A stretch of DNA of 64,000 nucleotides, from the IMG/VR virus record IMGVR_UViG_3300013005_000022, positions 54,443 to 118,442 of that record; one strand, given 5' to 3'. Both the position numbers and the translations under genes were made by a program. The notes beneath the pieces are model-generated. The model ran no database searches, was not told the origin of the DNA, and was given only the letters and a program-made list of their open reading frames with translations. Below are positions 1 to 64,000 of the stretch, piece by piece. The DNA is from a virus. Lineage: Duplodnaviria > Heunggongvirae > Uroviricota > Caudoviricetes. Positions within the stretch are counted from its first letter, which is position 1. Every line of letters begins with the position of its first letter.

Positions 1-7933: not shown

Positions 7934-8149
7934 ATGGCATCAGAATTTCATACAACTCGTAGAGGATCTAAATTTTACGATTTCGATCTTCCAAAATTAG
8001 CCGAGCAATTAGAAAGAATTGCAAACGCTTTAGAAAGCAAAAATAAAATCGAAGAAAAACGATTGGTTCTAGAACAGAAAAAATTACTTAAAGAAAGCAA
8101 AGATGCCAGAATTACCGGAAGTAGCGAGGACAGCAACGAGTCTGAATGA
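7934..8149 (+). CDS. hypothetical protein (charged, coiled-coil-like)
   Basis: 71-aa ORF; 3' end overlaps the Fpg-like gene start. Confidence 0.4.
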   Translation: MASEFHTTRRGSKFYDFDLPKLAEQLERIANALESKNKIEEKRLVLEQKKLLKESKDARITGSSEDSNESE

Positions 8150-8921
8150 TAGAATGCAAAACTCAGAAATTTCTGAGATAAACATTTTATCGGGTAGATA
8201 CTCTAGACACGGAAACCCTCCAGGTTTTGATGAATTTATTAATAACCTTCCTATGAAGGTAGACAAAGTTTCCTTTTCTGGGAAACTTTTGATCTTTTAT
8301 TTGAAAGATAAAAACGACAAATCTTGGTTTATTTGGAATACTTTAGGAATGTCCGGTGGATGGAGATTAGAACATACAAAACACGGACATGTTGAAGTAA
8401 TAACCAATCAAGGTAAATTCTACTTTACTGACCCTAGAAATTTCGGTACCATGAGATTTACTGATTCCGAAGAACTTACTCGAAGAAAGGCAAATGGTAT
8501 TGGACCAAATCATTTACAACACGAAATTACTGATGAGTTATTCAAAACTCGTCTAATGAAATTTCCTCATCTAACTCTACCTGCCGTAATGATGAATCAA
8601 AATCTGATAGGTGGTATTGGTAATTACATTAAAGCCGAGGCACTCTATCGAGCTCGTCTATCACCTCATCGAACAGTTGAATCTTTAACTGATACAGATT
8701 TTAGTTTACTAAATGAATCGGTTAGAGAAGTAATCGTTGGATCTTATGAAAATCGAGGAGCTACTATACGAACATATGCTGGACTTGATGGTGAATCAGG
8801 AGATTTTCCATTCTTCTTCAAAGTTTATGGAAGAAAGACATGTGAAGCCGGTCATCCAGTAATTACTGAAGGAACCCAAGACGGAAGAACTACATGGTGG
8901 GTTCCACAAATTCAAATCTAA
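8103..8921 (+). CDS. formamidopyrimidine-DNA glycosylase / endonuclease VIII family (Fpg/Nei)
   Basis: N-terminus MPELPEV is the Fpg/Nei catalytic signature (Pro2, Glu3, Glu6); ~270 aa with an H2TH-like central region. Confidence 0.75.
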   Translation: MPELPEVARTATSLNDRMQNSEISEINILSGRYSRHGNPPGFDEFINNLPMKVDKVSFSGKLLIFYLKDKNDKSWFIWNTLGMSGGWRLEHTKHGHVEVITNQGKFYFTDPRNFGTMRFTDSEELTRRKANGIGPNHLQHEITDELFKTRLMKFPHLTLPAVMMNQNLIGGIGNYIKAEALYRARLSPHRTVESLTDTDFSLLNESVREVIVGSYENRGATIRTYAGLDGESGDFPFFFKVYGRKTCEAGHPVITEGTQDGRTTWWVPQIQI

Positions 8922-8934
8922 TCATATAATCATT

Positions 8935-9348
8935 ATGGAATTATTCGATCTTGTCAGAACTATGTTTTCTGATCCAAATAAATATGCAAAGCTATCTTAT
9001 CATGATAAAGCCAAAAACTTTTTTATGATTCAAAGATTCATGTCTATAAAATACCCAACTACTGCTCAATCACTTAATCGAGTAGGTGCAAATCCTGGTG
9101 CTGTTGTTGATCTATGGCAACTCGTCGCTTCGAGATTTAGCAAAGTTCCTGGATGGATATATACAAAGACTAAGAAAGTATCTACAGGAACCGAAAAGCG
9201 ATGGAAACCAGATGCAGAACTTGCAACGATATGGATGCAAAGAAATGCAGTTGGCCAAAGAGAATTAGACGAATGTATTCGATATCGTCCAGACGAAATG
9301 AAAAAACTTTTCAAATCGCTAGAAAAACAGATTGGAATGTATGACTGA
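8935..9348 (+). CDS. hypothetical protein
   Basis: 137-aa ORF. Confidence 0.5.
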   Translation: MELFDLVRTMFSDPNKYAKLSYHDKAKNFFMIQRFMSIKYPTTAQSLNRVGANPGAVVDLWQLVASRFSKVPGWIYTKTKKVSTGTEKRWKPDAELATIWMQRNAVGQRELDECIRYRPDEMKKLFKSLEKQIGMYD

Positions 9349-9994
9349 TTACATATCACCGTTAGTACAACCTTTAATTCTCGAAATATTCCTATACCAA
9401 AACAACTACAAAGATCGTTTACTGGTATCTGAGTTACGAAAGAAAACCAACATCATCCAAAATGGAGAAGATGAAAATTCGTTTTTTGTTAAGGCGGATG
9501 ATGTGTTTCTGGTGATTACTTCCAAGTTTGCCAAAGATCTAGATATATTCAGAAATTCATCAGATAAAACTCTCTTTAAGAATGCCACTTCCATTTACTT
9601 TTTAGATACTATTCTATCGAGATTTCAATCTCTAAAGTACTTCAAAGTGAATGTTTCTCAATCTACTAATTTTAGTCGAGAGAAAGAAAATATCATCAAT
9701 TTTGATTATCGTATAGCACATTCTCGAATAGATCTAACTGCAGATTTTGATGGTGTAGATCTATTTTTAATGGAATGTATCCTTCGAGATATTGGGGTCT
9801 TTACATATGATATTCTTAAACCAAAGGCCTTTACCGAGATACAAGCACACGATTTAATAGATAAACTGTCCATTTATGCCTCTACCCTCGAAGAAGGCAG
9901 CGAAGAATTCGAAATCATTCATAGAATCCTTATGATTATCGGTCCAAAACTAGAGAAGGATAATTCAATCCTGCTTCTAATTGTTAAGAAGTAA
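9332..9994 (+). CDS. hypothetical protein
   Basis: 220-aa ORF. Confidence 0.5.
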   Translation: MECMTDYISPLVQPLILEIFLYQNNYKDRLLVSELRKKTNIIQNGEDENSFFVKADDVFLVITSKFAKDLDIFRNSSDKTLFKNATSIYFLDTILSRFQSLKYFKVNVSQSTNFSREKENIINFDYRIAHSRIDLTADFDGVDLFLMECILRDIGVFTYDILKPKAFTEIQAHDLIDKLSIYASTLEEGSEEFEIIHRILMIIGPKLEKDNSILLLIVKK

Positions 9995-10025
9995 GTTGAA
10001 TATATAAAAAAACATATTCCCGCGA

Positions 10026-10427
10026 ATGTCAGGACAAAATCCACTAGTAGACAAAAGATTTGAGGAAATCTTATCAGCAATTCAAACAATCCAATCGAAA
10101 TTACCGAATGGGGAAATAGAGAGCATGAAATCGATGATTGTGTCTATGCAAATAGATCAAAAGGTGATAAAAGAGGATCTAGAATATTTCAAAAAACGAT
10201 TATTTAATCCGGATGATGGTGTAATCGTAAGAATCAACAAAAATACCGACTCCATTGAAAGATTTGGGAAAGAAGTAGAAGATATAATCGATGATTATCC
10301 TAAAATCCTTTCTAGACTAGAATCTCTTGAATCGTGGAGAGACGGAGTAAACAAAGCACTTTGGATAATTTACACATCTATTATAGGTTTGATTCTTACT
10401 GCAGTTTTCGGCATTATTTTAAAATAA
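10026..10427 (+). CDS. hypothetical protein with C-terminal transmembrane helix
   Basis: Hydrophobic C-terminus WIIYTSIIGLILTAVFGIIL. Confidence 0.5.
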   Translation: MSGQNPLVDKRFEEILSAIQTIQSKLPNGEIESMKSMIVSMQIDQKVIKEDLEYFKKRLFNPDDGVIVRINKNTDSIERFGKEVEDIIDDYPKILSRLESLESWRDGVNKALWIIYTSIIGLILTAVFGIILK

Positions 10428-10436
10428 TCAAGCTCA

Positions 10437-12260
10437 ATGAGATATTTACTCAATATATCTGCAAACAATAACACTTACAAAGCTAACGACACATTAGTCG
10501 TTAAGTTATCAGAAGCATTTGATCTAATTGGATCTATACAATCAATTTCATTTGATTTTTCTCCCTTAGATACCGCTGAAAATGGCCACGATATTTCTAT
10601 TCGTTGGTCATATGATAATATGGTATGGGCAGCTTGGGAACCTTGGTCTGTGCGAACTACATCAGTAGCAAATCAACAGGACCTAATTGATAAAATCATT
10701 ACTGGTCACGATAGTTTCTTCTTAGAGTTTCGTTTAACTCGTTATGGAACCGACGTAGGAACGAGAACTCTTACTCAAATGGCAATGGAATATGAGACTA
10801 GAAATCCTGCTGAACAAATGGTGGAATCGCCTTTTGGAAAGGCCTCTTGTTATGCTCAATGTTCGCCATCTCAAAATTTCTATACTGGAGTTAGAATCGA
10901 TTGCGATCCAAGACTTCTATTTCAACCTTACAATTTAATGAATCCAGCAATCAACTTCTATCGAGAAGCTGCTTGTGCTGTATCTGAGATGTTTGGTCAT
11001 TGTGTTCGTTATTTCAAAACTCAAGCCGATACGGCTTCGGCTGATGCAGTACTTAAGGAATACTCTTTATTCAACGTGACTGATGTTAAAGACATCAAAA
11101 TCATGGTGCCGGATAACACATTCCCTGATAACTCAATATCTTTCTTACCTTATGATATGGATTTCGGTGAAGGTATTGAAATTCATATTGTTAGAGATCA
11201 CTTCGAAAGAGCATTCGGTGTAGATGATTTACCTGAACAAAAAGATTATCTGTACTTTCCTTTAATTGATCGTATGTTTGAAGTTCATTCGGCATATTTA
11301 TACAGAGACTTTATGATGTCTCAAGTTTATTACAAAGTAATGCTTTATAAATGGCAGGATAAACTTAACGTAATGAGAGATATCAAAGAGATCAATGATT
11401 ATGTAGATAACTTAACTGAAAACTTTGATGAGGTTCTTCAACCAGAAATTGACAAAGAATTCTTGAAAATAACAAAGCCTGATCAATATACAACAGTAAA
11501 CATTGGAGGATTTGATAAAGTTAGATCTCTTGTTAATAAAGATCTACAAATAAAAACATATGACTTAAATAACTACTTCACCGTAGTTGGTAAATACTTC
11601 TATGAATTGAATGCTGGAATTAAGCAAAATGAATTAGCCGTGAAATATAAATTAGCCGTAAATAGACCTGTAAAAGAACATACTGCATTTTCTGCATGGT
11701 TCAAACCTCTTAAATCAAATTGGACAAGTCAAACAAATACTTATGATACCTTATTGAATGGATATAATGATGATGAGAATAAAGGTTATCAAATTAATTT
11801 GCTTTATAACAATGTCAATAATACCGTTGTAACTAGCGGGATTGAAGTTAAGATCAATAATCAAACTCTTCAATTTAATCATAACTTCCCTCAACTAAAT
11901 AGAGAAGAATGGTATGCTATAGTGGTTAATCAACTTAATGACTTTTCACAAGCATCAGTACATATTTGGAAAATGAAATGGTCCCAAGCGGCTCCAACTG
12001 CACAAAAGACTACGGATCTTCAGTTAGTCTATACCGAAAATGTTTCGATGATACCAGAAGAAGTAAAACCTACCTCAACCGCTTTCTCTTTATTAGGAGG
12101 AACTATTGGAATAACCAATGTAAGAATTTGGAACGAATCCATTGAAGAAGAAAAACAGCCAGTGGTTCTAAATCAATATGTAGTAAGAGATTCTCATTTA
12201 TCTTTGGCGATAGACAATGCTATACCTCCACTTAGATTAGTTAAAGAGTATGTTAGATAA
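10437..12260 (+). CDS. hypothetical protein (large, possibly structural)
   Basis: 607-aa ORF upstream of the packaging/tail genes; no motif recognised. Confidence 0.55.
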   Translation: MRYLLNISANNNTYKANDTLVVKLSEAFDLIGSIQSISFDFSPLDTAENGHDISIRWSYDNMVWAAWEPWSVRTTSVANQQDLIDKIITGHDSFFLEFRLTRYGTDVGTRTLTQMAMEYETRNPAEQMVESPFGKASCYAQCSPSQNFYTGVRIDCDPRLLFQPYNLMNPAINFYREAACAVSEMFGHCVRYFKTQADTASADAVLKEYSLFNVTDVKDIKIMVPDNTFPDNSISFLPYDMDFGEGIEIHIVRDHFERAFGVDDLPEQKDYLYFPLIDRMFEVHSAYLYRDFMMSQVYYKVMLYKWQDKLNVMRDIKEINDYVDNLTENFDEVLQPEIDKEFLKITKPDQYTTVNIGGFDKVRSLVNKDLQIKTYDLNNYFTVVGKYFYELNAGIKQNELAVKYKLAVNRPVKEHTAFSAWFKPLKSNWTSQTNTYDTLLNGYNDDENKGYQINLLYNNVNNTVVTSGIEVKINNQTLQFNHNFPQLNREEWYAIVVNQLNDFSQASVHIWKMKWSQAAPTAQKTTDLQLVYTENVSMIPEEVKPTSTAFSLLGGTIGITNVRIWNESIEEEKQPVVLNQYVVRDSHLSLAIDNAIPPLRLVKEYVR

Positions 12261-12445
12261 TGAAATGGGAAGAATGAAGGAGAATTACCTAGTAACTTAC
12301 TAGTACTGCCTGAAGAACTATATTATTTCCTCGATCACCTTAGATAAAGGTTATATGTTAATAATCACTGGTCAGATTCAGTACATTCTTTGATTCATTT
12401 AAGCTTTTTTTGCAAATAATAATAAAACCGAAGAGATGCTATTAG

Positions 12446-13093
12446 ATGCATCCACAAATAACTATGGAAGATAAAAACGATCCAGTAAGAAAATCTATAG
12501 ATGATTTGTTAGCAGAAGATCAACAATCAAATTCTACTCCAGTATTGTCAGGAGGAGGATTACCTGCATTTCAAGTAACAGATCCTTTAGATTATGACGG
12601 AGAAAAAGATATAGCACAAAACAAAGCTAAGAAGTTAATGAATTCTCTTTTGAAATTCTACCTATCACAGGAGTTAATACAAAAGAATGAATACATTACA
12701 CTCAAAGCTAAAATTGATGTAATGACAATGAGTAATCTAATGTTTCAGATGAGAACTGCTGAACATGCTATTGTTACTTTATTACGATCAATTGATGCTG
12801 GTGAAGCTTCTCCACGTATGTTTGAAGTTCTTGGCGGTTTACAAAAAACCATGTTAGATATTATGAAACATCAAACACTTCATATGATGGCTGCTGAAGA
12901 GAACATGAAAAAACTTAAACGTGATATTGATATCTATGGAGATTCAATTGATATCACACCAAAAGATTCAAAACCGCAGATTGCAACCGTTAATAGAGGA
13001 ACTAGAAATTTAATGAGAGACATTCAATCTGAAATCAATGGAGAAGAAATCGAAGAAACGGATTTTGACTCAGAAAATCAAGATGAACTATAA
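12446..13093 (+). CDS. hypothetical protein (acidic C-terminus; small-terminase candidate by position only)
   Basis: 215-aa ORF two genes upstream of the large terminase. Confidence 0.45.
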   Translation: MHPQITMEDKNDPVRKSIDDLLAEDQQSNSTPVLSGGGLPAFQVTDPLDYDGEKDIAQNKAKKLMNSLLKFYLSQELIQKNEYITLKAKIDVMTMSNLMFQMRTAEHAIVTLLRSIDAGEASPRMFEVLGGLQKTMLDIMKHQTLHMMAAEENMKKLKRDIDIYGDSIDITPKDSKPQIATVNRGTRNLMRDIQSEINGEEIEETDFDSENQDEL

Positions 13094-13771
13094 ATGATTA
13101 AGCCAATTAAAGGTACATTTAAAACCTTTCATGATTACATTAAAATTACCGGACATAACGATAAAGAGCTAGATCCCAAGCAATTCACTAGAATTGATAC
13201 GGAAGAGAAGGTCCTTTATCTAACTTTTGATACATGTCCAACCAGCATAGTAGATTTTAGTATCATCAATTGGTTAATAGAAAATAAAATACCAGCAACA
13301 ATATTCCTAAATATTGAATGGTATAAAGAAAACAAATCAAAAGACCTATCATTCTTACAATCACCGCAATTTGAAATCGGTGGTCATGGATACGAACATA
13401 AACGTCCTGCCAATCAAGATTTCCGAGAACAAACATATGATATTGATTCTTGTGTAAATTTTATTGAGAATGAGGTAAAACGAAAGGTAAAATGGTATCG
13501 TTCACCTTACGGAAAACCTAACGAAGACACATTTAATATCCTAGATCCTTTAGGAATTAGATATGCATCTTGGGCAGGACATGTATTCGATAAGAGTGCA
13601 CCAGAGTTACCTAATCCAAACAAAGTTGCATTAGCTTATTTAGCACAAAATACTCAGCCTGGAAATATTCTCGTATTTCATATTAATGGTGAAGGATTTA
13701 ATTCGCTTGAGATCTTAAAGATTGCATATACTTGGGCAACTGAACATGGATATTCGTTCAAAAAGCTATAA
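13094..13771 (+). CDS. polysaccharide deacetylase (NodB/CE4)-like protein
   Basis: LTFDTCP (TFDDG-like motif 1) and GGHGYEH (HxxxH-like motif 2) in NodB order; weak. Confidence 0.35.
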   Translation: MIKPIKGTFKTFHDYIKITGHNDKELDPKQFTRIDTEEKVLYLTFDTCPTSIVDFSIINWLIENKIPATIFLNIEWYKENKSKDLSFLQSPQFEIGGHGYEHKRPANQDFREQTYDIDSCVNFIENEVKRKVKWYRSPYGKPNEDTFNILDPLGIRYASWAGHVFDKSAPELPNPNKVALAYLAQNTQPGNILVFHINGEGFNSLEILKIAYTWATEHGYSFKKL

Positions 13772-13774
13772 TTT

Positions 13775-15565
13775 ATGTTTAAAGTAAAAGAATATAAAGA
13801 GGAAAATTCCGAAGATGATAAAGTAATATGGACTTCCGCGAAAGTTGAAAAACTCCTTGTGGCAATGGAAGAAGGTTATGCTACGGCAGAACATCCATTT
13901 TATGAAGGAGATCCAAATTATCGAAAAGGAAATATCGTCTTTGAATATACGGATTGGGAATACGAAGAAATAAAGAAATGTGCTAAAGACATCATTCATT
14001 TTGCCAATCATTATTGTACAGTAATGACCGATGAAGGTTATATGAAAATTAATCTTCGTCCTTACCAAGAAGATGTACTTCGATCATATCAAGCAAATAG
14101 ATGGAATATCTTTATGGCATCTCGTCAGATTGGTAAAACCATCACATCATCAATCTTCTTAACTTGGTATCTCCTATTTCACTTTGATAAAAACGTACTT
14201 CTTATGTCCAATAAGGGTGCCACCACCAAAGAAATCATGGATAAGATCAAAGCTATCGTTGAAGGTCTTCCATTCTTCTTAAAACCAGGTGTTAATAAGA
14301 AAGACGTTATGACCATGATATTTGATAATAAATGTCGTATCATTGGTCAGAATACTACAAAAACTGGTGGTATTGGATTTACCATCCATTTGCTATTTAT
14401 AGATGAGTTTGCGCACATTCCAGAAGGAATTAAGAGAACCTTCTACGAAAATGTATACCCAACGCTATCATCATCTAAAATATCCAGAGTAATCATAACG
14501 AGTACGCCTAATGGATTTGATCTATTTCATGATTTATACAGTTCAGCTGTCGATGGAACTAACGAATATAAAGCGATGCGAGTCGATTGGTGGCAGGTTC
14601 CTGGTAGAGATGAAGAATGGAAAGAGAGAGAGATTGCTAATTTAGGTTCGCTTGAAGCATTTAATCAACAATATGGTTGTCAATTCTTATCGTCATCGAA
14701 TCTTCTACTTTCATCCGATGAACTTAAAAGACTTAAGAGAGATGAGGTTGAATATATATTCCATGAATTTGATGCACTCGATGATTTAGGTTTAGATTAT
14801 TCTCAACTAAAATGGCACCCAGATTTTGATCCATTATATATTGAAGATCCCAAAAGATTTTTTGTATTTGGAATAGATCTGGCCGAAGGAATAGGACGCG
14901 ACCATTCAGTGATAAATATATTCGAACTTGATTCTTTATCATACGAAGATATCGAAAAACTAGAATCTCCTGGTGGAATCACTGACTTCTTTTCGTTAAA
15001 GCAAGTCGGTTTATTTCGTTCAAATATACATTCAATCGAGAATTTTGCAAAAGTTCTTTATACAATGTCGGTTAAAATATTTGAACAAGAAAATCTTCGT
15101 TTAGTTATTGAGTACAATGTTTATGGTGCAGAGTTGATGAAAAACCTGATTACGCTTTATCCAACATCCAATGATTTTGATGAGGATTCGGTAGTTAGAT
15201 ATCACCATCGAGTAGGAGCCAAAGTTAAACAACCCGGTCTTCGATTGAACAAAGATCTTAAAAAGATTTATTGTGAAAAGATGAAAGCCTTAGTTATGTC
15301 TGGTAAAATCCAGCTAAATGAGAAACAATCTATACACGAAGCCTCTTTGTTTTCTAGAAATCCTACTGGAACATATTCAGCACAAACTGGAAATGATGAC
15401 ATCATCATGACAGCAGTTTCGGTATCATCTTTCTTTGATACTTTAGATTTTGCCGATATCGTAGAAGAGTTCTTCGAATTCTTAGACGATGAAAAAATTG
15501 CCAAAATTGAAGAGATGATAGATGAAATCGGAGATGACAATGGAGAAATATATGATATTTTTTAG
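13775..15565 (+). CDS. terminase large subunit
   Basis: Walker A MASRQIGKT; Walker B LLFIDEFAHI; ~600 aa; immediately upstream of the tail sheath as in T4 (gp17-gp18-gp19). Confidence 0.8.
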   Translation: MFKVKEYKEENSEDDKVIWTSAKVEKLLVAMEEGYATAEHPFYEGDPNYRKGNIVFEYTDWEYEEIKKCAKDIIHFANHYCTVMTDEGYMKINLRPYQEDVLRSYQANRWNIFMASRQIGKTITSSIFLTWYLLFHFDKNVLLMSNKGATTKEIMDKIKAIVEGLPFFLKPGVNKKDVMTMIFDNKCRIIGQNTTKTGGIGFTIHLLFIDEFAHIPEGIKRTFYENVYPTLSSSKISRVIITSTPNGFDLFHDLYSSAVDGTNEYKAMRVDWWQVPGRDEEWKEREIANLGSLEAFNQQYGCQFLSSSNLLLSSDELKRLKRDEVEYIFHEFDALDDLGLDYSQLKWHPDFDPLYIEDPKRFFVFGIDLAEGIGRDHSVINIFELDSLSYEDIEKLESPGGITDFFSLKQVGLFRSNIHSIENFAKVLYTMSVKIFEQENLRLVIEYNVYGAELMKNLITLYPTSNDFDEDSVVRYHHRVGAKVKQPGLRLNKDLKKIYCEKMKALVMSGKIQLNEKQSIHEASLFSRNPTGTYSAQTGNDDIIMTAVSVSSFFDTLDFADIVEEFFEFLDDEKIAKIEEMIDEIGDDNGEIYDIF

Positions 15566-15620
15566 TCACCTAATACATATCAGAAAATCCCAGATATATA
15601 ATTAAAAATAACGACGACCA

Positions 15621-18600
15621 ATGGCAATATCACCTAGTCTACAACAATTCAAATCCTCAGGTGTCTATCGTTTGGAATTTGACAAAAGTCAAATTACCAA
15701 CATCCCATCTGAGACAATCCGTTTAATTATCGGATTCTCAAAAAAAGGACCTTTTAATACTCCGGTTCTTTGTAAAGACACTGTCTTCTTCAAAGAAATT
15801 TTCGGAGATATTGATACTACATTAGAAAGAAAAGGTTCGTTCTTCCACAGAACGGCTCTTGTTTCTCTTGATCGTGGTCCGGTTATTGTATTGAACCTAT
15901 TGAATCTTGACGATACTTTAGATCAATCACAATTCCGTTCTATTTCTACTGCGTCTTGGCAAGCCAATTCACCAGTTAAATATGCTCCAGTATCAAATTA
16001 CTTTAACCAAGATAAATTCTGGTTTACTGATGCTCAAGCACTTATTGACACTGCTGATAACTCTGATTACCAATCAGTTGTTGCTCAAAGATTACTTAAC
16101 GTTGCAAACGTTGGTAGAAAAAACATCTCAATTTTTACTAAGAAATCAACAACTTTAGGTTTTGATGTATTAGCTAAAGATTGGTACGGAACTGGTAAAG
16201 TGCCAGATTTCATCAATGAAAACGATTACATCTCTGATTACATGATCGATTTGATTATCGTTGAAGGTGACTTCTCGGATTACCAATCCCTTGCAATCGA
16301 TCCTATCTACGGAACTTACTTCGATTCAACTGGTTTAAAAACAACCATCACTGATTCTTTTGGAAATTCTTTAGACGGATTAACTCAATTCTTAAACTTA
16401 AATTCAGTTAACGTACTTGGTGTTTACACTGGTTGTTTAATTCCTGAATTCCAAGACAAAAATGGTAATAACCTTTTCATCCAAGATCTAGTTAACCTAG
16501 AAACTTCTAAGACTGGTTTATTACTAGGTATTAACCAAGAAACTATCGATGATGCTCCTGAAACTATTGGAGATGATTTGATCGACTTAGTTGGTCACGG
16601 TATTGAATCTGAAGAACCAACTGTGGTAGATTTCTTATCTTACTACGGTTCAATCGTATCTGCAATTCCTTATGTAGCTGCAACCGGTATTTATAGCTTA
16701 GTAGTTGGTGCTACTTATAGTTCTACTCTATGTGCTGGTGCTCAGGCTATGATGATCGCTTCTGCTTCATTAACCGGCGCTTCTTCTACAAACGGTTGGA
16801 ACTCTAACGTAGGTCACTTTGATACTTTATTAGTATATGGTCCTTCTGCTTCACTTCCTGCTGGTTATTCTTCTAAATTTACTAGTGCTACTGAATTCGC
16901 TACTTTCCGTACCGATATCTCAGTAGATAACACATTTATTAAAGCCGGTGCTTCGAATGGTGTTGCAGGTGCTTCAGGTAACTACTCTTACTTATCATCT
17001 GAATCTTATGATTCTTCAACGGATATCTTAACACTTAAGATCTCTAACGTTGCTGGTGCTGGTGTTACTGGTCCTACTTCAGTTGCTCAAGGTTACTATC
17101 GTTTATTCGCTACAGGATTAACTGCTGGTGGTACTGCTTCTTTACCTCTTATCAAATCAGTAAATTTCAACTTCGCTGAAGGTGGTAATTTATTCAATGG
17201 GGTTGCAAATGATCTTTATCAAGCTAACCTTTCAGGTATTATAACTGATGGAGATAAAATTAAAATCAACAACACTGGAGCTACTGCAGTTGCTTATGCT
17301 GAATTCACTAGAGTTACTGCAAACGACTTTACCGGTGCTACCTTTACTAATGCTGCTGCATTCGGTAATGAGGCTCCTGTATTAAATGCATTCACTAACT
17401 ACATTGAAGTTAATGCTTATACTAACTCAGATTTAAGTAGTGGAGCTACTGCAATTCTTCCACAAACAACTTATGTGGTTAACACTTTAACTGGTGATAT
17501 CAACGAATCTTTCCCTCTATGGGGTGGAACTTCTTACACAAATCCTACTAACGTAGTTTGGGTAGATAATGGTTCTACTGGTCCTTTAGGATTGAATGGT
17601 TTCAATGGTCAAATCATTAAAAATCAATTGTTACTTGAGAACTTCGGTGGAACTGGTGGTGCTACAACTATCAATCCTACTACTGGAAAATCTCGTTTAA
17701 CTAGAATTCTTTCAGTTAGTGAAGTATCTGATCCTACATCTGCTCTTTACAAAAAGATCAAGATTACAACCGTAGATCCTATCTACATTTCAGGAACTAG
17801 TGAAATTGAAAGATATAAAGAGGCTTCTAACTTTGTAACCCACTACCGTGTTACTGCACTTAAAGGTTATACTTTAAGAAGTGGACAAATGCCTGATGGA
17901 AGTACTACTCGTCAAAATGAGATTCTAGATGTTATGTACAATAGTAATATCGCGGCTGCTCTTGCTGATCGTGAAACTATTACTTTCCGTTACATCATCG
18001 ATTCATTCCAAGGAACAATCGAACCTGCAACTAAGATTCGTTTAACTAAACTTGCTAAGAATCGTCAATCCGCATTGGCAATCTGTAATATGCCTTCGGT
18101 GAAACAATTTAAAGATAGTACCAACCCTCTATTCAAATTAAACTCATCTACTCAATTTGATGCTGCTTATATTGCTGATGGTGGTAACCTTTCATTGAAT
18201 CCTTCTAACATATTCACTTTACCAGGTATTGCTGATGGTGCTAACTACTCTGCTTTCTATGGTCCTAACTTAACTATCAGAGAAGCTGGAAAAAATACTT
18301 CAGTTCCTTCTGCCGCTTATGTTGGTAACCTTTATATCGACAAATACACACAAGCACTTCCTTACTCAATCGTTGCTGGTCCTCGTAGAGGTGTGGTAAC
18401 AGGAACTGGTCTTGTAGGTGTTGAATATAATTTCGATAGAACAGATCTAGATTCAATTGAACCATTTGGTTACAACGCAATCGTTAACAAAAGAGGTTTT
18501 GGTTTAACTATTAACGCTAACCAAACTGCTCAACAAACTATAAAATCCGCTCTTTCACAAGTTCACGTAAGAGAGTTGTTAATTTACATCCAAGACGGAA

Positions 18601-18881
18601 TTGAGGCTATCCTTAAAAATTACCGTTGGGAATTCAATACTGCTAACAATCGTTTAGAAATTAAAACTTTAGCAGATAACTTCCTATCACAAATTCTTGC
18701 TGATGGTGGAGTTTACGACTTCCAAAACATCATGGATACTACTAACAACACTACTGAGATCATTGATAACAACTTTGGAATCCTTGATACTTACATCGAA
18801 CCTGTTAGAGGAATGGGTATCTTAGTTCACAGAACTACAATTCTAAGAACTGGTGCTATTTCAACTGGTAACTTTATGTAA
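15621..18881 (+). CDS. tail sheath protein (T4 gp18-like, with large insertions)
   Basis: N-terminus MAISPSLQQFKSSGV vs T4 gp18 MTLLSPGIELKETTV; C-terminal region collinear with the gp18 C-terminus including an identical DTTNNT segment; followed by a tube-like gene. Confidence 0.75.
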   Translation: MAISPSLQQFKSSGVYRLEFDKSQITNIPSETIRLIIGFSKKGPFNTPVLCKDTVFFKEIFGDIDTTLERKGSFFHRTALVSLDRGPVIVLNLLNLDDTLDQSQFRSISTASWQANSPVKYAPVSNYFNQDKFWFTDAQALIDTADNSDYQSVVAQRLLNVANVGRKNISIFTKKSTTLGFDVLAKDWYGTGKVPDFINENDYISDYMIDLIIVEGDFSDYQSLAIDPIYGTYFDSTGLKTTITDSFGNSLDGLTQFLNLNSVNVLGVYTGCLIPEFQDKNGNNLFIQDLVNLETSKTGLLLGINQETIDDAPETIGDDLIDLVGHGIESEEPTVVDFLSYYGSIVSAIPYVAATGIYSLVVGATYSSTLCAGAQAMMIASASLTGASSTNGWNSNVGHFDTLLVYGPSASLPAGYSSKFTSATEFATFRTDISVDNTFIKAGASNGVAGASGNYSYLSSESYDSSTDILTLKISNVAGAGVTGPTSVAQGYYRLFATGLTAGGTASLPLIKSVNFNFAEGGNLFNGVANDLYQANLSGIITDGDKIKINNTGATAVAYAEFTRVTANDFTGATFTNAAAFGNEAPVLNAFTNYIEVNAYTNSDLSSGATAILPQTTYVVNTLTGDINESFPLWGGTSYTNPTNVVWVDNGSTGPLGLNGFNGQIIKNQLLLENFGGTGGATTINPTTGKSRLTRILSVSEVSDPTSALYKKIKITTVDPIYISGTSEIERYKEASNFVTHYRVTALKGYTLRSGQMPDGSTTRQNEILDVMYNSNIAAALADRETITFRYIIDSFQGTIEPATKIRLTKLAKNRQSALAICNMPSVKQFKDSTNPLFKLNSSTQFDAAYIADGGNLSLNPSNIFTLPGIADGANYSAFYGPNLTIREAGKNTSVPSAAYVGNLYIDKYTQALPYSIVAGPRRGVVTGTGLVGVEYNFDRTDLDSIEPFGYNAIVNKRGFGLTINANQTAQQTIKSALSQVHVRELLIYIQDGIEAILKNYRWEFNTANNRLEIKTLADNFLSQILADGGVYDFQNIMDTTNNTTEIIDNNFGILDTYIEPVRGMGILVHRTTILRTGAISTGNFM

Positions 18882-18892
18882 TATTTGATGAA

Positions 18893-18916
18893 GCTAGGAT
18901 CCGCAAGGATCCTAGC
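18893..18916 (+). terminator. stable GNRA-capped stem-loop without U-tract (processing/stability element or weak terminator)
   Basis: GCTAGGATCC-GCAA-GGATCCTAGC perfect 10-bp stem directly after the sheath gene. Confidence 0.35.
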
Positions 18917-18975
18917 CAATTCTTTAACGAAGCACTAAGATAAATAATAAAATACACAAAAAAAGCAAATAAACA

Positions 18976-19530
18976 ATGCCAGGATTACCACATTTTCTAA
19001 ACAGTAAAGCGGCTACTAAATACTACGAACCGTTTTATCAAAACTTGTTTGAGGTAAACATTCTTCCACCATCATCTATTTCTGGTGGAGAAATCTTGAT
19101 TGAGCATGTAAACAAAATTGCAGGTTTAACACAAGATAGAGGTTCAGAAGCAACCACTCAACAATACAAGTTCGCTAAAAGATCTTATGCAATGGGAGTT
19201 CCTACTGATACTGTTACTGATTTAACAGTTAGTTTCTCTCTTAACTTAAATGACGCAAACGAACTTTACGTATACAAAACTTTACGCGATTGGTTCCGTT
19301 TAATCTATAACCCACTTACCGGTGAACAAGGTTTAAAGAAAGATTATGTAGGTACACTCGTTGTTACAAACTACAATCGTGCCGGAGATATTTTCTGGCA
19401 ACGTACTTTCCATGACTGTTTCCCTACAGGAGATATCGGAGAACTAGCTTCTGATTACTCAGGTGGTGAAAAAGTTGATATGCCAGACATTAAATTCCGT
19501 TCTGACTGGTGGGAAGAAAACATCGTTTAA
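18976..19530 (+). CDS. tail tube protein (T4 gp19-like)
   Basis: 184 aa; NLFEVNILP vs T4 gp19 NLFQVEISYL; C-terminus ends in W-rich ...SDWWEENIV (gp19 ...LDYWE); located after the sheath. Confidence 0.55.
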   Translation: MPGLPHFLNSKAATKYYEPFYQNLFEVNILPPSSISGGEILIEHVNKIAGLTQDRGSEATTQQYKFAKRSYAMGVPTDTVTDLTVSFSLNLNDANELYVYKTLRDWFRLIYNPLTGEQGLKKDYVGTLVVTNYNRAGDIFWQRTFHDCFPTGDIGELASDYSGGEKVDMPDIKFRSDWWEENIV

Positions 19531-19544
19531 TCTCAATCTACTAA

Positions 19545-19570
19545 AACATTTTAAAGAGAACTCGAAAGGG
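19545..19570 (+). terminator. intrinsic terminator
   Basis: AGAGAAC-TCGAAAGG-GTTCTCT followed by TTTTG. Confidence 0.6.
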
Positions 19571-19627
19571 TTCTCTTTTGTTGTATAATCATATAAGTAA
19601 GAGATAAATATAAAAACAAAAGAACTT

Positions 19628-20038
19628 GTGGAGAACCACATACCTACATTCGAATCATTTTTAAACGAATCAAAAGCCGTTGATTCCGCAATGGATAAAA
19701 TAGAAGTTTTGCCTAAAGGATCTACATTCGAAGATGCAAAACGAATAGATGGTATATTCGATAGAAGCAAACATACTTGGAGTGAAGTTATTGAAACTTT
19801 TGAAAAAAACCAAAAGGCGGCAAAACCTAAAATGGTAAATGTAAAAGATATTCAAATAACTCAACCAAATATTCAAAGTAATAAAGTAAAGGCAATGATT
19901 GAAAAATACAACAAATTGCCTTTAATTAATGTAGTTCAATTTCCTGATGGATTGGCAATATATGATGGACATCATCGTCTATTAACTGCTTGGTCCATGG
20001 GAGAAACTAAAATCAAAGTTAATCTCGTAAAAATATAA
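19628..20038 (+). CDS. HIPTFE-FLNE family protein 1 with ParB-like nuclease domain
   Basis: GTG start; N-terminus ENHIPTFESFLNESK; C-terminal FPDGLAIYDGHHRLLTAW matches the ParB/Srx DGHHR motif. Confidence 0.6.
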   Translation: MENHIPTFESFLNESKAVDSAMDKIEVLPKGSTFEDAKRIDGIFDRSKHTWSEVIETFEKNQKAAKPKMVNVKDIQITQPNIQSNKVKAMIEKYNKLPLINVVQFPDGLAIYDGHHRLLTAWSMGETKIKVNLVKI

Positions 20039-20044
20039 AACATA

Positions 20045-20263
20045 ATGGGACACATACCAACATTTAACGAATTTTTAAACGAATCCAAAAAGCACAAATT
20101 AAGTGTAGGTGATTGGGTTGAATTTGATAACGATAAAGCTAGAGTAGAAAAGGTTTACTTTGCTCGTAACGGTAATGCCATGTATACTATCGGTAGTTCT
20201 AAACACGGAAATATTGATGTTGAAGCTGAAGATCTAGACGAAAACAAAACAAAAACCGCATAA
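20045..20263 (+). CDS. HIPTFE-FLNE family protein 2
   Basis: N-terminus MGHIPTFNEFLNESK; C-terminus unrelated. Confidence 0.55.
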   Translation: MGHIPTFNEFLNESKKHKLSVGDWVEFDNDKARVEKVYFARNGNAMYTIGSSKHGNIDVEAEDLDENKTKTA

Positions 20264-20739
20264 TGAACAATCACATACCTACATTTGATACATTTCTTAA
20301 TGAAGAAAGAGTATATGGAATGTTCAATGACTCTCAAGGAAAACCATCTAAAATATCACAAGAAATTCTAGATATTTGTTTAAAAGCATTTCCCAAAACT
20401 ATCATTGATAATATTGAATCAGTAGAAGCTGCTGGTTATGGAAAAACCAACATGGTTTCGCCTCCTACTATTTCTAATAAAGGTCAATCACGAGGTTATA
20501 ACGATTACACATCAATTACATTAATCTTTCAAAAACCAATGGGTAGAATGAAAGTTACCGAAATGTCAGTTGGTATTCGTAAAAGAACTTCTGGTCCTGG
20601 AACCGGATATATCGCAATTGATATGACTGCTAGTGGTCATATGATTCCTGGAGCTGAATGTGCAGTTGAATTCTGGTCAGATGATCCAGTTCATTTTTTA
20701 GATAAATTATACAATGAAAAAATCAAAGCATTTTTATAA
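20263..20739 (+). CDS. HIPTFE-FLNE family protein 3
   Basis: N-terminus MNNHIPTFDTFLNEER; C-terminus unrelated. Confidence 0.55.
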   Translation: MNNHIPTFDTFLNEERVYGMFNDSQGKPSKISQEILDICLKAFPKTIIDNIESVEAAGYGKTNMVSPPTISNKGQSRGYNDYTSITLIFQKPMGRMKVTEMSVGIRKRTSGPGTGYIAIDMTASGHMIPGAECAVEFWSDDPVHFLDKLYNEKIKAFL

Positions 20740-20996
20740 TGAAACATATACCTACATTCGAAGACTTCTTAAATGAAGGATTTATTAAACCTTATGGTGA
20801 GAAAATGAAAGTTGAAGACTTTGCTAAAATCGAGGTAGGGAGTGAAATTCTTTATGCTGGTGCACCTTATGAAGTTGTTAAAAACGATGGAGTTACTCTA
20901 CATTTGAAACCTTCTAAGAATTCTTATGGAATCACCGGAAAAGCTCATAAAGTTAATTTCTCTATGTTCAATACCGCTGGAGCAATCCGTGATTAG
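20739..20996 (+). CDS. HIPTFE-FLNE family protein 4
   Basis: N-terminus MKHIPTFEDFLNEG; C-terminus unrelated. Confidence 0.55.
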   Translation: MKHIPTFEDFLNEGFIKPYGEKMKVEDFAKIEVGSEILYAGAPYEVVKNDGVTLHLKPSKNSYGITGKAHKVNFSMFNTAGAIRD

Positions 20997-21082
20997 ATGA
21001 ATCTTCATAAATTTCAAATCATATAATTAATACTATAAGTCTAAGGACATGATCCGCTTGTAGTAAAAAATATCTACATGTT

Positions 21083-22444
21083 TTGAAATTAAGACAAGGG
21101 TTATTATTCCTAAAATCTCTACACACCAGATCTAAATCCGATGAAGAAGTTCTTCAATGGATTGAATCTAGACGATCATTAGTTAAGCATACAATTCAAC
21201 AAATTGATCTTAATAAACTAAATGGTTGGAAATTCTACGATCATAAAATTGAACATACTTCTGGTAAATTCTATCAAATTCATATTAGACGTAATGAGTT
21301 AGATGGAAGAGGATGGGATCAACCTATAATCAATCAACCTGAAATAGGTATTCTGGGATTTATTACCAAACAAATCAATGGGGTACTTCATTTTCTAGTT
21401 CAAGCTAAAATTGAACCAGGAAATATCAATATAGTTCAGCTATCACCTACTGTACAATCCACTAAAAGTAATTTTACAAAAGTTCATGGTGGAGCACTTA
21501 CACCATTTGTAGAATACTTCTTAAAAGGCGAATCGAGAATCCTAGTGGATCAGCTACAATCCGAACAAGCTAGTAGATTTTTTCAAAAACGTAATCGTAA
21601 TATCATCATCGAAGTTGAAGATGAGTTATCACATGAAAATTATTTATGGATGACCCTTGGAGATCTTGTTGCATTAACTAGATATCCTAATACAGTGAAC
21701 ATGGATAGTCGAACCGTTTTAAGTTGTATTCACTTTGGTTCATATTCATTTGAACATTTAGAGCTAAGAGATTTTCTTGGTGGAATTCAACATGATTCCT
21801 CTTGGATAGATTCTCTACTTCGTAAAGACGTATATCAGAAATCATATCCAGAAATTCTATCTTTAATCACCGATCTTAAGTTTAGAAGAGAGGCTTCAAC
21901 CAAGCTAATTTATCTTTCGGAAACACATGATTGGAATTTAATAGATGGTAAGATAGTACACAAAGATGAGAAGTATTTCGACGTAGTGGGTTATCGTATA
22001 TTCATTGAAAATCGTGAATCTTCTCAATGGGATCAACCTCTTATTCAACCTAAATCTACTGGAATATGTTGTTTCTTTGCTCGTAAATTTGATGGAGTAT
22101 TTCACTTATTAGTTCAACTAAAAGATGAAATTGGATCTTTTGATGGTGTTGAAATGGCACCAACAATTCAAATGTCTGAAGAAAATCTAGATCTATCTCC
22201 TTTCTTTGAGCAATACAGCTCTTTAATAAATACTGATTCTGTTTTATTTGATGTTATGCAATCCGAAGAAGGTGGAAGATTTTATCAAGAACAAAATAGA
22301 AATATTGTCATAGAAGTTAATGAAGATTTAGAACTTCCAAGGAATTACATTTGGATGACTCTTAATCAACTAAAAACCTTCTTACAATATAACAATTACG
22401 TGAACATACAAACACGTTCAATAATGTCATCTTTACCTTTATGA
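21083..22444 (+). CDS. NDP-hexose 2,3-dehydratase (EvaA/TylX3-like)
   Basis: 453 aa with internal duplication typical of this family: QPEIGILGFITK...GVLHFLVQAKIEPGN and QPKSTGICCFFARKFDGVFHLLVQLKDEIG, each followed by ...RNRNI(I/V)IEV. Confidence 0.75.
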   Translation: MKLRQGLLFLKSLHTRSKSDEEVLQWIESRRSLVKHTIQQIDLNKLNGWKFYDHKIEHTSGKFYQIHIRRNELDGRGWDQPIINQPEIGILGFITKQINGVLHFLVQAKIEPGNINIVQLSPTVQSTKSNFTKVHGGALTPFVEYFLKGESRILVDQLQSEQASRFFQKRNRNIIIEVEDELSHENYLWMTLGDLVALTRYPNTVNMDSRTVLSCIHFGSYSFEHLELRDFLGGIQHDSSWIDSLLRKDVYQKSYPEILSLITDLKFRREASTKLIYLSETHDWNLIDGKIVHKDEKYFDVVGYRIFIENRESSQWDQPLIQPKSTGICCFFARKFDGVFHLLVQLKDEIGSFDGVEMAPTIQMSEENLDLSPFFEQYSSLINTDSVLFDVMQSEEGGRFYQEQNRNIVIEVNEDLELPRNYIWMTLNQLKTFLQYNNYVNIQTRSIMSSLPL

Positions 22445-23397
22445 AAGTAGCTATACTAAATTGCTCAGATATTGGAAAACGCAGAATGATTCCTGCATTT
22501 CAGGCAATCCCAGGTATTGAAGTAGTTATTGTTTGTAGTAGAGATATTCATAAAGCTCAAAGATATGCAGAGGAATTTGGAATTCCAAAATGGACAGACA
22601 ATCCGGATGATATTATTGGAGTTGATCTAGTTTATATCTCATCGCCTCCATCTGAACATTTTGATTCTATTAAAACATTTTTACGAAGAAAAATTAATGT
22701 TCTTTGTGAAAAATCCCTAACAATAGATGCCTATCAAACAACATATCTAATTAATTTAGCAGATAAAAACGGAGTTATACTTCAAGAAAATTATGGATTC
22801 CCTTTTCATACTCAATGGAACTGGATAAATGAAAATCTTAATCGAATAGGTGAGATCTTATACATTAGAAGTGGATTTGAATTTCCTCCAAGAGACACAA
22901 AAACAGATTTTCGTTATAAGGCTGCTCTTGGTGGTGGTGCTCTTTTTGATGCCGGTGGATACCCCATCAAGTTAGCTTCTTTGCTAATGGGAACACCACA
23001 AAGGCTAGATGCGGTTACTCATCTATCAAAATCTCTAGATATCGATCTTTCAGGAAGAACATTTATCATCGATGATATGGGAATATCTGCATTTTTAACC
23101 TGGAGTTTTGAATCAACTTATCGTTGTGACGTGGAAATCGTTGGAACTCGAGGAACTATTAAAGCGGATAAAATATTTACTCCTAGAGTAGATGAATCTG
23201 TTAAAGTAAGCCTTTCTCTTATTGAAGGAAATGTTAACGAATCACATGAATTTGTTTGCGATCATTTCGTGGAACTTATTCGAGATCTTAAAATCAAGAT
23301 AGAGAATAAAGATAATTCTCATCATAAAAGTATATTAAAACAATCAAATTGGCAAACATATGTATCGTCTACTAGTATCAGAACCTTCACTAACTAA
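22441..23397 (+). CDS. Gfo/Idh/MocA-family NAD(P)-dependent oxidoreductase (sugar ketoreductase candidate)
   Basis: N-terminal Rossmann MKVAILNCSDIGKRRMIPAF...VVIVCSRD; EKSLT (EKP-like) motif; family size. Confidence 0.6.
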   Translation: MKVAILNCSDIGKRRMIPAFQAIPGIEVVIVCSRDIHKAQRYAEEFGIPKWTDNPDDIIGVDLVYISSPPSEHFDSIKTFLRRKINVLCEKSLTIDAYQTTYLINLADKNGVILQENYGFPFHTQWNWINENLNRIGEILYIRSGFEFPPRDTKTDFRYKAALGGGALFDAGGYPIKLASLLMGTPQRLDAVTHLSKSLDIDLSGRTFIIDDMGISAFLTWSFESTYRCDVEIVGTRGTIKADKIFTPRVDESVKVSLSLIEGNVNESHEFVCDHFVELIRDLKIKIENKDNSHHKSILKQSNWQTYVSSTSIRTFTN

Positions 23398-24442
23398 CTT
23401 TGAGGAATTTGCAAATCTTGCAAAAGAAGTTTGGGAAAGTGGAATCCTAACACATAACGGACCTAAAGTCAAAGAACTTGAACAAAGGTTAAAAGAACAA
23501 TGGCAGATTCCTCATCTATCATTAGTTACAAACGGAACTATTGCACTCGAAGTTGCAATGAGAGCTTTAGAACTTCCTAAAGGAAGTGAAATTATTACAA
23601 CTCCATTTACCTGGATTGCAACGGCATCGGCTATTCAATGGCAAGATTATGAACCTATTTTTGTTGATATTGATCCTTATACACTTAATATCGATCCATC
23701 TAAAATTGAAGAAAAAATCACAGAAAGAACATCTGCTATTTTAGCAGTTCATGTATTTTCAAATCCATGTGATGTGGTTTCTATTCAAGAAATTGCAGAT
23801 AAACATGCATTAAAAGTTATTTACGATGGTGCTCATGCCGTTGGTGTAAAATTCAGAGGTGTAGATCTTTCTCAATTCGGAGATATTACAACTCATTCAT
23901 ATCATGCAACAAAAATTTACAATACTGGTGAAGGTGGATCTATCATTACCAGAAATCCTGAGCTAGCTAAACGTATAGAAAGACTTCGTTTCTTTGGTCA
24001 TAACGAAACGAAAGATATTGTACATGAAGGAACTAATGCTAAAATGCATGAGATATCTGCAGCAATGGGATTAGCTAATTTGAAGATGTTACCTAAAACG
24101 ATTATACATCGACAGTTACTAACTCTTATGTATAAACATCGTATGGATGGTCTTCCGGTTCGTTTTCAAGAAATCAATAAAGACTCTTATAATTACTCAT
24201 ATTTCCCAATCATATTTGAATCAGAAGAACAATGTCTTAAAGTATATGCGGCATTAGAAGCAATTAAAATTATGCCTCGTCGTTACTTCTATCCATCGGT
24301 TAATGAATTCAAAATTTTTGATTCTCAACCATGTCCAGTTAGTGAAGATGTTTCAAAAAGAGTTCTTTGCCTACCATGTCATGATGGTGTAACTCTTATG
24401 GATATCGATGAAATTACCGCAACTATAATTAAAACCTTCTAA
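23360..24442 (+). CDS. DegT/DnrJ/EryC1/StrS-family PLP-dependent sugar aminotransferase
   Basis: Family signature around the PLP lysine: DITTHSYHATKIYNTGEGG; N-terminal GPKVKELEQRL. Confidence 0.8.
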   Translation: MYRLLVSEPSLTNFEEFANLAKEVWESGILTHNGPKVKELEQRLKEQWQIPHLSLVTNGTIALEVAMRALELPKGSEIITTPFTWIATASAIQWQDYEPIFVDIDPYTLNIDPSKIEEKITERTSAILAVHVFSNPCDVVSIQEIADKHALKVIYDGAHAVGVKFRGVDLSQFGDITTHSYHATKIYNTGEGGSIITRNPELAKRIERLRFFGHNETKDIVHEGTNAKMHEISAAMGLANLKMLPKTIIHRQLLTLMYKHRMDGLPVRFQEINKDSYNYSYFPIIFESEEQCLKVYAALEAIKIMPRRYFYPSVNEFKIFDSQPCPVSEDVSKRVLCLPCHDGVTLMDIDEITATIIKTF

Positions 24443-24443
24443 T

Positions 24444-25058
24444 ATGCACATAGTTATAGGAGCTAATGGATTAGCTAAACAAGTACTTCCTTTGTATAAT
24501 AGAAATCCTCGAGTTATCTTCTTTGATGATACTGATGAAGCAGAAGAGAACCTATATGAGCATAAAATCATTCACGAACTTCAACCAATAAAGGACTATA
24601 TTTCAGAAGGTGGTGATGTAATTTTCTCAATTTGTATTGGAAATCCTAAATGGCGAGAGTACTTCTTTAATCATCTAGTTAACTTAGGCGCCACACCAAT
24701 TAATATCTTATCGGAATTATCTTCCATTCAAGAGAGATCCGAGATTGACACAGGGAACATCTTATTAGACTATACCTTGGTGGAAACTGATGCAAAAATT
24801 GGAATAGGCAATCTTATAAATTGTTATGCAGGTTTATTCCATGATTCAGAAATTGGAGACTTTAATGAGATCATGCCAGGAGCTAAAATTCTAGGCGGTG
24901 CCAAAATTGGAAACTTTTGTAGAATAGGAACTAATGCAACAATTCTTCCAAAAATCCAAATTTGCTCTGGTGTTATTATTGGAGCCGGAGCCGTGGTAAC
25001 CAAAAATATTACCGAGCCAGGAACTTATATTGGAATTCCTGCAAGGAAACAAGGATAA
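24444..25058 (+). CDS. NeuD/PglD-family hexapeptide-repeat sugar N-acetyltransferase
   Basis: N-terminal MHIVIGANGLAKQV Rossmann-like; C-terminal left-handed beta-helix hexapeptide repeats (IGNFCRIGTNATI.. IGAGAVV). Confidence 0.7.
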   Translation: MHIVIGANGLAKQVLPLYNRNPRVIFFDDTDEAEENLYEHKIIHELQPIKDYISEGGDVIFSICIGNPKWREYFFNHLVNLGATPINILSELSSIQERSEIDTGNILLDYTLVETDAKIGIGNLINCYAGLFHDSEIGDFNEIMPGAKILGGAKIGNFCRIGTNATILPKIQICSGVIIGAGAVVTKNITEPGTYIGIPARKQG

Positions 25059-25080
25059 ATAACAAAATACAACAATATTA

Positions 25081-25962
25081 ATGGAATTTTTAAAGTATAA
25101 AAACTTCGTTCTTAATGAGCAAACTAAATGGGTTAATTTAGAAACCGTTAACGAAGCTGCACTTACTGCTACTCCAGATAAAGGTGTTAAGTTTGGTATC
25201 TGTATCACTACTTACAAAATTGATTCTGGTGGTAGACAAAATCACATGTCCACCGAAAAAGTTCTGAGAGAATGTTTAGAGTCAGTTAAAGCACAGAGTT
25301 GGCCAGAATGGAAAGTCTACATCATGGGTGATGCATATCCACAAGAAGAATGGCCGGAAATTGAAAAACTTGCTGCATCTATCGTTCCAAAAGATAAACT
25401 TTGGATGGATAATTTAAAAACGCCGGGAGAAAGAGACAAATATGATGGATCTATCCCGCATCTGACTGGAGGAAACACAGCGGCAAACGCTACCATCGCT
25501 CAAATGAAAAAAGATGGTATTAAATATTTTGCACGTCTTGACCATGATGATGCCTGGAAAACTGACCATTTAAAAACTCATGCTACCGCATATACACAAT
25601 ACCCAGAAGTTGTTTATAGTTTAACACAAGCCCGTAAGAAAAGAGTTAAAGGCGATACCGGTTCATACATGTATTTCCCGGACAAAGGAACTTATGAGAA
25701 TGCGGAGAATAACTACACTTTAGGTCTTGGTGGACAATGTCATTCTGCAATGACTTGGAAAATGGAACCTTTAAAATATATCAAGTATCGTACTTGGGAT
25801 CAGCAAAAAGCTACGCAACCACGTAGAAAAGAATGCTTTCCTGGCGATTGGGATAACACCGAAAGAATTAAAAGAATCGTAGAAGATGATAGTAACAAGC
25901 ACTCGATGATTTACATTCCAAAGTTAACTGTAAAATATCGAAATTCAGAAGGAAAATTCTAA
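25081..25962 (+). CDS. GT-A fold glycosyltransferase (family 2-like)
   Basis: KFGICITTYKIDSGGR...LESVKAQSWPEWKVYIMGD and DxDD-type motif ARLDHDDAW. Confidence 0.5.
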   Translation: MEFLKYKNFVLNEQTKWVNLETVNEAALTATPDKGVKFGICITTYKIDSGGRQNHMSTEKVLRECLESVKAQSWPEWKVYIMGDAYPQEEWPEIEKLAASIVPKDKLWMDNLKTPGERDKYDGSIPHLTGGNTAANATIAQMKKDGIKYFARLDHDDAWKTDHLKTHATAYTQYPEVVYSLTQARKKRVKGDTGSYMYFPDKGTYENAENNYTLGLGGQCHSAMTWKMEPLKYIKYRTWDQQKATQPRRKECFPGDWDNTERIKRIVEDDSNKHSMIYIPKLTVKYRNSEGKF

Positions 25963-25963
25963 C

Positions 25964-26539
25964 ATGAAAAAACTACTATTCTTATTAATCTTATGTCTTC
26001 CATTTTTTGGATATTCGCAAGATACATTAGTAAAACGACCAATCTATACTGTAAAGTATTCCCAATCTCTACAACAACCTCTTTGGTTAGAGTATTCAGT
26101 CAAGCACCGTGATTGTGGAGCAAAACGAGATGGAATGGATTTTTATACCGAAAAAGGAATTACAACAAGCGACAATGCTGATTATGCTGAGAACGTATAC
26201 GATAAAGGTCATATGGCTCCTGCAGCAGATTTCTGTGTTAATCGCGAAACTCTATTACTAACATTCTCATATTTGAATTGCGCTCTACAACACTACAAAT
26301 TAAATAGAGGAGTTTGGAAACAACTCGAAGCAAACGAACGTGAGTGGTCTAAAACTGATTCATTAATTATTCGAATCGATGTTATATTTGAAAAGGGTGC
26401 CACTAAATTACCTAGTGGAGCAACGATCCCTACTGCTTTTAGAAAGACCATCACATTCTATAACGCTAAAAAGAAGGTTGTTTACTACTTCAAAAATGAA
26501 CCTCCTACAAAACCACTAGATGCTTATCTAGTTAAATAA
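25964..26539 (+). CDS. secreted DNA/RNA non-specific endonuclease (Serratia/EndoG family)
   Basis: Signal peptide MKKLLFLLILCLPFFGYSQ; active-site-like YDKGHMAPAADF (DRGHxAP motif). Confidence 0.6.
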   Translation: MKKLLFLLILCLPFFGYSQDTLVKRPIYTVKYSQSLQQPLWLEYSVKHRDCGAKRDGMDFYTEKGITTSDNADYAENVYDKGHMAPAADFCVNRETLLLTFSYLNCALQHYKLNRGVWKQLEANEREWSKTDSLIIRIDVIFEKGATKLPSGATIPTAFRKTITFYNAKKKVVYYFKNEPPTKPLDAYLVK

Positions 26540-26546
26540 CATAAAA

Positions 26547-26634
26547 TTGTTAATAACTTTCAGACCCGAGATTTTTTAATCTCGGGTTTTTGTTTTATAT
26601 TTGTAATATCAAATTAAATATAAAACACATATAC
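26547..26634 (+). promoter_or_regulatory. conserved promoter cassette with embedded terminator hairpin, copy 3 of 8
   Basis: TTGTTAATAACTTT; hairpin GACCCGAGATTTTTTAATCTCGGGTTTTTG; TATATTTGTAATATCAAATTAAATA. Confidence 0.65.
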
Positions 26635-27027
26635 ATGCAAAAGATTAGTGCTCAAGTTGTTCTCATTAATGAGGAAGGAAAAATTCTCTGTGTTTCTAGA
26701 AAAGATAATCATTCTGATTTTGGTTTACCTGGTGGTAAAGCCGATCCTGAAGATAATGGTGATCCTATTCTAACTGCAATACGAGAAACAAAGGAAGAAA
26801 CCGGTTTAGATGTACATGATCTAAAACTTATATTTGCAATTCACAAATATGGTTACATGAATTATACATTTGTAGCCAAGTATTCTGGTGAAATCAATTT
26901 TGACGAACCACACATTGTTAAATGGGCACCAATCAAATTAGCAACTGAAGGAACCTTCGGTGTATACAATCAATTAGTTGCCGAATCCTTAAGAGATTCA
27001 AATTACGAATTTATTAGACACTTTTAA
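26635..27027 (+). CDS. NUDIX hydrolase
   Basis: Nudix box GGKADPEDNGDPILTAIRETKEETGL (Gx5Ex7REUxEExGU); start moved to the ATG after the promoter core. Confidence 0.85.
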   Translation: MQKISAQVVLINEEGKILCVSRKDNHSDFGLPGGKADPEDNGDPILTAIRETKEETGLDVHDLKLIFAIHKYGYMNYTFVAKYSGEINFDEPHIVKWAPIKLATEGTFGVYNQLVAESLRDSNYEFIRHF

Positions 27028-27071
27028 TTTAATGTGTCGCTATCTAGAGACTTTATTCGATTAATGAAAAA

Positions 27072-27158
27072 ATGTTAATAACTTTTTTCAAAAAGATTTT
27101 TTTATTCCCAAAAGTTTTATTATATTTGTTATATCAAATTAATTAAAAATATCATATC
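27072..27158 (+). promoter_or_regulatory. conserved promoter cassette, copy 4 of 8
   Basis: TGTTAATAACTTT ... TATATTTGTTATATCAAATTAATTAAAAATA. Confidence 0.55.
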
Positions 27159-27578
27159 ATGAGCGATTACAAAAAATGGATGAATCAAAAACAATCAGAG
27201 GTAAGAATAACAATTTCTCCTTCTCCTCTTGAATATTCTGCAATCATGAAAGAGTATTCATTACTAACCGGATCAACCAATTATTACGATAATCCTGATC
27301 TTTATAATGAAATTAGCAATCGTATTCGAAAAGAAATTATCCTAGAAAATGTTTCTTTAAACGAAGCTCAAGCTTTCGCCGAACCTATCAGAATTGCATT
27401 TCCTGATCAAGGTGTTTCGCTTCATGCTGGTGAAAATTCCTTCATAGGTAATACATCTTGGAACGATCAATTAAAAATGTTCTTCGAATACCCAACATTT
27501 ACTGAAATTGGTAAAACCATAATGGAAAATCGTAAAGCCGAAGCAAACGCAATGGGAATTCAAGCATCTTGGGAATAA
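27159..27578 (+). CDS. hypothetical protein
   Basis: 139-aa ORF after a promoter cassette. Confidence 0.5.
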   Translation: MSDYKKWMNQKQSEVRITISPSPLEYSAIMKEYSLLTGSTNYYDNPDLYNEISNRIRKEIILENVSLNEAQAFAEPIRIAFPDQGVSLHAGENSFIGNTSWNDQLKMFFEYPTFTEIGKTIMENRKAEANAMGIQASWE

Positions 27579-27600
27579 TCTAATAACTAAAAAAATCTAT

Positions 27601-27843
27601 ATGAACGCATTCTACGATAATTTAAAAGGAGTTGAACGAGTAATGTATAAAACGGCATTTAACTTCCATATCAAATACCATGACGGTGCTACCGAAGATA
27701 CTGCACACGAAGCTGGAATAAAAGAACTAGAAAGATTGGGAAGAATTCGCAAAGAAGCGGATCAACCACAAACTTACGTAGATCTTTCAACCGGTCGTAA
27801 ATTCCGTTCAACCGAAGCAGATCTTATATCTAGTAACTCTTAA
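27601..27843 (+). CDS. hypothetical protein
   Basis: 80-aa ORF. Confidence 0.45.
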   Translation: MNAFYDNLKGVERVMYKTAFNFHIKYHDGATEDTAHEAGIKELERLGRIRKEADQPQTYVDLSTGRKFRSTEADLISSNS

Positions 27844-27862
27844 CATCATATAATTTATAACT

Positions 27863-28105
27863 ATGAAAAAAATACTCACATCAGTTTTAATTATTGCTTC
27901 TATCGCATCATCTTGTAAAGAACCAAAAAGTAAAACCGTGGTTAATCACGTTGTCAAATCTATTGATACTAGTTCACGATGGAATCCAACCATTCAGCAA
28001 ATGGAACCAATCTATACATATCATTACGAAGATGGTGATAGCGTAAAGACTACAAAAGATTTTAGAATCGGTGATACCGTCCCATACATATATTATAAAT
28101 ACTAA
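27863..28105 (+). CDS. small lipoprotein
   Basis: Lipoprotein signal MKKILTSVLIIASIASSC. Confidence 0.5.
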   Translation: MKKILTSVLIIASIASSCKEPKSKTVVNHVVKSIDTSSRWNPTIQQMEPIYTYHYEDGDSVKTTKDFRIGDTVPYIYYKY

Positions 28106-28114
28106 TCGTTTCGA

Positions 28115-29950
28115 ATGAAAGCAGTAGACATAAGTAAAAAATACGAATTGCTCGATGAAATTCAACACGTCTTAAAAAGACCGGGAATGTACATCGGATC
28201 AACAAAACCCCATCAATCATCAGAGTACTTCTTAACAAATGGAAAATTCCAAAAAGAAGAAATAGAATTCAATCCTGGCTTCTTAAAGTTATTCGATGAA
28301 ATTGTTTCCAATTCAGTCGATGAATCCAAAAGAAATAAAACTCTAGATACCATCGTTATAAACATCAATGAAAAAACAAACGAAGTTACCATTTGGGATA
28401 ATGGTGGAATTCCGGTTATTCAACATACCGAACACAAGCAATGGATTCCCGAACTAATCTTCTCGAATCTTCGTGCTGGTTCAAATTTCGATGATACTCA
28501 ATCTCGTACAGTTGCCGGTACCAATGGTGTAGGTTCTACATTAACTAACATCTTTTCCAAGAAATTTACCGTCAAAACCGCTGATGGTAAAAATCAATTC
28601 ATTCAGACTTTTACCGACAATATGGGTAAAAGAACAGAACCTAAAATCACAAACTCTGAAAGGAAATTTACTGAAATATCTTATATCGCAGATCTAGAAC
28701 AATTTGGAATGCAATCAATTGGTGACGAACATATCAAAATGATTCGTAAACGTTTAATTGATATTGCTGCTGCAAATCCTGGTCTTCGAGTAACTTTCAA
28801 TAAAGAGAAGTTTCGTTTCAAATCATTTTTAGAATATGTTAAATTATACGTCGATGATGCTTTATTCGAATCTTCAGAAAATTGGGAATTCGCTTTTGCA
28901 CCGTCAAATGGTTCTTTCCAATCTGTTTCCTTTGTTAATTCCATTGAAACTAAAGATGGTGGAACTCATATCAATTATATCTTAAATCAAGCGGTTGAAA
29001 AACTTCGAGTTCTAATCAAGAAAAGACACAAAGTCGAAGTAAAACCTGCAGAAATTCGTAATCACATCTTTTTGTTTGTGAATGCAACGGTATTCAATCC
29101 GGCATTCTCATCACAAACAAAAGAAAAGCTAATTACAGAACCTAAAGATTTTGGATCTTCTCACATCCTTTCAGATAAACTTGCAATGCGTATCTTTCAA
29201 TCAGAAATTGTAAAATCTTTACTTGATTGGATTGATCGTAAAAAAGATGCTGAGGAAAGAGCACAACTTCGTAAACTAAACAAAAATCTAGATACCACCA
29301 AGATTCAGAAATTAATCGATGCAAAATCTAGAGGTGATCGTGATAAATGTGTACTCGGTATCTTCGAAGGAATGAGTGCATTAAGTGCCGTTCGTAAATT
29401 TAGAGATCCACAATCATTCGGTGCATTTCCACTCAAAGGTAAGTTTCTAAATGTTAATGAATTAAAACCTTCTGATGTTATTAAGAATCGTGAAGTAGTC
29501 GATCTTATGGGTTCTCTTGGACTTCGTTTAGGTGAAGCACCTGAAAATCTTCGTTATGGTAAGATTTACATATATACCGATGCTGATCCAGATGGTGATG
29601 CAATCGCTGCTCTGTTAATTAATTTCTTCGCTAAATTTTGGCCAGAACTATTTACCGAAAATCGAATTTTTAGAATTATGACACCTATTGTAGTTGCTCA
29701 AAAAGGAAAACAAACAATGAGTTTCTACACCAATGGTGATTATCATAAATGGTTTAATGAAATTGATCCAAAACCTTGGTCTATCGAATACAAAAAAGGA
29801 CTTGCATCTCTTGAAGATGTGGAATATAACGATATCATTCGTAACCCAAATACCTTATTGATTAGCAGTGATAAGCTATTCAAACAAACTCTATCCGAAT
29901 GGTTCGGTGGAGATTCTGCCCCTAGAAAAGCAAAATTGTTAAAAGCGTAA
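28115..29950 (+). CDS. type II DNA topoisomerase, ATPase/Toprim subunit (T4 gp39-like / GyrB-like)
   Basis: GHKL ATPase N-domain; Toprim acidic cluster IYTDADPDGDAIAALL; 611 aa; followed by the GyrA-like subunit. Confidence 0.85.
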   Translation: MKAVDISKKYELLDEIQHVLKRPGMYIGSTKPHQSSEYFLTNGKFQKEEIEFNPGFLKLFDEIVSNSVDESKRNKTLDTIVININEKTNEVTIWDNGGIPVIQHTEHKQWIPELIFSNLRAGSNFDDTQSRTVAGTNGVGSTLTNIFSKKFTVKTADGKNQFIQTFTDNMGKRTEPKITNSERKFTEISYIADLEQFGMQSIGDEHIKMIRKRLIDIAAANPGLRVTFNKEKFRFKSFLEYVKLYVDDALFESSENWEFAFAPSNGSFQSVSFVNSIETKDGGTHINYILNQAVEKLRVLIKKRHKVEVKPAEIRNHIFLFVNATVFNPAFSSQTKEKLITEPKDFGSSHILSDKLAMRIFQSEIVKSLLDWIDRKKDAEERAQLRKLNKNLDTTKIQKLIDAKSRGDRDKCVLGIFEGMSALSAVRKFRDPQSFGAFPLKGKFLNVNELKPSDVIKNREVVDLMGSLGLRLGEAPENLRYGKIYIYTDADPDGDAIAALLINFFAKFWPELFTENRIFRIMTPIVVAQKGKQTMSFYTNGDYHKWFNEIDPKPWSIEYKKGLASLEDVEYNDIIRNPNTLLISSDKLFKQTLSEWFGGDSAPRKAKLLKA

Positions 29951-29954
29951 ATAT

Positions 29955-31313
29955 ATGAAAGTAGCCGAACAAAAAGTAAAGTCAGTAACTGAATATCTCG
30001 ATACTGAATATTTAAGTTATGCAAAATATGTAGTAGAGAATCGAGCAATTCCATCCGTTATCGATGGATTTAAACCAACCCAAAGAAAGATTATTTTTAC
30101 AGCAAACCGTGCATGGAAGAATGGAACAGAAAAACCATTTAAGATTTTTCAATTAAGTGGTAAGGTTGCGGTTGAATCTTTTTATCATCATGGTAATGCA
30201 TCGCTTGATGCTGCAATTATTGGTATGGCACAATCATTTAAGAACTCCCTACCTCTTCTTGAAGAGATTGGTCAATTTGGTTCTTTACGATCTCCTGAAG
30301 CTGGTGCTCCTCGTTACATCTCTACCAAGTTATCTAAAAACTTCAGATTGCTTTATAAAGATTTCGAGTTACTTACACCTCGAATGGAAGAAGGAAATGA
30401 AATTGAACCTGAATACTTCTTACCTATTATTCCTACTGTTTTATTGAATGGATCTTCTGGTATTGCGGTTGGTTTCGCAACTAACATTCTAAATAGAAAT
30501 CCTATAGATTTAATTGATGCTTGTCTTGCGGTCGTTAATGGTAAGAAATATAAAGAACCTTTGCCTTGGTGGAAAGACTTTAATGGAAAGGTTGAAAAAG
30601 TCGATGGCAGTGCATCATCATTTGTATTTCGTGGAATTTACGATGTGAAAGATACCACAACCGTAGAAATCTCTGAACTTCCACCTTCAATGACCCTTGA
30701 GAAATACGACAATATACTTAATGGTCTTTTGGAAAAAGGAATCATTCGTCATTATGATGATAATTGTTCAAATGGAATTAGCTATACCGTAAAAATTGGT
30801 AGAGCAGAAATGAAACAACATCAACCTCGTCTTGAAGGTTATTTGAAAATGGCTGAAGCTGAAACCGAAAATCTAACTTGCCTAGATGAAAATGGTAAGC
30901 TAATTATCTTCAAGAATGTAAATGAAATTATCAATTACTTTGTTAACTTTCGTCTAAGTTATTACGACAAAAGAAAACAATACTACATTGATTTATATAC
31001 ACGAGACTTAATCAGATTATCAAATCGTGCTAGATTTATTAAAATGGTTGTTGATGGTAAACTAAAAATTAATAACATTCCAAAAGCGCAAATTGAAGCC
31101 GAATTGATTAAACATAAATTCGATCAGTTAGATGGTTCATTTACATATTTACTATCTATGCCTATTCATTCATTAACGAAAGAAAAAATCGATGAACTAC
31201 TTAAAGATGTTGAATCTAAAAAAGCAGAAATCGAAGAAATCAAAAAGTTAACGAAGGAAGAATGGTATAAACAAGATCTTATGGCTCTTAAAAAATCATT
31301 ACAAACTAAATAA
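29955..31313 (+). CDS. type II DNA topoisomerase, DNA breakage-reunion subunit (T4 gp52-like / GyrA N-terminal-like)
   Basis: FKPTQRKIIF (GyrA LKPVHRR-like); active-site region GAPRYISTKLS (RY catalytic tyrosine context). Confidence 0.8.
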   Translation: MKVAEQKVKSVTEYLDTEYLSYAKYVVENRAIPSVIDGFKPTQRKIIFTANRAWKNGTEKPFKIFQLSGKVAVESFYHHGNASLDAAIIGMAQSFKNSLPLLEEIGQFGSLRSPEAGAPRYISTKLSKNFRLLYKDFELLTPRMEEGNEIEPEYFLPIIPTVLLNGSSGIAVGFATNILNRNPIDLIDACLAVVNGKKYKEPLPWWKDFNGKVEKVDGSASSFVFRGIYDVKDTTTVEISELPPSMTLEKYDNILNGLLEKGIIRHYDDNCSNGISYTVKIGRAEMKQHQPRLEGYLKMAEAETENLTCLDENGKLIIFKNVNEIINYFVNFRLSYYDKRKQYYIDLYTRDLIRLSNRARFIKMVVDGKLKINNIPKAQIEAELIKHKFDQLDGSFTYLLSMPIHSLTKEKIDELLKDVESKKAEIEEIKKLTKEEWYKQDLMALKKSLQTK

Positions 31314-31320
31314 TCAAACA

Positions 31321-31614
31321 ATGAATTACAAAAAACTATTCTTGGATGGTCTAATTATAGTAGCCATCTTAACCGCATTAATTCCAACAACGAATTTAAT
31401 CTATCAGCTAATGAATACTCCATCAGATATCGCTTTCATCGGGCCAGTTCTTTGGTTTGGTGTGATAGCTTTATCTTTATGGCTTATTATACAAAGAGCA
31501 AAATCAATTAGTACTAATTATAATCAATCAAAAGTATGGGAACCTACTCAGAAAAAAGTCATTGGGAAATCCAAAGAGAAAAAGAAAGAGAACAAGAAAA
31601 ACAAGAACAATTAA
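31321..31614 (+). CDS. small membrane protein
   Basis: Two transmembrane helices; Lys-rich C-terminus. Confidence 0.45.
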   Translation: MNYKKLFLDGLIIVAILTALIPTTNLIYQLMNTPSDIAFIGPVLWFGVIALSLWLIIQRAKSISTNYNQSKVWEPTQKKVIGKSKEKKKENKKNKNN

Positions 31615-31637
31615 ACAAACAATTAAAAATCAAAAAA

Positions 31638-32480
31638 ATGGTAAAGAAAATTTTAATCGGAATTGGTGCATTTATTGCATTGATAATTCTATTTCAATCA
31701 TGTGAAAGAATCGATGCAGGACATGTTGGTGTAAAAGTTAATTTGTATGGAAGCGGTAAAGGTGTAGATGATGTTACTGAATGTACTGGTGTAGTATTCT
31801 ATAATCCTCTATCTACTAAGATTTATGAATTTCCAACTTACATTCAACACAAAGAATACAAGAAAACTGAAGATGTTGATAATTCATTTATCGTAAACTC
31901 GAAAGATGGTAGTGAATTTAGCGTTTCACCAATCATGAATTATTCAGTTCAACGTGATAAAGTTCCTGCAATCTTTGCCAAATATCGTAGATCTCTTCCA
32001 GAAATTGAGGAAGGATTTTTAAAGACCGCGGTATATGATGCATTCCGATTGGCAACTAATAAATACACAGCGGATGAATTAATATCTAATCGAGCAGTAT
32101 TTGAAATTGAAGTTCGTCGATTATTAGAAGGACAATTATTGAAAGAAGGATTCATTATCAATCAATTTACATCAAATCTAATTTATCCTGAAACTTTTAA
32201 ACGTTCAATTGAAGCTAAAAACAATGCAGTACAATCTGCACTAAGAGCAGAAAATGAAGTTAAAACCGCTGAAGCACAAGCCAAAATTAAGATTGCAACT
32301 GCAAATGGTAATGCTCAAGCTATGTTAACTGCCGCAAAAGCTGAAGCCGAAGCAAATAGTTTAAAACAGAAAACTATTACGCCAATGCTACTTCAATTAG
32401 AGTGGATTAACAAATGGAACGGAAAGTTACCAGAAACCATGTTAGGTGACAAAACATCTTCCATGATTGGCATTAAATAA
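31638..32480 (+). CDS. SPFH/band-7 (prohibitin/HflC-like) lipoprotein
   Basis: Start moved to the internal ATG giving lipoprotein signal MVKKILIGIGAFIALIILFQSC; C-terminal Ala/Glu-rich coiled coil typical of SPFH proteins. Confidence 0.55.
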   Translation: MVKKILIGIGAFIALIILFQSCERIDAGHVGVKVNLYGSGKGVDDVTECTGVVFYNPLSTKIYEFPTYIQHKEYKKTEDVDNSFIVNSKDGSEFSVSPIMNYSVQRDKVPAIFAKYRRSLPEIEEGFLKTAVYDAFRLATNKYTADELISNRAVFEIEVRRLLEGQLLKEGFIINQFTSNLIYPETFKRSIEAKNNAVQSALRAENEVKTAEAQAKIKIATANGNAQAMLTAAKAEAEANSLKQKTITPMLLQLEWINKWNGKLPETMLGDKTSSMIGIK

Positions 32481-32493
32481 CAACAAATCAACA

Positions 32494-32522
32494 AAGAGCG
32501 AGTCTTCAGGCTCGCTTTTTTA
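32494..32522 (+). terminator. intrinsic terminator
   Basis: GAGCGAG-TCTTCAGG-CTCGCTC-like stem followed by TTTTTT. Confidence 0.65.
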
Positions 32523-32757
32523 GGGTCCTTTTTAGGATGGCTTGTAGATAATTCCCTAACATATAACTTGAATGTACTTCTCGGATCAAAAGATGACATC
32601 TGTTGATATGTGGATATTTAGTTAATGAAAATTCTTATGGAATTAATTCGGGTCTTTAGAGATATCTCTATTTGATTGATGTTTTTAGATTATATTATTC
32701 CTATATTAATATACTATTTTATTATAGATCTCGAATATATAAAATAAAATCAAGGTA

Positions 32758-33000
32758 ATGAAAGAGAACAAAGATAGAAAATACCAAGTTCTTCTTTCTC
32801 CTTCAGATGACCATAAGTTAAAAAACATTATCATCAATTATTCATCGGTGAAAGGTCAATTAATGACGGCATCAGCTTATATTCGAGAAATGATTAACAA
32901 TCATATAAGAGAATATGAAGGAGAACAAAATTCGTTTGTGAACGAACGAGTTAAAGAAATTATTAGTCAAACTAAACAAACTACAAAAAACGAACAGTAA
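32758..33000 (+). CDS. hypothetical protein
   Basis: 80-aa ORF starting a new operon after a terminator and AT-rich spacer. Confidence 0.45.
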   Translation: MKENKDRKYQVLLSPSDDHKLKNIIINYSSVKGQLMTASAYIREMINNHIREYEGEQNSFVNERVKEIISQTKQTTKNEQ

Positions 33001-33003
33001 ATC

Positions 33004-33966
33004 ATGAGCGAAAAAAACAATTATGAGGTTGGGATGGGTGATTTAGAGAATCGCGAATTCCGCCAAGAAACACAAATTGACGAACAGGAACAAAAACCTA
33101 CGTCATTAGGTAAAGCTAGAGATTATGCAGATCGAGGATCTGAAGAACCGGCATTACTACCAGGTTACCACGAAATTTATGCAGAACAATTTCCATCTAA
33201 AGGGTTATTTTATCCAGAAGGAACTCGTTTCATGATTCGTGCTGCAGCAGTAAAAGAAATTAGACACTTCTCTACGATAGATGAACAAAATCCATTTTCC
33301 GTAGATGAAGCACTAAATGAAATTCTTAATGGATGTATGCAAATTCGTGTACCAGGCCGTCAAGCATCTTTTAAAGATCTTAAAGAAGAAGATCGTATTT
33401 TCATAATCATGGCTATCCGTGAATTAACCTTCTTAAAAGGAGAAAATCGTCTAATGCTTAGTGTTACATGTAAAGAATGTAATACGGATAATGACCTTGA
33501 TATTCGCAATGATGCATTCGAATCAACTCCATTAGAAGAAACAATCATGAGATATTACGACCCAGAAACTCGTATTTTTAATGTACAAACTAAATCGTCA
33601 GGTAATATTAAATTGTCTCCGCCATCAATTGGTATTATGCGTGAGGTAACTAAATACATTCAAAAGACTCAACAAGAAGGAAAGAAATTAGATCAATCAT
33701 TTATTAAAGTTCTTCCTTACATGGTTCAAGAATGGAGAGGTTTCACCGAAACATCTATTAAGAATATGGAAGTTGAATTTATGCGTTGGGATACCACTAA
33801 ATATCAGACAATGAGCAAACTAACAGAGATGACTCGAGTTGGTGTAAAAGAAGAGCTAAGTCATAATTGCTCAAAGTGCGGTACGGAGTTGCGCACTCCC
33901 ATTAGCTTTCCCGGAGGTATCAAAAGTCTTTTCGTTATTTCAGATATCTCTGGAGAACTTATTTAA
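33004..33966 (+). CDS. hypothetical protein with C-terminal zinc ribbon (tail assembly candidate by position)
   Basis: CKECNTD...CSKCGTEL Cys4 ribbon; two genes upstream of the tape-measure-like gene. Confidence 0.5.
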   Translation: MSEKNNYEVGMGDLENREFRQETQIDEQEQKPTSLGKARDYADRGSEEPALLPGYHEIYAEQFPSKGLFYPEGTRFMIRAAAVKEIRHFSTIDEQNPFSVDEALNEILNGCMQIRVPGRQASFKDLKEEDRIFIIMAIRELTFLKGENRLMLSVTCKECNTDNDLDIRNDAFESTPLEETIMRYYDPETRIFNVQTKSSGNIKLSPPSIGIMREVTKYIQKTQQEGKKLDQSFIKVLPYMVQEWRGFTETSIKNMEVEFMRWDTTKYQTMSKLTEMTRVGVKEELSHNCSKCGTELRTPISFPGGIKSLFVISDISGELI

Positions 33967-33991
33967 GACTAAAACTTATCTACTATATCAT

Positions 33992-34225
33992 TTGCGACTA
34001 CAGCCTTCAGAAATTGAAGGCATGTCGTATTATGAGTACGAATATATCACACAGAACTTGATAGATATATTAAAGGAGAAACAAGCTGCCGAAGAAAATT
34101 CTCAAAAAGGACAGACTGACAGTATGAATGTTAATTCCATGTTGAAAGATGCTAAACGAAGTTTACCGGCAATGCCTAGTTCGTTATCATCATTCCCTGG
34201 AATACCTTCCTCGTTAAAAATATAA
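33992..34225 (+). CDS. hypothetical protein (tail assembly chaperone candidate by position)
   Basis: 77-aa ORF directly before the tape-measure-like gene. Confidence 0.4.
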   Translation: MRLQPSEIEGMSYYEYEYITQNLIDILKEKQAAEENSQKGQTDSMNVNSMLKDAKRSLPAMPSSLSSFPGIPSSLKI

Positions 34226-34235
34226 CCTACGATAA

Positions 34236-37200
34236 TTGAGCGCTAGACAAGTAAATGCACAAGAAGCAATCGTTTCCATTACATCCAAGATGGAAGCGAT
34301 GCTTCAATCTGTGCAACAGCAATACGATCAATCAGTTACTTTGTTAACTCAATTGAACACCACAATGACTGTGGATGTTGGACAGGAGCTTAAGAAACAA
34401 ACTTCTATCCTTATGGCAATTGAGACCAAGTTAGGGTCTCAGGGTGGTGGTGCTGGAGAAGATAAAGTTCTAGGAAAAAACCTTGAGATACTTTCAACCG
34501 GTTTGAATAAACTTGTTTCAGCCGCTGCCAAAATTAAGCCTAAATCCGGTGAAAAGGTAAAGGAATTTTTAGGTAATATAGCCGAAGGTTTAATTAGTAT
34601 AACAGAAAAAATCGACGAAAAGAAAGCCGAAGCTATTTCCAATCTTATTTCAACATTAGGAAAAGGCGTTCTTCTATTCGGATTGACAATGACTCTGTAT
34701 TCAATATTAGGACCGACTGCAATGATCGGTGCTACCTTGTTTGGATTGACTGTAAGATTATTGATGAAATCTGCTGGAGTAGTAGATGAAAATTCTGTCA
34801 AAGGAATGGCTGCCGTTGCCAGTTTAGGATTAGGAGTTTTATACTTCGGTTTAGCAATGACTCTATATGTAATTCTTGCAGTACCGGCAATGTTAGGTGC
34901 TGTTTTATTTGGATTGACCGTTAGACTCTTAATGAAATCTGCTGGAGTAGTAGATGAAAATTCTGTCAAAGGAATGGCTGCGGTTGCGGCTTTAGGTTTA
35001 GGAGTTTTATACTTTGGTTTAGCATTGACCTTCTATGCCGTTCTTGCAGTACCGGCAATGTTAGGTGCTGTTTTATTTGGATTAACTGTTAGGCTCTTAA
35101 TAAAATCTGCCGGTATGGCCGATGCAAAATCGGTTGCTGGAATGCAAGCCCTAGTAGGGCTTGGAAAATCTATTTTAATATTCGGATTAGTTATGTTAGC
35201 CTTAACTATTATAATGCCGATTGTTCTTGTTGGTGCTCTACTCCTTTCATTAACTTTTAAACTTCTATCATGGGGTCTAAAAGAAATGGGTGAAAAGAAT
35301 GTTCGAAAAGGAATTGTAAATATTGCTCTTGGATCTATTGCTATTATCATTTTAGGTCTAACTATTATTGCATTCGCTGCTCAAGTTCCAGTAATGAGTT
35401 CACTTTATGTTCTACTTACTCTTGGTGCATTTGCATTAGCATTCTATGTAATAGGTAAATATTTTGATAACATCTTACGAGGTGCATTAGCGGTTGCCGC
35501 TATAGGGTTAGGTATTGCATTCTTGGCTTTAGGTTTATATTTCTATAAAGAAGTTGGAATGACATGGGAATCTACCGCAATGTTAGGTGCCACTATTGTA
35601 GGTCTTGGTCTTGCTATGTGGGGCTTTGGTAAATTCGCTACCGAAATTTCGAAAGGTGCACTTGCACTTGCAGAAGTTTCTGTTGCCTTTATAATATTTG
35701 GAGTTGGATTAGCTATTATGGGTGCTGCCGTTAAACAACTCTCTTGGGAGAATATTGCAATGATTGGTGCAGTAATCGTTGGAATGGGTCTTATTGCAAC
35801 CGTCTTAGGTATTGGTCCTATTCCTGGTTTTGCTATGGCTGGTGCTGCCGTTCTAGTTGTTCTAGGTGCTGCATTGGTAGTATTCTCTGTAGGATTCTTG
35901 ATTATTGCTACTGCAATGCAATTACTTGATGCTAAATCGATTGTGAATATGGGTAATGCAATTACCACTATTGGAATGTCAATGGTTCCTATTGGTTTAA
36001 TGTCTCCTCTAGTTATTTTAGGATCTGCTGCAATGGTTATTGCCGGTGCCGCATTAGTTCCTTTAACTATAGGCCTTGGTATTTTCCGAGCTATTGGATG
36101 GAAACCTTCGGATGGTGTCGCTTTAGAAAATGCAATGGGTGCTGTTATTAACGGTTTCCTTGGAGGACCTATGCCTGGTGGTATTTTAGCCGGAATTAAA
36201 TTTGCTGCCGGTGCCGCTGCTAGAGCTGCATTACTATTCATAACCGTTCCACCAATGATTCTTGCTGGTGTTGCTTTATTATCAATATCTTTAGGACTTG
36301 CCGCATTTAAGAAGATTGGATTTACTCCTACAGATTCTGCAAATATGGAAGCTGCTATCGGAGGTATCGTTGGAGCATTTTCATTAGTTACTGACAAAGA
36401 ACGTCAGAAGAAAATGGGAATCAATGTCAACTGGCAAGATTTAATGCTTGGTATTATGGCACTTTCTAATGCTGGAAATACCCTATCTTCTTTAGCAAAA
36501 GGTATACAAGCATTCGCTAATCTATCTGTTATAGAATATGAGGTAGTTGGTGCCGGAACTAAAGATGCCAAAATCGTTCCTAAAGGAGTTACCAAATTAT
36601 CGAAATCTGATTTTGAATTAGCTGCCTATGGTATGGCTCAAGTAATTTCTGCAATTGCTGAACCATTCGCTTTAGTAGGTCGATTAGAAAAAGGTGAATC
36701 TACCGGAAATCCATTCTACGATGCAATATTTGGTGGTGGATTTGTATCATCTGGTGTTAGTGCATTAGCTAGATCAGGAGATACTCTTGTTAATTTAGCA
36801 AAAGGAGTTAAAGCCTTTGCTAATCTAGAAATAACTGAATTTGAGGTTATTAATGCCGGAACTAAAAATGCTAAATTAGTTCCTAAATCAGTTAAGAAAA
36901 TGACTAAAACTGACTTCATTACTGCCGGTGAAAATATTGCCGAAATTATTGGAGTTGTTGCCAAAGCCTTTGCCGACGTTGGTAGAATGGAATCTAACTC
37001 TAGTGGTTGGTTCTCTGGTGGATTTATCTCTAAAGGGGTTCAAGCACTTGCTGGTGTTGGTGATAATCTAAAGAATATTACGGAATCTGTTTTGATGATG
37101 GCTAACCGTCAAATACCTCAATTTGAGGTAATCAATCCAGGAACCAAAGATGCTAAAGTTGTTCCTGCTAAACCTTTACAAATTACGGATAGAGATCTTA

Positions 37201-38252
37201 CTAACGCGGCAACTACGATTATGGATATTCTCCAGGTTGTTGCTAGAGGATTCTATGATATTGGTAAAATGGAAGATGATTCGTCTTCTTTCTGGGGTGA
37301 TGGATATATCACAAAAGGGGTTGCGGCTATTGGAGGAATCGGTGATACGGTTTCTAAAGTTACCGAATCGGTTATGAAAATCGCAACCGGAACATTTACT
37401 CCTATGACTGCAGTTGGTAGTGGGAAAGATACTAAACTAGTACCTGGAACTCCTATCAAAGTTACAGATGCAATGTTGAAATCCGCTGCACAGACCATCA
37501 ATTCAATTCTTAATATTTTAGGACATGGAATGTACAAATTTGGTAAATTCTATGAGAGTAATGCAGATACATTCGATGCCGCTTTCAGTGCCGTACCAAC
37601 AATGGCCGATGCAATAGGTAAATTTGCAGAAGTTAATGAAAAATGGTCTAAGATAACTGATGCGGAAAAAGGTCTACAATCATTTAGAAATTTCAATCAA
37701 TCGGTGATGGATATGTATGATCCTAAAAAGCAAAAATCTCTTCCTGAACAAGCTCAATATATGTTACTATTCGTTAAAGGAATAGAAAGACTGGCTGCAC
37801 CAGCCGAACAACTCGGTAAGGTTGCATCTAACGTAGAACGTATAGAAAAAGCAATGAAAAATATCAAAACACATGTTAATGGATTTGATATGGAAAGACT
37901 TACTAAAACCGATTCAATGTTTAAGTCAATGGCAATTCTATCTAAGAGTCCAGAAGCCATGGCTGCTAGAATTAACGATACACTTAAAGAAGCATTCGAA
38001 GAATTTGGTAAAGCTCTTTCTACCGCAATTAAGGAAGCCGGTGCTGCATCAGGTGGTGGTGTTCCAGTAGGAGATACTCCTCCAACCGGAAATCCACCAG
38101 TAAATCCTAAAGGAGGTAATCCACAAGGAAATCCTAAAGGAACTACAACCCCATCTATTACTCCGGCAATGATACAACAAGCAATGTCTGCTGCATTAAG
38201 TAGTGCAACTCTTACGGTGAAACCTGCCACTAATTCTCAATGGCCAGGATAA
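34236..38252 (+). CDS. tape measure-like protein with internal repeats and transmembrane-like Gly/Ala-rich segments
   Basis: 1338 aa; ~56-aa tandem repeats (GLTVRLLMKSAGVVDENSVKGMAAVA..LGLGVLYFGLAMTLY..); four C-terminal repeats of ..AFANL..E(F/Y)EV(I/V)..GTK(D/N)AK.VPK..; Pro/Gly-rich tail; preceded by chaperone-sized ORFs. Confidence 0.55.
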   Translation: MSARQVNAQEAIVSITSKMEAMLQSVQQQYDQSVTLLTQLNTTMTVDVGQELKKQTSILMAIETKLGSQGGGAGEDKVLGKNLEILSTGLNKLVSAAAKIKPKSGEKVKEFLGNIAEGLISITEKIDEKKAEAISNLISTLGKGVLLFGLTMTLYSILGPTAMIGATLFGLTVRLLMKSAGVVDENSVKGMAAVASLGLGVLYFGLAMTLYVILAVPAMLGAVLFGLTVRLLMKSAGVVDENSVKGMAAVAALGLGVLYFGLALTFYAVLAVPAMLGAVLFGLTVRLLIKSAGMADAKSVAGMQALVGLGKSILIFGLVMLALTIIMPIVLVGALLLSLTFKLLSWGLKEMGEKNVRKGIVNIALGSIAIIILGLTIIAFAAQVPVMSSLYVLLTLGAFALAFYVIGKYFDNILRGALAVAAIGLGIAFLALGLYFYKEVGMTWESTAMLGATIVGLGLAMWGFGKFATEISKGALALAEVSVAFIIFGVGLAIMGAAVKQLSWENIAMIGAVIVGMGLIATVLGIGPIPGFAMAGAAVLVVLGAALVVFSVGFLIIATAMQLLDAKSIVNMGNAITTIGMSMVPIGLMSPLVILGSAAMVIAGAALVPLTIGLGIFRAIGWKPSDGVALENAMGAVINGFLGGPMPGGILAGIKFAAGAAARAALLFITVPPMILAGVALLSISLGLAAFKKIGFTPTDSANMEAAIGGIVGAFSLVTDKERQKKMGINVNWQDLMLGIMALSNAGNTLSSLAKGIQAFANLSVIEYEVVGAGTKDAKIVPKGVTKLSKSDFELAAYGMAQVISAIAEPFALVGRLEKGESTGNPFYDAIFGGGFVSSGVSALARSGDTLVNLAKGVKAFANLEITEFEVINAGTKNAKLVPKSVKKMTKTDFITAGENIAEIIGVVAKAFADVGRMESNSSGWFSGGFISKGVQALAGVGDNLKNITESVLMMANRQIPQFEVINPGTKDAKVVPAKPLQITDRDLTNAATTIMDILQVVARGFYDIGKMEDDSSSFWGDGYITKGVAAIGGIGDTVSKVTESVMKIATGTFTPMTAVGSGKDTKLVPGTPIKVTDAMLKSAAQTINSILNILGHGMYKFGKFYESNADTFDAAFSAVPTMADAIGKFAEVNEKWSKITDAEKGLQSFRNFNQSVMDMYDPKKQKSLPEQAQYMLLFVKGIERLAAPAEQLGKVASNVERIEKAMKNIKTHVNGFDMERLTKTDSMFKSMAILSKSPEAMAARINDTLKEAFEEFGKALSTAIKEAGAASGGGVPVGDTPPTGNPPVNPKGGNPQGNPKGTTTPSITPAMIQQAMSAALSSATLTVKPATNSQWPG
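34677..35110 (+). repeat. ~168-bp tandem DNA repeat (~2.6 copies) inside the tape-measure-like gene
   Basis: Near-identical DNA units begin at ~34677, ~34846 and ~35013. Confidence 0.7.
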
Positions 38253-38282
38253 CATGGCTAAATAAACATAAACAAATAATAC

Positions 38283-39029
38283 ATGGCTAAAAGAAGAAAA
38301 AGTTACCAAGAGGAAGAGCAAGATTATCAAGAAATAATCAATCACTTCCAACCAAATCAACCCATTCTTGAAAAGTACAAAATTGAAATTAAACCAAAAA
38401 GTGAAAATCAAAAGATTCTCGTAGATCTAATTAGAGACAAAGAGATAGTAATATGTTCGGGTCCAGCTGGTACTGGTAAAACTTTCTTAGCTTGCGTCCA
38501 AGCTCTTAAGTTATTCAAATCAGAATTTAAGTATCGTAAAATAGTTCTTGTAAAATCTGTTACAACTCTTAAAGATGAAGAAATAGGTTTCCTAAAAGGA
38601 ACTATGGAAGAGAAAATGGAACCTTTCGTTTATTCATTCTTTCATAACTTTGAGAAGATTCTTCCTAAAAGCGTTATCAAAAATTTAAAAGATTCTCAAT
38701 CAATTGAAGTTCTTCCTCTTGCATATATGCGAGGAATTAACCTAGATAATTGTATTGTAATTATAGACGAATGTCAAAACATTACACCCGACAATATGAG
38801 AACTATTATGACTCGTATTGGTGAAAATTGTAAGATGATATTCTTGGGAGATGAAGGTCAAATCGATTTAAAGAACAAAAGAAACTCTTCTCTCCAATTA
38901 ATCATGGAGAAATTTGCTGATGTTCCGGCTATTGGTTGTATTCGTTTCACTGAAGAAGACACCGTTAGAAATCCTTTAATCAGAAAAATTGAAGAGGTAT
39001 TTAGATCTATTTCTAATCCTACTGCATAA
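38283..39029 (+). CDS. phoH: PhoH-like ATPase
   Basis: Walker A GPAGTGKTFLA; PhoH-like length and conserved downstream segments (LPLAYMRG, IIDECQN). Confidence 0.85.
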   Translation: MAKRRKSYQEEEQDYQEIINHFQPNQPILEKYKIEIKPKSENQKILVDLIRDKEIVICSGPAGTGKTFLACVQALKLFKSEFKYRKIVLVKSVTTLKDEEIGFLKGTMEEKMEPFVYSFFHNFEKILPKSVIKNLKDSQSIEVLPLAYMRGINLDNCIVIIDECQNITPDNMRTIMTRIGENCKMIFLGDEGQIDLKNKRNSSLQLIMEKFADVPAIGCIRFTEEDTVRNPLIRKIEEVFRSISNPTA

Positions 39030-39036
39030 AATAAGT

Positions 39037-39564
39037 ATGAAAAGAAAAAAGCCACGTATATTCTTAACATCTGATACTTTCTTCGGCAGACATCTGTCTG
39101 CTGTTGAAAGAAGATTCGAGAATACCGAAGATATGGAAGATTCTATGATTGATTTATGGAATGAGACCGTTGAAGAGACCGATGTGGTATATCATTTAGG
39201 AAATTTTGCATGGGATCCTATTTCAGCTGAGACTGCTATTAATTTCTTAAATGGTAAAATTTATTTTGTTGCTGGTAAACACGATACATTTCTTTCAACT
39301 ATATCTCTAATTAAAACCGGAGTTCACACTTTATATACCAATCAAGTTGGTACTCTACCAAGCCAAAATCTTATATTCACTCATTGGCCGATGTTAGATT
39401 GGCCTGGAAAAGAAGATGGATTTATGCAATTCCATGCCGGCGATTCGCCTACAAATATTGAAGAACAACGAATAAATGTTAATTGTAAGAATTGGGGTTT
39501 AAAGCCGGTTGATCTTGATACTATTCTAGATATCGTTAAAATAACAAAACATAGTAAAAAATGA
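39037..39564 (+). CDS. calcineurin-like metallophosphoesterase paralog with degenerate metal-binding motifs
   Basis: IFLTSDTFFG (DxH-like), YHLGNF (GD-like), FVAGKHD (GNHD-like), FTHWP (GH-like); start moved to ATG 39037. Confidence 0.45.
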   Translation: MKRKKPRIFLTSDTFFGRHLSAVERRFENTEDMEDSMIDLWNETVEETDVVYHLGNFAWDPISAETAINFLNGKIYFVAGKHDTFLSTISLIKTGVHTLYTNQVGTLPSQNLIFTHWPMLDWPGKEDGFMQFHAGDSPTNIEEQRINVNCKNWGLKPVDLDTILDIVKITKHSKK

Positions 39565-39815
39565 AAACGTTTGCAGATCTAACATTTACATCTTATTTAG
39601 ATGGACAAGGAACACAAGCTCGACTTCAATTCACTAATGGATATGGTATATATGTCTTTAAAACTCCGTGGACTATTGGTGGTACATCAGGAAATTATTG
39701 CGGAGCGGTTCTTAGTTCGAATGGTCTTTTAGACCCTAGCACATCAGTTCCAGATCAATACGATTTAACAGAAACTGAAGTTACTCAAATGATGGCTTCG
39801 GTACAAGAATTATAA
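39561..39815 (+). CDS. hypothetical protein
   Basis: 84-aa ORF. Confidence 0.45.
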   Translation: MKTFADLTFTSYLDGQGTQARLQFTNGYGIYVFKTPWTIGGTSGNYCGAVLSSNGLLDPSTSVPDQYDLTETEVTQMMASVQEL

Positions 39816-39823
39816 AATATAAA

Positions 39824-39839
39824 CATAGAGCCTCACTCT
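39824..39839. repeat. left arm of a 16/17-bp inverted repeat flanking ORF 39918-40724
   Basis: CATAGAGCCTCACTCT; partner at 40728-40745 reads AGAGTGAGGCCTCTATG (reverse complement with 1-nt indel). Confidence 0.8.
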
Positions 39840-39917
39840 TGTTTGTCTTGGGTTTAATCAACCTTAGAGTAGTCTATCCGGCTACAAAAAGATTAACAAC
39901 AAAAACAAAGGTAAAAA

Positions 39918-40724
39918 ATGTACACAATTAACACAACAGCAGCGAAGTGTGAAGCACACATCGCAATGAATCGAAGCCGACTTAAGTCGTATTCAAACAA
40001 TTACTATCTTAAAGACTCTTCAAATTTTGAGATAGAACTATTCAATCCTCATGCACATTCAGTTTTAGCTAAGATTAAAATGAATGGCAGCTACATCTCT
40101 AATTCAGGATTGGTAATTAAACCGGGTCAAAGAGTATTTCTTTCTCGCTACCTAGATTCAAATAACAGTTTCTTATTCGAGACTTATGATATTGAATCTG
40201 ATAATGAAGTTGCAAAGAAGGCTATTGAAAACAATGGATCTATAGAAATTGAGTTTTATTATGAAGTTTCTAATTTTATTGGTAAACCTTATTGGGTATC
40301 TAGCGGATCTTCTCTACTAGGTAACACCGGAAATGGAATTTATTATAGCCATTCCGGCAATATCAATTACACAAATGACGTTACCTTCACCTCAATTAAC
40401 ACAAACAACTTTGATTCAATTAACACAAACATGCCGATTGCCGGTAGTTTATCAAACACTAGCAATGGAAGTAATCTAATGAATGTCAGCTCTAAAATAG
40501 AGACTGGAAGAATAGAAAAGGGTGGATCTACTAAACAGAAATTTGAAACGGATAATGGAAGTTATAACGTATTCTATTCTGAGTTATTGGCTATTAAATT
40601 ACTCCCTTCGTCAGCCAAACCGATTGAGGTTTCTGAAATTCGTACATATTGTACCGGATGTGGAACTCGAATGAAAAAACAAACATGGAAATTCTGCCCT
40701 AATTGCGGAACTAAAATTGACTAA
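39918..40724 (+). CDS. hypothetical protein with Asn/Ser-rich region and C-terminal zinc ribbon
   Basis: CTGCGTRMKKQTWKFCPNCGTKID; flanked by inverted repeats. Confidence 0.55.
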   Translation: MYTINTTAAKCEAHIAMNRSRLKSYSNNYYLKDSSNFEIELFNPHAHSVLAKIKMNGSYISNSGLVIKPGQRVFLSRYLDSNNSFLFETYDIESDNEVAKKAIENNGSIEIEFYYEVSNFIGKPYWVSSGSSLLGNTGNGIYYSHSGNINYTNDVTFTSINTNNFDSINTNMPIAGSLSNTSNGSNLMNVSSKIETGRIEKGGSTKQKFETDNGSYNVFYSELLAIKLLPSSAKPIEVSEIRTYCTGCGTRMKKQTWKFCPNCGTKID

Positions 40725-40727
40725 TTA

Positions 40728-40745
40728 GAGAGTGAGGCCTCTATG
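40728..40745. repeat. right arm of the inverted repeat flanking ORF 39918-40724
   Basis: AGAGTGAGGCCTCTATG. Confidence 0.8.
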
Positions 40746-40752
40746 TTTTAAA

Positions 40753-40836
40753 TTGTTAATAACTTTCCAATCCGAGATTTTTTAATTTCGGATTTTTTTA
40801 TTATATTTGTAATATCAAATTAAATAAAAAACAATT
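40753..40836 (+). promoter_or_regulatory. conserved promoter cassette with hairpin, copy 5 of 8
   Basis: TTGTTAATAACTTT; hairpin AATCCGAGATTTTTTAATTTCGGATTTTTTT; TATATTTGTAATATCAAATTAAATA. Confidence 0.65.
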
Positions 40837-41037
40837 ATGGAATCAATTAAATTAGACTACAGCAAAATCTCAAACGTATTCGTAGGTGGAATCGATATGG
40901 AAGATTTTCCAGATTTTTGCGATGCTTACATCGAATCTGCCGATTATGGAAATCGTGAAATGACCGACGAAGAACTAGAAATTCTTAACGAAGACGGTAG
41001 CTTTATTTCTGAACATGCACACTCTCAAATTTTTTAA
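40837..41037 (+). CDS. hypothetical acidic protein
   Basis: 66-aa ORF after a promoter cassette. Confidence 0.45.
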   Translation: MESIKLDYSKISNVFVGGIDMEDFPDFCDAYIESADYGNREMTDEELEILNEDGSFISEHAHSQIF

Positions 41038-41197
41038 TATGATAATTTACATGATACAAACTCTTCAATTACTAGCTAACACAAGAGGAGAAGAATTCGT
41101 AAAGGCGATTGCTGAATGTGGAAGATTCCAGCAAACAAAAGATGGTGTTCCATTCTTGATAATTGAAGATGAAGATAAACTTAATACGTTGATATAA
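41015..41197 (+). CDS. hypothetical protein
   Basis: 60-aa ORF; start uncertain. Confidence 0.35.
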   Translation: MHTLKFFNMIIYMIQTLQLLANTRGEEFVKAIAECGRFQQTKDGVPFLIIEDEDKLNTLI

Positions 41198-41198
41198 A

Positions 41199-41690
41199 AT
41201 GGGAAAATTACGAAATTACGAAAAGATTAAATGGAAGCCTTTTCAAATTCGAGAAGGTAACATTTCAGTAACCAACTATTGGACAGATAAAGACGGAAAG
41301 AAATATCCTGTTCAATCTCATCTAGATATTCCTAGATATTCATTCTTTGAAATTCTTAAATGGGAGCCTAATGGTTATTATGGCAAACTTCAAGATTACC
41401 TAAACGATGGTTGGGTAATCTCATTTGGTGGAGATTTTCTTCAAAAAGATAGAACCTCAATTTCTCTTTCATTCTTCACTGAAAGTCCTGAATCATGTTT
41501 CATGCTTGCATCTTGGGAAAACATGGACCATGATGAAAAGTCACCTGATTTAAAATTCGTAGGATGTCGTCCAATGAATTTAACTGAAGATGAACAAATG
41601 ATATTTATGAAACTTGCAAAAGCAGGACAAGAGCATATCGAAGAAATTTTGAATACTTTTAACGAAGAAGATTATGATAACTGGAATTAA
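41199..41690 (+). CDS. hypothetical protein
   Basis: 163-aa ORF. Confidence 0.5.
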   Translation: MGKLRNYEKIKWKPFQIREGNISVTNYWTDKDGKKYPVQSHLDIPRYSFFEILKWEPNGYYGKLQDYLNDGWVISFGGDFLQKDRTSISLSFFTESPESCFMLASWENMDHDEKSPDLKFVGCRPMNLTEDEQMIFMKLAKAGQEHIEEILNTFNEEDYDNWN

Positions 41691-42036
41691 ATACTCAACC
41701 AGAATAGTCTTTATTCTAAAGACGGTAGTTATTAAAATTCCTGTAAGTAGAAGAGGTTATCTTCAAGGACTTAATGAAAAACGGATATGGGACAAGTACA
41801 AAGACATTACTTCGCTAGCAGAACTGAAATGGATGTGTATGGGTATCGTATGCCAGAAGAAATATAACACCATTTCGTCAATACCAACTAGAGTAGTTAA
41901 ACGTAACAAAGCATCTATGCCGGAATTTGATTTCGATAATTGCGATCTTTACAATCCAGAAAATTGGGGAATAGATGGTAAGAAATATATTCTACTAGAT
42001 TATGGAGTTAATGAACATATAGCCGGTTTATACTAA
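41674..42036 (+). CDS. hypothetical protein
   Basis: 120-aa ORF. Confidence 0.45.
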   Translation: MITGIKYSTRIVFILKTVVIKIPVSRRGYLQGLNEKRIWDKYKDITSLAELKWMCMGIVCQKKYNTISSIPTRVVKRNKASMPEFDFDNCDLYNPENWGIDGKKYILLDYGVNEHIAGLY

Positions 42037-42044
42037 ACACTAAA

Positions 42045-42126
42045 TTGTTAATAACTTTCCACAAAAAAATTTTTTTATTCCAAAAAAAAGTATTATATTT
42101 GTAATATCAAATTAAATAAAAACAAT
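42045..42126 (+). promoter_or_regulatory. conserved promoter cassette, copy 6 of 8
   Basis: TTGTTAATAACTTT ... TATATTTGTAATATCAAATTAAATAAAAAC. Confidence 0.6.
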
Positions 42127-42405
42127 ATGAACAATTCTCTTCAATCTGGTAATTACATGAAAGTTACTCCAGTTCGTTTATTCTTAGCAATGTACCCAAT
42201 CGAGTGTATGAATGCTAATAAACTAGAAAAACATATGGGTGAATATGATGTTTACTTTAAAACATCTGATCTTAAAACCATTATGTCTGATTCTATATTT
42301 CGCGAATTAGAATGTGAGGTTACCACGCACATGATTCTTTCCGAACCAGAAAAGCAATCTTATTACAACAACGAATTAACATACGATCAAATCGCTACTC
42401 GTTAA
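42127..42405 (+). CDS. hypothetical protein
   Basis: 92-aa ORF after a promoter cassette. Confidence 0.45.
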   Translation: MNNSLQSGNYMKVTPVRLFLAMYPIECMNANKLEKHMGEYDVYFKTSDLKTIMSDSIFRELECEVTTHMILSEPEKQSYYNNELTYDQIATR

Positions 42406-42406
42406 T

Positions 42407-42498
42407 TTGTTAATAACTTTCCCACAATAAATTTTACTTTTTGGTAAACTTTTATTATATTATTAATATAAAATAAAAACTTAAATATCATACAGACT
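42407..42498 (+). promoter_or_regulatory. divergent promoter cassette, copy 7 of 8, upstream of the sigma factor gene
   Basis: Upstream box TTGTTAATAACTTT retained; core diverged to TTATTATATTATTAATATAAAATAAAAAC. Confidence 0.5.
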
Positions 42499-43098
42499 AT
42501 GGCTAAAAACGAATCATTAAAGGAATTAGGAATCGAGTTTAAAGAAACTAGATCAGAACGAGTATTCACCGATTTATATCATCGTCTTAAACCAGGGTTA
42601 ACAAATTACGTATTTCAAATCGTAAAAGATTACGATATGTCTAATCATATTGTTTCTAGCGTAATGTCTGAGGTTTATAACAAAATCGATAAATACGATC
42701 CTAAATGGCATATCTCTACATGGATTTATCGTATTGCATATACACATGCTTGTGGTTATCTTCGAGCTAAAAAAGTTCAACGAACGGTTTCTCTATCCGC
42801 ATTCGATAACGATGAAAATCGCAATCGTCTACATAAACTAGAATTCGATTCTATCGAAGATCACCGTGATGCTATTGAAAAACGTGAAGATGAAGATGCG
42901 GAAAAAGCTCATGTTAATTATCTTCGTACAATCGTCGATAATTTACCAATTGAATATCGTGAAGTGGTTGTGGAAAAATTCTACAATGATTTAAAGTATG
43001 ATGAAATCGCTGCCAAGCTAAATATTCCACTTCATACCGTAAAAAACCGAATTTCACGAGGTAAACGAATCATTCAAGAGGAACTCACCAAAAAATAA
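42499..43098 (+). CDS. RNA polymerase sigma factor, sigma-70 family (ECF-like)
   Basis: Region 2-like YRIAYTHACGYLR; region 4 HTH DLKYDEIAAKLNIPLHTVKNRISRGKRIIQEEL. Confidence 0.75.
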   Translation: MAKNESLKELGIEFKETRSERVFTDLYHRLKPGLTNYVFQIVKDYDMSNHIVSSVMSEVYNKIDKYDPKWHISTWIYRIAYTHACGYLRAKKVQRTVSLSAFDNDENRNRLHKLEFDSIEDHRDAIEKREDEDAEKAHVNYLRTIVDNLPIEYREVVVEKFYNDLKYDEIAAKLNIPLHTVKNRISRGKRIIQEELTKK

Positions 43099-43114
43099 TT
43101 AATACCTATTTATT

Positions 43115-43147
43115 CAATTGTCACTTATCATTGATAGGTGACAATTG
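43115..43147. promoter_or_regulatory. perfect 10-bp inverted repeat (operator/terminator candidate) between the sigma factor gene and the secreted-protein operon
   Basis: CAATTGTCAC-N13-GTGACAATTG. Confidence 0.5.
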
Positions 43148-43221
43148 ATGTTTCTACTCAACGCTGGTAGTAAGCATCTTTTTCATCACTTTTAAGATAC
43201 ATATCTTAAAACAAACACAAA

Positions 43222-45144
43222 ATGAAGAAATTGCTTAAATCATTTTTACTGATGATTATTTTAGCTCTTCCGATTCTTACATTTGCACAATCCGGTCCAC
43301 CGGCACCAAGTGCAGGAATTTGGGCTTTAATAGATACTAACTATACAGTTGGTACTTCAACAGTAGGAATCTCTCAGGCTAAAATCACTCTAAAAAATAC
43401 AACGGCTACTTTATATACCGGTGTTCAATTTAGAGTATTTTACGACAAAAATGCTTTCTCATCAGCATCAGTTGCTTTGTTAGGATCTACTACAAATTTA
43501 TATTTACAATCAGTAGATAACAACACAGCAGGTTATGTGACTATCTCTTTAGTTTATACAGGAAGTAGTTCTGCATATACATTAGCCGATGGAGAAAGAT
43601 TTGAACTTACGTTTAACCACGTATCTCCGGCAGCATTCTATGCTTTGCCATCGATCAGTGCATTAACTTGGACTGGTTCTGCTACTTACACTCAAGTGGC
43701 TGCTGAACAAAGTGGTTTAGATACCACTTTAAGTTTACACAGCTATGGTGGAAACTGGTTACGTCCAGAACTTGATTACCATGGTACATTTACTAACGTA
43801 ACTGGTACTGGTGCAAAAAACCTTACTCTTGCATTAGAGAAAAAAGTTAAGATTGGTGGAACATGGGGAACTCATGCAACATACATAACAGACATTAATG
43901 GAGACTTTGCATTCTCAGAAATTATCGATACAACATATTATGATGTTCGTTTAGCAGTTCAAGGAGATTCCATGACTGTTGGTAACGTTATTTCAACTGC
44001 CGATGCTCAGTTAATTAATCAATGGGTTCTTGGTGGAGCTACTCCTACAGGATTCGATTTTTATACCGGAGATGTTAATGGATCTAATGGAATATCGATC
44101 ACTGATGCTTATGGAGTATTTGGAAGAATCGCTGGTAGATTCTCTACTTGGCCTAACTCAGTTAAAGATGTTAAATTCTTTACCGCTGCTGAATATGCAA
44201 CTATTACCGGAACACCATCAACAAACTTTACTGGATCTATCCCCGGAGTTACCAACTTCTATTTTGATATTCTACCTGGAGCACCTGATAGTGTAACTTA
44301 TTATGTATGTGTACCTGGTGATGCAAATGGAACCGGTTATAATATGGCTCGTTTAACCCCAATTGACGTGGTAATCAATCCACCAGCTGGAACTCCTGCA
44401 CAACAAGAAAACGTAGTAGATATGAAAGTTGAATATGACTTTCCTACATCTTCTATGGAAGTTAGATTACCTTCATTATCAGTTAAAGAAGGAAACCTGG
44501 TAGAACTTCCTGTTAGTGTACATACAAATGGTCAAGATATTTCTGCTTTACAACTTTCAATGTTATACGATCAAACTCTTTTACAATTCAAAGATGTTCA
44601 AAACTCACCAAAAGCAATGTTTTGGATGTCTTCTATCAATCCTACTGGAGGTATTGTAGAATGGTCTGGATATGACCCATCAGCGAACAAATCATATATG
44701 ATACCTGATGGTTATGAAGTATTCACTCTTCGTTTTTTGGCTCTTAAACCTCAAAATGAATGGAATCAATCACCTTTATATACAACTAGAAAATTTTCAG
44801 GAAATTCAAATTCTAAAGACATGACAATTACTCCAGCTAATGGAATTCTAATTGTTGCTAAAATGGCAAATGTTGGTGGAATCTTAGACGAAAGAGAAAT
44901 GACAGTTTTTCCTAATCCTACTACCGGAGAAATCACGGTAGAGTTTAGTGTAAAACAGACTGGTCCAGTTAAGTTATATATAGTAGGTATGAACGGAGTT
45001 ATATCTCATGTAATTCTTGATAGAGATATGCCAGAAGGTGAATACATTTATACTTCTAATATCAATCATCTTACTCAAGGAATATATGTGGCTTCATTAC
45101 AAGCTAAAAATCAAAAAAACTCTGCTAAAATAATTAAAAACTAA
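43222..45144 (+). CDS. secreted protein with type IX secretion system C-terminal sorting domain
   Basis: Signal peptide MKKLLKSFLLMIILALPILTFAQ; C-terminal ~80 aa VFPNPTTGEITVEF...VKLYIVGMNGVI...LTQGIYVASLQAKN..SAKIIKN matches the T9SS type-A CTD pattern. Confidence 0.75.
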   Translation: MKKLLKSFLLMIILALPILTFAQSGPPAPSAGIWALIDTNYTVGTSTVGISQAKITLKNTTATLYTGVQFRVFYDKNAFSSASVALLGSTTNLYLQSVDNNTAGYVTISLVYTGSSSAYTLADGERFELTFNHVSPAAFYALPSISALTWTGSATYTQVAAEQSGLDTTLSLHSYGGNWLRPELDYHGTFTNVTGTGAKNLTLALEKKVKIGGTWGTHATYITDINGDFAFSEIIDTTYYDVRLAVQGDSMTVGNVISTADAQLINQWVLGGATPTGFDFYTGDVNGSNGISITDAYGVFGRIAGRFSTWPNSVKDVKFFTAAEYATITGTPSTNFTGSIPGVTNFYFDILPGAPDSVTYYVCVPGDANGTGYNMARLTPIDVVINPPAGTPAQQENVVDMKVEYDFPTSSMEVRLPSLSVKEGNLVELPVSVHTNGQDISALQLSMLYDQTLLQFKDVQNSPKAMFWMSSINPTGGIVEWSGYDPSANKSYMIPDGYEVFTLRFLALKPQNEWNQSPLYTTRKFSGNSNSKDMTITPANGILIVAKMANVGGILDEREMTVFPNPTTGEITVEFSVKQTGPVKLYIVGMNGVISHVILDRDMPEGEYIYTSNINHLTQGIYVASLQAKNQKNSAKIIKN

Positions 45145-45470
45145 TGTCAGAAGAAACACAAGATCACAATGACGGAACTTGGTCAGGTCTAAAGAAAACT
45201 CTTATTGGAACAATTTCTACAGCAGTACTTGCTGGAGGAACTTGGTTAACCACTACTTTATTTAATGGCGGTAGTGACGATAAAGAAGAAACTAAAACTG
45301 AACAGGCTGCTCCAGCTCCTGTTATTGTTAACGTTCAACAAAATCAAGAGAACACTCAAAAACAACAAAACAATGGTGGTACCAACACTATCATCAGAGA
45401 AAGAGTTATAGAGAAACCTGTTGAAAAGAAAGAAGAAAAGAAAAAAGAATCTGAGGATGCTCCTTGGTAA
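45144..45470 (+). CDS. membrane-anchored protein with disordered Lys/Glu-rich tail
   Basis: One transmembrane helix (LIGTISTAVLAGGTWLTTTLF); start overlaps upstream stop. Confidence 0.45.
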   Translation: MSEETQDHNDGTWSGLKKTLIGTISTAVLAGGTWLTTTLFNGGSDDKEETKTEQAAPAPVIVNVQQNQENTQKQQNNGGTNTIIRERVIEKPVEKKEEKKKESEDAPW

Positions 45471-45489
45471 ACTAAAAACAAATAAAAAA

Positions 45490-45780
45490 ATGGCTAAATT
45501 ACAAAACACCAAACCAAACTTCTTTAAGCGAATGTTTATGGATGATAATGATATTAATGAAAAATCTATCGTTGGATTCTGTGCATTTTTAGTAATGTGT
45601 ATTGCATTTGGAGTTGATATTTACACCGGAATTAAAGGTATGCCTTTTGAGATTAACGAATTCATTTTTGATGGATTTATGGTTATCACTTTAGGTGCAT
45701 TCGGTATTGCTTCAGTTGACAAATACATAACTGGAAAGAAAGGCGTAAGTTCATCTAATGATGAGACTCCAGTAGAATAA
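45490..45780 (+). CDS. small membrane protein
   Basis: Start moved to the internal ATG after the upstream stop; two hydrophobic helices. Confidence 0.45.
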   Translation: MAKLQNTKPNFFKRMFMDDNDINEKSIVGFCAFLVMCIAFGVDIYTGIKGMPFEINEFIFDGFMVITLGAFGIASVDKYITGKKGVSSSNDETPVE

Positions 45781-45793
45781 AAAAATAAAAAAC

Positions 45794-46513
45794 ATGAAAG
45801 CACTTATAACTTTTATAATGCTGATATTTTTTGCTCAAACTAGTATTGCTCAGATTGGCACCGTCAAGTCTGAGCAATACCAAGCAGAGTTTGAGAAGAA
45901 GCAATCACTCGATGCTTTACCAGAATATACAGACACAATCAAGATTCCTATTCAGATTCTTAAAATCGGAATCAATGAAGAGTTATACGAAATGTATCCT
46001 GAATTGAAAGATAAAAGAGTTGGATTAGGAGTAACTAATATTGTTCTTGAATATCTCGAATACACCAATCGTTTCGTTTTTACTGAAGATAAACTTGAAA
46101 TTAAAGAGCGAATGGTTCAACAATTTAAAGCATCTGATAAAGGCTTTACTGAAAATAAAATCGACGGTAGAGGAAAGATTAAGTTAGCTAAATACTTTGT
46201 GTATATAGAAGTCTATGATTTTTCGGTATCCGATGATGAAGTTGTAAAGATTAACGGAGAATCCAAGACTACTCAGATAACTCGTTTAGGATTACAAGTT
46301 AAATTCGTAGATGCTGAAACCGGAGAGATTATTATGGGATCTGGACTCGGAGAAGCTACTACCGTTAAGACTGCTACTATTTTAGATGGGGTTGACGATA
46401 GTGATATTAAATTCAATCAATCACATATTGGTATAACTACCAAGAAATCTCTTGAAACGGCATCTTCTAGAATCGTTGCAAGAATGATAAAAAAAGGAAT
46501 TTTCAAATCGTAA
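45794..46513 (+). CDS. secreted hypothetical protein
   Basis: Signal peptide MKALITFIMLIFFAQTSIAQ. Confidence 0.55.
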   Translation: MKALITFIMLIFFAQTSIAQIGTVKSEQYQAEFEKKQSLDALPEYTDTIKIPIQILKIGINEELYEMYPELKDKRVGLGVTNIVLEYLEYTNRFVFTEDKLEIKERMVQQFKASDKGFTENKIDGRGKIKLAKYFVYIEVYDFSVSDDEVVKINGESKTTQITRLGLQVKFVDAETGEIIMGSGLGEATTVKTATILDGVDDSDIKFNQSHIGITTKKSLETASSRIVARMIKKGIFKS

Positions 46514-48208
46514 ATGTATGTTAGAAAATTCATATTCTTTTTTGTATTTTTGTTTATTACAATTGCAAGTTACGGTCAGACATTCAATTACTCGTATACT
46601 GACCCTTGTACTGGTGTAATAAAAACTATGCAGGTTCCATCAAATGGAATAACCATAACTTATTATGGACAAGTAAACACATTCCAACCATCAGATTTCT
46701 ATAATGGTGGTTTTGAGAGTTGGGCTCAAGGAGTCTATTCTTCATTTGGTAACAACAATCCATGTGCATCAGTGGTAGGTCTTCCTACTGGAATTAATAT
46801 TGCACAAAACACTGCAACTAATTTCTTAAGTATAGTAAATTCATTATCAGCTATTAGTGATTTGGCTGCATTGAATGGAGCTACCAATATTCTATCTGGA
46901 GTAGGTAGTGTATCAAATGCAAGTGGAAAAAAGGAAGAAAATAAAAAAGGAGGAAATGGTACACCAAATACTAACTCTGGAGGAAGTACACAAAATTCTG
47001 GAGGAAGCTCTACTACTCCAGGAACCTCAGGAAATCAAGGAACTTCTTCTGGAAGCTCAGGATCTTCTACTACACAAGGATCAAACAATACAGGTTCATC
47101 TCAATCACCTCAGACAGGAGGTCAATCGTCTCAGTCACCTGTAGGATCTCAACAAAATCAAACCGGAACAAATGGAAACAGTAGCAACAGTAGTACCAAT
47201 AGTAATTCTAGTGGGACTAGTAATACTAGCGGTAATACAAACAATACTCAACCTTCAACTGGGTCAAATCAAACCCAAACCGGAGGAACACAAACTGGCA
47301 ATACATCGTCTGGAAGCACAAATGCAAATAGCGGCAATGCTAATCAAGGTGGGAGTGGAACCTCAAGCGGCAATGGATCGAGCGGCCAAAATAGTAGCGG
47401 ATCATCTTCGTCCGGAGGATCTTCTGAAGGAAGTGGAACAGGAAATCAGCAAGGAGGAAGTGAAGCAACAAAAAGCGAAGAAGGCGGCAAAACGAACCTA
47501 GTTGGTGGATCGGTTGCATCTATAGGTAATTCAACTAATTCTGGAAGTGGATCTGCATCGAGCGAAAGTAGAAGACCAACTATACTTGCTAGTAGTGATT
47601 TGGTTGGATTTAATTTTAAAGATTCTGATGTTAGCAAAGGAGGTAAATTTACCGGAGGTTATACATCATTAAGATGGGATGGACAAAGATCTCACGGATT
47701 TTTAGTCGATTATACAACCGCTCTTAAAGGACCTAATGTTACTGCATTCTATGCATATATCAAGAAGAAAAGAATTGATTTGATATCAACTACTCTTACA
47801 TTAGGATTCGATAGAAAAACTTCAGTATATGGAACTTTGGCCGTAGGTCAAATGTGGAACATTGATAAAAAGAAAAAACTTAAAGCCGTTTACATGTTAA
47901 CCGGATCCTTTGGTAGTGTATACGAAGAAGCTTTCGTTGGAACCGCTGCAATTGCCGGTGTAATGTACGATTTAAAAGTTTCAAAACGAATAGATATTAA
48001 ACTAATGGGGCTATATGTCTATGCTCCTTATGTTAGTTATTATAATGACATACTACTAAAATCTCCTCATGTAGTTCTTCCTATCATTGGAACTAACATT
48101 GGACTTACGAAGAGATTTAAGTTAAACATAAATGGTGGTGGCGCTTGGGCACTAAACGAAAATGCACTGAACTACACCATAATGATGGGTACTAGATTTT
48201 TATTATGA
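46514..48208 (+). CDS. secreted protein: signal peptide, ~230-aa Ser/Gly/Thr/Asn/Gln low-complexity region, C-terminal outer-membrane beta-barrel-like domain
   Basis: Signal peptide ...ITIASYGQ; long low-complexity region; C-terminal alternating-hydrophobic strands ending ...GTRFLL (aromatic terminus typical of outer-membrane barrels). Confidence 0.55.
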   Translation: MYVRKFIFFFVFLFITIASYGQTFNYSYTDPCTGVIKTMQVPSNGITITYYGQVNTFQPSDFYNGGFESWAQGVYSSFGNNNPCASVVGLPTGINIAQNTATNFLSIVNSLSAISDLAALNGATNILSGVGSVSNASGKKEENKKGGNGTPNTNSGGSTQNSGGSSTTPGTSGNQGTSSGSSGSSTTQGSNNTGSSQSPQTGGQSSQSPVGSQQNQTGTNGNSSNSSTNSNSSGTSNTSGNTNNTQPSTGSNQTQTGGTQTGNTSSGSTNANSGNANQGGSGTSSGNGSSGQNSSGSSSSGGSSEGSGTGNQQGGSEATKSEEGGKTNLVGGSVASIGNSTNSGSGSASSESRRPTILASSDLVGFNFKDSDVSKGGKFTGGYTSLRWDGQRSHGFLVDYTTALKGPNVTAFYAYIKKKRIDLISTTLTLGFDRKTSVYGTLAVGQMWNIDKKKKLKAVYMLTGSFGSVYEEAFVGTAAIAGVMYDLKVSKRIDIKLMGLYVYAPYVSYYNDILLKSPHVVLPIIGTNIGLTKRFKLNINGGGAWALNENALNYTIMMGTRFLL

Positions 48209-49878
48209 GAAAGTTTATCACCACACTAATTGCCGTTTTGGTAACATGTGCTACATATGCACAAACGTTTACATATTCAGGCTACATCTATAACGCAAAT
48301 GGTACCGGAGCAGTAAATGTTCCAGTAAAGTTGTATAAGAGAACAACTCCAGTATTGACTGGATTCACATCTCAAACAAATTATAACGGTCACTCATATT
48401 ACCGATCAACTAGTAGTATGACTTGGACTGCTGCAAAAACTGCATGTGAAAATATGAACGGTCACTTAGCTACCGTATCTAATGCAGCGGAAAATAATTT
48501 CCTATTCAATACTTGGCCATCTGGTTGGATTGGTTATTATCAAGATAAGGTTGGTGGATATACTTATTCAGAACCGGCCGGTGGATATCGTTGGACTGAA
48601 AGTAAAGTAACTTCCGGATTAGCATCGGATTATGATGTTTCATCTTATACATCAGGATCTACTTTAACTGATATCAAATCAAGTATTAATGCCACTCTTT
48701 ATAATACTCCATCATACTCTAGTACAGGAGGAAAGTACTTAGCATTTAATGGATCTAATCAATATGCAATTACCGGCGATTTAGCTTCTAAATTCTCTTC
48801 AACTGCAATATCAGTAGTTACATGGATTTATCCTACAGGAAATGGTGTTATTGCATCAGAATTAAATATTGCAAGTCCTACATCCGGATGGCATGAATCT
48901 ATAATAGAAATCACTGGGTCTAATACTCTTCGAATCGGTCTTTGGAACGGAACTGGAATTACTCAATTAAGCACTGCTATTACTCTTAATACCTGGAATA
49001 TGGTTTGTATTACATATGATGGAACTACAATGAGAGGATATCTAAATAATGTGAGTTTTGGTAGTGTTAACTTTTCTCGTCAGGCAGCCTTTTTACATAG
49101 TGGTAATGGACAACAACATTTTGCATTCGGTTTAAGTGATGCAACCCATATGGGATCTGGTGCTTATGGTTCTTTTAGATTAGGACTTATTCAATTTTTC
49201 GATAGAGCAATTACCGTTGATGAAATTGATAGAACTTTCAATTTTTATGCATACCGTTATCGAACAAACCAATATACAAATTGGAATCCCGGAGAACCTA
49301 ATGATGCAGGAACCGAAGACTATGCTCAATTTGTTGGTGGTGGAAAATGGAATGATCTTCCGAATATGTCTCTTCCTTATGTGATTGAATTTGATTATGT
49401 TGTTGGATTTACTTCATGGGTTTTACATCAAACAGTTTATACGAATTCATCAGGATTCTATTCATTTTCTCAGGCATCAAATCCATCAGTTGAATGGTAT
49501 ATACAAATTGATGCACCTACTCCTGTAACTATTCATCAAACTTCGGATTTAAGTTCAATAGGAAATATTGTATTAGGTAGTACTACCAAGAAATCTTTAC
49601 ATTGGAATATGTTCGATGTGAATAACGATGGAAATATAACAGTATCCGATGCATACTATGTGAGTGGAAAGAAAAATGGAATATTTGCCAGTTGGATAGG
49701 ATCTCAAAGATCTGCTCTATATACGATTGCTCAATTTAATGCACTTAATTCTGGAACAACTAATTTAAAGGCAACATATCCAGGAGTAAGTTCTTTTACG
49801 ATATCTACTCCAGTGAGTGGCGGATCTACAAATTATTATCTAATAGCTCCAGGTTATGCTGGACAAGTAACATATTAA
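48205..49878 (+). CDS. secreted C-type lectin-like protein with large inserted domain
   Basis: Signal peptide ...VTCATYAQ; CTLD N-half WTAAKTACENMNGHLATVSNAAENNFL..WIGYYQD and C-half WNPGEPNDAGTEDYAQFVGGGKWNDLP separated by a ~230-aa insertion. Confidence 0.6.
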   Translation: MRKFITTLIAVLVTCATYAQTFTYSGYIYNANGTGAVNVPVKLYKRTTPVLTGFTSQTNYNGHSYYRSTSSMTWTAAKTACENMNGHLATVSNAAENNFLFNTWPSGWIGYYQDKVGGYTYSEPAGGYRWTESKVTSGLASDYDVSSYTSGSTLTDIKSSINATLYNTPSYSSTGGKYLAFNGSNQYAITGDLASKFSSTAISVVTWIYPTGNGVIASELNIASPTSGWHESIIEITGSNTLRIGLWNGTGITQLSTAITLNTWNMVCITYDGTTMRGYLNNVSFGSVNFSRQAAFLHSGNGQQHFAFGLSDATHMGSGAYGSFRLGLIQFFDRAITVDEIDRTFNFYAYRYRTNQYTNWNPGEPNDAGTEDYAQFVGGGKWNDLPNMSLPYVIEFDYVVGFTSWVLHQTVYTNSSGFYSFSQASNPSVEWYIQIDAPTPVTIHQTSDLSSIGNIVLGSTTKKSLHWNMFDVNNDGNITVSDAYYVSGKKNGIFASWIGSQRSALYTIAQFNALNSGTTNLKATYPGVSSFTISTPVSGGSTNYYLIAPGYAGQVTY

Positions 49879-49883
49879 ATATC

Positions 49884-50339
49884 ATGAAAAAACTACTTCT
49901 TTTATTACTACTTTTGCCAATCCTATCATTTGGACAAATCAATCCATGTGTTCATGTGGATTCGATATACTCAACCGCCAAATTTAAGGAAATGGGAAAT
50001 CGAGATATTCGTTTCGGTATCAAACAAATGGCTGAAGATATTCTATCTGAAAAATACTGCATCAATGCATCATCGCCGGATGTAGATATTGAGGTGTTCT
50101 TCTTCGGTTTGCCTAGAACTACAATTAGAATAGTTGGTGTTGAAAAGACTAATCAGATAACACAAGTTGGGATTCGTATTTATTATAACGGTTCAAAATA
50201 TGAAGCATACGGAGAATCCGATACTGAAATTAGAACTATAATGTTAGAGGTTGCAGAAGGTCAAATGCCATTCTCTAAAATGACAATATCCAATGCAATA
50301 AAAAAAGCACTAGTATCATGCGTATCACAAATGCCTTAA
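49884..50339 (+). CDS. secreted hypothetical protein
   Basis: Signal peptide MKKLLLLLLLLPILSFGQ. Confidence 0.5.
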   Translation: MKKLLLLLLLLPILSFGQINPCVHVDSIYSTAKFKEMGNRDIRFGIKQMAEDILSEKYCINASSPDVDIEVFFFGLPRTTIRIVGVEKTNQITQVGIRIYYNGSKYEAYGESDTEIRTIMLEVAEGQMPFSKMTISNAIKKALVSCVSQMP

Positions 50340-50782
50340 TCTTCTTTCTTCTTCTTTTACCTACATTAACATTTGGACAAATTACAGTTCAAGATGTTGG
50401 TGATAGATGGAAGGCTAAAGTTGATTCGGCAATTGAATTAATAAAGAAGACAGATACCATATCGTATCAAATTCTGATTGAGAATTGTAAAGATGTTGAA
50501 TTTATTATTGGTAAGTACTCAACTACAAAACCTCCTTATACGATTGCAATAACCACTAAAGACATGAACCTAAATTCAATCAATAATATTGCTGCGGTTT
50601 TGGTTCATGAATCCTATCATCTTTTTATATACAATAACAAGATACGTTACTCTATTAACGAAGAAGAGGCAGTTTGTTATCAAAGAGAATATGATTTCCT
50701 ATGTAAGCTATCCGATGTTGAAGATTGGTTATTCCTTAATGCCATGAATAACATCATTCTTTATCGAACTCCGAAGAAGTAA
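50318..50782 (+). CDS. secreted small protein with HExxH motif (zincin-like candidate)
   Basis: Signal peptide ...LPTLTFGQ; VLVHESYHLF contains HExxH. Confidence 0.45.
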   Translation: MRITNALIFFLLLLPTLTFGQITVQDVGDRWKAKVDSAIELIKKTDTISYQILIENCKDVEFIIGKYSTTKPPYTIAITTKDMNLNSINNIAAVLVHESYHLFIYNNKIRYSINEEEAVCYQREYDFLCKLSDVEDWLFLNAMNNIILYRTPKK

Positions 50783-50833
50783 CCGTTTTATTGAAAAGTT
50801 CATATAATTTATAATTGAACTAAAACAAACCCC

Positions 50834-50977
50834 ATGAAAAGATTATTTATTATTGGTGGAATTCTTATGATTCTATCGGGAATTGCAGGCTGGATTTATG
50901 GCTCGTATAAAGCAGATGAAATTCTTAAAGAGGATTCATATCAAGAATCTATGATGATACCTAATAGAAGCAAATAA
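50834..50977 (+). CDS. unannotated 47-aa membrane peptide
   Basis: MKRLFIIGGILMILSGIAGWIYGSYKADEILKEDSYQESMMIPNRSK; below the ORF-track length cutoff; stop overlaps the next ATG. Confidence 0.35.
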   Translation: MKRLFIIGGILMILSGIAGWIYGSYKADEILKEDSYQESMMIPNRSK

Positions 50978-51399
50978 TGGAATTACTTAACACACATCCA
51001 ATTAAGAAATCTGATTTAGGTTTCCATGGAAATCTATTCGGCGGAAAACTTCTTGCTTGGATTGATGCAGCGGCTGCCGGATTTGCCATGCAATTGTGTG
51101 ATTCTCCAAGAATGGTTACCGTAAGTATTGATAAATGTTATTTTGAACGTCCAGCGAAAGAAGGTAATTTGGTGAAAATTTACGGCAAGCCTAGTGAATT
51201 AGGATTTACTTCTATCACCATGTATCTTGAAGCTAGAGCACACAATGTTTATACCGGAAAGCAAACTCTAGTTCTTAAAACACAAATTAAATTTGTCCAT
51301 ATCGACGAAGAAGGAAATCCTATTCCTATTGGAGAGAAAGGGCGTATGAGAATAACTAAATTGTTAGAAAATGAAAACACCGCACCAACTAAAGATTGA
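50977..51399 (+). CDS. hotdog-fold acyl-CoA thioesterase (YciA-like)
   Basis: HGNLFGGKLLAWIDAAAAGFA matches the acyl-CoA hydrolase signature (HG.lFGG.lL.W.D). Confidence 0.7.
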   Translation: MELLNTHPIKKSDLGFHGNLFGGKLLAWIDAAAAGFAMQLCDSPRMVTVSIDKCYFERPAKEGNLVKIYGKPSELGFTSITMYLEARAHNVYTGKQTLVLKTQIKFVHIDEEGNPIPIGEKGRMRITKLLENENTAPTKD

Positions 51400-52012
51400 T
51401 TTTGATTTAGATGAATTCGATCAAAAGAAGAACCCAAAACGAATAAAAGATTTATTGAGTAATATCAATGATTGGTTATGGCAAAATGTAGGATGGAGAA
51501 TCCGCTACGTATATAGATCCATAAAGAATGTTATTCGTTGGATGCCAATTATTTGGAAAGATCAGGATTGGGATAGTAGTTACATATTTGAAATTCTTAA
51601 ATTCAAGTTAGCTAATCAAGCCAAATATATTGGCGGTCACGATCGACATACCACTGCAAAACGTGATGCTGAAATTATGATGACTTGCGTTAGGCTAATT
51701 GATAAAGTTCAAGATGAATTTTATGACGGTGAATATATGGACTATCACGAATCTAATTTTAGATTTGAACCTTGCGAAGATAAACCAGGTTATTCTGAAA
51801 TGCACATAGATGAAATCTCTAATCGATATCCCGAGTATTTTGCTAAATATCCTCGTCAATATAAACGAGCATTAGATCCAAATACTAAATGGTATTATAG
51901 CGAGAAATCAGATAAAACTATTGCAATGTGGATTGGTGATGAAAATCAAAAACGTGCACAAACTCTACTCTTCAAAATTATGAACGAAAACATCCGAAAA
52001 TGGTGGGATTGA
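51371..52012 (+). CDS. hypothetical protein
   Basis: 213-aa ORF. Confidence 0.5.
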   Translation: MKTPHQLKIDFDLDEFDQKKNPKRIKDLLSNINDWLWQNVGWRIRYVYRSIKNVIRWMPIIWKDQDWDSSYIFEILKFKLANQAKYIGGHDRHTTAKRDAEIMMTCVRLIDKVQDEFYDGEYMDYHESNFRFEPCEDKPGYSEMHIDEISNRYPEYFAKYPRQYKRALDPNTKWYYSEKSDKTIAMWIGDENQKRAQTLLFKIMNENIRKWWD

Positions 52013-52117
52013 TAATTAGAAGTACATACTTAATCATTAGATGTACTTCTCGGTTCATCTAATGACCTTAATAGAAAGAATAACTATTATATAGATTATC
52101 TTACAATAAGTACCCTA

Positions 52118-52220
52118 TTGTTAATAAACTACCAAAAATTGTTAATAACTTTTTGACCCGAGATTTTTTAATCTCGGGTTTTTGTTTTATATTTGTTATA
52201 TCAAATTAAATAATAAACAT
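52118..52220 (+). promoter_or_regulatory. conserved promoter cassette with hairpin, copy 8 of 8 (duplicated upstream box)
   Basis: TTGTTAATAAACT + TTGTTAATAACTTT; hairpin GACCCGAGATTTTTTAATCTCGGGTTTTTG; TATATTTGTTATATCAAATTAAATA. Confidence 0.65.
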
Positions 52221-52517
52221 ATGAAAAATTTACCTATTTACGCAAAAACTCTTTTACTTCAAGGCGCTTCAACAACCGGTACATTTACCGAAGGTTATTA
52301 CTTCGTTGAAGAACAAATCCGCGTAAAAGACTCAAAAACATTATTTGAATTTTGTCAATGGATCGATATAAACATAGGTGGAGCTGCTTCTGGTAACATT
52401 GATATGTTATTCTCTGCATTCAAAAATCCATTTAATGTTGAATATTCAACATATGTTGAATTAAACAAACAAGCAAATGAATTAGCAATCAAAATTCGTA
52501 ATATCAAATCTCTATAA
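52221..52517 (+). CDS. hypothetical protein
   Basis: Start moved to the ATG after the promoter core. Confidence 0.5.
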   Translation: MKNLPIYAKTLLLQGASTTGTFTEGYYFVEEQIRVKDSKTLFEFCQWIDINIGGAASGNIDMLFSAFKNPFNVEYSTYVELNKQANELAIKIRNIKSL

Positions 52518-52518
52518 T

Positions 52519-52743
52519 ATGTCTAATACGTTCAATACTCGACAAGATGTTATCAAAGCATTAGAAACTGAATTTTCTCATAAACCAGGAAGTTTCAATA
52601 ACAACGAAAAAACAAAGTCCAGAGAAAAATTCTGGACGTACAATCGTTTACTTCGTTTCTATTGGGATATCAAATGCGGTTTCAAAGAAACTTACCGAAC
52701 GCAATACAATAAACAAACTGGTTACTACGAACTTATAAAATAA
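52519..52743 (+). CDS. hypothetical protein
   Basis: 74-aa ORF. Confidence 0.45.
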   Translation: MSNTFNTRQDVIKALETEFSHKPGSFNNNEKTKSREKFWTYNRLLRFYWDIKCGFKETYRTQYNKQTGYYELIK

Positions 52744-52747
52744 AAAT

Positions 52748-53392
52748 ATGAAATTAGAAATTCCAAAAGGCGTAAACGTTTGGTTTACTTCAGATACACA
52801 TTACAATCACAAAAACATTTGTCGAGGTGTAAGTACATGGGAATCTGGAAGAGGAACTCGAGATTTTGCAAATCTGCAAAAGATGAACGAGGAAATCGTT
52901 AACCAAATCAACTCAAAGGTAATGGAAAATGATATTCTATTTCATCTTGGTGATTGGTCATTTGGTGGATTCGAATCTATTACTGAATTCCGTAATCGTA
53001 TTGTTTGCAAAAACATTCACTTGATTTTAGGTAATCATGACCATCACATCGAACACAATGTAGATGATGTTCAGGATTTATTTGCTTCGGTTAATCAATA
53101 CTTGAAATTTCAAATCAATATTAATCGAACCGCAAATAGCGTAGATAAACACAACTTCGTACTTTGTCATTATCCTCTTGGATCTTGGCACGATATGGCA
53201 ATGGGTGTAATACATCTACATGGTCACGTTCACCTTCCGTCTCATCTAAAAATAGGCGATGGAAAAGCAATGGATGTTGGTGTTGATGGAAATAACATGG
53301 CAGTATACTCATTACAAGAAATCGTAAACATAATGAAGAAACAACCAATTGCTTCTTTGCGTTTACCAAAAGATCATCACGAACAAAAATAA
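52748..53392 (+). CDS. calcineurin-like metallophosphoesterase
   Basis: Complete motif set: FTSDTHYNH (DxH), HLGDWSFGG (GD), LILGNHDHH (GNHD/E), HLHGHVHLPSH (GH, GHxH). Confidence 0.8.
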   Translation: MKLEIPKGVNVWFTSDTHYNHKNICRGVSTWESGRGTRDFANLQKMNEEIVNQINSKVMENDILFHLGDWSFGGFESITEFRNRIVCKNIHLILGNHDHHIEHNVDDVQDLFASVNQYLKFQININRTANSVDKHNFVLCHYPLGSWHDMAMGVIHLHGHVHLPSHLKIGDGKAMDVGVDGNNMAVYSLQEIVNIMKKQPIASLRLPKDHHEQK

Positions 53393-53404
53393 CATATAAA
53401 AAAT

Positions 53405-53812
53405 ATGAAAAAACTAATCTTACTTCGCGGATTACCAGGTGCTGGAAAATCAACATTAGCTAAAACATTTGAAGGTGCTAGTCACTTTGAAGCTGATATG
53501 TACTTTATGGATGAGAATTCAAATTACAACTTTGATGCTTCTAAATTAAGAGATGCTCATGCATGGTGCCAAAATTCAGTTAACGCCGCAATGACACTTA
53601 ACCATACTACTGGTGCTAATGAAACCATCGTGGTTTCTAATACCTTTACTCAAGAATGGGAAATGGAAGCATATACAAAAATGGCAGATCAATGGGGTTA
53701 TCGAGTATTCTCTTTAATCGTCGAGAATCGTCATGGTGGAGTTAATGCACATGGAGTACCAGAAGATAAATTGCAAATGATGAAAGATCGTTTTGAACTT
53801 AAATTAATATAA
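53405..53812 (+). CDS. P-loop kinase (polynucleotide-kinase-like)
   Basis: MKKLILLRGLPGAGKSTLAKTF resembles the T4 Pnk kinase N-terminus (MKKIILTIGCPGSGKSTWA); 135 aa. Confidence 0.55.
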   Translation: MKKLILLRGLPGAGKSTLAKTFEGASHFEADMYFMDENSNYNFDASKLRDAHAWCQNSVNAAMTLNHTTGANETIVVSNTFTQEWEMEAYTKMADQWGYRVFSLIVENRHGGVNAHGVPEDKLQMMKDRFELKLI

Positions 53813-53813
53813 C

Positions 53814-54032
53814 ATGAAAAATGACAGACACATTTGGGAAGGTTGGACGGTTCAATCTTTTATTGATGAATTACAACCTGTGTTTAATATGATAATCACT
53901 AATAGATCTCATATTAAACCTTTCAAAACCAAAGACGAACTTAAAACTTGGTGTAAGGAAAATCAACCTTATTACAAGAAACATATACCAGAAGTATATC
54001 AACATTTTTTAAGCTTAACTTCGTTAGACTAA
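53814..54032 (+). CDS. hypothetical protein
   Basis: 72-aa ORF. Confidence 0.4.
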   Translation: MKNDRHIWEGWTVQSFIDELQPVFNMIITNRSHIKPFKTKDELKTWCKENQPYYKKHIPEVYQHFLSLTSLD

Positions 54033-54033
54033 T

Positions 54034-54294
54034 ATGAAAAATATTGATATTGAATTAGATCGAATAAATGTTCGTTCTGAACAAATCCTTGATCGTCTAA
54101 AAGAAATTCAAGGAGAACGAACAACCATCAAATTCAAACTAAAAAACAATTTGATTGATTTCGTTTTAGGTGAGCTACAAATACAAACATTAGATTATGA
54201 AGCTCTTCTTTTGGTTGAGGAAACTGCTGAATTAGAATCCGATATTGTATTCGTTGAATTAATCGATGAATTAGATATTGATATACAAAGATAA
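54034..54294 (+). CDS. hypothetical acidic protein
   Basis: 86-aa ORF. Confidence 0.4.
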   Translation: MKNIDIELDRINVRSEQILDRLKEIQGERTTIKFKLKNNLIDFVLGELQIQTLDYEALLLVEETAELESDIVFVELIDELDIDIQR

Positions 54295-54303
54295 ACAAAT
54301 AAT

Positions 54304-54516
54304 ATGTCAGATATAACAAAATGCCCAGGTACCGATTGTCCTATAAAAGATGATTGTTATCGTTTCAATGCTGAATCAGGTTTCCGTCAATCATGGTTTA
54401 CTAAAGCTCCTGGAGAATTAAACGAAGGTAAATTTAGTTGCGATATGTATTGGGGTGAACATTCTGAAGGGATTTGGAATCAACTTATAGAAATAACAAA
54501 AGGAAACAAATCATGA
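54304..54516 (+). CDS. hypothetical Cys-containing small protein
   Basis: 70-aa ORF with CPGTDCP...C motif. Confidence 0.4.
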   Translation: MSDITKCPGTDCPIKDDCYRFNAESGFRQSWFTKAPGELNEGKFSCDMYWGEHSEGIWNQLIEITKGNKS

Positions 54517-55097
54517 AATTAAGAAACCAATTGAAGTACTTCTTCGAGAACTTTGAATTTTTAGGAGCGTACAACTCACCATTCCGATCACCAAAACCTC
54601 GTTTGTATATAGGAAAGGTTGCTATTGGTACTCCTTACTTCTTTCCTCGAAGATGGGTTAGGTATACTCATGATGATGCGGTTAAAGCAACGATTGATTC
54701 GATGAATGATCGTAAAAAGATAACACAATCTTTTGATACTTGGTATAACTCATATAGACGATATCGCAAAGCGATTCCTAAAAAAATTGGATTTGATTTT
54801 GTTCCTATGGGTTGGAAAACGAAATGGTCAGATACCGATTATCGTTTTGAATGGTCTCCGGTTTGGTCATTTGTTTTTTTCAAATGGCAAATTGCAATTA
54901 CTTTTATTGCACCAGAAATGCATCACTATTGGGAATGTTGGTTATTCTATACACGAAACACCGACAAAACTAAATCGATTGAAGAAAGAATTGCTCAATG
55001 TAGAGAAGAATTTCCGTGTATATGGAGCACCACAATAGAAGGAGAAACAACCAAAACATGTTATTGGGATAAGATCTTAAAAGATAAATGGTTGTAG
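54513..55097 (+). CDS. hypothetical protein
   Basis: Start moved to the ATG overlapping the upstream stop (MKLRNQ...). Confidence 0.5.
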   Translation: MKLRNQLKYFFENFEFLGAYNSPFRSPKPRLYIGKVAIGTPYFFPRRWVRYTHDDAVKATIDSMNDRKKITQSFDTWYNSYRRYRKAIPKKIGFDFVPMGWKTKWSDTDYRFEWSPVWSFVFFKWQIAITFIAPEMHHYWECWLFYTRNTDKTKSIEERIAQCREEFPCIWSTTIEGETTKTCYWDKILKDKWL

Positions 55098-55109
55098 CAT
55101 ATAATAAAT

Positions 55110-64000: not shown

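Follow-up and report, generated by a model that had tools for sequence, protein, structure and literature searches.

Why should four neighbouring phage genes that have nothing else in common begin with the same short peptide? The question is raised by a 64 kb stretch of DNA, here called the window, in which four neighbouring ORFs carry N-termini that all follow the pattern M(x)(x)HIPTF-x-x-FLNE and share no other sequence. The source is an uncultivated giant freshwater phage that infects Bacteroidota and was also traced to the JGI freshwater samples 3300002835 and 3300042897. The ORFs, each divided below into leader and cargo, and their surroundings are laid out as follows:

13775-15565, + strand: large terminase gene (array context)
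15621-18881, + strand: tail sheath gene (array context)
18976-19530, + strand: tail tube gene, the array's 5' neighbour
19553-19578, + strand: terminator-like hairpin 3' of the tube gene, consensus match only
19584-19589, + strand: TATAAT hexamer between the terminator-like hairpin and ORF1, consensus match only
19628-20038, + strand: ORF1, 136 aa, GTG start; N-terminus MENHIPTFESFLNE, then SK
19628-19669, + strand: ORF1 leader, 14 codons, GTG start, predicted cleavage after Glu14
19670-20038, + strand: ORF1 cargo, 122 aa, pI 9.4, predicted ParB/sulfiredoxin-fold domain with DGHHR motif
20045-20263, + strand: ORF2, 72 aa; N-terminus MGHIPTFNEFLNE, then SK
20045-20083, + strand: ORF2 leader, 13 codons
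20084-20263, + strand: ORF2 cargo, 59 aa, no family assigned
20263-20739, + strand: ORF3, 158 aa; N-terminus MNNHIPTFDTFLNE, then ER
20263-20304, + strand: ORF3 leader, 14 codons; start overlaps the ORF2 stop (TAATG)
20305-20739, + strand: ORF3 cargo, 144 aa; domain also found in two-domain proteins and polyproteins, each time behind an [LIV]-x-E site
20739-20996, + strand: ORF4, 85 aa; N-terminus MKHIPTFEDFLNE, then GF
20739-20777, + strand: ORF4 leader, 13 codons; start overlaps the ORF3 stop (TAATG)
20778-20996, + strand: ORF4 cargo, 72 aa, pI 8.9, no family assigned
21083-22444: sugar 2,3-dehydratase gene; the array lies between the tube gene and this one

ORF1 and ORF2 are spaced by 6 nt, and the two following junctions overlap as TAATG. 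The hairpin and the hexamer, both recognized by consensus, may mean that the four ORFs are transcribed as a unit of their own, starting here. No tRNA or tmRNA genes were found in the window, and 9 kb of it, compared by megablast with 50,697 phage records, returned no match.

An earlier sequence-only reading had called the four ORFs tandem paralogs with a common HIPTFE-FLNE-type N-terminus and unrelated C-terminal regions. The ORFs and N-termini are as it described, and blastp clustering placed the C-terminal parts of ORF1 to ORF4 in separate clusters; the leader is indeed common to all four, but the term paralogs overstates a relationship in which nothing else is shared. Nine fixed residues recurring four times at four consecutive starts exclude chance, and a six-frame regex search of the 64 kb window for H[ILV]P[ST]F found no occurrence outside the four N-termini. 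When the leader DNA was aligned, conservation ran from the His codon to the Glu codon, and third codon positions varied within the window (CAC/CAT, CCT/CCA, TTC/TTT, TTA/CTT, AAC/AAT). Since these positions vary and the DNA upstream is unconserved, selection acts on the peptide. A recent tandem duplication was ruled out because the cargo is unrelated and the leader is present in hundreds of families, and a secretion signal because the leader is acidic and amphipathic, without a hydrophobic core.

Beyond the window, the peptide belongs to a family with the consensus MKHIxTFExFLNE. The search for further tagged proteins that the sequence-only reading had proposed was productive: a strict DNA pattern located 76 IMG/VR loci, and 217 non-redundant leader ORFs were collected from IMG/VR loci, with cargo falling into 141 sequence clusters. 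Of these 217 ORFs, which occur in tandem arrays of up to 14, 177 (82%) have a leader of 13 aa. It is virus-specific; in 596 Gb of prokaryotic genomes the strict pattern matched only once, on a phage-like contig of a Flavobacteriaceae MAG. Position P7 is F in 83% and Y in 14% of leaders (F/Y 97%), P4 is F in 93%, W in 4% and Y in 3%, P3 is L, I or V in 68, 20 and 12%, and P1 is E, percentages that are partly circular because P7 and P6 (as restricted sets) and P4 to P1 were fixed by the collecting regex. The columns left unconstrained by collection are M, K, H, I/L, T, leader length and P1', the last of which is S, A, G or N in 71% of leaders. In all four window ORFs P7 is F, P4 is F, P3 is L and P1 is E, and in the leader form MKHIKTFESFLNE the conserved aromatics are F7 and F10.

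The cargo is diverse, with a median length of 122 aa and a range from 40 to more than 1000 aa (maximum 1024 aa); its pI, with a median of 6.3 and not uniformly basic, is uninformative. Most leader-cargo genes have no Pfam or PHROG family. Metabolic-type cargo includes a cytidylyltransferase-like protein, and a leader-bearing ATP-grasp enzyme is encoded in the window's own genome, 2-4 kb upstream. RimK-like ATP-grasp genes are also found inside head modules, and because ATP-grasp enzymes carry the leader themselves, they are cargo and not readers of it. Profile queries built from the 44-residue N-termini returned short proteins only, and none of the papers searched contained the leader motif strings. 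No HIPTF-type leader occurs in the first 50 kb or last 45 kb of PTm1, the nearest well-annotated isolate, which has a T4-type head module.

We put at roughly 70% the probability that the peptide is a T4-type capsid-targeting and cleavage leader (CTS) on head-packaged proteins, a reading from which we infer packaging and injection. The T4 CTS is MKTYQEFIAE (PMC8442874), in which residues 4 and 7 have been mapped to targeting and residues 8 and 10 to processing (PMC9026906). Aligned by C-terminal ends, the leader superimposes on it at all four functionally mapped positions, P7 and P4 being aromatic, P3 aliphatic and P1 Glu; the column opposite T4 Thr3 is T in 65% of leaders. The suggestion of a capsid-targeting signal, made from the letters alone, is supported, and the T4 match is closer than had been claimed, residues 4, 7, 8 and 10 all having conserved equivalents. 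The likeness extends to the setting: as with T4 internal head proteins, a short N-terminal tag is carried by unrelated, fast-evolving small proteins whose genes lie in hyperplastic loci, the lineage has a gp21-family (Peptidase_S77) protease, a gp23-family capsid protein and a gp20-family portal, and the capsid propeptide ends in the same type of tripeptide. The differences from T4 are equally definite. The leader has 13 residues where the T4 CTS has 10, with an extra N-terminal M-K-H and Asn fixed at P2; the repertoire is far larger, its arrays reaching 14 ORFs and its cargo at least 141 clusters, and is not uniformly basic, whereas the T4 internal proteins are basic. Here a long scaffold-like region is joined to the protease, in related lineages the motif serves as a linker within polyproteins, and the host phylum is Bacteroidota. 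The likeness to the T4 CTS could also be of convergent origin.

A gp21-like prohead protease, which the sequence-only reading had named as something to look for, was found in relatives. In one locus (L210; 87-91% nucleotide identity), a protease-scaffold gene at 7991-9892 lies in syntenic position between the genes for a T4-type portal and a gp23-family capsid protein; its Peptidase_S77 domain, about the first 170 residues, scores 49.1 bits (cut-off 27) and is fused to a scaffold region. The head module of L139 has the same components in the same arrangement (Portal_T4 245 bits, S77 47.6 bits, Gp23 124.6 bits). The window's own genome was followed upstream as far as L017, which is 100% identical to the window over their overlap and breaks off within a gp23-family capsid gene, whose C-terminal end lies 7.3 kb upstream; judging from synteny with L210, this genome would also encode a gp21-type protease. 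A search by way of PTm1 capsid homologues missed the capsid protein of the window phage itself, and among the nearest cultured relatives capsid identity does not exceed 34%. Head modules with embedded leader ORFs were found in L139, L143, L112, L113 and L210, and one such ORF has a weak PHROG match to 'internal head protein' phrog_2667 (E = 0.0098). In the capsid clade of the window, leader ORFs lie within 10 kb of the capsid gene in 23 of 23 loci; in a sister clade that shares the capsid cleavage motif, 26 loci had none near their head genes.

The same lineage offers several indications of where the leader would be cut. Alignment of the capsid proteins revealed an invariant Glu in [IL]-x-E just N-terminal to the conserved GMGAV arm, in the forms INE|S, LNE|S and LYE|N (...HELYE|NN in L210). 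Over its 633 aa the protease-scaffold has 23 [LI]xE sites, a density of 3.6 per 100 aa as against 1.2-1.9 in neighbouring proteins, and the next residue is mostly S, N or G. In related polyproteins, domains of about 100 residues are joined by ESVNE; the 972-aa P0220 has 7 ESVNE-type junctions that would divide it into pieces of 76-206 aa. The ORF3 domain begins directly after [LIV]-x-E in three architectures, namely stand-alone, two-domain and polyprotein. As sequence features, the capsid L-x-E, the [LI]xE density of the scaffold, the ESVNE junctions and the ORF3 boundaries point to a cut after the leader's final Glu, and the mature N-termini expected are SKAVDSAMDK... for ORF1, SKKHKLSVGDW... 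for ORF2, ERVYGMFNDSQGK... for ORF3 and GFIKPYGEK... for ORF4; the mature capsid protein would likewise start behind ...HELYE. The evidence for cleavage is stronger than that for targeting, which would follow by analogy with T4 residues 4 and 7 and from the gene neighbourhood.

Among the cargo proteins, that of ORF1 is the best characterized. The earlier description of this protein as a ParB-like nuclease was borne out at the level of the fold only: an AF2 model (pLDDT 90.7) gave sulfiredoxin, the ParB N-domain, Noc and KorB as best Foldseek matches (probability 1.0, E ~6e-4), and the modelled cargo is of predicted ParB/Srx fold, which also supports CTPase, kinase and sulfiredoxin chemistry. 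The ORF1 family comprises 286 clusters, and both the DGHHR motif and the leader are present in each of 26 aligned homologues. PF02195 is precomputed for the homologues P0156, P0157 and P0177, and ORF1 has weak ParB matches in PHROG; ORF1 itself had no Pfam match at E <= 0.1, neither ORF1 nor ORF3 matched PDB sequences, and when cultured phages were searched with the four proteins by tblastn, weak ParB-like matches to ORF1 were all that emerged. A link to PTm1 gp299, a ParB-like protein encoded between the portal and protease genes, was rejected, the pairwise comparison not being significant and DGHH[RK] the only common part. The 14-residue MENHIPTF... leader occurs with an ATG start in L001 and L070. 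The ORF2 cargo, which has homologues from metagenomes (P0002 and P0032), has no counterpart in the array of L013, the closest relative. The ORF3 cargo domain has 38 representative clusters; the AF2 model built from its single sequence, poor at pLDDT 64, matched no fold. ORF4 has a homologue in L013 that is 74% identical.

The slot 3' of the tube gene contains 4 leader ORFs in the window, 9 in L013 and 1 in L028, and leader ORFs occupy the same slot in L091 and L067. Cargo proteins of relatives are 66-79% identical, as against 94.6% for the tube protein. This slot is a hyperplastic locus at which leader-cargo cassettes are gained and lost.

Such turnover also fits the possibility that the 5' coding segment serves chiefly for recombination, as a common start of about 35 nt by which cassettes are swapped or duplicated while the peptide is functionless. 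Slots with 1, 4 or 9 cassettes in relatives and the similarity of the four window leader DNA segments agree with it, and T-even internal-protein loci are described as shuffling by recombination (Repoila et al. 1994, as cited in PMC3012670). We nevertheless regard it as quite unlikely, given that third codon positions vary while amino acids are kept, that degenerate pattern searches recover the peptide with different codons over hundreds of distant contigs, and that the motif also stands at internal domain junctions of polyproteins. A recombination role is better seen as a by-product and can coexist with a CTS role. The leader might instead be cut, by the prohead or another protease, without capsid targeting, serving as a pro-sequence or degron that times late activation or as a peptide that docks to another hub, of phage or host. 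Here the greater support for cleavage than for targeting counts in favour, as do the ATP-grasp enzyme and the cytidylyltransferase-like cargo, which fit packaging poorly. T4 S77 proteases, however, are described as acting inside the assembled prohead (PMC5694885), which would require any substrate to be inside, in T4 the aromatics upstream of the tripeptide are needed for targeting and dispensable for cleavage (PMC9026906), and the leader lacks hydrophobic signal-peptide character; we judge this alternative unlikely.

A very improbable alternative is that the leader is a RiPP-like recognition sequence for a modifying enzyme, with the neighbouring ATP-grasp enzyme as its reader. In microviridin precursors the leader forms a PFFARFL helix that is read by ATP-grasp ligases, and P-T-F-E-S-F-L is loosely similar to it; RimK-like ATP-grasp genes lie in head modules, and a conserved N-terminal leader with a variable remainder in tandem arrays recalls RiPP precursor arrays. 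Yet the leader ORFs have neither a short core peptide nor a nearby leader-binding enzyme. Their cargo consists of folded proteins such as ParB/Srx domains, from 40 to over 1000 aa; no dedicated modifying enzyme is evident or consistently adjoins the arrays, that of the window lying between tube and sugar genes; and the final residues of the leader are those of the prohead-protease motif, [LIV]-x-E, as at the sites in capsid and scaffold.

Other giant and effector-carrying phages provide partial parallels. Polyvalent proteins of phages, reportedly described by Iyer, Aravind and colleagues, are head-packaged multi-domain effectors. The P1 Dar proteins are capsid-targeted (PMC9024508). Both have diverse effector domains, often ParB-like, that are delivered by the virion, and P0217-P0220, polyproteins in which ESVNE junctions recur, are similar to polyvalent proteins that undergo processing; in the window, by contrast, the domains are separate genes with one tag each, and the polyvalent class has no universal short leader. 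In phiKZ, 201phi2-1 and SPN3US, inner-body or ejection protein propeptides are cut by a diverged gp21 homologue after S/A/G-x-E (PMC5694885). These are likewise giant phages with many head-internal proteins, cut C-terminal to the Glu of a three-residue motif, and with paralogues that have conserved N-termini (PMC5694885). Their propeptides, however, mostly exceed 100 residues and include no single universal short tag, P3 is small where that of the leader is aliphatic, and the phage lineage is different.

Under the preferred reading of a T4-type CTS, the leader would dock each pre-protein onto the scaffolding core during prohead assembly, as part of a modelled helix whose aromatics P7 and P4 would correspond to the targeting residues 4 and 7 of T4. 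The prohead protease would then cut after the Glu of [LIV]-N-E (P3 and P1 equivalent to T4 residues 8 and 10), the 13-mer would exit the capsid, and the mature cargo (122, 59, 144 and 72 aa in the window) would be kept in the head. More speculatively, this cargo may be ejected with the DNA and act early in infection, ORF1 as a ParB/Srx-type nucleotide-binding or DNA-acting protein, and others perhaps as anti-defence factors by analogy with T4 IPI*. The internal head-protein class of T4 includes anti-restriction and host-modifying proteins. Dozens of leader genes per genome, cargo of more than 1000 aa and RimK-like ATP-grasp enzymes strain the packaging of every leader protein. At somewhat under even odds, we tentatively extend the reading to an address label that shares a common ancestor with the T4 CTS and is carried by hypervariable stand-alone or polyprotein cargo of huge Bacteroidota phages, which would be loaded into the head and injected.

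A leader functioning as in T4 would allow head packaging, and probably injection, to be predicted from sequence for every protein that bears it, even in uncultured phages, and a large block of 'hypothetical' genes would become a defined functional class. The T4 prohead rules (aromatic P7 and P4, aliphatic P3, Glu P1) would then be conserved across very distant T4-like lineages, and the leader could offer a portable tag by which Bacteroidota phage capsids are loaded with foreign proteins. Should the address-label reading be true, new candidate effectors for anti-defence or host takeover could be found in the hundreds by a motif search in uncultivated phages, and the targeting rule would be old enough for T4 and relatives of the megaphages to have in common.

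All genes of the window, which has a GC content of 34%, lie on one strand. The T4-like sheath and tube genes remarked upon in the sequence-only reading were both identified, just 5' of four adjacent small genes (ORF1-ORF4):

13775-15565, large terminase
15621-18881, tail sheath, 1086 aa
18976-19530, tail tube
19553-19578, terminator-like hairpin 5' of ORF1
5' of ORF1, TATAAT hexamer
19628-20038, + strand, ORF1, GTG start, 136 aa, N-terminus MENHIPTFESFLNE
20045-20263, + strand, ORF2, 72 aa, N-terminus MGHIPTFNEFLNE
20263-20739, + strand, ORF3, 158 aa, N-terminus MNNHIPTFDTFLNE
20739-20996, + strand, ORF4, 85 aa, N-terminus MKHIPTFEDFLNE
3' of ORF1-ORF4, NDP-hexose 2,3-dehydratase and more sugar genes

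Topoisomerase II, a baseplate hub, PhoH and a sigma factor are also encoded. The sheath is closest to that of an uncultured 462-kb phage (43% identity), followed by Tenacibaculum phage PTm1 (38%) and Lak megaphages (33%); no cultured close relative of the window phage was found, and the sequence is also present in freshwater metagenomes. A window protein carrying a sorting domain for type IX secretion indicates a Bacteroidota host. Within 43222-45144 and 48205-49878, one protein joins a cohesin domain to this C-terminal sorting domain, and a nearby second protein carries C-type lectin, LamG and dockerin-like domains (the latter below the Pfam gathering cut-off); the two could be a phage-encoded cohesin-dockerin pair. 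Two sugar-nucleotide clusters (21083-24442 and 58848-63210), encoding NDP-hexose 2,3-dehydratase, Gfo/Idh/MocA oxidoreductase, DegT-type aminotransferases, epimerase and glycosyltransferases, could yield a deoxy-amino sugar modifying DNA, virion or host surface. An RNA quality-control/repair set at 1295-4514 comprises a Ro60-like TROVE protein, a homologue of SmpB (2933-3373) and an enzyme of the CCA-adding/poly(A) polymerase family; a search of the window found neither tRNA nor tmRNA genes.

Each of the four ORFs opens with a shared leader (consensus of the wider leader family MKHIxTFExFLNE, predicted to be cut after the final Glu) followed by its own cargo. Scanning all six frames of the 64 kb found H[ILV]P[ST]F at these four starts and nowhere else, and blastp clustering found no mutual relatedness among the post-leader parts. 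ORF calls, scan and clustering thus bear out a common N-terminal module with unrelated C-terminal parts, although "tandem paralogs", as the four had been called, is too strong a term for genes sharing a leader. The underlying DNA is indeed conserved, from the His codon through the Glu codon; because third positions vary among the four copies and the DNA 5' of the leaders shows no conservation, selection acts on the leader peptide. TAATG overlaps link ORF2 to ORF3 and ORF3 to ORF4. An ORF cut by the window end (63785-64000) starts MFKKFFQFIQEGKK, loosely leader-like (F-x-x-F-I-x-E); it has neither NE nor the other consensus residues and is probably unrelated to the family.

ORF1 belongs to a conserved family of ~135 aa (286 clusters) with the leader in 26 of 26 aligned members. 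Its AF2 model (pLDDT 90.7) matches sulfiredoxin, the ParB CTP-binding N-domain, Noc and KorB; these matches confirm the ParB/Srx fold and DGHHR motif of the proposed "ParB-like DGHHR nuclease", but nuclease activity is not confirmed. The modelled leader lies within a helix (residues 8-26) that continues across the predicted cut site. Searches returned no family match for ORF2, ORF3 or ORF4, and the low-quality ORF3 model matched no known fold. Without the leader, pI values are 9.4, 6.0, 8.0 and 8.9 for ORF1 to ORF4. Larger leader-bearing proteins elsewhere mostly lack a Pfam family, the exceptions being ATP-grasp and cytidylyltransferase-like domains.

Further proteins with such N-termini, which the sequence-only reading had suggested looking for, proved abundant. 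A degenerate HIPTFxxFLNE DNA pattern matched 13 IMG/VR loci, in most of which the motif directly follows Met-x and precedes differing sequence; a profile search with the N-termini returned 41 small metagenomic proteins whose sole common part is the leader; and the stricter M-K-x3-T-F-E-x-F-L-N-E was present in 76 IMG/VR loci, with 2-5 exact copies in many of them. Using a regex on first-ATG ORFs with leaders ending [FYW][LIV]NE, we collected 217 non-redundant leader ORFs; with positions counted from the predicted cut, this regex fixed P4 to P1 and limited the choice at P7 and P6, so that conservation there is not independent. Leader length is 13 residues in 177 of the 217, and the unconstrained columns are M 82%, K 73%, H 46%, I/L 88% and T 65%. 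The P1' residue is S (27%), A (23%), G (12%) or N (9%). Cargo has a median length of 122 aa (range 37-1024), and blastp sorts it into 141 clusters, of which 104 are singletons; the largest array holds 14 leader ORFs in 12.5 kb. The regex had 0 matches in 356 kb of sister-clade loci as a control. Bacterial and archaeal genomes totalling 596 Gb held a single match to the strict DNA pattern, and the contig concerned, from a Flavobacteriaceae MAG, is itself phage-like, which marks the leader as a virus feature. The literature searched holds no mention of the motif. In a different phage type (L012 4501-6032; also L002, L006, L009 and L010), a + strand four-gene cluster has looser leaders (MSKIPKFEKFNE, MSISNFKDFDLNE, MIGKFKEFLNE), its last gene carrying an internal HIPTFESFLNE after a 74-residue acidic N-terminal extension.

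The head module was examined in relatives. PTm1 head genes comprise gp2-like, portal, protease-scaffold and gp23-family capsid genes. Locus L017, 100% identical to window 1-3453, adds 7.5 kb upstream and starts with the C-terminal 45 residues of a capsid protein of the gp23 family. Loci L210 and L013 belong to the same 207-kb contig, L013 having sheath and tube 94% and DNA 87-91% identical to the window; L210 is a complete syntenic head region with portal, protease-scaffold and capsid protein. Looking for a gp21-like protease, as had been proposed, revealed Peptidase_S77 at the N-terminus of a 633-aa L210 protein (49.1 bits; cut-off, 27) and in the more distant L139 (47.6 bits; Portal_T4 245 bits, Gp23 124.6 bits). 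From synteny with L210, we infer that the window genome has its own prohead protease. After the L210 capsid gene, an 861-aa Lys/Ala/Glu/Pro-rich low-complexity protein (12370-14955; its L017 homologue, at 839-3316, lies shortly before the window start) has a leader-like ...EEYQFLINE at its extreme C-terminus. A RimK-like ATP-grasp gene of 501 aa precedes the window start by 2.2-3.7 kb (L017 3791-5296), and its product begins with the leader-like MMNLKYFSDFVNE, then AK past the predicted cut; ~500-aa ATP-grasp enzymes are also conserved beside the head module at L139 14087-15583 and L210 15430-16935. The enzyme may be packaged, or may modify head proteins. A capsid N-arm-like segment (GMGxVxLP...GSGD) occurs in two non-capsid proteins (L015 36795-37628, PTm1 gp299; L252 5694-6989), one of them ParB-like and encoded between portal and protease genes; such segments may be a second route for attaching proteins to the capsid interior.

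The capsid protein itself bears the putative site. Across 14 diverse capsid proteins, alignment places an invariant Glu within [IL]-x-E just N-terminal to a conserved GMGAV...GSGD arm, with LNE/S, LYE/N, LNE/G and similar variants in 160 loci (slash, predicted cut); that of L210 reads MYLINE/SEIF...CHNHELYE/NNSYAQLGAVNGMGAT. Capsid proteins of the whole clade (L092-L251) start M-x-L-I-N-E, giving a second [LI]-N-E at residues 4-6. The L210 protease-scaffold has 23 [LI]xE sites in 633 aa (3.6 per 100 aa, against 1.2-1.9 in neighbouring proteins), nearly all followed by S, N or G, in agreement with the leader P1' preference. A full HMMER scan with ORF3 yielded 38 representative clusters; the ORF3 domain directly follows an [LIV]-x-E site in three architectures:

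stand-alone, leader then domain: ...FLNE/ERVYGMF
two-domain metagenomic protein P0214, leader, other domain, then ...LIINE/ERVYGMF
polyproteins of 515-972 aa: ...FENFVNE/NENRVYGMF

In the 972-aa polyprotein P0220, seven ESVNE-type junctions delimit pieces of 76-206 aa. Beside it in L253 are encoded a leader protein of 221 aa and one of 656 aa that starts with a leader and has ESVNE/ESVDE sites at four internal positions. P0217-P0220 (L253 8027-13586, NCBI WLWF01000437.1; 515-972 aa), ~80-200-aa domains joined by ESVNE-type junctions beside leader genes, resemble chains of cargo domains that a protease would separate. L-N-E had been held to fit the prohead-protease rule, and all four window ORFs have L at P3 and E at P1. 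Judged from these sequences, [LIV]-x-E is very probably the prohead protease site of this clade, at which the leader would be cut.

The T4 capsid-targeting sequence is MKTYQEFIAE (PMC8442874), with targeting mainly by residues 4 and 7 and processing by residues 8 and 10 (PMC9026906). Aligned at the C-terminal end, Y4, F7, I8 and E10 correspond to leader F(P7), F(P4), L(P3) and E(P1), and Thr3 to the Thr conserved in the leader; each of the four window ORFs matches at the targeting and processing positions. Head genes are interspersed with leader ORFs in five loci (L139, L143, L112, L113 and L210), one head-module leader ORF weakly matching the PHROG "internal head protein" (E = 0.0098). All 23 loci of the capsid clade to which the window belongs carry leader ORFs <=10 kb from the capsid gene (91 ORFs in 401 kb). 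T-even internal proteins are very diverse, with the conserved targeting sequence their sole common part (PMC3012670), and leader-borne cargo is likewise hypervariable: the tube-dehydratase slot holds four cassettes in the window, nine in L013 and one in L028, and cargo shared between relatives is 66-79% identical against 94.6% for the tube protein. We consider it likely (roughly 0.7), from these comparisons, that leader-bearing proteins are packaged in the head.

Were the leader purely a recombination module, its codons would hardly show synonymous variation, nor would the motif recur at internal polyprotein sites; that reading is contradicted, and recombination may be a side effect of the leader. 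Cargo size and the presence of the tag on the ATP-grasp enzymes themselves contradict a RiPP-like leader that such an enzyme would recognise. The proteins may instead be cleaved without being packaged, but T4 S77 proteases act inside proheads (PMC5694885) and the leader's conserved aromatics are the T4 targeting positions. Against packaging stand cargo that is not uniformly basic, the many tagged proteins, some of them large, and a sister capsid subclade with the same capsid site but leader ORFs near head genes in 0 of 26 loci.

The T4-like targeting and cleavage tag first proposed is supported by all computational tests run. Injection or anti-defence roles of the cargo are held with less confidence than either cleavage or packaging. 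Leader proteins are best filed with the T4 capsid-targeting-sequence/internal-protein kind, in uncultivated Bacteroidota huge phages, where the tagged repertoire is unusually large and motif-addressable.

What the first reader, a model, noticed from the sequence alone, without database searches (positions are those of the whole stretch)
21083..25962. Phage-encoded deoxy-amino-sugar pathway: NDP-hexose 2,3-dehydratase, Gfo/Idh/MocA reductase, DegT aminotransferase, NeuD/PglD N-acetyltransferase, glycosyltransferase
This enzyme set is that of antibiotic-type 2,6-dideoxy/3-amino-2,3,6-trideoxy hexose pathways; the EvaA-like 2,3-dehydratase is rare outside natural-product clusters. A phage carrying the full set plus a GT-A glycosyltransferase implies synthesis and transfer of an unusual N-acetylated aminodeoxy sugar, presumably from host NDP-4-keto-6-deoxyglucose. 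Possible targets are virion proteins (as in giant-virus viosamine glycosylation), phage DNA (hypermodification), or host surface glycans (seroconversion or superinfection exclusion).
Basis: partly seen in the sequence, partly recalled or inferred. Interest (0 to 1): 0.8.

Follow-up and report, generated by a model that had tools for sequence, protein, structure and literature searches.

The report
Phage deoxy-amino-sugar cassette, probably for DNA
A giant phage of Bacteroidota carries five intact genes that should make and transfer a rare N-acetylated 2-deoxy amino sugar, and the company that its transferase keeps in related phages suggests the sugar decorates the phage's own modified DNA, which would be a new kind of DNA decoration.

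Summary
Five abutting, co-directional genes at 21083-25962 encode an EvaA-type NDP-hexose 2,3-dehydratase, a KijD10-type C-3 ketoreductase, a DesI-like aminotransferase, a PglD/VioB-type N-acetyltransferase and a GT-A glycosyltransferase. Catalytic residues are intact and dN/dS is 0.05-0.16.

The enzymes point to dTDP-4-acetamido-2,4,6-trideoxyhexose (the vicenisamine route with N-acetylation), not a 3-amino-2,3,6-trideoxy sugar. And 2,3-dehydratases are not rare outside natural-product clusters: more than 585 bacterial species carry one, mostly Bacteroidota.

No deposited phage genome has the dehydratase. At least three metagenomic phage lineages do.

The acceptor is inferred, not shown. The transferase belongs to a family seen so far only in viral or metagenomic contigs. 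In 27 of 48 viral loci it lies within 10 kb of a cytosine-modifying enzyme. The 254-kb contig of the window's closest relative encodes a dCMP-hydroxymethylase-like enzyme. I therefore favour glycosylation of modified cytosine in phage DNA (about 0.5). Virion or internal-protein glycosylation is about 0.2 and host-envelope remodelling about 0.12.

The transferase also carries a leader resembling the T4 capsid-targeting sequence, shared with an adjacent array of small proteins. This is unexplained.

The parts
21083..22444 (+). NDP-hexose 2,3-dehydratase (453 aa, TTG start), EvaA/VinD type. It should convert dTDP-4-keto-6-deoxyglucose to dTDP-3,4-diketo-2,6-dideoxyglucose.
   Evidence: Two PF03559 domains, E 3.5e-136. 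EvaA 4J7G matches at E 8e-88. E111 and E161 align with EvaA E139 and E190, which are essential by mutagenesis (PMC8987622). dN/dS 0.05.
22441..23397 (+). Gfo/Idh/MocA C-3 ketoreductase (318 aa), KijD10/VinE type. Its start overlaps the dehydratase stop (ATGA).
   Evidence: PF01408 and PF22725. Best solved relative is the KijD10 'sugar 3-ketoreductase' 3RBV at E 2.4e-37, with the next hit at only 1.6e-20. The EK(S) Lys91 and Tyr174 are conserved. It sits next to the dehydratase in 72 of 80 bacterial loci.
23360..24442 (+). PLP-dependent DegT-family sugar aminotransferase (360 aa), inferred to act at C-4.
   Evidence: PF01041, E 9e-91. Best PDB hits are DesI 2PO3 (E 5e-51) and perosamine synthase (E 3e-42), both C-4 enzymes. 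Best NCBIfam hit is the DesI model TIGR04427, at 249 bits, below its equivalog cut-off of 650. The Schiff-base Lys185 (HATK) is present, so this is a transaminase and not a ColD-type dehydratase. Orthologues at 47-58% identity follow DH-KR in about 35 bacterial loci.
24444..25058 (+). Left-handed beta-helix N-acetyltransferase (204 aa), PglD/VioB/NeuD type.
   Evidence: TIGR03570 at 159.6 bits (cut-off 160.8), plus Hexapep and PglD_N domains. PDB matches are PglD 3BSS and VioB 7TXP at E about 1e-21 to 1e-20. His133 aligns with the PglD catalytic His.
25081..25962 (+). GT-A fold glycosyltransferase (293 aa). It is soluble and basic (pI 8.7) and belongs to a family seen so far only in viral or metagenomic contigs. 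Residues 1-13 (25081-25119) form a leader like the T4 capsid-targeting sequence, MEFLKYKNFVLNE.
   Evidence: PF00535 at 35.9 bits. No PDB relative by sequence. AF2 model pTM 0.80. Foldseek top hits are AvpGT, WrtF, SpsA, RmlT and TarS at E 1e-10 to 1e-8. DHDD at 154-157 is invariant. No TM segment. The family has 101 members, all from metagenomes. dN/dS 0.05.
20997..21082 (+). Spacer upstream of the dehydratase, with a CATATAA core at 21020-21026. Candidate T4-late-type promoter; this is inferred.
   Evidence: The core is invariant in five diverged relatives within an otherwise unalignable spacer, and L004 reads TATAAATA. The 10-mer shared with the region upstream of the sheath gene is not statistically significant: 3 found, 1.24 expected.
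26562..26589 (+). Terminator-like hairpin (12-bp stem followed by a T run) that closes the block containing the cassette and the downstream nuclease gene.
   Evidence: The next copy of the promoter-like 23-mer starts at 26596.
19628..20996 (+). Four tandem small genes (136, 72, 158 and 85 aa) that share only the leader M(x)xHIPTF(E/D/N)xFLNE with each other and with the GT. Candidate internal (ejection) proteins. They are associated with the cassette, but not shown to be part of the pathway.
   Evidence: Only these four and the GT, of 86 window ORFs, carry the motif. The relative L001 has ten such genes at the same place. The motif is in 53 of 723 viral ORFs and 2 of 2858 bacterial ORFs. The T4 CTS is MKTYQEFIAE (PMC8442874).
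25964..26539 (+). DNA/RNA non-specific endonuclease (191 aa) with a signal peptide. It lies on the cassette side of the terminator-like hairpin, so it may be co-transcribed, but it is not conserved with the cassette.
   Evidence: PF01223, E 4.6e-24. Present in L001/L002/L008, not detected in L016 or L003-L006.

Best explanation
The cassette is a vicenisamine-type nucleotide-sugar pathway with a dedicated transferase.

Proposed steps:
1. dTDP-4-keto-6-deoxy-D-glucose is supplied by the host RmlA/RmlB, or by phage genes outside the window.
2. The 2,3-dehydratase converts it to the 3,4-diketo-2,6-dideoxy sugar.
3. The KijD10-like enzyme reduces C-3.
4. The DesI-like transaminase aminates C-4.
5. 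The PglD/VioB-like enzyme N-acetylates the amine, giving dTDP-4-acetamido-2,4,6-trideoxyhexose. The stereochemistry at C-3 and C-4 is not predictable.
6. The soluble, basic GT-A enzyme transfers the sugar to a hydroxyl group.

The acceptor I think most likely is a modified cytosine (5-hydroxymethyl- or 5-hydroxy-cytosine) in the phage's own DNA, or a sugar already attached to that base. That would give a hypermodified genome protected from host nucleases.

What is shown: gene content, family membership, catalytic residues, purifying selection, conservation in related phages, and genomic association of the transferase family with cytosine-modifying enzymes.

What is inferred: substrate, regiochemistry, order of steps and acceptor.

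My estimates: pathway product about 0.8; DNA as acceptor about 0.5.
For: Pathway:
- Family and structure matches and conserved catalytic residues.
- Overlapping or abutting genes.
- The same DH-KR-AT order in about 35 bacterial loci, with a directly following acetyltransferase in L041.
- A biochemical precedent, VinD/VinE/VinF for dTDP-vicenisamine (PMC11284099).
- The five-gene set is kept in L001/L002/L008 (84-96% identity) and L016 (48-78%), and DH-KR-AT-GT is kept in L007.

Acceptor:
1. GT-A-fold phage GTs glycosylate 5hmC in DNA, in clusters with C5-MT/5mYOX or ThyS homologues, APH/HAD kinases, nucleotidyltransferases and ParB-like proteins, sometimes among structural genes (Pyle et al.).
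2. Of 48 viral loci carrying this GT family, 24 have a C5-cytosine methyltransferase within 10 kb, along with an APH-like kinase, a nucleotidyltransferase, a second GT and a histone-like Hc1 gene. Three more, plus L012, have a ThyS homologue and a dCMP deaminase contiguous with SDR, DegT, NAc and GT genes.
3. The window's GT is closest (61-62% identity) to the ThyS-linked group.
4. That ThyS homologue is 53% identical to the 'dCMP hydroxymethylase' of T4-like Acinetobacter phages. In the PDB it scores higher against MilA and T4 gp42 than against most canonical ThyA entries. It has Asp at the position of ThyA's dUMP-specifying Asn.
5. The 254-kb contig holding the window's closest relative (L001) also encodes this ThyS homologue (L246, 56% identity, Cys159, Asp190). 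It is followed by a conserved ~435-aa protein (63% identical to the one in L012) and a thymidylate-kinase-like P-loop protein.
6. All GT family members examined are basic (pI 8.3-9.2) and the window GT has no TM segment, while the four pathway enzymes are acidic.
Against: - No base-modifying enzyme (ThyS-like, C5-MT, TET/5mYOX) lies in the 64-kb window. In the relative's genome it is about 130 kb from the cassette. So in this lineage the link is co-occurrence in one genome, not adjacency.
- The association rests on few independent lineages: the 24 C5-MT loci are one lineage and the ThyS-linked loci are another.
- The GT lacks the EDY/F motif that Pyle et al. describe for their DNA GT-A enzymes. 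Its top structural neighbours are glycan or small-molecule GT2 enzymes, not JGT or TarP.
- The cassette lies in the block of late structural genes, next to sheath and tube, as virion-glycosylation genes do in mycobacteriophages.
- A second glycan cluster in the window (colitose-type genes plus four GTs) looks like O-antigen chemistry.
- Relatives L003/L004/L006 keep DH-KR-AT without a GT at that locus, and L208/L212 keep the GT without detectable sugar genes nearby.
- C-4 regiochemistry is not proven: the NCBIfam DesI score is far below the equivalog cut-off.
Confidence: 0.5

Rival explanations
1. Same sugar, different acceptor: the GT glycosylates virion or capsid-internal proteins. Candidates are the sheath's Ser/Thr/Gly-rich insertion, the capsid, or the leader-bearing small proteins. 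This would parallel mycobacteriophage capsid and tail glycosylation or giant-virus fibril glycosylation with viosamine-type sugars, and would shield the particle or tune adsorption.
For: - The cassette sits directly after the sheath, the tube and the leader-protein array, in the block that lacks the early promoter-like 23-mer, and it has a conserved T4-late-like CATATAA element upstream.
- The GT carries the same CTS-like leader as the putative internal proteins, which would place it in the prohead.
- GT-A enzymes glycosylate capsid proteins in PBCV-1, and GTs next to structural genes glycosylate mycobacteriophage virions (cited in PMC12619734, and by Pyle et al.).
- In L208/L212 the GT keeps its place among structural genes without any sugar genes nearby.
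Against: - In two other lineages the GT family is embedded in replication, nucleotide-metabolism and DNA-modification neighbourhoods rather than structural modules.
- No acceptor motif or glycoprotein has been identified.
- Position among late genes is weak evidence when every gene is on one strand, and Pyle et al. also find DNA-modification clusters beside structural genes.
Confidence: 0.2
2. Same sugar, host target: the phage remodels the infected cell's envelope glycans (LPS O-chain, capsule or the Bacteroidota protein O-glycan) to block superinfection or to decorate its own secreted proteins. This is the 'capsular polysaccharide modification system' reading proposed for jumbo cyanophages.
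For: - Bacterial homologues of DH-KR(-AT) lie in Wzx/Wzy surface-polysaccharide loci.
- The window has a second cluster with ColD and ColC-like colitose genes and GT11, GT10-like, GT2 and GT32-like transferases.
- The phage encodes at least seven signal-peptide proteins, one with a T9SS sorting domain, plus lectin-like domains.
- Iyer et al. interpret jumbo-phage sugar clusters this way (PMC7824862).
Against: - No flippase, polymerase, initiating phosphoglycosyltransferase or Gtr-type membrane component is in the window.
- The GT has no membrane segment, carries a phage-specific leader, and has no homologue in any of the 80 bacterial loci examined.
- Its relatives sit with DNA-modification genes.
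Confidence: 0.12
3. One reading: the aminotransferase acts at C-3 of the 3,4-diketo intermediate, as EvaB or DnrJ do, and the Gfo/Idh/MocA enzyme reduces C-4. That would give an N-acetylated 3-amino-2,3,6-trideoxyhexose (an acosamine or ristosamine type).
For: - DegT-family C-3 and C-4 enzymes are hard to separate by sequence.
- The C-3 enzymes QdtB and WbpE still score E about 1e-38.
- The NCBIfam DesI model is matched well below its equivalog cut-off.
Against: - The reductase's only strong solved relative is the C-3 ketoreductase KijD10 (E 2e-37, with the next hit at 2e-20).
- From established knowledge of these pathways, NDP-sugar 4-ketoreductases are SDR enzymes, not Gfo/Idh/MocA enzymes. 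P. copri pairs DH-KR with a separate RmlD-like SDR.
- The best aminotransferase hits are C-4 enzymes.
- The acetyltransferase is the PglD/VioB type with an N-terminal domain and catalytic His, which acts on 4-amino sugars. The C-3-acting enzyme QdtC scores only E 1e-7.
Confidence: 0.1

Closest known systems
dTDP-vicenisamine pathway of vicenistatin (VinA, B, D, E, F, G and the GT VinC) in Streptomyces
   Same: The core chemistry is the same: 2,3-dehydratase, then Gfo/Idh/MocA-type 3-ketoreductase, then aminotransferase, giving a 4-amino-2,4,6-trideoxyhexose that a dedicated GT transfers (PMC11284099).
   Different: The amine is N-acetylated by a PglD-like enzyme rather than N-methylated. No VinA/VinB (RmlA/RmlB) equivalents are in the window. 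The transferase is GT-A rather than the GT-B fold typical of natural-product GTs (that contrast is from my own knowledge). The acceptor is not a polyketide, and the genes are in a virus.
Bacterial DH-KR-AT(-NAc) modules in surface-polysaccharide loci of Bacteroidota and other phyla (apparently uncharacterised)
   Same: The gene order is collinear, with an orthologous aminotransferase at 47-58% identity. L041 (a Flavobacteriaceae MAG) has a directly following acetyltransferase. This is the likely evolutionary source.
   Different: The phage dehydratase is at most 48% identical to any of more than 585 species representatives. No bacterial locus has the phage GT family. The bacterial loci carry Wzx/Wzy and other GTs. 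I found no paper describing the product of these bacterial modules.
Phage DNA sugar hypermodification: T4 glucosyl-5hmC, RB69/DLP3 arabinosyl-5-hydroxycytosine, and the metagenomic C5-MT/5mYOX/ThyS-GT clusters of Pyle et al.
   Same: The lineage has a dCMP-type ThyS homologue and a kinase. The GT is a soluble GT-A whose relatives sit beside ThyS, dCMP deaminase, C5-MT, APH/HAD, nucleotidyltransferase and a second GT, with a dedicated sugar-supply pathway next to the GT (PMC13326640).
   Different: The sugar would be a deoxy amino sugar. Pyle et al. report only hexose, HexNAc and heptose, and PMC13326640 reports arabinose. The GT lacks their EDY/F motif. In this lineage the cassette is about 130 kb from the ThyS block. 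The GT has an N-terminal leader. No activity on DNA has been shown.
T4 internal proteins (IPI, IPII, IPIII) and their capsid-targeting sequence MKTYQEFIAE
   Same: There is a tandem, hyperplastic array of unrelated small proteins that share only a 12-15-residue N-terminal leader of the form T-(Y/F)-x-x-F-(I/L)-x-E ending in Glu, for example MNKLPTYQEFLNE (PMC8442874, PMC3012670).
   Different: The leader here is also on an enzyme of about 295 aa, the GT. No prohead protease, cleavage or packaging has been demonstrated. The phage is only distantly T4-like.
Jumbo-phage 'capsular polysaccharide modification systems' (for example cyanophage P-SSM2) and giant-virus amino-sugar pathways (Mimivirus viosamine: L136 aminotransferase, L142 acetyltransferase)
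   Same: Virus-encoded nucleotide-sugar tailoring enzymes together with GTs (PMC7824862). The L136 structure 7MFO appears among distant aminotransferase hits.
   Different: None of those systems includes a 2,3-dehydratase or a 2-deoxy sugar. tblastn of the dehydratase against 50,697 deposited phage records found nothing.

Membership tests
NDP-hexose 2,3-dehydratase (EvaA family, PF03559) | Two tandem Nudix-like PF03559 domains in one chain | tested here: met
   Two stretches, 451.5 bits. Both EvaA domains align.
NDP-hexose 2,3-dehydratase (EvaA family, PF03559) | Pocket-A glutamates equivalent to EvaA E139 and E190, which are essential by mutagenesis | tested here: met
   E111 (AKIEPGN) and E161 (LQSEQAS) (PMC8987622).
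NDP-hexose 2,3-dehydratase (EvaA family, PF03559) | Activity on dTDP-4-keto-6-deoxyglucose | not testable with these tools
   Needs an enzyme assay.
KijD10/VinE-type NDP-sugar C-3 ketoreductase (Gfo/Idh/MocA) | Rossmann N-domain and Gfo/Idh/MocA C-domain, with the EKP-motif Lys and active-site Tyr | tested here: met
   PF01408 and PF22725. KijD10 matches at E 2.4e-37. K91 (EKS) and Y174 are conserved. That these are the catalytic residues of KijD10 is recalled from memory.
KijD10/VinE-type NDP-sugar C-3 ketoreductase (Gfo/Idh/MocA) | Genetic coupling to a 2,3-dehydratase | tested here: met
   Start and stop overlap in the window. Adjacent in 72 of 80 bacterial loci and in the viral loci L001-L004, L006-L008, L011 and L016.
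DesI-type dTDP-4-keto-6-deoxyhexose C-4 aminotransferase (DegT family) | DegT fold with the PLP Schiff-base lysine | tested here: met
   PF01041, E 9e-91. K185 in HATK aligns with the DesI Lys.
DesI-type dTDP-4-keto-6-deoxyhexose C-4 aminotransferase (DegT family) | C-4 regiochemistry (equivalog-level match) | tested here: inconclusive
   Best PDB hits are the C-4 enzymes DesI and PerA. TIGR04427 scores 249 bits against a cut-off of 650. C-4 is also implied by the preceding C-3 reduction and by the acetyltransferase type.
PglD/VioB/NeuD N-acetyltransferases (TIGR03570) | PglD-type N-terminal domain plus left-handed beta-helix, scoring at or above the family cut-off | tested here: inconclusive
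   159.6 bits against a cut-off of 160.8, with full-length alignment 3-201 of 202. PglD_N scores 22.4 against 23.4. It falls just short of both cut-offs.
PglD/VioB/NeuD N-acetyltransferases (TIGR03570) | Catalytic histidine (PglD His125 equivalent) | tested here: met
   H133 in LFHDSE aligns with the His of PglD IEHEC. The PglD residue number is from memory.
GT-A fold family-2-like glycosyltransferases | GT-A Rossmann-like fold with a DXD metal and nucleotide-binding motif | tested here: met
   Model pTM 0.80. Foldseek probability is 1.00 to many GT2 structures, at TM about 0.5. DHDD is invariant.
Pyle et al. DNA-modifying phage GT-A family (JGT/TarP-like) | Conserved R...DDD...EDY/F active-site motifs, with JGT or TarP as top structural matches | tested here: not met
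   (R/K)LDHDD is present but there is no EDY/F motif. TarP and JGT are not among the top 50 PDB hits, although TarS is. This GT should not be filed as a member of that family.
Phage pre-replicative cytosine hypermodification system (T4 type) | dCMP-specific thymidylate-synthase homologue (catalytic Cys, Asp in place of ThyA Asn) and a dNMP kinase in the same genome | tested here: inconclusive
   Present on the 254-kb contig of the closest relative: L246 has Cys159 and Asp190, with a thymidylate-kinase-like P-loop protein downstream. Absent from the 64-kb window itself. Its presence in this exact genome is inferred.
Phage pre-replicative cytosine hypermodification system (T4 type) | The glycosyltransferase is genetically linked to the base-modifying enzyme | tested here: inconclusive
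   Met in L012, L200, L226 and L227 (contiguous) and in 24 C5-MT loci. Not met in the window's lineage, where the two are about 130 kb apart.
Phage pre-replicative cytosine hypermodification system (T4 type) | Sugar found on virion DNA | not testable with these tools
   Needs nucleoside LC-MS/MS.
T4-type capsid-targeting-sequence (CTS) internal proteins | Short N-terminal leader ending in Glu within a (L/I)-x-E site, shared by otherwise unrelated proteins in a tandem array | tested here: met
   The T4 CTS sequence comes from PMC8442874.
T4-type capsid-targeting-sequence (CTS) internal proteins | Cleavage by a prohead protease and presence in the mature head | not testable with these tools
   No prohead protease was recognised among the window ORFs scanned. 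Needs virion proteomics.
Phage Gtr-type O-antigen seroconversion | GtrA flippase, membrane-anchored GtrB and GtrC | tested here: not met
   None was found among the window ORFs scanned with Pfam. The GT has no hydrophobic segment: the maximum 19-residue Kyte-Doolittle score is 0.59.

The most novel reading that the evidence does not exclude
This phage lineage replaces cytosine through a dCMP-hydroxymethylase-like enzyme. It then decorates the modified base, or a first sugar on it, with an N-acetylated 4-amino-2,4,6-trideoxyhexose made by an antibiotic-type pathway. That would be the first deoxy amino sugar, and the first 2-deoxy sugar, found on any DNA. The transferase that installs it is itself a leader-bearing protein packaged in the capsid, delivered with the genome alongside an array of internal proteins.
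Probability: 0.2. Interest if true: 0.85.

Novelty: new variant of a known kind. Interest (0 to 1): 0.7.

Why it matters
- **New DNA chemistry.** If the sugar is on DNA, it extends the known chemistry of viral DNA hypermodification (glucose, arabinose, HexNAc, heptose) to a deoxy amino sugar. That bears on resistance to restriction enzymes and to modification-dependent nucleases, on sequencing and cloning of such genomes, and on enzymatic DNA labelling.
- **A simple test.** The expected nucleoside masses are defined, so the reading can be checked with a standard experiment.
- **A wider role for 2,3-dehydratases.** The enzyme has been treated as a natural-product enzyme, yet it turns out to be widespread in Bacteroidota surface-polysaccharide loci and in at least three phage lineages. 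This points to an uncharacterised 2-deoxy sugar in common gut and aquatic bacteria.
- **A packaging tag.** The T4-like leader on a glycosyltransferase and on arrays of small proteins offers a sequence tag for predicting packaged or ejected proteins in an uncultured clade of huge Bacteroidota phages.

Tried and rejected
- **Deposited phages.** Megablast of the cassette and tblastn of the dehydratase against 50,697 deposited phage records gave no match. The ketoreductase gave only weak hits at 24-31% identity.
- **A phage RmlB in L007.** I first took the L007 SDR for a 4,6-dehydratase. It is a GDP-mannose 3,5-epimerase homologue. I did not scan for RmlA/RmlB on the relatives' contigs.
- **A C-3 control aminotransferase.** The divergent aminotransferase of the bacterial DH-AT-KR arrangement turned out to be WecE-like, which is also a C-4 enzyme. 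It gives no contrast.
- **Nudix as part of the system.** A Nudix gene recurs near the GT in L100 and the P0187 contig, but it is not orthologous to the window's Nudix (no tblastn hit). The window's Nudix lies beyond the terminator-like hairpin and behind its own promoter-like motif. I dropped it.
- **A shared late promoter.** The 10-mer ATATAATTAA, common to the regions upstream of the sheath and dehydratase genes, is not significant (3 found, 1.24 expected). Only the CATATAA conservation among relatives remains as weak evidence.
- **First ThyS and C5-MT scans.** These missed the window's lineage because the peptide patterns were too narrow. A broader alignment found the gene. The C5-MT result stays negative for this lineage.
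- **Unassigned proteins.** Pfam and PHROGs gave nothing for the ~435-aa protein next to the ThyS gene, for the 337-aa protein next to the C5-MT, or for the GT in PHROGs.
- **Literature.** I found no paper on a phage 2,3-dehydratase or on the bacterial DH-KR-AT module, and nothing for PDB entry 9IQU.
- **Charge of the leader proteins.** They are mixed in charge rather than uniformly basic, so that part of the T4 internal-protein analogy is not met.

Full report
**1. What is there**

Five co-directional genes lie at 21083-25962 exactly as described. The junctions are -4, -38, +1 and +22 nt.
- The 453-aa protein has two PF03559 domains (E 3.5e-136) and matches EvaA at E 8e-88. The two glutamates needed for EvaA activity, E139 and E190 (PMC8987622), are E111 and E161 here.
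- The 318-aa Gfo/Idh/MocA protein has one strong solved relative, the C-3 ketoreductase KijD10 (E 2.4e-37; the next hit is 1.6e-20).
- The 360-aa DegT protein keeps the Schiff-base lysine (K185). It is closest to DesI (E 5e-51) and perosamine synthase, both C-4 aminotransferases.
- The 204-aa protein is a PglD/VioB/NeuD-type acetyltransferase. It scores 159.6 bits against a cut-off of 160.8, and the histidine aligned with the PglD catalytic His is present.
- The 293-aa protein gives only a partial GT2 Pfam hit and has no sequence relative in the PDB. An AlphaFold model built on 22 homologues (pTM 0.80) is a GT-A fold with an invariant DHDD motif.
- All five genes are under purifying selection against orthologues in a related contig: dN/dS 0.05-0.16, lowest for the dehydratase and the transferase.
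- GC content matches the rest of the window.

**2. What genome this is**

The window encodes a large terminase, a 1086-aa sheath, a tail tube, a T4-type baseplate protein, topoisomerase II, PhoH, SmpB and an ECF sigma factor. The sheath's nearest deposited relatives are huge phages: LR756500 at 43%, Tenacibaculum PTm1 at 38% and Lak at 33%.

The host is almost certainly a Bacteroidota bacterium. The phage encodes a secreted protein with a T9SS C-terminal sorting domain. It also has a run of signal peptides cleaved before Gln. I recall that feature as the Bacteroidetes 'Q-rule'.

An eightfold-repeated promoter-like element contains the Bacteroidota -7 box TAnnTTTG (8 found, 0.02 expected). The lineage may belong to, or be close to, the recently described freshwater 'moraphages'. 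Their description mentions four core glycosyltransferase families but no dehydratase or aminotransferase (PMC12619734).

**3. The sugar**

The enzymes match the dTDP-vicenisamine route: 2,3-dehydratase VinD, 3-ketoreductase VinE and aminotransferase VinF (PMC11284099). Here an N-acetyltransferase stands where that route has an N-methyltransferase.

After a KijD10-type reduction only the C-4 keto group remains. The aminotransferase's best relatives act at C-4, and PglD and VioB acetylate 4-amines. The predicted product is therefore dTDP-4-acetamido-2,4,6-trideoxyhexose.

That role is normally filled by SDR enzymes. P. copri indeed pairs DH-KR with a separate RmlD-like SDR.

Regiochemistry is still an inference, because the DesI equivalog model is matched well below its cut-off. 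Stereochemistry cannot be predicted.

No RmlA or RmlB is in the window. Its only SDR is a GDP-fucose-synthase/ColC-like enzyme. The precursor is therefore host-derived or encoded elsewhere in the genome.

**4. How unusual the dehydratase is**

It is not unusual in bacteria.
- In P. copri the gene lies in a Wzx/Wzy polysaccharide locus.
- Of 80 bacterial loci, 72 have the ketoreductase next to the dehydratase.
- About 35 have a collinear orthologous aminotransferase at 47-58% identity.
- L041 has a directly following acetyltransferase.
- I found no paper describing this bacterial module. The review literature still presents 2,3-dehydratases as antibiotic-pathway enzymes.

In phages it is new. 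No deposited phage record has a homologue. IMG/VR and other metagenomic contigs show it in at least three lineages:
- the window's own clade: L001, L002, L008 and L016 with all five genes, and L003, L004 and L006 with DH-KR-AT only;
- a PolB/C5-methylase clade (L007);
- a 405-kb contig (L011), with a different set of partners.

**5. The transferase and its company**

The GT family has 101 members, all from metagenomes. Every genomic context I examined is viral. None of the 80 bacterial loci has a homologue.

Its nearest structural neighbours are glycan- or small-molecule-building GT2 enzymes, which says nothing decisive about the acceptor. It has no membrane segment and is basic, with pI 8.7 here and 8.3-9.2 across the family members examined. 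The four pathway enzymes are acidic.

The GT travels with an aminotransferase and a PglD-like acetyltransferase even where the dehydratase and ketoreductase are absent (L012, L100, L198). So the family appears to handle 4-acetamido sugars, and the 2-deoxygenation is a lineage-specific addition.

**6. The acceptor**

Pyle et al. showed that GT-A-fold phage enzymes glycosylate 5hmC in DNA. Their clusters hold C5-methyltransferase with TET-like oxidases, or thymidylate-synthase homologues, plus APH/HAD kinases, nucleotidyltransferases and ParB-like proteins. Some lie among structural genes.

I collected 48 viral loci carrying this GT family.

| Group | Loci | Within 10 kb of the GT |
|---|---|---|
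| L100 type | 24 | C5-cytosine methyltransferase, APH-like kinase, nucleotidyltransferase, a second GT and a histone-like Hc1 gene |
| L012 type | 3, plus L012 | A thymidylate-synthase homologue and a dCMP deaminase, contiguous with the sugar genes and the GT |
| Window's lineage | 7 | GT near the tube and topo II genes, with varying or no detected sugar genes, and no base-modifying enzyme in reach |

The remaining 14 loci hold more distant or partial family members and showed none of these markers.

That thymidylate-synthase homologue is 53% identical to the 'dCMP hydroxymethylase' of T4-like Acinetobacter phages. In the PDB it scores higher against CMP and dCMP hydroxymethylases than against most canonical ThyA entries. 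It has Asp where ThyA has the dUMP-specifying Asn. The significance of that position is documented in the references listed in PMC13326640.

The window's GT is most similar (61-62%) to this ThyS-linked group.

A broadened scan then found the same ThyS homologue on the very contig that holds the window's closest relative. L246 lies on IMGVR_UViG_3300009158_000031, and its ThyS is 56% identical to L012's, with Cys159 and Asp190. A ~435-aa protein follows it and is 63% identical to the one that follows ThyS in L012. That protein has an E-x8-E-A-M stretch resembling the GT-B EX7E motif, which I could not test. A thymidylate-kinase-like P-loop protein comes next.

So this lineage very probably replaces cytosine before replication, which provides the hydroxyl a DNA glycosyltransferase needs.

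I put DNA at about 0.5, because:
- the link in this lineage is co-occurrence in one genome (about 130 kb apart), not adjacency;
- the association rests on two or three independent lineages;
- the GT lacks the motif set of Pyle's GT-A family;
- activity on DNA has not been shown.

**7. Rival acceptors**

Virion or internal-protein glycosylation (about 0.2) is favoured by four observations:
- the position right after the sheath, the tube and the leader-protein array;
- the absence of the early promoter-like element from 6.1 to 26.6 kb;
- a conserved CATATAA element upstream of the dehydratase;
- the leader on the GT.

Host-envelope remodelling (about 0.12) is favoured by:
- the bacterial ancestry of the module;
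- a second cluster at 58198-63210, which encodes a ColD-type 3-dehydratase, a ColC-like reductase and GT11, GT10-like, GT2 and GT32-like transferases;
- the interpretation given to jumbo-phage sugar clusters by Iyer et al..

Against it, there is no flippase, polymerase or initiating transferase, and the GT family was absent from all 80 bacterial loci examined.

**8. The leader**

The GT begins MEFLKYKNFVLNE. The four small genes between the tube and the dehydratase begin M(x)xHIPTF(E/D/N)xFLNE. No other ORF among the 86 in the window has this motif.

The relative L001 has ten such genes in tandem. Their bodies are unrelated and only the leader is shared.

| Set | ORFs with the leader motif |
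|---|---|
| Viral loci | 53 of 723, all on the coding strand |
| Bacterial control loci | 2 of 2858 |
| Full-length GT family members | 69 of 82 match the strict pattern |

GT family members of 229-278 aa lack the whole N-terminal extension.

In the model the leader lies outside the GT-A core. A copy next to the ThyS gene reads MNKLPTYQEFLNE.

The T4 capsid-targeting sequence is MKTYQEFIAE (PMC8442874). T4 internal proteins are described as diverse anti-restriction proteins that share only that sequence (PMC3012670). The analogy is close in sequence and in gene organisation.

Cleavage and packaging are untested. No prohead protease was recognised in the window. The proteins are mixed in charge rather than uniformly basic. 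Why a glycosyltransferase should carry such a leader is unexplained.

**9. Verdict**

It is a new variant of a known kind: virus-encoded nucleotide-sugar tailoring with a dedicated transferase, most likely a DNA-hypermodification system. What is new is the sugar chemistry for phages, a phage-specific transferase family and an unexpected leader. Nucleoside mass spectrometry would settle the acceptor.

Noticed in passing
window 19628-20996; L001 5498-9915; L246 1611-1952: Tandem, hyperplastic arrays of small unrelated proteins that share only an N-terminal leader, such as MKHIPTFEDFLNE, MKPIKLYKEFINE and MNKLPTYQEFLNE. The leader is very like the T4 capsid-targeting sequence MKTYQEFIAE. There are four such genes in the window and ten in the relative L001. 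They are likely packaged or ejected internal proteins. One of them (19628-20038) ends with a ParB/Srx-like DGHHR motif.
   Followed up: partly
window 58198-63210: A second glycan cluster: a GT32-like protein (Gly_transf_sug), a GT2, a GT11 (alpha-1,2-fucosyltransferase-like), a GT10-like protein, a GDP-L-fucose-synthase/ColC-like SDR (E 5e-57), and a ColD-type PMP-dependent 3-dehydratase (E 3.5e-51, with His in place of the PLP lysine). This predicts GDP-colitose or a related 3,6-dideoxyhexose. No GDP-mannose 4,6-dehydratase is in the window.
   Followed up: partly
window 3427, 6053, 26596, 27121, 40802, 42094, 42456, 52188 (+ strand): A 23-nt motif, TATATTTGTWATATCAAATTAAA, occurs 8 times (0.02 expected). 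It is usually preceded by TTGTTAATAACTTT about 25-30 nt upstream. It contains the Bacteroidota -7 box TAnnTTTG and is probably an early or middle promoter class. None occurs in the structural block from 6.1 to 26.6 kb. It creates spurious ORF N-termini (MFYICNIKLN...) at 3421, 26590 and 52182, so the Nudix gene probably starts at 26635.
   Followed up: partly
window 43222-50782: A run of secreted proteins whose signal peptides end before Gln. One has a cohesin domain and a T9SS C-terminal sorting domain (43222-45144). Another has C-type lectin and ConA-like domains (48205-49878). So the phage appears to export proteins through the host type IX secretion system. An ECF-type sigma factor lies just upstream (42499-43098).
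   Followed up: no
L246 (IMGVR_UViG_3300009158_000031, contig about 3.5-8.2 kb); L012 3414-5949: A conserved triad: a dCMP-hydroxymethylase-like ThyS homologue, a ~435-aa unassigned protein (63% identical between the two lineages, with a GT-B-like E-x8-E-A-M stretch), and a thymidylate-kinase-like P-loop protein. This is probably the base-replacement module. PDB 9IQU/9IQC, a 234-aa 'thymidylate synthase', is about 55% identical to the L012 enzyme. I could not trace its source.
   Followed up: partly
L100 9954-10130 and 23 further loci (L201-L225, L234): A Chlamydia-type histone-like Hc1 gene (58 aa) lies immediately downstream of the GT in all 24 loci of the C5-methylase lineage. An Acb2/Tad1-like anti-CBASS hairpin protein sits nearby in the P0187 contig.
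   Followed up: no
80 bacterial loci L020-L099 (for example L041, L059, L072, L082, L095): A widespread and apparently uncharacterised bacterial module, DH-KR-AT, in Bacteroides, Alistipes, Flavobacterium, Cyclobacterium and also some Proteobacteria and Verrucomicrobiota. It implies a 4-amino-2,4,6-trideoxyhexose in their surface glycans. A variant order, DH-AT-KR, uses a WecE-like aminotransferase (6 loci).
   Followed up: partly
window 2933-3373, 3783-4514, 1295-2881, 55110-55673: Translation and RNA-repair genes: SmpB, a CCA-adding/poly(A) polymerase-family enzyme, a protein matching PHROG family 850 ('RNA-binding protein'), and a HAD domain of the 'Swiss Army Knife' RNA-repair type. No tRNA or tmRNA gene was found in the window.
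   Followed up: no
L016 16352-19136: In this relative, the topoisomerase II A-subunit gene is interrupted by an intein (an Intein_splicing domain together with a DUF7487 protein).
   Followed up: no
window 13094-13771: A polysaccharide deacetylase (PF01522, E 2e-21) is encoded immediately upstream of the large terminase gene.
   Followed up: no

What the first reader, a model, noticed from the sequence alone, without database searches (positions are those of the whole stretch)
42499..50782. Phage sigma factor followed by a palindrome and an operon of seven signal-peptide proteins including a T9SS cargo
The sigma gene is followed by CAATTGTCAC-N13-GTGACAATTG at 43115-43147. Then come seven consecutive ORFs with overlapping stops and starts, each with a Bacteroidetes-type signal peptide: the T9SS-CTD protein, a lectin, a barrel-like protein and an HExxH protein. 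This looks like a dedicated regulon by which the phage places its own proteins on or outside the host cell envelope using host Sec and T9SS. Possible purposes are surface remodelling, superinfection exclusion, adhesion or biofilm manipulation, or release-related functions.
Basis: partly seen in the sequence, partly recalled or inferred. Interest (0 to 1): 0.8.

Follow-up and report, generated by a model that had tools for sequence, protein, structure and literature searches.

The report
Conserved phage module of exported envelope proteins
A large Flavobacterium-type phage carries a widely conserved eight-gene block whose proteins are built for export to the host's periplasm, outer membrane and surface (one via the type IX secretion system); in most related phages the block sits beside the lysis genes rather than the sigma factor, which is only a chance neighbour here.

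Summary
The sequence features are real. There is an ECF-type sigma gene at 42499-43098 and a near-perfect 35-nt palindrome at 43114-43148. A tightly packed block of eight genes (A-H) follows at 43222-50782.

Six of the eight proteins have Bacteroidota "A/G|Q" signal peptides; the other two are small inner-membrane proteins.
- A is a T9SS type-A cargo with cohesin and dockerin-like modules.
- F is a C-type-lectin/LamG protein with a dockerin-like module.
- D and G are paralogous, divergent CsgG/LpoB-superfamily proteins.
- H is a minimal zincin.

The "dedicated sigma regulon" reading is not supported.
- The A-H block recurs, in the same order, in at least 187 viral contigs and in cultured Flavobacterium phage vB_FspM_immuto, which has no detectable homologue of this sigma.
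- Sigma homologues in 26 other loci lack the block.
- The palindrome is most simply the sigma gene's 3' hairpin or terminator.

In 41 of 64 non-redundant loci an endolysin lies within three genes of the block. So this is a conserved, undescribed, lysis-linked envelope module. Export is strongly inferred; its function is unknown.

The parts
42407..42498 (+). Variant copy of the phage's repeated early-promoter cassette upstream of sigma. It has TTGTTAATAACTTT at 42407-42420, but the -7 box reads TATATTAT instead of TATATTTG.
   Evidence: Eight + strand copies of the TTGTTAATAACTTT box were found (0 of 100 shuffles reach the observed count). The other seven are followed by a TAnnTTTG box 33-39 nt before an ATG.
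42499..43098 (+). ECF-type sigma-70 family sigma factor. It is a backbone gene of this phage group and is not part of the module.
   Evidence: Pfam r2 + r4_2; TIGR02937 above cut-off; phrog_1740. Conserved at 54-60% identity in relatives that lack the module nearby.
43114..43148 (+). 35-nt near-perfect palindrome forming an RNA hairpin (16 bp, 3-nt loop), followed by TGTTTCT. Probably the terminator or 3'-end hairpin of the sigma transcript.
   Evidence: Conserved in L001 with a change in the loop base. Non-homologous terminator hairpins follow sigma in L007 and L010-12.
43190..43211 (+). Second, AT-rich palindrome TTTTAAGATAcaTATCTTAAAA. It contains GATACATA (43196), a one-mismatch copy of the GATAAATA motif found 27-88 nt upstream of three other genes. 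Candidate promoter of the module.
   Evidence: ATAAATA-type motifs lie 23-39 nt upstream of gene A in L015, L016, L020, L027, L038 and L092. This is inference only.
43222..45144 (+). A: 640-aa exported T9SS cargo. Signal peptide (A22|Q23), dockerin-like module (aa ~246-311), cohesin (aa 412-528), type-A T9SS C-terminal sorting domain (aa 562-640).
   Evidence: 25/25 homologues hit Por_Secre_tail, 21/25 Cohesin, 7/25 Dockerin_1. PDB dockerin 4uyp_B matches at E 0.0015.
45144..45470 (+). B: 108-aa bitopic membrane protein. It has one TM segment (aa ~18-40) and a low-complexity, K/E-rich C-terminal tail.
   Evidence: Conserved in 61 of 64 loci directly after A. No family hit.
45490..45780 (+). 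C: ~96-aa protein with two TM helices and a charged C-terminus (holin-like). The start is taken at the ATG shared with L013.
   Evidence: In L057, L060, L063, L064 and L084 the C homologue lies after H, directly next to the GH19 endolysin. Counting the distant C-like family c17 as well, there are 8 such loci. No holin family hit, so the holin role is an inference.
45794..46513 (+). D: 239-aa exported protein, a divergent member of the CsgG/LpoB superfamily. It is the most conserved gene of the module.
   Evidence: 65-93% identity across viral loci. 6211 homologues in the large protein database, some named CsgG by JGI. Of the 31 distant relatives found with the D profile, 14 hit Pfam CsgG and 8 hit LpoB; D itself, also in the 32-member scan, hit nothing. 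No direct Pfam or PDB hit. The AF2 model is poor, pLDDT 46.
46514..48208 (+). E: 564-aa exported protein. It has an N-terminal Cys-containing domain (aa ~22-125), a variable S/G/N/T/Q low-complexity linker, and a C-terminal 12-stranded outer-membrane beta-barrel (aa 340-564, nt 47531-48205).
48205..49878 (+). F: 557-aa exported lectin. C-type lectin (aa 71-123), Laminin_G_3 (aa 182-341, absent in many relatives), and a C-terminal module paralogous to A aa 215-368 that carries a dockerin-type loop DVNNDGNITVSD. It has no T9SS CTD.
   Evidence: Dockerin_1 only 0.0028, below cut-off. Paralogy of A and F at about 30% identity, E about 1e-10. Variable middle region.
49884..50339 (+). G: 151-aa exported protein, a short paralogue of D with an invariant Cys22.
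   Evidence: hhalign of the D family against the G family: probability 97.4%, E 8.9e-12, 150 columns. Alignment A3.
50318..50782 (+). H: 154-aa exported minimal zincin. Invariant H97-E-S-x-H101 plus E116-E117, Y121 and E124.
   Evidence: Alignment A4. Weak but recurrent hits: SprT-like in 10/23 members (best 5.8e-4), Tox-MPTase2 in 6, DA1-like in 4. No PDB sequence hit.
50834..52012 (+). Three further genes that probably belong to the same transcription unit: a 47-aa single-TM ORF (50834-50977), a 4HBT/YciA-like acyl-CoA thioesterase (50977-51399), and a 213-aa protein (51371-52012).
   Evidence: No convincing terminator follows H (dG -4.9, z -1.5). A thioesterase lies within the fetched neighbourhood of the module in eight of the non-redundant loci (L021, L022, L038, L057, L058, L059, L062).
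52155..52180 (+). First canonical intrinsic terminator downstream of the module (GACCCGAGATTTTTTAATCTCGGGTT followed by a T run). It is embedded in the next early-promoter cassette.

Best explanation
Genes A-H (43222-50782) form a conserved, phage-specific envelope module of large myoviruses that infect Flavobacterium and related Bacteroidota.

Inferred routing of the products:
- All six signal-peptide proteins cross the inner membrane by Sec.
- E is then inserted into the outer membrane as a 12-stranded barrel. It carries an N-terminal domain on a long, flexible, low-complexity tether.
- A is handed to the host T9SS by its type-A C-terminal domain and ends up on the cell surface.
- F is a lectin with a dockerin-type module but no secretion tag. 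It most likely binds A's cohesin, either in the periplasm (and is co-exported) or at the surface. That would give a lectin-bearing cohesin-dockerin scaffold.
- D and G (CsgG/LpoB-like paralogues) and the zincin H act in the periplasm or at the inner face of the outer membrane.
- B and C stay in the inner membrane.

The module is transcribed from its own promoter, downstream of a hairpin that ends the sigma transcript. It probably belongs to the late, lysis-associated gene class. Its most likely role is to prepare the envelope for, or at, virion release. That could mean masking or binding surface glycans so that progeny are not lost on infected cells and debris, and/or weakening or timing the breach of the outer membrane.

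Shown: the domain content, the conservation and synteny, the independence from sigma, and the linkage to endolysins. Inferred: actual export, the A-F pairing, late timing, and the biological role.
For: Phage context: terminase, tail sheath and topoisomerase II; all genes on one strand.

Cohesin and dockerin. The A/F shared module.

D and G: D belongs to the CsgG/LpoB superfamily by transitive homology. G is a paralogue of D.

Conservation: 187 viral loci, with A-B-(C)-D-E-F-G-(H) collinear in nearly all 80 fetched. A cultured Flavobacterium phage carries it. In cellular genome collections it appears only on 4 MAG contigs.

Lysis linkage: a GH19 or M15 endolysin lies within 3 genes in 41/64 loci. 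It appears in different positions and orientations and as two unrelated enzyme types. In L021, L022, L029, L032 and L037 the endolysin stop codon lies only about 10-55 nt before gene A's ATG.

Independence from sigma.

Hairpin as terminator.
Against: - No expression, localisation or binding data exist.
- In this phage and its closest relatives no endolysin lies near the module, nor anywhere in the 64-kb window.
- 13 of the 64 loci with complete flanks also lack an endolysin within three genes.
- C matches no known holin family.
- The dockerin assignment in F is below the Pfam cut-off.
- D could not be modelled, so whether it forms a channel is unknown.
- The hairpin has a weak U-tract (TGTTTCT), unlike the phage's other terminators, so a 5'-UTR or operator role is not excluded.
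- The candidate promoter rests on an 8-nt motif with one mismatch.
- A large lectin/cohesin scaffold is not obviously needed for lysis.
Confidence: 0.55

Rival explanations
1. First reader's model. The neighbouring sigma factor and the palindrome (as an operator) form a dedicated regulon that switches on this operon of exported proteins.
For: The sigma gene lies immediately upstream in this phage and in three near-identical contigs. The intergenic region lacks the host-type TAnnTTTG promoter used by the phage's early cassettes, so a non-host promoter is plausible. The palindrome is far stronger than chance.
Against: The adjacency is confined to one lineage. The other 26 sigma loci (25 distinct contexts plus near-duplicates) lack the module within 10 kb, and 63 of 64 non-redundant module loci lack sigma. 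The complete genome of phage immuto has the module but no sigma homologue. The palindrome's half-site occurs nowhere else in the window. It lies 16 nt after the sigma stop codon, where relatives have ordinary terminators.
Confidence: 0.1
2. The module is the outer-membrane and periplasm arm of the lysis system of these phages. It would be a functional substitute for spanins, which are not recognisable here. C would be the holin and B an inner-membrane partner. D/G, the barrel protein E and the zincin H would destabilise or bridge the outer membrane. A/F would be accessory.
For: Endolysin adjacency in 41/64 loci, with non-orthologous replacement (GH19 vs M15) at the same place. The small gaps in some loci imply co-transcription with the endolysin. 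C-like 2-TM genes lie directly beside the endolysin. Type-II membrane coiled-coil proteins (c50) and extra OM barrels (c7 DUF481, c41) are inserted in the module in some loci. E's roughly 200-residue flexible tether could span the periplasm.
Against: There are no hits to any holin, spanin or disruptin family. A 640-aa T9SS cargo and a lectin have no known role in lysis. The module is not next to an endolysin in this phage. D's extreme conservation suggests interaction with a conserved host machine rather than simple membrane damage.
Confidence: 0.25
3. Superinfection exclusion or surface remodelling expressed during infection. The surface lectin scaffold would mask the phage receptor, and periplasmic factors would block or degrade incoming DNA. 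This role would be independent of lysis.
For: Surface-directed lectin, LamG and cohesin domains. A signal-peptide Endonuclease_NS sits inside the module in 15 loci, and this phage encodes one at 25964-26539. There is precedent in other phages for lipoprotein or periplasmic exclusion proteins (own knowledge: T5 Llp, T4 Imm/Sp).
Against: Exclusion genes are usually early and single. Here there are eight genes, often co-transcribed with an endolysin. No match to defence-system models. No host-type early promoter lies in front of the module.
Confidence: 0.2
4. The proteins are virion or baseplate components (lectin, LamG and cohesin domains are common in tail fibres), and the N-terminal hydrophobic segments are not functional signal peptides.
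For: Lectin and Laminin_G3 domains are reported on jumbo-phage fibres (PMC7824862). The window does encode structural genes.
Against: Six of the eight proteins have canonical n-h-c signal peptides with A/G|Q sites that are conserved across homologues. One protein has a T9SS CTD in 25/25 homologues. One is an integral OM barrel. D relatives are lipoproteins. No PHROG structural family hits. The module lies outside the structural gene block.
Confidence: 0.03

Closest known systems
T9SS type-A cargo proteins of Bacteroidota (Por_Secre_tail / TIGR04183 C-terminal domain proteins)
   Same: Protein A has an N-terminal Sec signal peptide and a C-terminal about-75-aa type-A sorting domain. Both score above the Pfam and TIGRFAM cut-offs. 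The domain is conserved in all 25 homologues tested.
   Different: It is encoded by a lytic-type large phage, not by the cell. It combines cohesin and dockerin-like modules. I found no published description of phage-encoded T9SS cargo in four full-text searches.
Cohesin-dockerin scaffolds (cellulosome-type assemblies)
   Same: A has a cohesin domain. A and F share a module with dockerin-type Ca-binding loops (DVNGSNGISITD in A, DVNNDGNITVSD in F). The A profile matches a solved dockerin.
   Different: There are no glycoside hydrolases. The cargo is a lectin. The scaffold would be anchored through T9SS rather than an SLH domain or sortase. The pairing is untested, and F's dockerin score is below the cut-off.
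Type Va autotransporters and FapF-type 12-stranded secretion barrels
   Different: No sequence match to the Pfam autotransporter domain or any other family. No confident pore-filling helix precedes the barrel. The linker is a roughly 200-residue low-complexity tract of variable length. The topology of the N-terminal domain, outside versus periplasmic, is unknown.
CsgG / LpoB superfamily lipoproteins (curli channel; PBP1B activator)
   Same: The D profile finds bacterial lipoproteins at E 1e-10 to 1e-33 that themselves match Pfam CsgG (14 of 31 distant relatives, best 1.9e-17) or LpoB (8). JGI labels many D orthologues CsgG. Some D orthologues have lipoboxes.
   Different: D itself does not reach any Pfam or PDB sequence threshold. 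The window copy lacks the lipid-anchor Cys. No curli subunit or CsgE/F genes are present. A second, shortened paralogue (G) accompanies it.
Phage lysis cassettes (holin-endolysin-spanin)
   Same: In most relatives the module is contiguous with a GH19 or M15 endolysin and with small 2-TM proteins.
   Different: There are eight extra exported proteins with no counterpart in known cassettes. No recognisable holin or spanin family is present. In this phage the module is separated from the endolysin.
Promoter-early stem-loop (PeSL) cassettes of T4-type phages (own knowledge: Arbiol et al. 2010)
   Same: The window has eight copies of an about-90-nt cassette made of a conserved box, a hairpin and a strong host-type promoter. 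They sit in front of small variable genes, including a variant before sigma.
   Different: The promoter here has the Bacteroidota TAnnTTTG type. The module itself is not preceded by such a cassette.

Membership tests
ECF-type sigma-70 family sigma factor | Region 2 and region 4 domains only, about 200 aa | tested here: met
   Sigma70_r2 2.7e-6; Sigma70_r4_2 3.2e-14. TIGR02937 68.1 bits vs cut-off 42.9.
ECF-type sigma-70 family sigma factor | Cognate promoter and regulon identified | not testable with these tools
   No ECF-type -35/-10 motif could be defined. Only comparative evidence is available, and it argues against a dedicated link to the module.
T9SS type-A cargo | N-terminal Sec signal peptide | tested here: met
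   MKKLLKSFLLMIILALPILTFA|QSG. 54/58 homologues have a signal-peptide-like N-terminus by a heuristic. No SignalP was available.
T9SS type-A cargo | C-terminal Por_Secre_tail / TIGR04183 domain at the extreme C-terminus | tested here: met
   Pfam 35.5 bits vs 27; TIGR04183 30.6 vs 23. 25/25 homologues hit it.
T9SS type-A cargo | Secretion dependent on host T9SS, with CTD cleavage | not testable with these tools
   Host assignment to Flavobacterium/Bacteroidota comes from the cultured relative and the MAG bins. That these hosts have a T9SS is established knowledge.
Cohesin-dockerin pair | Cohesin domain | tested here: met
   PF00963 42.1 bits vs 24.1 in A; found in 21/25 homologues.
Cohesin-dockerin pair | Dockerin with duplicated Ca-binding loops | tested here: inconclusive
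   A: Dockerin_1 in 7/25 homologues (best 7.8e-5), and PDB dockerin 4uyp_B at E 0.0015. F: 18.2 bits vs cut-off 22.9. One clear DxNxDGxIxxxD loop is visible in each.
Cohesin-dockerin pair | Specific binding between the two modules | not testable with these tools
   No complex prediction was available.
CsgG family (curli secretion channel) | Match to the family profile | tested here: not met
   No CsgG hit for D or for 22 viral orthologues even at E<=10. No PDB CsgG hit. Only transitive evidence through distant relatives.
CsgG family (curli secretion channel) | Lipoprotein signal (lipobox Cys) | tested here: not met
   The window copy ends its signal peptide in ...AQTSIAQ, without a Cys. Several orthologues and all distant relatives have LxxC.
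CsgG family (curli secretion channel) | Oligomeric transmembrane beta-barrel channel | tested here: inconclusive
   AF2 with a shallow alignment gave pLDDT 46. Long beta-hairpins are predicted at residues 134-196, but the model is unreliable.
CsgG family (curli secretion channel) | Neighbouring curli subunit or accessory genes (CsgA/B/E/F) | tested here: not met
   None of the module proteins hits such families.
Type Va autotransporter | C-terminal 12-stranded OM beta-barrel | tested here: met
Type Va autotransporter | Sequence membership (Pfam Autotransporter domain) and an alpha-helical linker inside the pore | tested here: not met
   No Pfam hit for 22 barrel sequences. Residues preceding the barrel are modelled as coil with pLDDT <50.
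Phage lysis cassette | Endolysin adjacent to the genes in question | tested here: not met
   None in this window. It is present within 3 genes in 41/64 related loci.
Phage lysis cassette | Holin: small protein with one or more TM segments and a charged C-terminus | tested here: inconclusive
   C has 2 TM helices and a charged tail and sits next to endolysins in relatives. It has no holin family match.
Intrinsic terminator | Stable stem-loop followed by a U-tract at the end of a gene | tested here: inconclusive
   16-bp stem, dG -20.8, 16 nt after the sigma stop codon. The tail TGTTTCT has 5 T in 8 and passes the scan, but it is weaker than the phage's other terminators.
Zincin metallopeptidase (SprT-like/minimal gluzincin) | HExxH plus a downstream Glu ligand | tested here: met
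   Invariant H97, E98, H101, E116 and E117 in 23 sequences.
Zincin metallopeptidase (SprT-like/minimal gluzincin) | Profile match above the curated cut-off | tested here: not met
   SprT-like best E 5.8e-4 in 10/23 members, all below 25.6 bits.

The most novel reading that the evidence does not exclude
The module is a previously unrecognised multi-protein machine by which Bacteroidota phages act on the outer membrane at the end of infection.

One version is a new kind of outer-membrane breaching or lysis-timing system that replaces spanins. It would combine a CsgG/LpoB-like pair, a tethered 12-stranded barrel, a zincin and holin-like proteins.

The other version is a phage-built surface coat. 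A T9SS cargo (A) would carry a tag-less lectin (F) through the host translocon by cohesin-dockerin 'piggy-back' and polymerise on the cell surface.
Probability: 0.3. Interest if true: 0.85.

Novelty: new variant of a known kind. Interest (0 to 1): 0.62.

Why it matters
How phages of Bacteroidota breach the outer membrane and deal with the cell surface at release is largely unknown. Recognisable spanins are missing here. I found no description of phage use of the phylum-specific type IX secretion system.

This module is abundant. Its most conserved protein has thousands of metagenomic homologues, and the module appears on at least 187 IMG/VR contigs of up to 434 kb. It is strongly conserved, restricted to phages, and physically tied to endolysins.

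A cultured phage-host pair carries it (vB_FspM_immuto with Flavobacterium sp. LMO8), so its role can be tested directly.

For annotation, this work also gives folds or families to five 'hypothetical' proteins.

Tried and rejected
- Megablast of the region against 50,697 phage records: no match.
- PHROGs, NCBIfam and PADLOC scans of the module proteins: nothing beyond the T9SS-tail matches for A and sigma-family matches for sigma.
- Rfam on 40500-53000: nothing.
- Profile searches of the D, G, H and E-barrel families against PDB sequences: nothing significant.
- AF2 of D with a 51-sequence alignment at 82-100% identity failed (pLDDT 46). The model was not used.
- The afdb50 fold library was unavailable.
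- Palindrome half-site elsewhere in the window (operator regulon idea): only chance-level one-mismatch hits.
- The motif ATATTTAT/TATTTAT precedes the module in 23 of 49 distinct related loci. In this window it occurs only once near the module, at 43107 just before the hairpin. It is not conserved in the closest relative L001, so I did not take it as the promoter here.
Only the adjacency test and the complete immuto genome are conclusive.
- Four literature searches found no description of this module or of phage T9SS cargo. The library is incomplete, so this is not proof of absence.

Full report
**Context.** The window is part of a large myovirus-type phage genome. GC content is 33% and essentially every gene is on the + strand. 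It encodes a large terminase (13775-15565), a tail sheath (15621-18881) and topoisomerase II subunits (28115-31313). There is no nucleotide-level match to 50,697 deposited phage genomes. The terminase is most similar to uncultured megaphages (39-44% identity) and to Tenacibaculum, Flavobacterium and Prevotella (Lak) phages (30-34%). Near-identical IMG/VR contigs are 122-254 kb long.

**Check of the observation.**
- The sigma gene (42499-43098) is a genuine ECF-type sigma-70 family member.
- The palindrome is exactly where stated and is longer than reported. It has 17-nt arms at 43114-43130 and 43132-43148 with 16/17 complementary. As RNA this is a 16-bp stem with a 3-nt loop, dG -20.8 kcal/mol, z = -6.4.
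- Downstream lie eight, not seven, tightly packed ORFs.
- Six of them (A 43222, D 45794, E 46514, F 48205, G 49884, H 50318) begin with a basic n-region, a hydrophobic core and a c-region ending in A or G followed by Q. This is the pattern typical of Bacteroidota signal peptidase I substrates (the 'Q-rule', own knowledge).
- B (45144-45470) has one internal TM segment. C (most likely 45490-45780) has two.
- The T9SS tail, the lectin domains and the HExxH motif are all confirmed.

**What the proteins are.**
- A (640 aa) carries a cohesin domain and a type-A T9SS C-terminal domain above curated cut-offs. Of 25 homologues at 47-85% identity, all hit Por_Secre_tail, 21 hit Cohesin and 7 hit Dockerin_1. 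The family profile also matches a solved dockerin at residues 246-311.
- F (557 aa) has a C-type lectin domain and a Laminin_G_3 domain. Its C-terminal module is paralogous to A residues 215-368 and contains a canonical dockerin loop. The LamG insert is absent in many relatives. F has no T9SS tail.
- D (239 aa) is the most conserved gene, at 65-93% identity where A is only about 47%. It has 6211 homologues in the large protein database, many labelled CsgG by JGI. D itself hits nothing in Pfam or PDB. An exhaustive HMMER search with its profile finds bacterial lipoproteins at E 1e-10 to 1e-33. Of the 31 examined, 14 match Pfam CsgG (best 1.9e-17) and 8 match LpoB. D is therefore a divergent member of the CsgG/LpoB superfamily. 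Whether it forms a channel is unknown, because the only model I could build was unreliable.
- G (151 aa) is a shortened paralogue of D (hhalign probability 97.4%, E 8.9e-12).
- H (154 aa) keeps an invariant HExxH plus EE, Y and E motif. It gives recurrent sub-threshold matches to SprT-like and other minimal zincins.
- None of the eight proteins matches any PHROG family or any defence-system model.

**The module is conserved and independent of sigma.** A search of IMG/VR with D found 187 loci. In nearly all of the 80 fetched, the genes lie in the order A-B-(C)-D-E-F-G-(H) on one strand. Only the single non-redundant locus that represents the window's three near-identical relatives has sigma nearby.

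The converse also holds. Sigma homologues were found in 29 viral loci, and apart from those three relatives none has any module gene within 10 kb. In relatives with 54-60% identical sigma, the gene sits in a conserved backbone: PhoH, phosphoesterase, kinase, sigma, then homologues of window genes 56682-58184. The window has the same backbone with the module and other genes inserted.

The complete 160-kb genome of cultured Flavobacterium phage vB_FspM_immuto carries the module as F, A (split in two), B, D, E, G at 10527-16409. No Flavobacterium phage appears among the 51 phage records with a sigma homologue at E<=1e-3.

In 185,579 species-representative cellular genomes, the D family occurs only on four MAG contigs binned as Bacteroidetes, Flavobacterium (two) and Sediminibacterium. 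One of these contigs is 254 kb. The module is therefore phage-specific and the hosts are Bacteroidota.

**Regulatory signals.** The window contains eight copies of a repeated cassette. Each has a TTGTTAATAACTTT box, a hairpin or AT-rich spacer of about 30 nt, and TTATTATATTTGTAATATCAAATTAAATA. This includes the Bacteroidota host-type -7 box TAnnTTTG, 33-39 nt before an ATG. One variant copy, with a degenerate -7 box, precedes sigma. Sigma therefore looks like a separately promoted gene of the early class.

No such cassette precedes gene A. The hairpin begins 16 nt after the sigma stop codon. In L007 and L010-L012, unrelated hairpins with a T-run or a T-rich tail occupy the same place after sigma. 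In L001 the hairpin is conserved, with the substitution in the loop. I therefore read the hairpin as the 3' end or terminator of the sigma transcript, which insulates the module. Its U-tract is weak, so a 5'-UTR or operator role cannot be excluded.

Between the hairpin and gene A lies a second AT-rich palindrome containing GATACATA. This is one mismatch from the GATAAATA motif found 27-88 nt upstream of three other genes (18976, 19628/19691, 25081). ATAAATA-type motifs also precede gene A at -23 to -39 in six other loci. The motif resembles the T4 late-promoter type (own knowledge) and is only a candidate.

There is no convincing terminator after H. The next canonical terminator is at 52155-52180. 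The transcription unit therefore probably also includes a 47-aa TM protein, a YciA-like thioesterase and a 213-aa protein.

**Linkage to lysis genes.** I clustered all ORFs of 64 non-redundant module loci. The commonest neighbour is a PG_binding_1 + Glyco_hydro_19 endolysin. In another group of loci a Peptidase_M15_3 endolysin follows G directly.

An endolysin lies within three genes of the module in 41 of 64 loci. It may be upstream, downstream or inverted. Thirteen loci with complete flanks lack one, including the window's close relative.

In L021, L022, L029, L032 and L037 the endolysin stop codon lies only about 10-55 nt before A's start codon, which implies one operon. Homologues of C, the small 2-TM protein, sit either between B and D or after H directly beside the endolysin.

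Some loci have further envelope genes inserted. These include a signal-peptide Endonuclease_NS between F and G in 15 loci, extra OM barrels (DUF481 and another) and a type-II membrane coiled-coil protein. This window contains no endolysin homologue.

**Interpretation.** Three things are shown:
- There is a phage-specific, strongly conserved module whose products carry conserved signals for Sec, for BAM-dependent outer-membrane insertion and for T9SS.
- The module has no conserved relationship with the sigma factor.
- The module has a conserved physical relationship with endolysins.

Four things are inferred: that the proteins are indeed exported; that F docks on A through the cohesin-dockerin pair; that the module is a late, lysis-associated transcription unit; and that it acts on the envelope around the time of release.

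I cannot decide between a role in breaching or timing the breach of the outer membrane and a role in coating or masking the cell surface. Both are listed with their tests. The virion-component alternative is very unlikely, given the export signals.

**Novelty.** Every domain type is known, and phage-encoded exported proteins and lysis cassettes are known kinds. The combination is not described in the literature I could search. That combination is a T9SS cargo with cohesin and dockerin modules, a tag-less lectin, a tethered 12-stranded barrel, two CsgG/LpoB-like paralogues and a minimal zincin, conserved as one block next to endolysins in hundreds of Bacteroidota phages. All its genes are annotated as hypothetical, lectin or cohesin proteins in the one cultured representative.

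Noticed in passing
window 3367, 6004, 26547, 27072, 40753, 42045, 42407, 52139 (each extending about 90 nt downstream): Eight copies of a repeated regulatory cassette. Each has a TTGTTAATAACTTT box, a hairpin such as GACCCGAGATTTTTTAATCTCGGGTT or an AT-rich spacer, and a Bacteroidota-type promoter (TTATTATATTTGTAATATCAAATTAAATA) 33-39 nt before an ATG. This resembles the promoter-early-stem-loop cassettes of T4-type phages, and the copies flank small variable genes.
   Followed up: partly
window 25964-26539 (+): The phage encodes a DNA/RNA non-specific endonuclease (Endonuclease_NS, E 4.6e-24) with a signal peptide (MKKLLFLLILCLPFFGYSQ). In 15 related loci the homologous gene sits inside the envelope module, between F and G.
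   Followed up: partly
window 50977-51399 (+), and related loci L021, L022, L038, L057, L058, L059, L062: A YciA/4HBT-type acyl-CoA thioesterase follows the module here. One lies within the fetched neighbourhood of the module in eight of the non-redundant related loci, on either side and on either strand. This suggests a looser linkage, possibly to lipid or membrane metabolism.
   Followed up: no
window 50834-50977 (+): An unannotated 47-aa ORF with one TM helix (MKRLFIIGGILMILSGIAGWIYGSYKADEILKEDSYQESMMIPNRSK) lies between H and the thioesterase. Its stop codon overlaps the thioesterase start.
   Followed up: no
window 34236-38252 (+); L006 3110-8230; L011 626-6454: A 1338-aa protein, 1700-1940 aa in relatives. 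In those relatives it consists largely of repeated hydrophobic, helix-like segments (many predicted TM repeats), with conserved N- and C-terminal ends. It lies just after a baseplate-hub-like gene and has no PHROG hit. It may be an unusual tape-measure or membrane-inserting protein.
   Followed up: no
proteins P0283, P0287, P0297, P0332: Distant bacterial relatives of D are lipoproteins in which the CsgG/LpoB-like domain is fused to a caspase (Peptidase_C14) domain. In one case it is fused to the C-terminus of a Ser/Thr protein kinase.
   Followed up: no
related loci L060, L063, L076, L081, L087, L088 (upstream of gene A): In several relatives the module starts immediately after a tRNA gene cluster. 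In 23 of 49 distinct loci a TATTTAT/ATATTTAT motif lies 27-66 nt upstream of gene A, often just after a GC-rich terminator. This is a different promoter-like signal from the one in this window.
   Followed up: partly
window 48748-49227 (F residues 182-341) versus L001/L013: The Laminin_G_3 domain of the lectin protein F is present in this phage but is cleanly absent from the otherwise 63-88% identical F of the closest relatives. This indicates recent domain gain or loss in the surface-directed lectin.
   Followed up: partly

What the first reader, a model, noticed from the sequence alone, without database searches (positions are those of the whole stretch)
43222..45144. Phage protein carrying a type IX secretion C-terminal sorting domain
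The C-terminal ~80 residues (VFPNPTTGEITVEF ... VKLYIVGMNGVI ... LTQGIYVASLQAKNQKNSAKIIKN) match the conserved motifs of T9SS type-A CTDs, and the N-terminus has a cleavable signal peptide. T9SS is restricted to Bacteroidetes. A phage-encoded T9SS substrate would be exported and probably attached to the host surface by the host machinery, which is an unusual form of viral exploitation of a host secretion system. The ~560-aa passenger has no recognisable motif and is beta-rich.
Basis: partly seen in the sequence, partly recalled or inferred. Interest (0 to 1): 0.75.

Follow-up and report, generated by a model that had tools for sequence, protein, structure and literature searches.

The report
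Phage cohesin–dockerin protein with T9SS signal
A large phage of Flavobacterium-type bacteria encodes a secreted "scaffold" protein that carries the host's type IX secretion address tag and leads a conserved block of phage genes for cell-envelope proteins, which suggests the virus rebuilds the surface of the cell it infects.

Summary
ORF 43222-45144 (640 aa) has a Sec signal peptide and a C-terminal T9SS type-A sorting domain that passes the curated cut-offs of both Pfam PF18962 and TIGR04183. The window is a T4-like myovirus of a Bacteroidota host.

Its architecture is SP, cohesin-like domain, β-sandwich, dockerin-like segment, X, cohesin, linker, CTD.

The gene is not an oddity. IMG/VR holds 306 viral contigs with a relative, and only one of 185,579 bacterial species genomes does (a phage fragment). 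All domains are under purifying selection.

It is the first gene of a conserved module of signal-peptide or membrane-anchored proteins, kept in 51 of 52 loci. The module includes a CsgG/PelC/LptE-fold protein, a barrel-like protein, an HExxH protein, and a variable lectin-type protein that ends in the same dockerin-like segment (49 of 52 loci).

In Flavobacterium phage immuto the gene is naturally split into two proteins, each with its own signal peptide.

Best reading: a phage-encoded, T9SS-exported cohesin scaffold that recruits dockerin-tagged partners on or around the infected cell. Export, anchoring and binding are untested. Phage T9SS cargo was already reported in 2020, so this is a new variant, not a new kind.

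The parts
43222..45144 (+). Target gene: 640-aa secreted modular protein (SP, cohesin-like, β-sandwich, dockerin-like, X, cohesin, linker, T9SS type-A CTD)
   Evidence: ORF. Pfam and NCBIfam. PDB profile. AF2 model with mean pLDDT 66. Foldseek. 120 of 120 best homologues carry PF18962.
43222..43287 (+). Sec / signal peptidase I signal peptide (aa 1-22), predicted cleavage TFA|Q with Gln at +1 (Bacteroidetes Q-rule)
   Evidence: Hydrophobic core aa 4-24. Q23 is invariant in 52 homologues. Small residues at -3/-1 plus Q at +1 in 62 of 69 distinct orthologues, although SP identity is only 31%.
43309..43716 (+). N-terminal cohesin-like β-sandwich (aa about 30-165)
   Evidence: pLDDT 81-94. Pfam Cohesin below the gathering score but the only consistent hit in three divergent orthologues (E 0.012, 0.046, 0.0039). 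Weak in-register profile match to the C-terminal cohesin (P 0.016). dN/dS 0.18.
43729..43962 (+). β-sandwich, CarboxypepD_reg/Ig-like (aa about 170-247)
   Evidence: pLDDT 78-91. CarboxypepD_reg hit in 3 of 20 members of the shared-module alignment (best E 7.7e-4). Part of the segment shared with the lectin protein.
43963..44154 (+). Dockerin-like segment (aa 248-311): helix 'STADAQLINQWVLGG' followed by Ca-loop 'DVNGSNGISITD' (DxNxSxxxxxxD)
   Evidence: PDB profile hit to dockerin 4uyp_B (E 0.0024). With the broader profile, five different dockerins are among the top hits. Pfam Dockerin_1 in 14 of 20 module members (best E 2.8e-4), all weak; the target itself scores 13.4 bits. D284, N286 and D295 are invariant. 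Lowest dN/dS of all domains, 0.13. The AF2 model is not confident here (pLDDT 27-59).
44155..44343 (+). Small α/β domain X ending in the invariant 'GDANGTG' (aa 312-374). This is the exact end of the N-terminal half in the naturally split forms.
   Evidence: pLDDT 59-88. G366, D367, A368, N369, T371 and G372 are invariant. Same breakpoint in immuto gp014, P0127 and P0142.
44449..44856 (+). C-terminal cohesin (aa about 410-545)
   Evidence: Pfam Cohesin 42.1 bits for the whole protein, above the gathering score of 24.1, best stretch aa 412-528. PDB profile hit to 6kg8/6kgc cohesins over aa 409-545. The whole-protein model matches cellulosomal cohesins with TM to target 0.70-0.75.
44857..44901 (+). 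Variable, disordered linker (aa 546-560), the expected region of CTD cleavage
   Evidence: pLDDT 25-35. dN/dS 0.73 and 33% identity.
44902..45141 (+). T9SS type-A C-terminal sorting domain (aa 561-640)
   Evidence: PF18962 at 35.5 bits and TIGR04183 at 30.6 bits, both above cut-off. PDB profile hits to 5jvk C-terminus and to the F. johnsoniae CTD chain 8glj_D. Seven predicted strands. Hallmark residues conserved in 66-68 of 68 orthologues. dN/dS 0.38.
45144..45470 (+). Module gene 2: 108-aa protein with a moderately hydrophobic, TM-like N-terminal segment (about aa 19-39, read by eye) and a K/E-rich tail
   Evidence: Sequence. No 15-residue window passed my hydrophobicity threshold, so the TM call is tentative. 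Homologue present in 48 of 52 loci. No family match.
45457..45780 (+). Module gene 3: small protein with one clear hydrophobic segment (aa 48-68 of the 119-aa ORF); a second TM and a charged C-terminus are read by eye. Less conserved.
   Evidence: Hydrophobic segment. Gene call of 107 aa in L085. Detected in 23 of 52 loci.
45794..46513 (+). Module gene 4: 239-aa secreted protein with the CsgG/PelC/LptE fold; the most conserved module member
46514..48208 (+). Module gene 5: 564-aa secreted protein with an N-terminal domain, a long S/G/N/T/Q-rich low-complexity region, and a conserved C-terminal domain of about 230 aa with alternating hydrophobicity (barrel-like; untested)
   Evidence: Sequence. 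A7 alignment at 70% column identity. No PDB, Pfam or NCBIfam hit, including PorP/SprF.
48205..49878 (+). Module gene 6: variable-head secreted protein (C-type lectin plus LamG here) that ends in the same β-sandwich plus dockerin-like plus X segment as the target; no CTD
   Evidence: Pfam Lectin_C, Laminin_G_3 and a weak Dockerin_1 hit (18.2 bits). Its aa 404-552 match target aa 214-368 at 31% identity, E 5e-13. A gene ending in this segment is present in 49 of 52 loci, with heads of 324-994 aa.
49884..50339 (+). Module gene 7: 151-aa secreted protein with two invariant cysteines
   Evidence: 51 of 52 loci. A4 alignment. No PDB hit.
50318..50782 (+). Module gene 8: 154-aa secreted protein with an invariant HESxH motif and downstream EE (zincin-like)
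   Evidence: 50 of 52 loci. H97, E98, S99, H101, E116 and E117 are invariant. No PDB hit.

Best explanation
The gene encodes a phage-made cargo of the host's type IX secretion system that acts as a cohesin-type scaffold.

Proposed sequence of events:
1. During infection of a Flavobacterium-like (Bacteroidota) cell, the pre-protein crosses the inner membrane through Sec.
2. Signal peptidase I cuts after TFA and exposes Gln23, which the host probably cyclises to pyroglutamate.
3. The β-rich passenger folds in the periplasm.
4. The C-terminal seven-strand type-A CTD is captured by PorV inside the SprA translocon and pulled out.
5. The CTD is cut off in the variable linker (aa 546-560). The protein is then either linked to surface lipopolysaccharide or released.
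6. Outside, its cohesin domain(s) bind the Ca-dependent dockerin-like segment. That segment is present in the protein itself and at the C-terminus of a variable lectin-type protein encoded four genes downstream. The result is a phage-specified protein assembly carrying carbohydrate-binding heads on or around the infected cell.

The gene acts together with a co-inherited set of phage envelope proteins, including a CsgG/PelC/LptE-fold ring-type protein and a barrel-like protein, which may provide the route by which the CTD-less partners reach it.

Shown here: domain content, sorting signals, conservation, phage restriction, synteny, and the fused/split architectures.

Inferred, not shown: export, anchoring, cohesin-dockerin binding, and the biological pay-off (surface remodelling, adhesion or aggregation, or exclusion of other phages).
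For: Sorting signals:
- The CTD passes two curated models and matches solved CTDs, including the F. johnsoniae CTD chain 8glj_D.
- Hallmark residues are conserved in 66-68 of 68 orthologues.
- The signal peptide with the Q-rule is kept while its sequence drifts.

Selection and distribution:
- dN/dS is 0.13-0.38 in all domains, against 0.73 in the linker.
- 1741 homologues were found; the best 120 are all full-length and carry PF18962 (119 also PF00963).
- 306 IMG/VR contigs encode a relative.
- The passenger has only 123 representatives among 1.84 billion proteins, and the full-length ones are all 627-668 aa.
- Only one bacterial-genome hit was found, and it is a phage fragment carrying the same module.

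Scaffold logic:
- Cohesin scores above the gathering cut-off, and the model matches cellulosomal cohesins.
- The dockerin-like segment is the most constrained part.
- The same segment ends a second, variable-headed secreted protein in 49 of 52 loci. This is the classic scaffoldin/cargo layout.

Rosetta-stone evidence:
- In phage immuto and in metagenomic relatives the protein is split exactly after 'GDxNGTG' into SP-Coh-β-Doc-X and SP-Coh-CTD.
- The second half has acquired its own Q-rule signal peptide. Both halves therefore need Sec export and presumably work together.

Non-virion context:
- Every product of the block 43222-50782 has a signal peptide or a hydrophobic, TM-like segment.
- The block is conserved in 51 of 52 loci, while the upstream genes vary.
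Against: - There is no experimental evidence of secretion, surface location or binding.
- The dockerin call is weak: below the Pfam gathering score everywhere, PDB profile E 0.0024-0.024, the first Ca loop is degenerate, and AF2 is not confident there.
- The N-terminal 'cohesin' is below the gathering score.
- Topology problem: the dockerin-bearing partners (the lectin protein, and the N-terminal half in split forms) have no CTD, so how they would meet a T9SS-exported cohesin is unexplained.
- Type-A cargo may be released rather than anchored (PMC10994853).
- CTDs can be incompatible between species (PMC11285876), and the host's T9SS was not examined.
- PHROGs has no matching family, and no virion proteome is available to exclude a particle association.
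Confidence: 0.5

Rival explanations
1. A T9SS-secreted but released, soluble protein. The CTD only serves for export, and the protein (with or without partners) acts in the medium, for instance by binding polysaccharides or particles, or by coating neighbouring cells. It is not anchored on the infected cell.
For: [quoted passage not shown] Nothing in the sequence distinguishes the two fates. The lectin and LamG heads in the module would also suit a soluble carbohydrate-binding complex.
Against: A scaffold with two cohesins and its own dockerin is more typical of anchored or polymerising assemblies. The co-inherited outer-membrane-type proteins point to a cell-envelope site of action.
Confidence: 0.22
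2. The protein is part of a phage device that interferes with the host envelope rather than displaying anything. It might occupy or plug the T9SS translocon and attachment complex, so that T9SS-dependent surface adhesins used as phage receptors are no longer delivered (superinfection exclusion). Alternatively, it might take part in envelope disruption and timing of lysis together with the CsgG-like pore.
For: - The module contains small membrane proteins, including one of possibly holin-like topology, and a CsgG/PelC-fold protein.
- For the CsgG/CsgF genes of marine phages a role in lysis regulation has been proposed (PMC9004378), and superinfection avoidance was discussed (PMC7029224).
- From my own knowledge, not tested here: resistance of Flavobacterium to phages often maps to gliding and T9SS genes.
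Against: - Strong constraint on the cohesin, dockerin and lectin-type modules, and the variable heads, is hard to explain for a mere plug.
- No endolysin or spanin was recognised in the block.
- The CTD looks like an ordinary cleavable type-A signal followed by a free linker.
Confidence: 0.15
3. A virion protein (decoration or fibre protein) whose C-terminal domain is just an Ig-like β-sandwich that resembles a CTD. The hydrophobic N-terminus is not a functional signal peptide.
For: Ig-like domains are common on phage particles. crAss-like BACON proteins next to T9SS sorting-domain proteins lie near head and tail genes (PMC6949934). Structural genes are scattered through this T4-like window.
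Against: - The signal peptide is kept, with the host-specific Q-rule, in 62 of 69 orthologues.
- In split forms the C-terminal half acquired a new signal peptide of its own.
- All neighbours in the block are secreted or membrane proteins, and none matches a PHROG structural family.
- The CTD keeps the residues needed for translocon recognition, including the near-C-terminal Lys.
Confidence: 0.06
4. A recently captured host gene with no function for the phage (a passenger or decaying gene).
For: Cohesin, dockerin, lectin and CTD domains are typical bacterial modules, so an ultimate bacterial origin is likely.
Against: - Purifying selection acts on every domain.
- Over 300 viral contigs carry it across 52-93% identity, with the same architecture.
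- Synteny is conserved.
- Essentially no counterpart exists in 185,579 bacterial species genomes.
Confidence: 0.02

Closest known systems
T9SS type-A CTD cargo proteins of Bacteroidota (for example F. johnsoniae RemZ and NucA, P. gingivalis RgpB, T. forsythia KLIKK peptidases)
   Same: An N-terminal Sec signal peptide with Gln at +1. A C-terminal seven-strand β-sandwich of about 80 residues that matches PF18962 and TIGR04183. It has the PNP, Lβ3β4-Gly, GxY and near-C-terminal Lys features and is preceded by a flexible linker.
   Different: It is encoded by a lytic-type T4-like phage rather than the bacterium. The passenger is a cohesin/dockerin-type scaffold rather than an enzyme or gliding adhesin. 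Export has not been shown.
Phage-encoded T9SS cargo of 'Cryophage' (Bellas et al. 2020, PMC7468147) and T9SS sorting-domain proteins of crAss-like contigs (de Jonge et al. 2019, PMC6949934)
   Same: A phage gene carrying a T9SS type-A sorting domain, interpreted as hijacking the host system to put proteins on or outside the cell.
   Different: In Cryophage these are three hypervariable enzyme or PA14 genes in metagenomic islands of one phage. Here it is a conserved gene with a fixed architecture, under purifying selection, in hundreds of contigs and embedded in a conserved multi-gene envelope module. It has a cohesin/dockerin passenger and a cultured representative (immuto).
Cellulosome-type cohesin-dockerin assemblies (scaffoldins with cohesins plus an anchoring module; cargo proteins with a C-terminal dockerin)
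   Same: One protein has cohesin modules plus a cell-surface targeting device. A separate protein with variable heads ends in a dockerin-like Ca-loop segment. A scaffold that also carries its own dockerin resembles adaptor scaffoldins such as ScaB, the best PDB dockerin hit (4uyp_B).
   Different: The anchor is a T9SS CTD instead of SLH or sortase. The heads are lectin/LamG-type, not glycoside hydrolases. The dockerin has only one canonical Ca loop and is preceded and followed by extra domains. The system is phage-encoded and in a Gram-negative host, so the partners would have to cross an outer membrane. Binding is untested.
Phage 'curli-like' CsgG/CsgF gene clusters of pelagimyophages and OM43 phage Melnitz (PMC7029224, PMC9004378)
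   Same: A T4-like aquatic phage carries a conserved cluster of secreted proteins built around a CsgG-fold outer-membrane protein plus small hypothetical proteins. Its function is unknown, and proposals include surface change, aggregation and lysis control.
   Different: There is no detectable sequence relation: Pfam CsgG is not hit, and tblastn finds only immuto. No CsgF was recognised. The fold match cannot separate CsgG from PelC or LptE. The Bacteroidota version adds a T9SS-targeted cohesin scaffold, a lectin-dockerin protein, a barrel-like protein and an HExxH protein.

Membership tests
T9SS type-A C-terminal sorting domain (PF18962 / TIGR04183) | Matches the curated HMMs above their cut-offs over the full model length | tested here: met
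   PF18962 scores 35.5 bits against 27, covering model positions 1-74 of 75. TIGR04183 scores 30.6 bits against 23, covering 1-72 of 72. All 120 best homologues carry PF18962.
T9SS type-A C-terminal sorting domain (PF18962 / TIGR04183) | Located at the extreme C-terminus of the protein | tested here: met
   The domain spans aa 561-640 of 640, and the stop codon follows directly.
T9SS type-A C-terminal sorting domain (PF18962 / TIGR04183) | Seven-stranded Ig-like β-sandwich (PMC11285876, PMC10994853) | tested here: met
   AF2 predicts seven strands: 561-564, 570-577, 581-589, 594-603, 606-613, 620-628 and 631-639. Confidence is only moderate, pLDDT 61-75.
T9SS type-A C-terminal sorting domain (PF18962 / TIGR04183) | Functionally important residues: the conserved Gly of loop β3-β4 and the almost invariant Lys near the C-terminus that contacts PorV | tested here: met
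   G592 (in 'GMNG', compare RgpB 'DMNG') is present in 68/68. K639 is present in 66/68. K636 is K or R in 66/68. A Lys occurs in the last 8 residues in 68/68.
T9SS type-A C-terminal sorting domain (PF18962 / TIGR04183) | N-terminal Sec signal peptide, because cargo must first reach the periplasm | tested here: met
   Heuristic only, since no SignalP was available: K-rich n-region, hydrophobic core aa 4-24, T-F-A|Q cleavage motif, Q23 invariant.
T9SS type-A C-terminal sorting domain (PF18962 / TIGR04183) | T9SS-dependent export and CTD removal in a host that has a T9SS | not testable with these tools
   The host is inferred as Bacteroidota or Flavobacterium from the cultured relative, the Q-rule and the Bacteroidetes-type ECF sigma factor. 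No secretion data exist.
T9SS type-B CTD cargo with a PorP/SprF-like partner | Matches the type-B CTD model, with an adjacent PorP/SprF-family outer-membrane protein | tested here: not met
   NCBIfam lists only type-A-related models for the target at E up to 1. The barrel-like neighbour 46514 has no NCBIfam or Pfam hit at all.
Cohesin (PF00963) | HMM match above the gathering score and a cohesin jelly-roll fold | tested here: met
   The whole protein scores 42.1 bits against 24.1, with the best stretch at aa 412-528. Foldseek of the whole-protein model gives TM to target 0.70-0.75 against cellulosomal cohesins. The N-terminal domain (aa 30-165) scores only 16.2 bits when scanned alone, below the cut-off, so it is inconclusive.
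Dockerin (PF00404) | Two tandem Ca-binding loop plus helix segments that match the HMM above the gathering score | tested here: inconclusive
   The target scores 13.4 bits (E 0.09) and the neighbour 18.2 bits, against a gathering score of 22.9. Of the 20 module members, 14 hit Dockerin_1 at E up to 0.1. PDB dockerins are the top profile hits (E 0.0024 to 0.024). The second loop is canonical (DxNxD/SxxxxxxD, with N and the last D invariant), but the first loop is degenerate. The AF2 model has low confidence here.
Dockerin (PF00404) | Ca-dependent binding to a cohesin | not testable with these tools
CsgG curli secretion channel (for neighbour 45794) | Sequence membership (PF03783), lipoprotein signal, and a nonameric 36-strand barrel | tested here: not met

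The most novel reading that the evidence does not exclude
The block 43222-50782 is a self-contained, phage-encoded cell-surface display system. It would consist of:
- a cohesin scaffold delivered and anchored by the host T9SS;
- dockerin-tagged interchangeable lectin-type heads;
- the phage's own outer-membrane export device (a CsgG/PelC/LptE-fold ring plus a barrel protein, with small membrane or periplasmic helpers and a zincin-like protease) that brings the CTD-less partners to the surface.

The phage would then re-coat the infected cell with a carbohydrate-binding layer. That layer could glue infected cells to particles or to sister cells, or mask receptors. It would be the first cohesin-dockerin 'mini-cellulosome' of viral origin, and the first that combines two outer-membrane routes.
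Probability: 0.25. Interest if true: 0.85.

Novelty: new variant of a known kind. Interest (0 to 1): 0.62.

Why it matters
Phages are known to change their host's surface mostly through enzymes that modify LPS, or through single exclusion proteins. This case is different: a widespread lineage of large aquatic Bacteroidota phages (hundreds of contigs, 120-430 kb) devotes about 7.5 kb to a conserved set of exported proteins.

The lead gene uses two host-specific address labels, the Bacteroidetes Q-rule signal peptide and the T9SS CTD. It has the architecture of a scaffoldin.

If export and cohesin-dockerin pairing are confirmed, it would show that viruses can use the T9SS to install modular protein assemblies on infected cells. 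It would also extend cohesin-dockerin biology to viruses and to T9SS anchoring. And it would give a function to the puzzling CsgG-like clusters seen in several marine T4-like phages.

The question is directly testable, because a cultured pair exists: Flavobacterium sp. LMO8 and phage vB_FspM_immuto. There the protein is naturally split into its two halves.

Tried and rejected
- Near-identical DNA in GenBank phages: none.
- PHROGs for the target and for six module proteins: nothing.
- Sequence and profile searches of the accessory proteins against the PDB, and against NCBIfam and Pfam: no significant hit. One search failed on a frame error.
- Sigma factor as a dedicated regulator: rejected. The ECF-type sigma gene upstream is shared by only 3 of 83 loci, and the upstream regions share no motif.
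- Immuto's two CDSs as a frameshift or sequencing error: rejected. The second CDS starts with its own signal peptide, and the same breakpoint recurs in metagenomes.
- Further CTD proteins in the window: none with the family-specific HMM, and none among ten other large ORFs with Pfam.
- Bacterial origin or prophage: the genome scan found one locus only, a phage-like contig in a 'Sphingomonadaceae' MAG that carries the same module.
- N-terminal versus C-terminal cohesin relatedness by hhalign: weak (P 0.016).
- Literature on phage cohesin-dockerin: nothing relevant.
Full report
**1. The observation**

The C-terminal 80 residues are a bona fide T9SS type-A sorting domain.
- Pfam PF18962 scores 35.5 bits (gathering score 27, E 1.2e-8) over essentially the whole model.
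- NCBIfam TIGR04183 scores 30.6 bits (cut-off 23).
- A profile of 52 homologues also hits solved CTDs, including the F. johnsoniae CTD chain 8glj_D.

The N-terminus is a typical signal peptidase I signal: MKKLLKSFLLMIILALPILTFA|QS.

Pfam Cohesin scores 42.1 bits (gathering score 24.1).

**2. The genome is a phage of a Bacteroidota host**

All real genes of the window lie on one strand. They include a large terminase, tail sheath, baseplate hub, both topoisomerase II subunits and PhoH.

No near-identical GenBank phage exists. The window is 100% identical over 20.7 kb to a 141.5-kb JGI metagenome contig (L085), and the same protein occurs on a 160-kb contig.

The only cultured relatives of the target are the Flavobacterium phages vB_FspM_immuto (160 kb).

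Three host-lineage fingerprints agree:
- The CTD itself.
- The Bacteroidetes Q-rule (PMC5837995; a phage precedent is in PMC10367356). All six signal peptides in the block, and that of the secreted nuclease at 25964, are followed by Gln. This Gln is invariant or nearly so in the family alignments.
- A Bacteroidetes-type ECF sigma factor upstream.

The A-rich, Shine-Dalgarno-free leaders also fit a Bacteroidota host.

**3. Anatomy of the protein**

These sources were combined: Pfam, PDB profiles, an AF2 model with mean pLDDT 66 whose N-terminal domains score 80-94, and Foldseek.

| Segment | Residues | Evidence |
|---|---|---|
| Signal peptide | 1-22 | |
| Cohesin-like β-sandwich | about 30-165 | Cohesin is the only consistent hit but lies below the gathering score |
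| CarboxypepD_reg/Ig-like β-sandwich | 170-247 | |
| Dockerin-like segment | 248-311 | helix 'STADAQLINQWVLGG' plus canonical Ca loop 'DVNGSNGISITD'; D284, N286 and D295 invariant |
| Small domain X | 312-374 | ends in the invariant 'GDANGTG' |
| Low-confidence connector | 375-409 | |
| Cohesin | 410-545 | above the gathering score; the whole-protein model matches cellulosomal cohesins with TM to target 0.70-0.75 |
| Variable linker | 546-560 | pLDDT 25-35 |
| CTD | 561-640 | seven predicted strands |

The features that experiments link to CTD function are a conserved Gly in loop β3-β4 and an almost invariant Lys near the C-terminus that contacts PorV (PMC11285876, PMC10994853). Both are conserved: G592 in 68/68 and K639 in 66/68. 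PNP, G620 and Y622 are each present in 68/68.

**4. It is a conserved, phage-restricted gene under selection**

- The word-indexed search returned 1741 homologues. The best 120 are all full-length (58-93% identity) and all carry PF18962; 119 also carry PF00963. They sit on contigs up to 358 kb.
- IMG/VR holds 306 contigs with a relative.
- An exhaustive HMMER search with the passenger alone found only 123 representatives among 1.84 billion. The full-length ones are all 627-668 aa, which leaves room for a CTD. Of 26 scanned relatives, 14 have PF18962; the other 12 were included for their different lengths and architectures.
- Among 185,579 bacterial and archaeal species genomes there is a single hit, a 16.5-kb contig of a MAG. 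It carries the same phage module.

Nei-Gojobori dN/dS across 82 orthologues:

| Domain | dN/dS |
|---|---|
| Dockerin-like | 0.13 |
| Coh1 | 0.18 |
| X | 0.19 |
| β-sandwich | 0.23 |
| Coh2 | 0.26 |
| CTD | 0.38 |
| Signal peptide | 0.53 |
| Linker | 0.73 |

So the CTD is selected, though more loosely than the passenger. This is expected for a fold-defined signal.

**5. Context: a conserved module of envelope proteins**

Upstream genes, including the sigma factor, are shared by only 3-5 of 83 loci. The downstream genes travel with the target.

In 51 of 52 loci with at least 6.5 kb of downstream DNA the order is: target > 108-aa membrane protein > (small membrane protein) > 239-aa protein > (564-aa protein) > (variable protein) > 151-aa protein > 154-aa protein.

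Six of the eight products, including the target, have a signal peptide. The other two (45144 and 45421/45457) have a hydrophobic, TM-like segment, weak in 45144. Six of the eight convincing signal peptides in the 64-kb window lie in this block.

- **564-aa protein (46514).** It has a long S/G/N/T/Q-rich region and a conserved C-terminal domain with alternating hydrophobicity. It has no detectable relatives.
- **154-aa protein (50318).** It has an invariant HESxH motif.

Comparable CsgG/CsgF clusters of unknown function have been described in pelagimyophages and in the OM43 phage Melnitz (PMC7029224, PMC9004378). They are not detectably related in sequence to this module.

**6. Evidence for a cohesin-dockerin partnership**

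Target aa 214-368 (β-sandwich plus dockerin-like plus X) is homologous to the C-terminus of the lectin/LamG protein encoded at 48205 (31% identity, E 5e-13).

An HMM of this segment finds a second ORF ending in it in 49 of 52 loci. In 48 of them the ORF lies downstream within the module. The N-terminal heads are variable, 324-994 aa.

The joint alignment shows the canonical loop 'DVNGDGKITISD', with N and the last D invariant. Dockerin_1 is the only family hit consistently (14 of 20 members), though always weakly. Dockerins also head the PDB profile hits.

This is the scaffoldin/cargo layout of cellulosomes.

Independent support comes from a natural fission. In phage immuto the gene is two genes.
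- gp014 consists of SP, Coh1, β-sandwich, Doc and X. It ends at 'GDVNGTGLN'.
- gp015 has its own Q-rule signal peptide (…SLYS|QVQ) followed by Coh2 and the CTD.

The same breakpoint occurs in metagenomic proteins P0127 and P0142, and P0172 is a stand-alone SP-Coh2-CTD protein.

Fused in one lineage and split in another argues that the halves work together. The new signal peptide on the second half shows that periplasmic export of both halves is selected, which counts against a virion role.

**7. Mechanism and its weak points**

The best-supported reading (confidence about 0.5) runs as follows:
1. Sec export and signal peptidase I cleavage.
2. Folding in the periplasm.
3. CTD-dependent passage through SprA/PorV.
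4. CTD removal.
5. The cohesin(s) bind the dockerin-like segments of the protein itself and of the lectin-type partner on or near the infected cell.

That the protein is a T9SS cargo at all I rate at about 0.85.

Unresolved:
- Whether the protein is LPS-anchored or released. Both fates are known for type-A cargo (PMC10994853).
- How the CTD-less dockerin proteins cross the outer membrane. The options are piggy-back through the T9SS, the module's own CsgG/PelC-like device, or contact only after lysis.
- The dockerin call is weak.
- There is no experimental evidence.

Rival readings are a soluble secreted factor, an interference or lysis device, a virion protein, and a decaying host gene. Only the last is contradicted outright by the data; the virion reading is argued against but not excluded.

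**8. Novelty**

Phage-encoded T9SS cargo is not new. Bellas et al. 2020 called their three Cryophage genes 'a unique occurrence' (PMC7468147), and de Jonge et al. 2019 noted T9SS sorting-domain proteins in crAss-like contigs (PMC6949934).

What I could not find in the literature:
- a viral cohesin/dockerin-type scaffold;
- its T9SS targeting;
- its fused and split forms;
- its membership of a conserved eight-gene envelope module with a CsgG/PelC-fold protein.

I classify it as a new variant of known kinds, with good experimental access through the cultured immuto and Flavobacterium sp. LMO8 pair.

Noticed in passing
window 45794-46513: A 239-aa secreted protein with the CsgG/PelC/LptE fold. 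It is the most conserved gene of the module and is very abundant in metagenomes (6513 hits at E up to 1e-3 among 8000 scored candidates). It has an SPI-type signal, not a lipoprotein signal. Some JGI records call it CsgG, but Pfam CsgG does not match.
   Followed up: yes
window 46514-48208: A 564-aa secreted protein with a low-complexity region of about 200 residues rich in S/G/N/T/Q, and a conserved C-terminal domain of about 230 residues with an alternating hydrophobic pattern (possibly an outer-membrane barrel). It has no relatives in the PDB, Pfam or NCBIfam.
   Followed up: partly
window 50318-50782 and 49884-50339: Two small secreted proteins that end the module. One has an invariant HESxH motif plus EE (zincin-like metallopeptidase signature). 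The other has two invariant cysteines. Neither has a detectable relative among solved structures.
   Followed up: partly
window 45144-45470 and 45457-45780: Two small membrane-type proteins directly after the target. The first has a moderately hydrophobic, TM-like N-terminal segment and a K/E-rich tail. The second has one clear hydrophobic segment (a second TM is read by eye) and a charged C-terminus, a holin-like topology. A possible link to lysis control was not examined.
   Followed up: no
L001 6010-7834 (Flavobacterium phage vB_FspM_immuto_2-6A gp014 and gp015): The orthologue is naturally split into two secreted proteins at the 'GDxNGTG' motif, and the second has its own signal peptide. 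GenBank annotates gp014 as 'hypothetical protein' and gp015 as 'cohesin domain-containing protein', with no mention of the T9SS sorting domain.
   Followed up: yes
window 42499-43098 and 43115-43147: A phage-encoded ECF-type sigma-70 factor (TIGR02937 at 68 bits; best match to the Bacteroidetes subfamily) lies just upstream. It is followed by a perfect 10-bp inverted repeat with a 13-nt loop (43115-43124 and 43138-43147), which may be a terminator or operator. The sigma gene accompanies the target in only 3 of 83 loci.
   Followed up: partly
window 21083-25962: A deoxy-amino-sugar gene cluster in the phage: NDP-hexose 2,3-dehydratase, GFO/IDH/MocA oxidoreductase, DegT/DnrJ aminotransferase, an unexamined 204-aa ORF (24444-25058), and a family-2 glycosyltransferase. 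A further aminotransferase lies at 62032. It could serve DNA or surface-glycan modification. Its relation to the lectin domains of the module is unknown.
   Followed up: no
window 25964-26539; also L002 7169-7876, L003 918-1625, L001 4347-4925: A secreted non-specific nuclease (Endonuclease_NS) with a Q-rule signal peptide. In more distant relatives (L002, L003) an Endonuclease_NS gene sits immediately upstream of the cohesin-CTD gene, and in immuto one gene further upstream. Of note, a NucA nuclease is a known T9SS cargo in F. johnsoniae (PMC10994853).
   Followed up: no
L088 (RFPL01000028.1, 'Sphingomonadaceae bacterium' MAG WB4_6_108): The only hit among 185,579 species genomes is a 16.5-kb contig that carries the same phage module, with the HExxH gene placed upstream. 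It is most likely a phage contig mis-binned into an alphaproteobacterial MAG.
   Followed up: partly
window 31321-32480 and 8103-8921: An SPFH/Band-7 protein preceded by a small membrane protein, and a formamidopyrimidine-DNA glycosylase (Fpg) gene. Both are uncommon accessory genes for a phage.
   Followed up: no
window 34236-38252 and 10437-12260: Two large ORFs (1338 aa and 607 aa) have no PHROG or Pfam match at all. The first follows the baseplate-hub gene and may be a structural or fibre protein.
   Followed up: no
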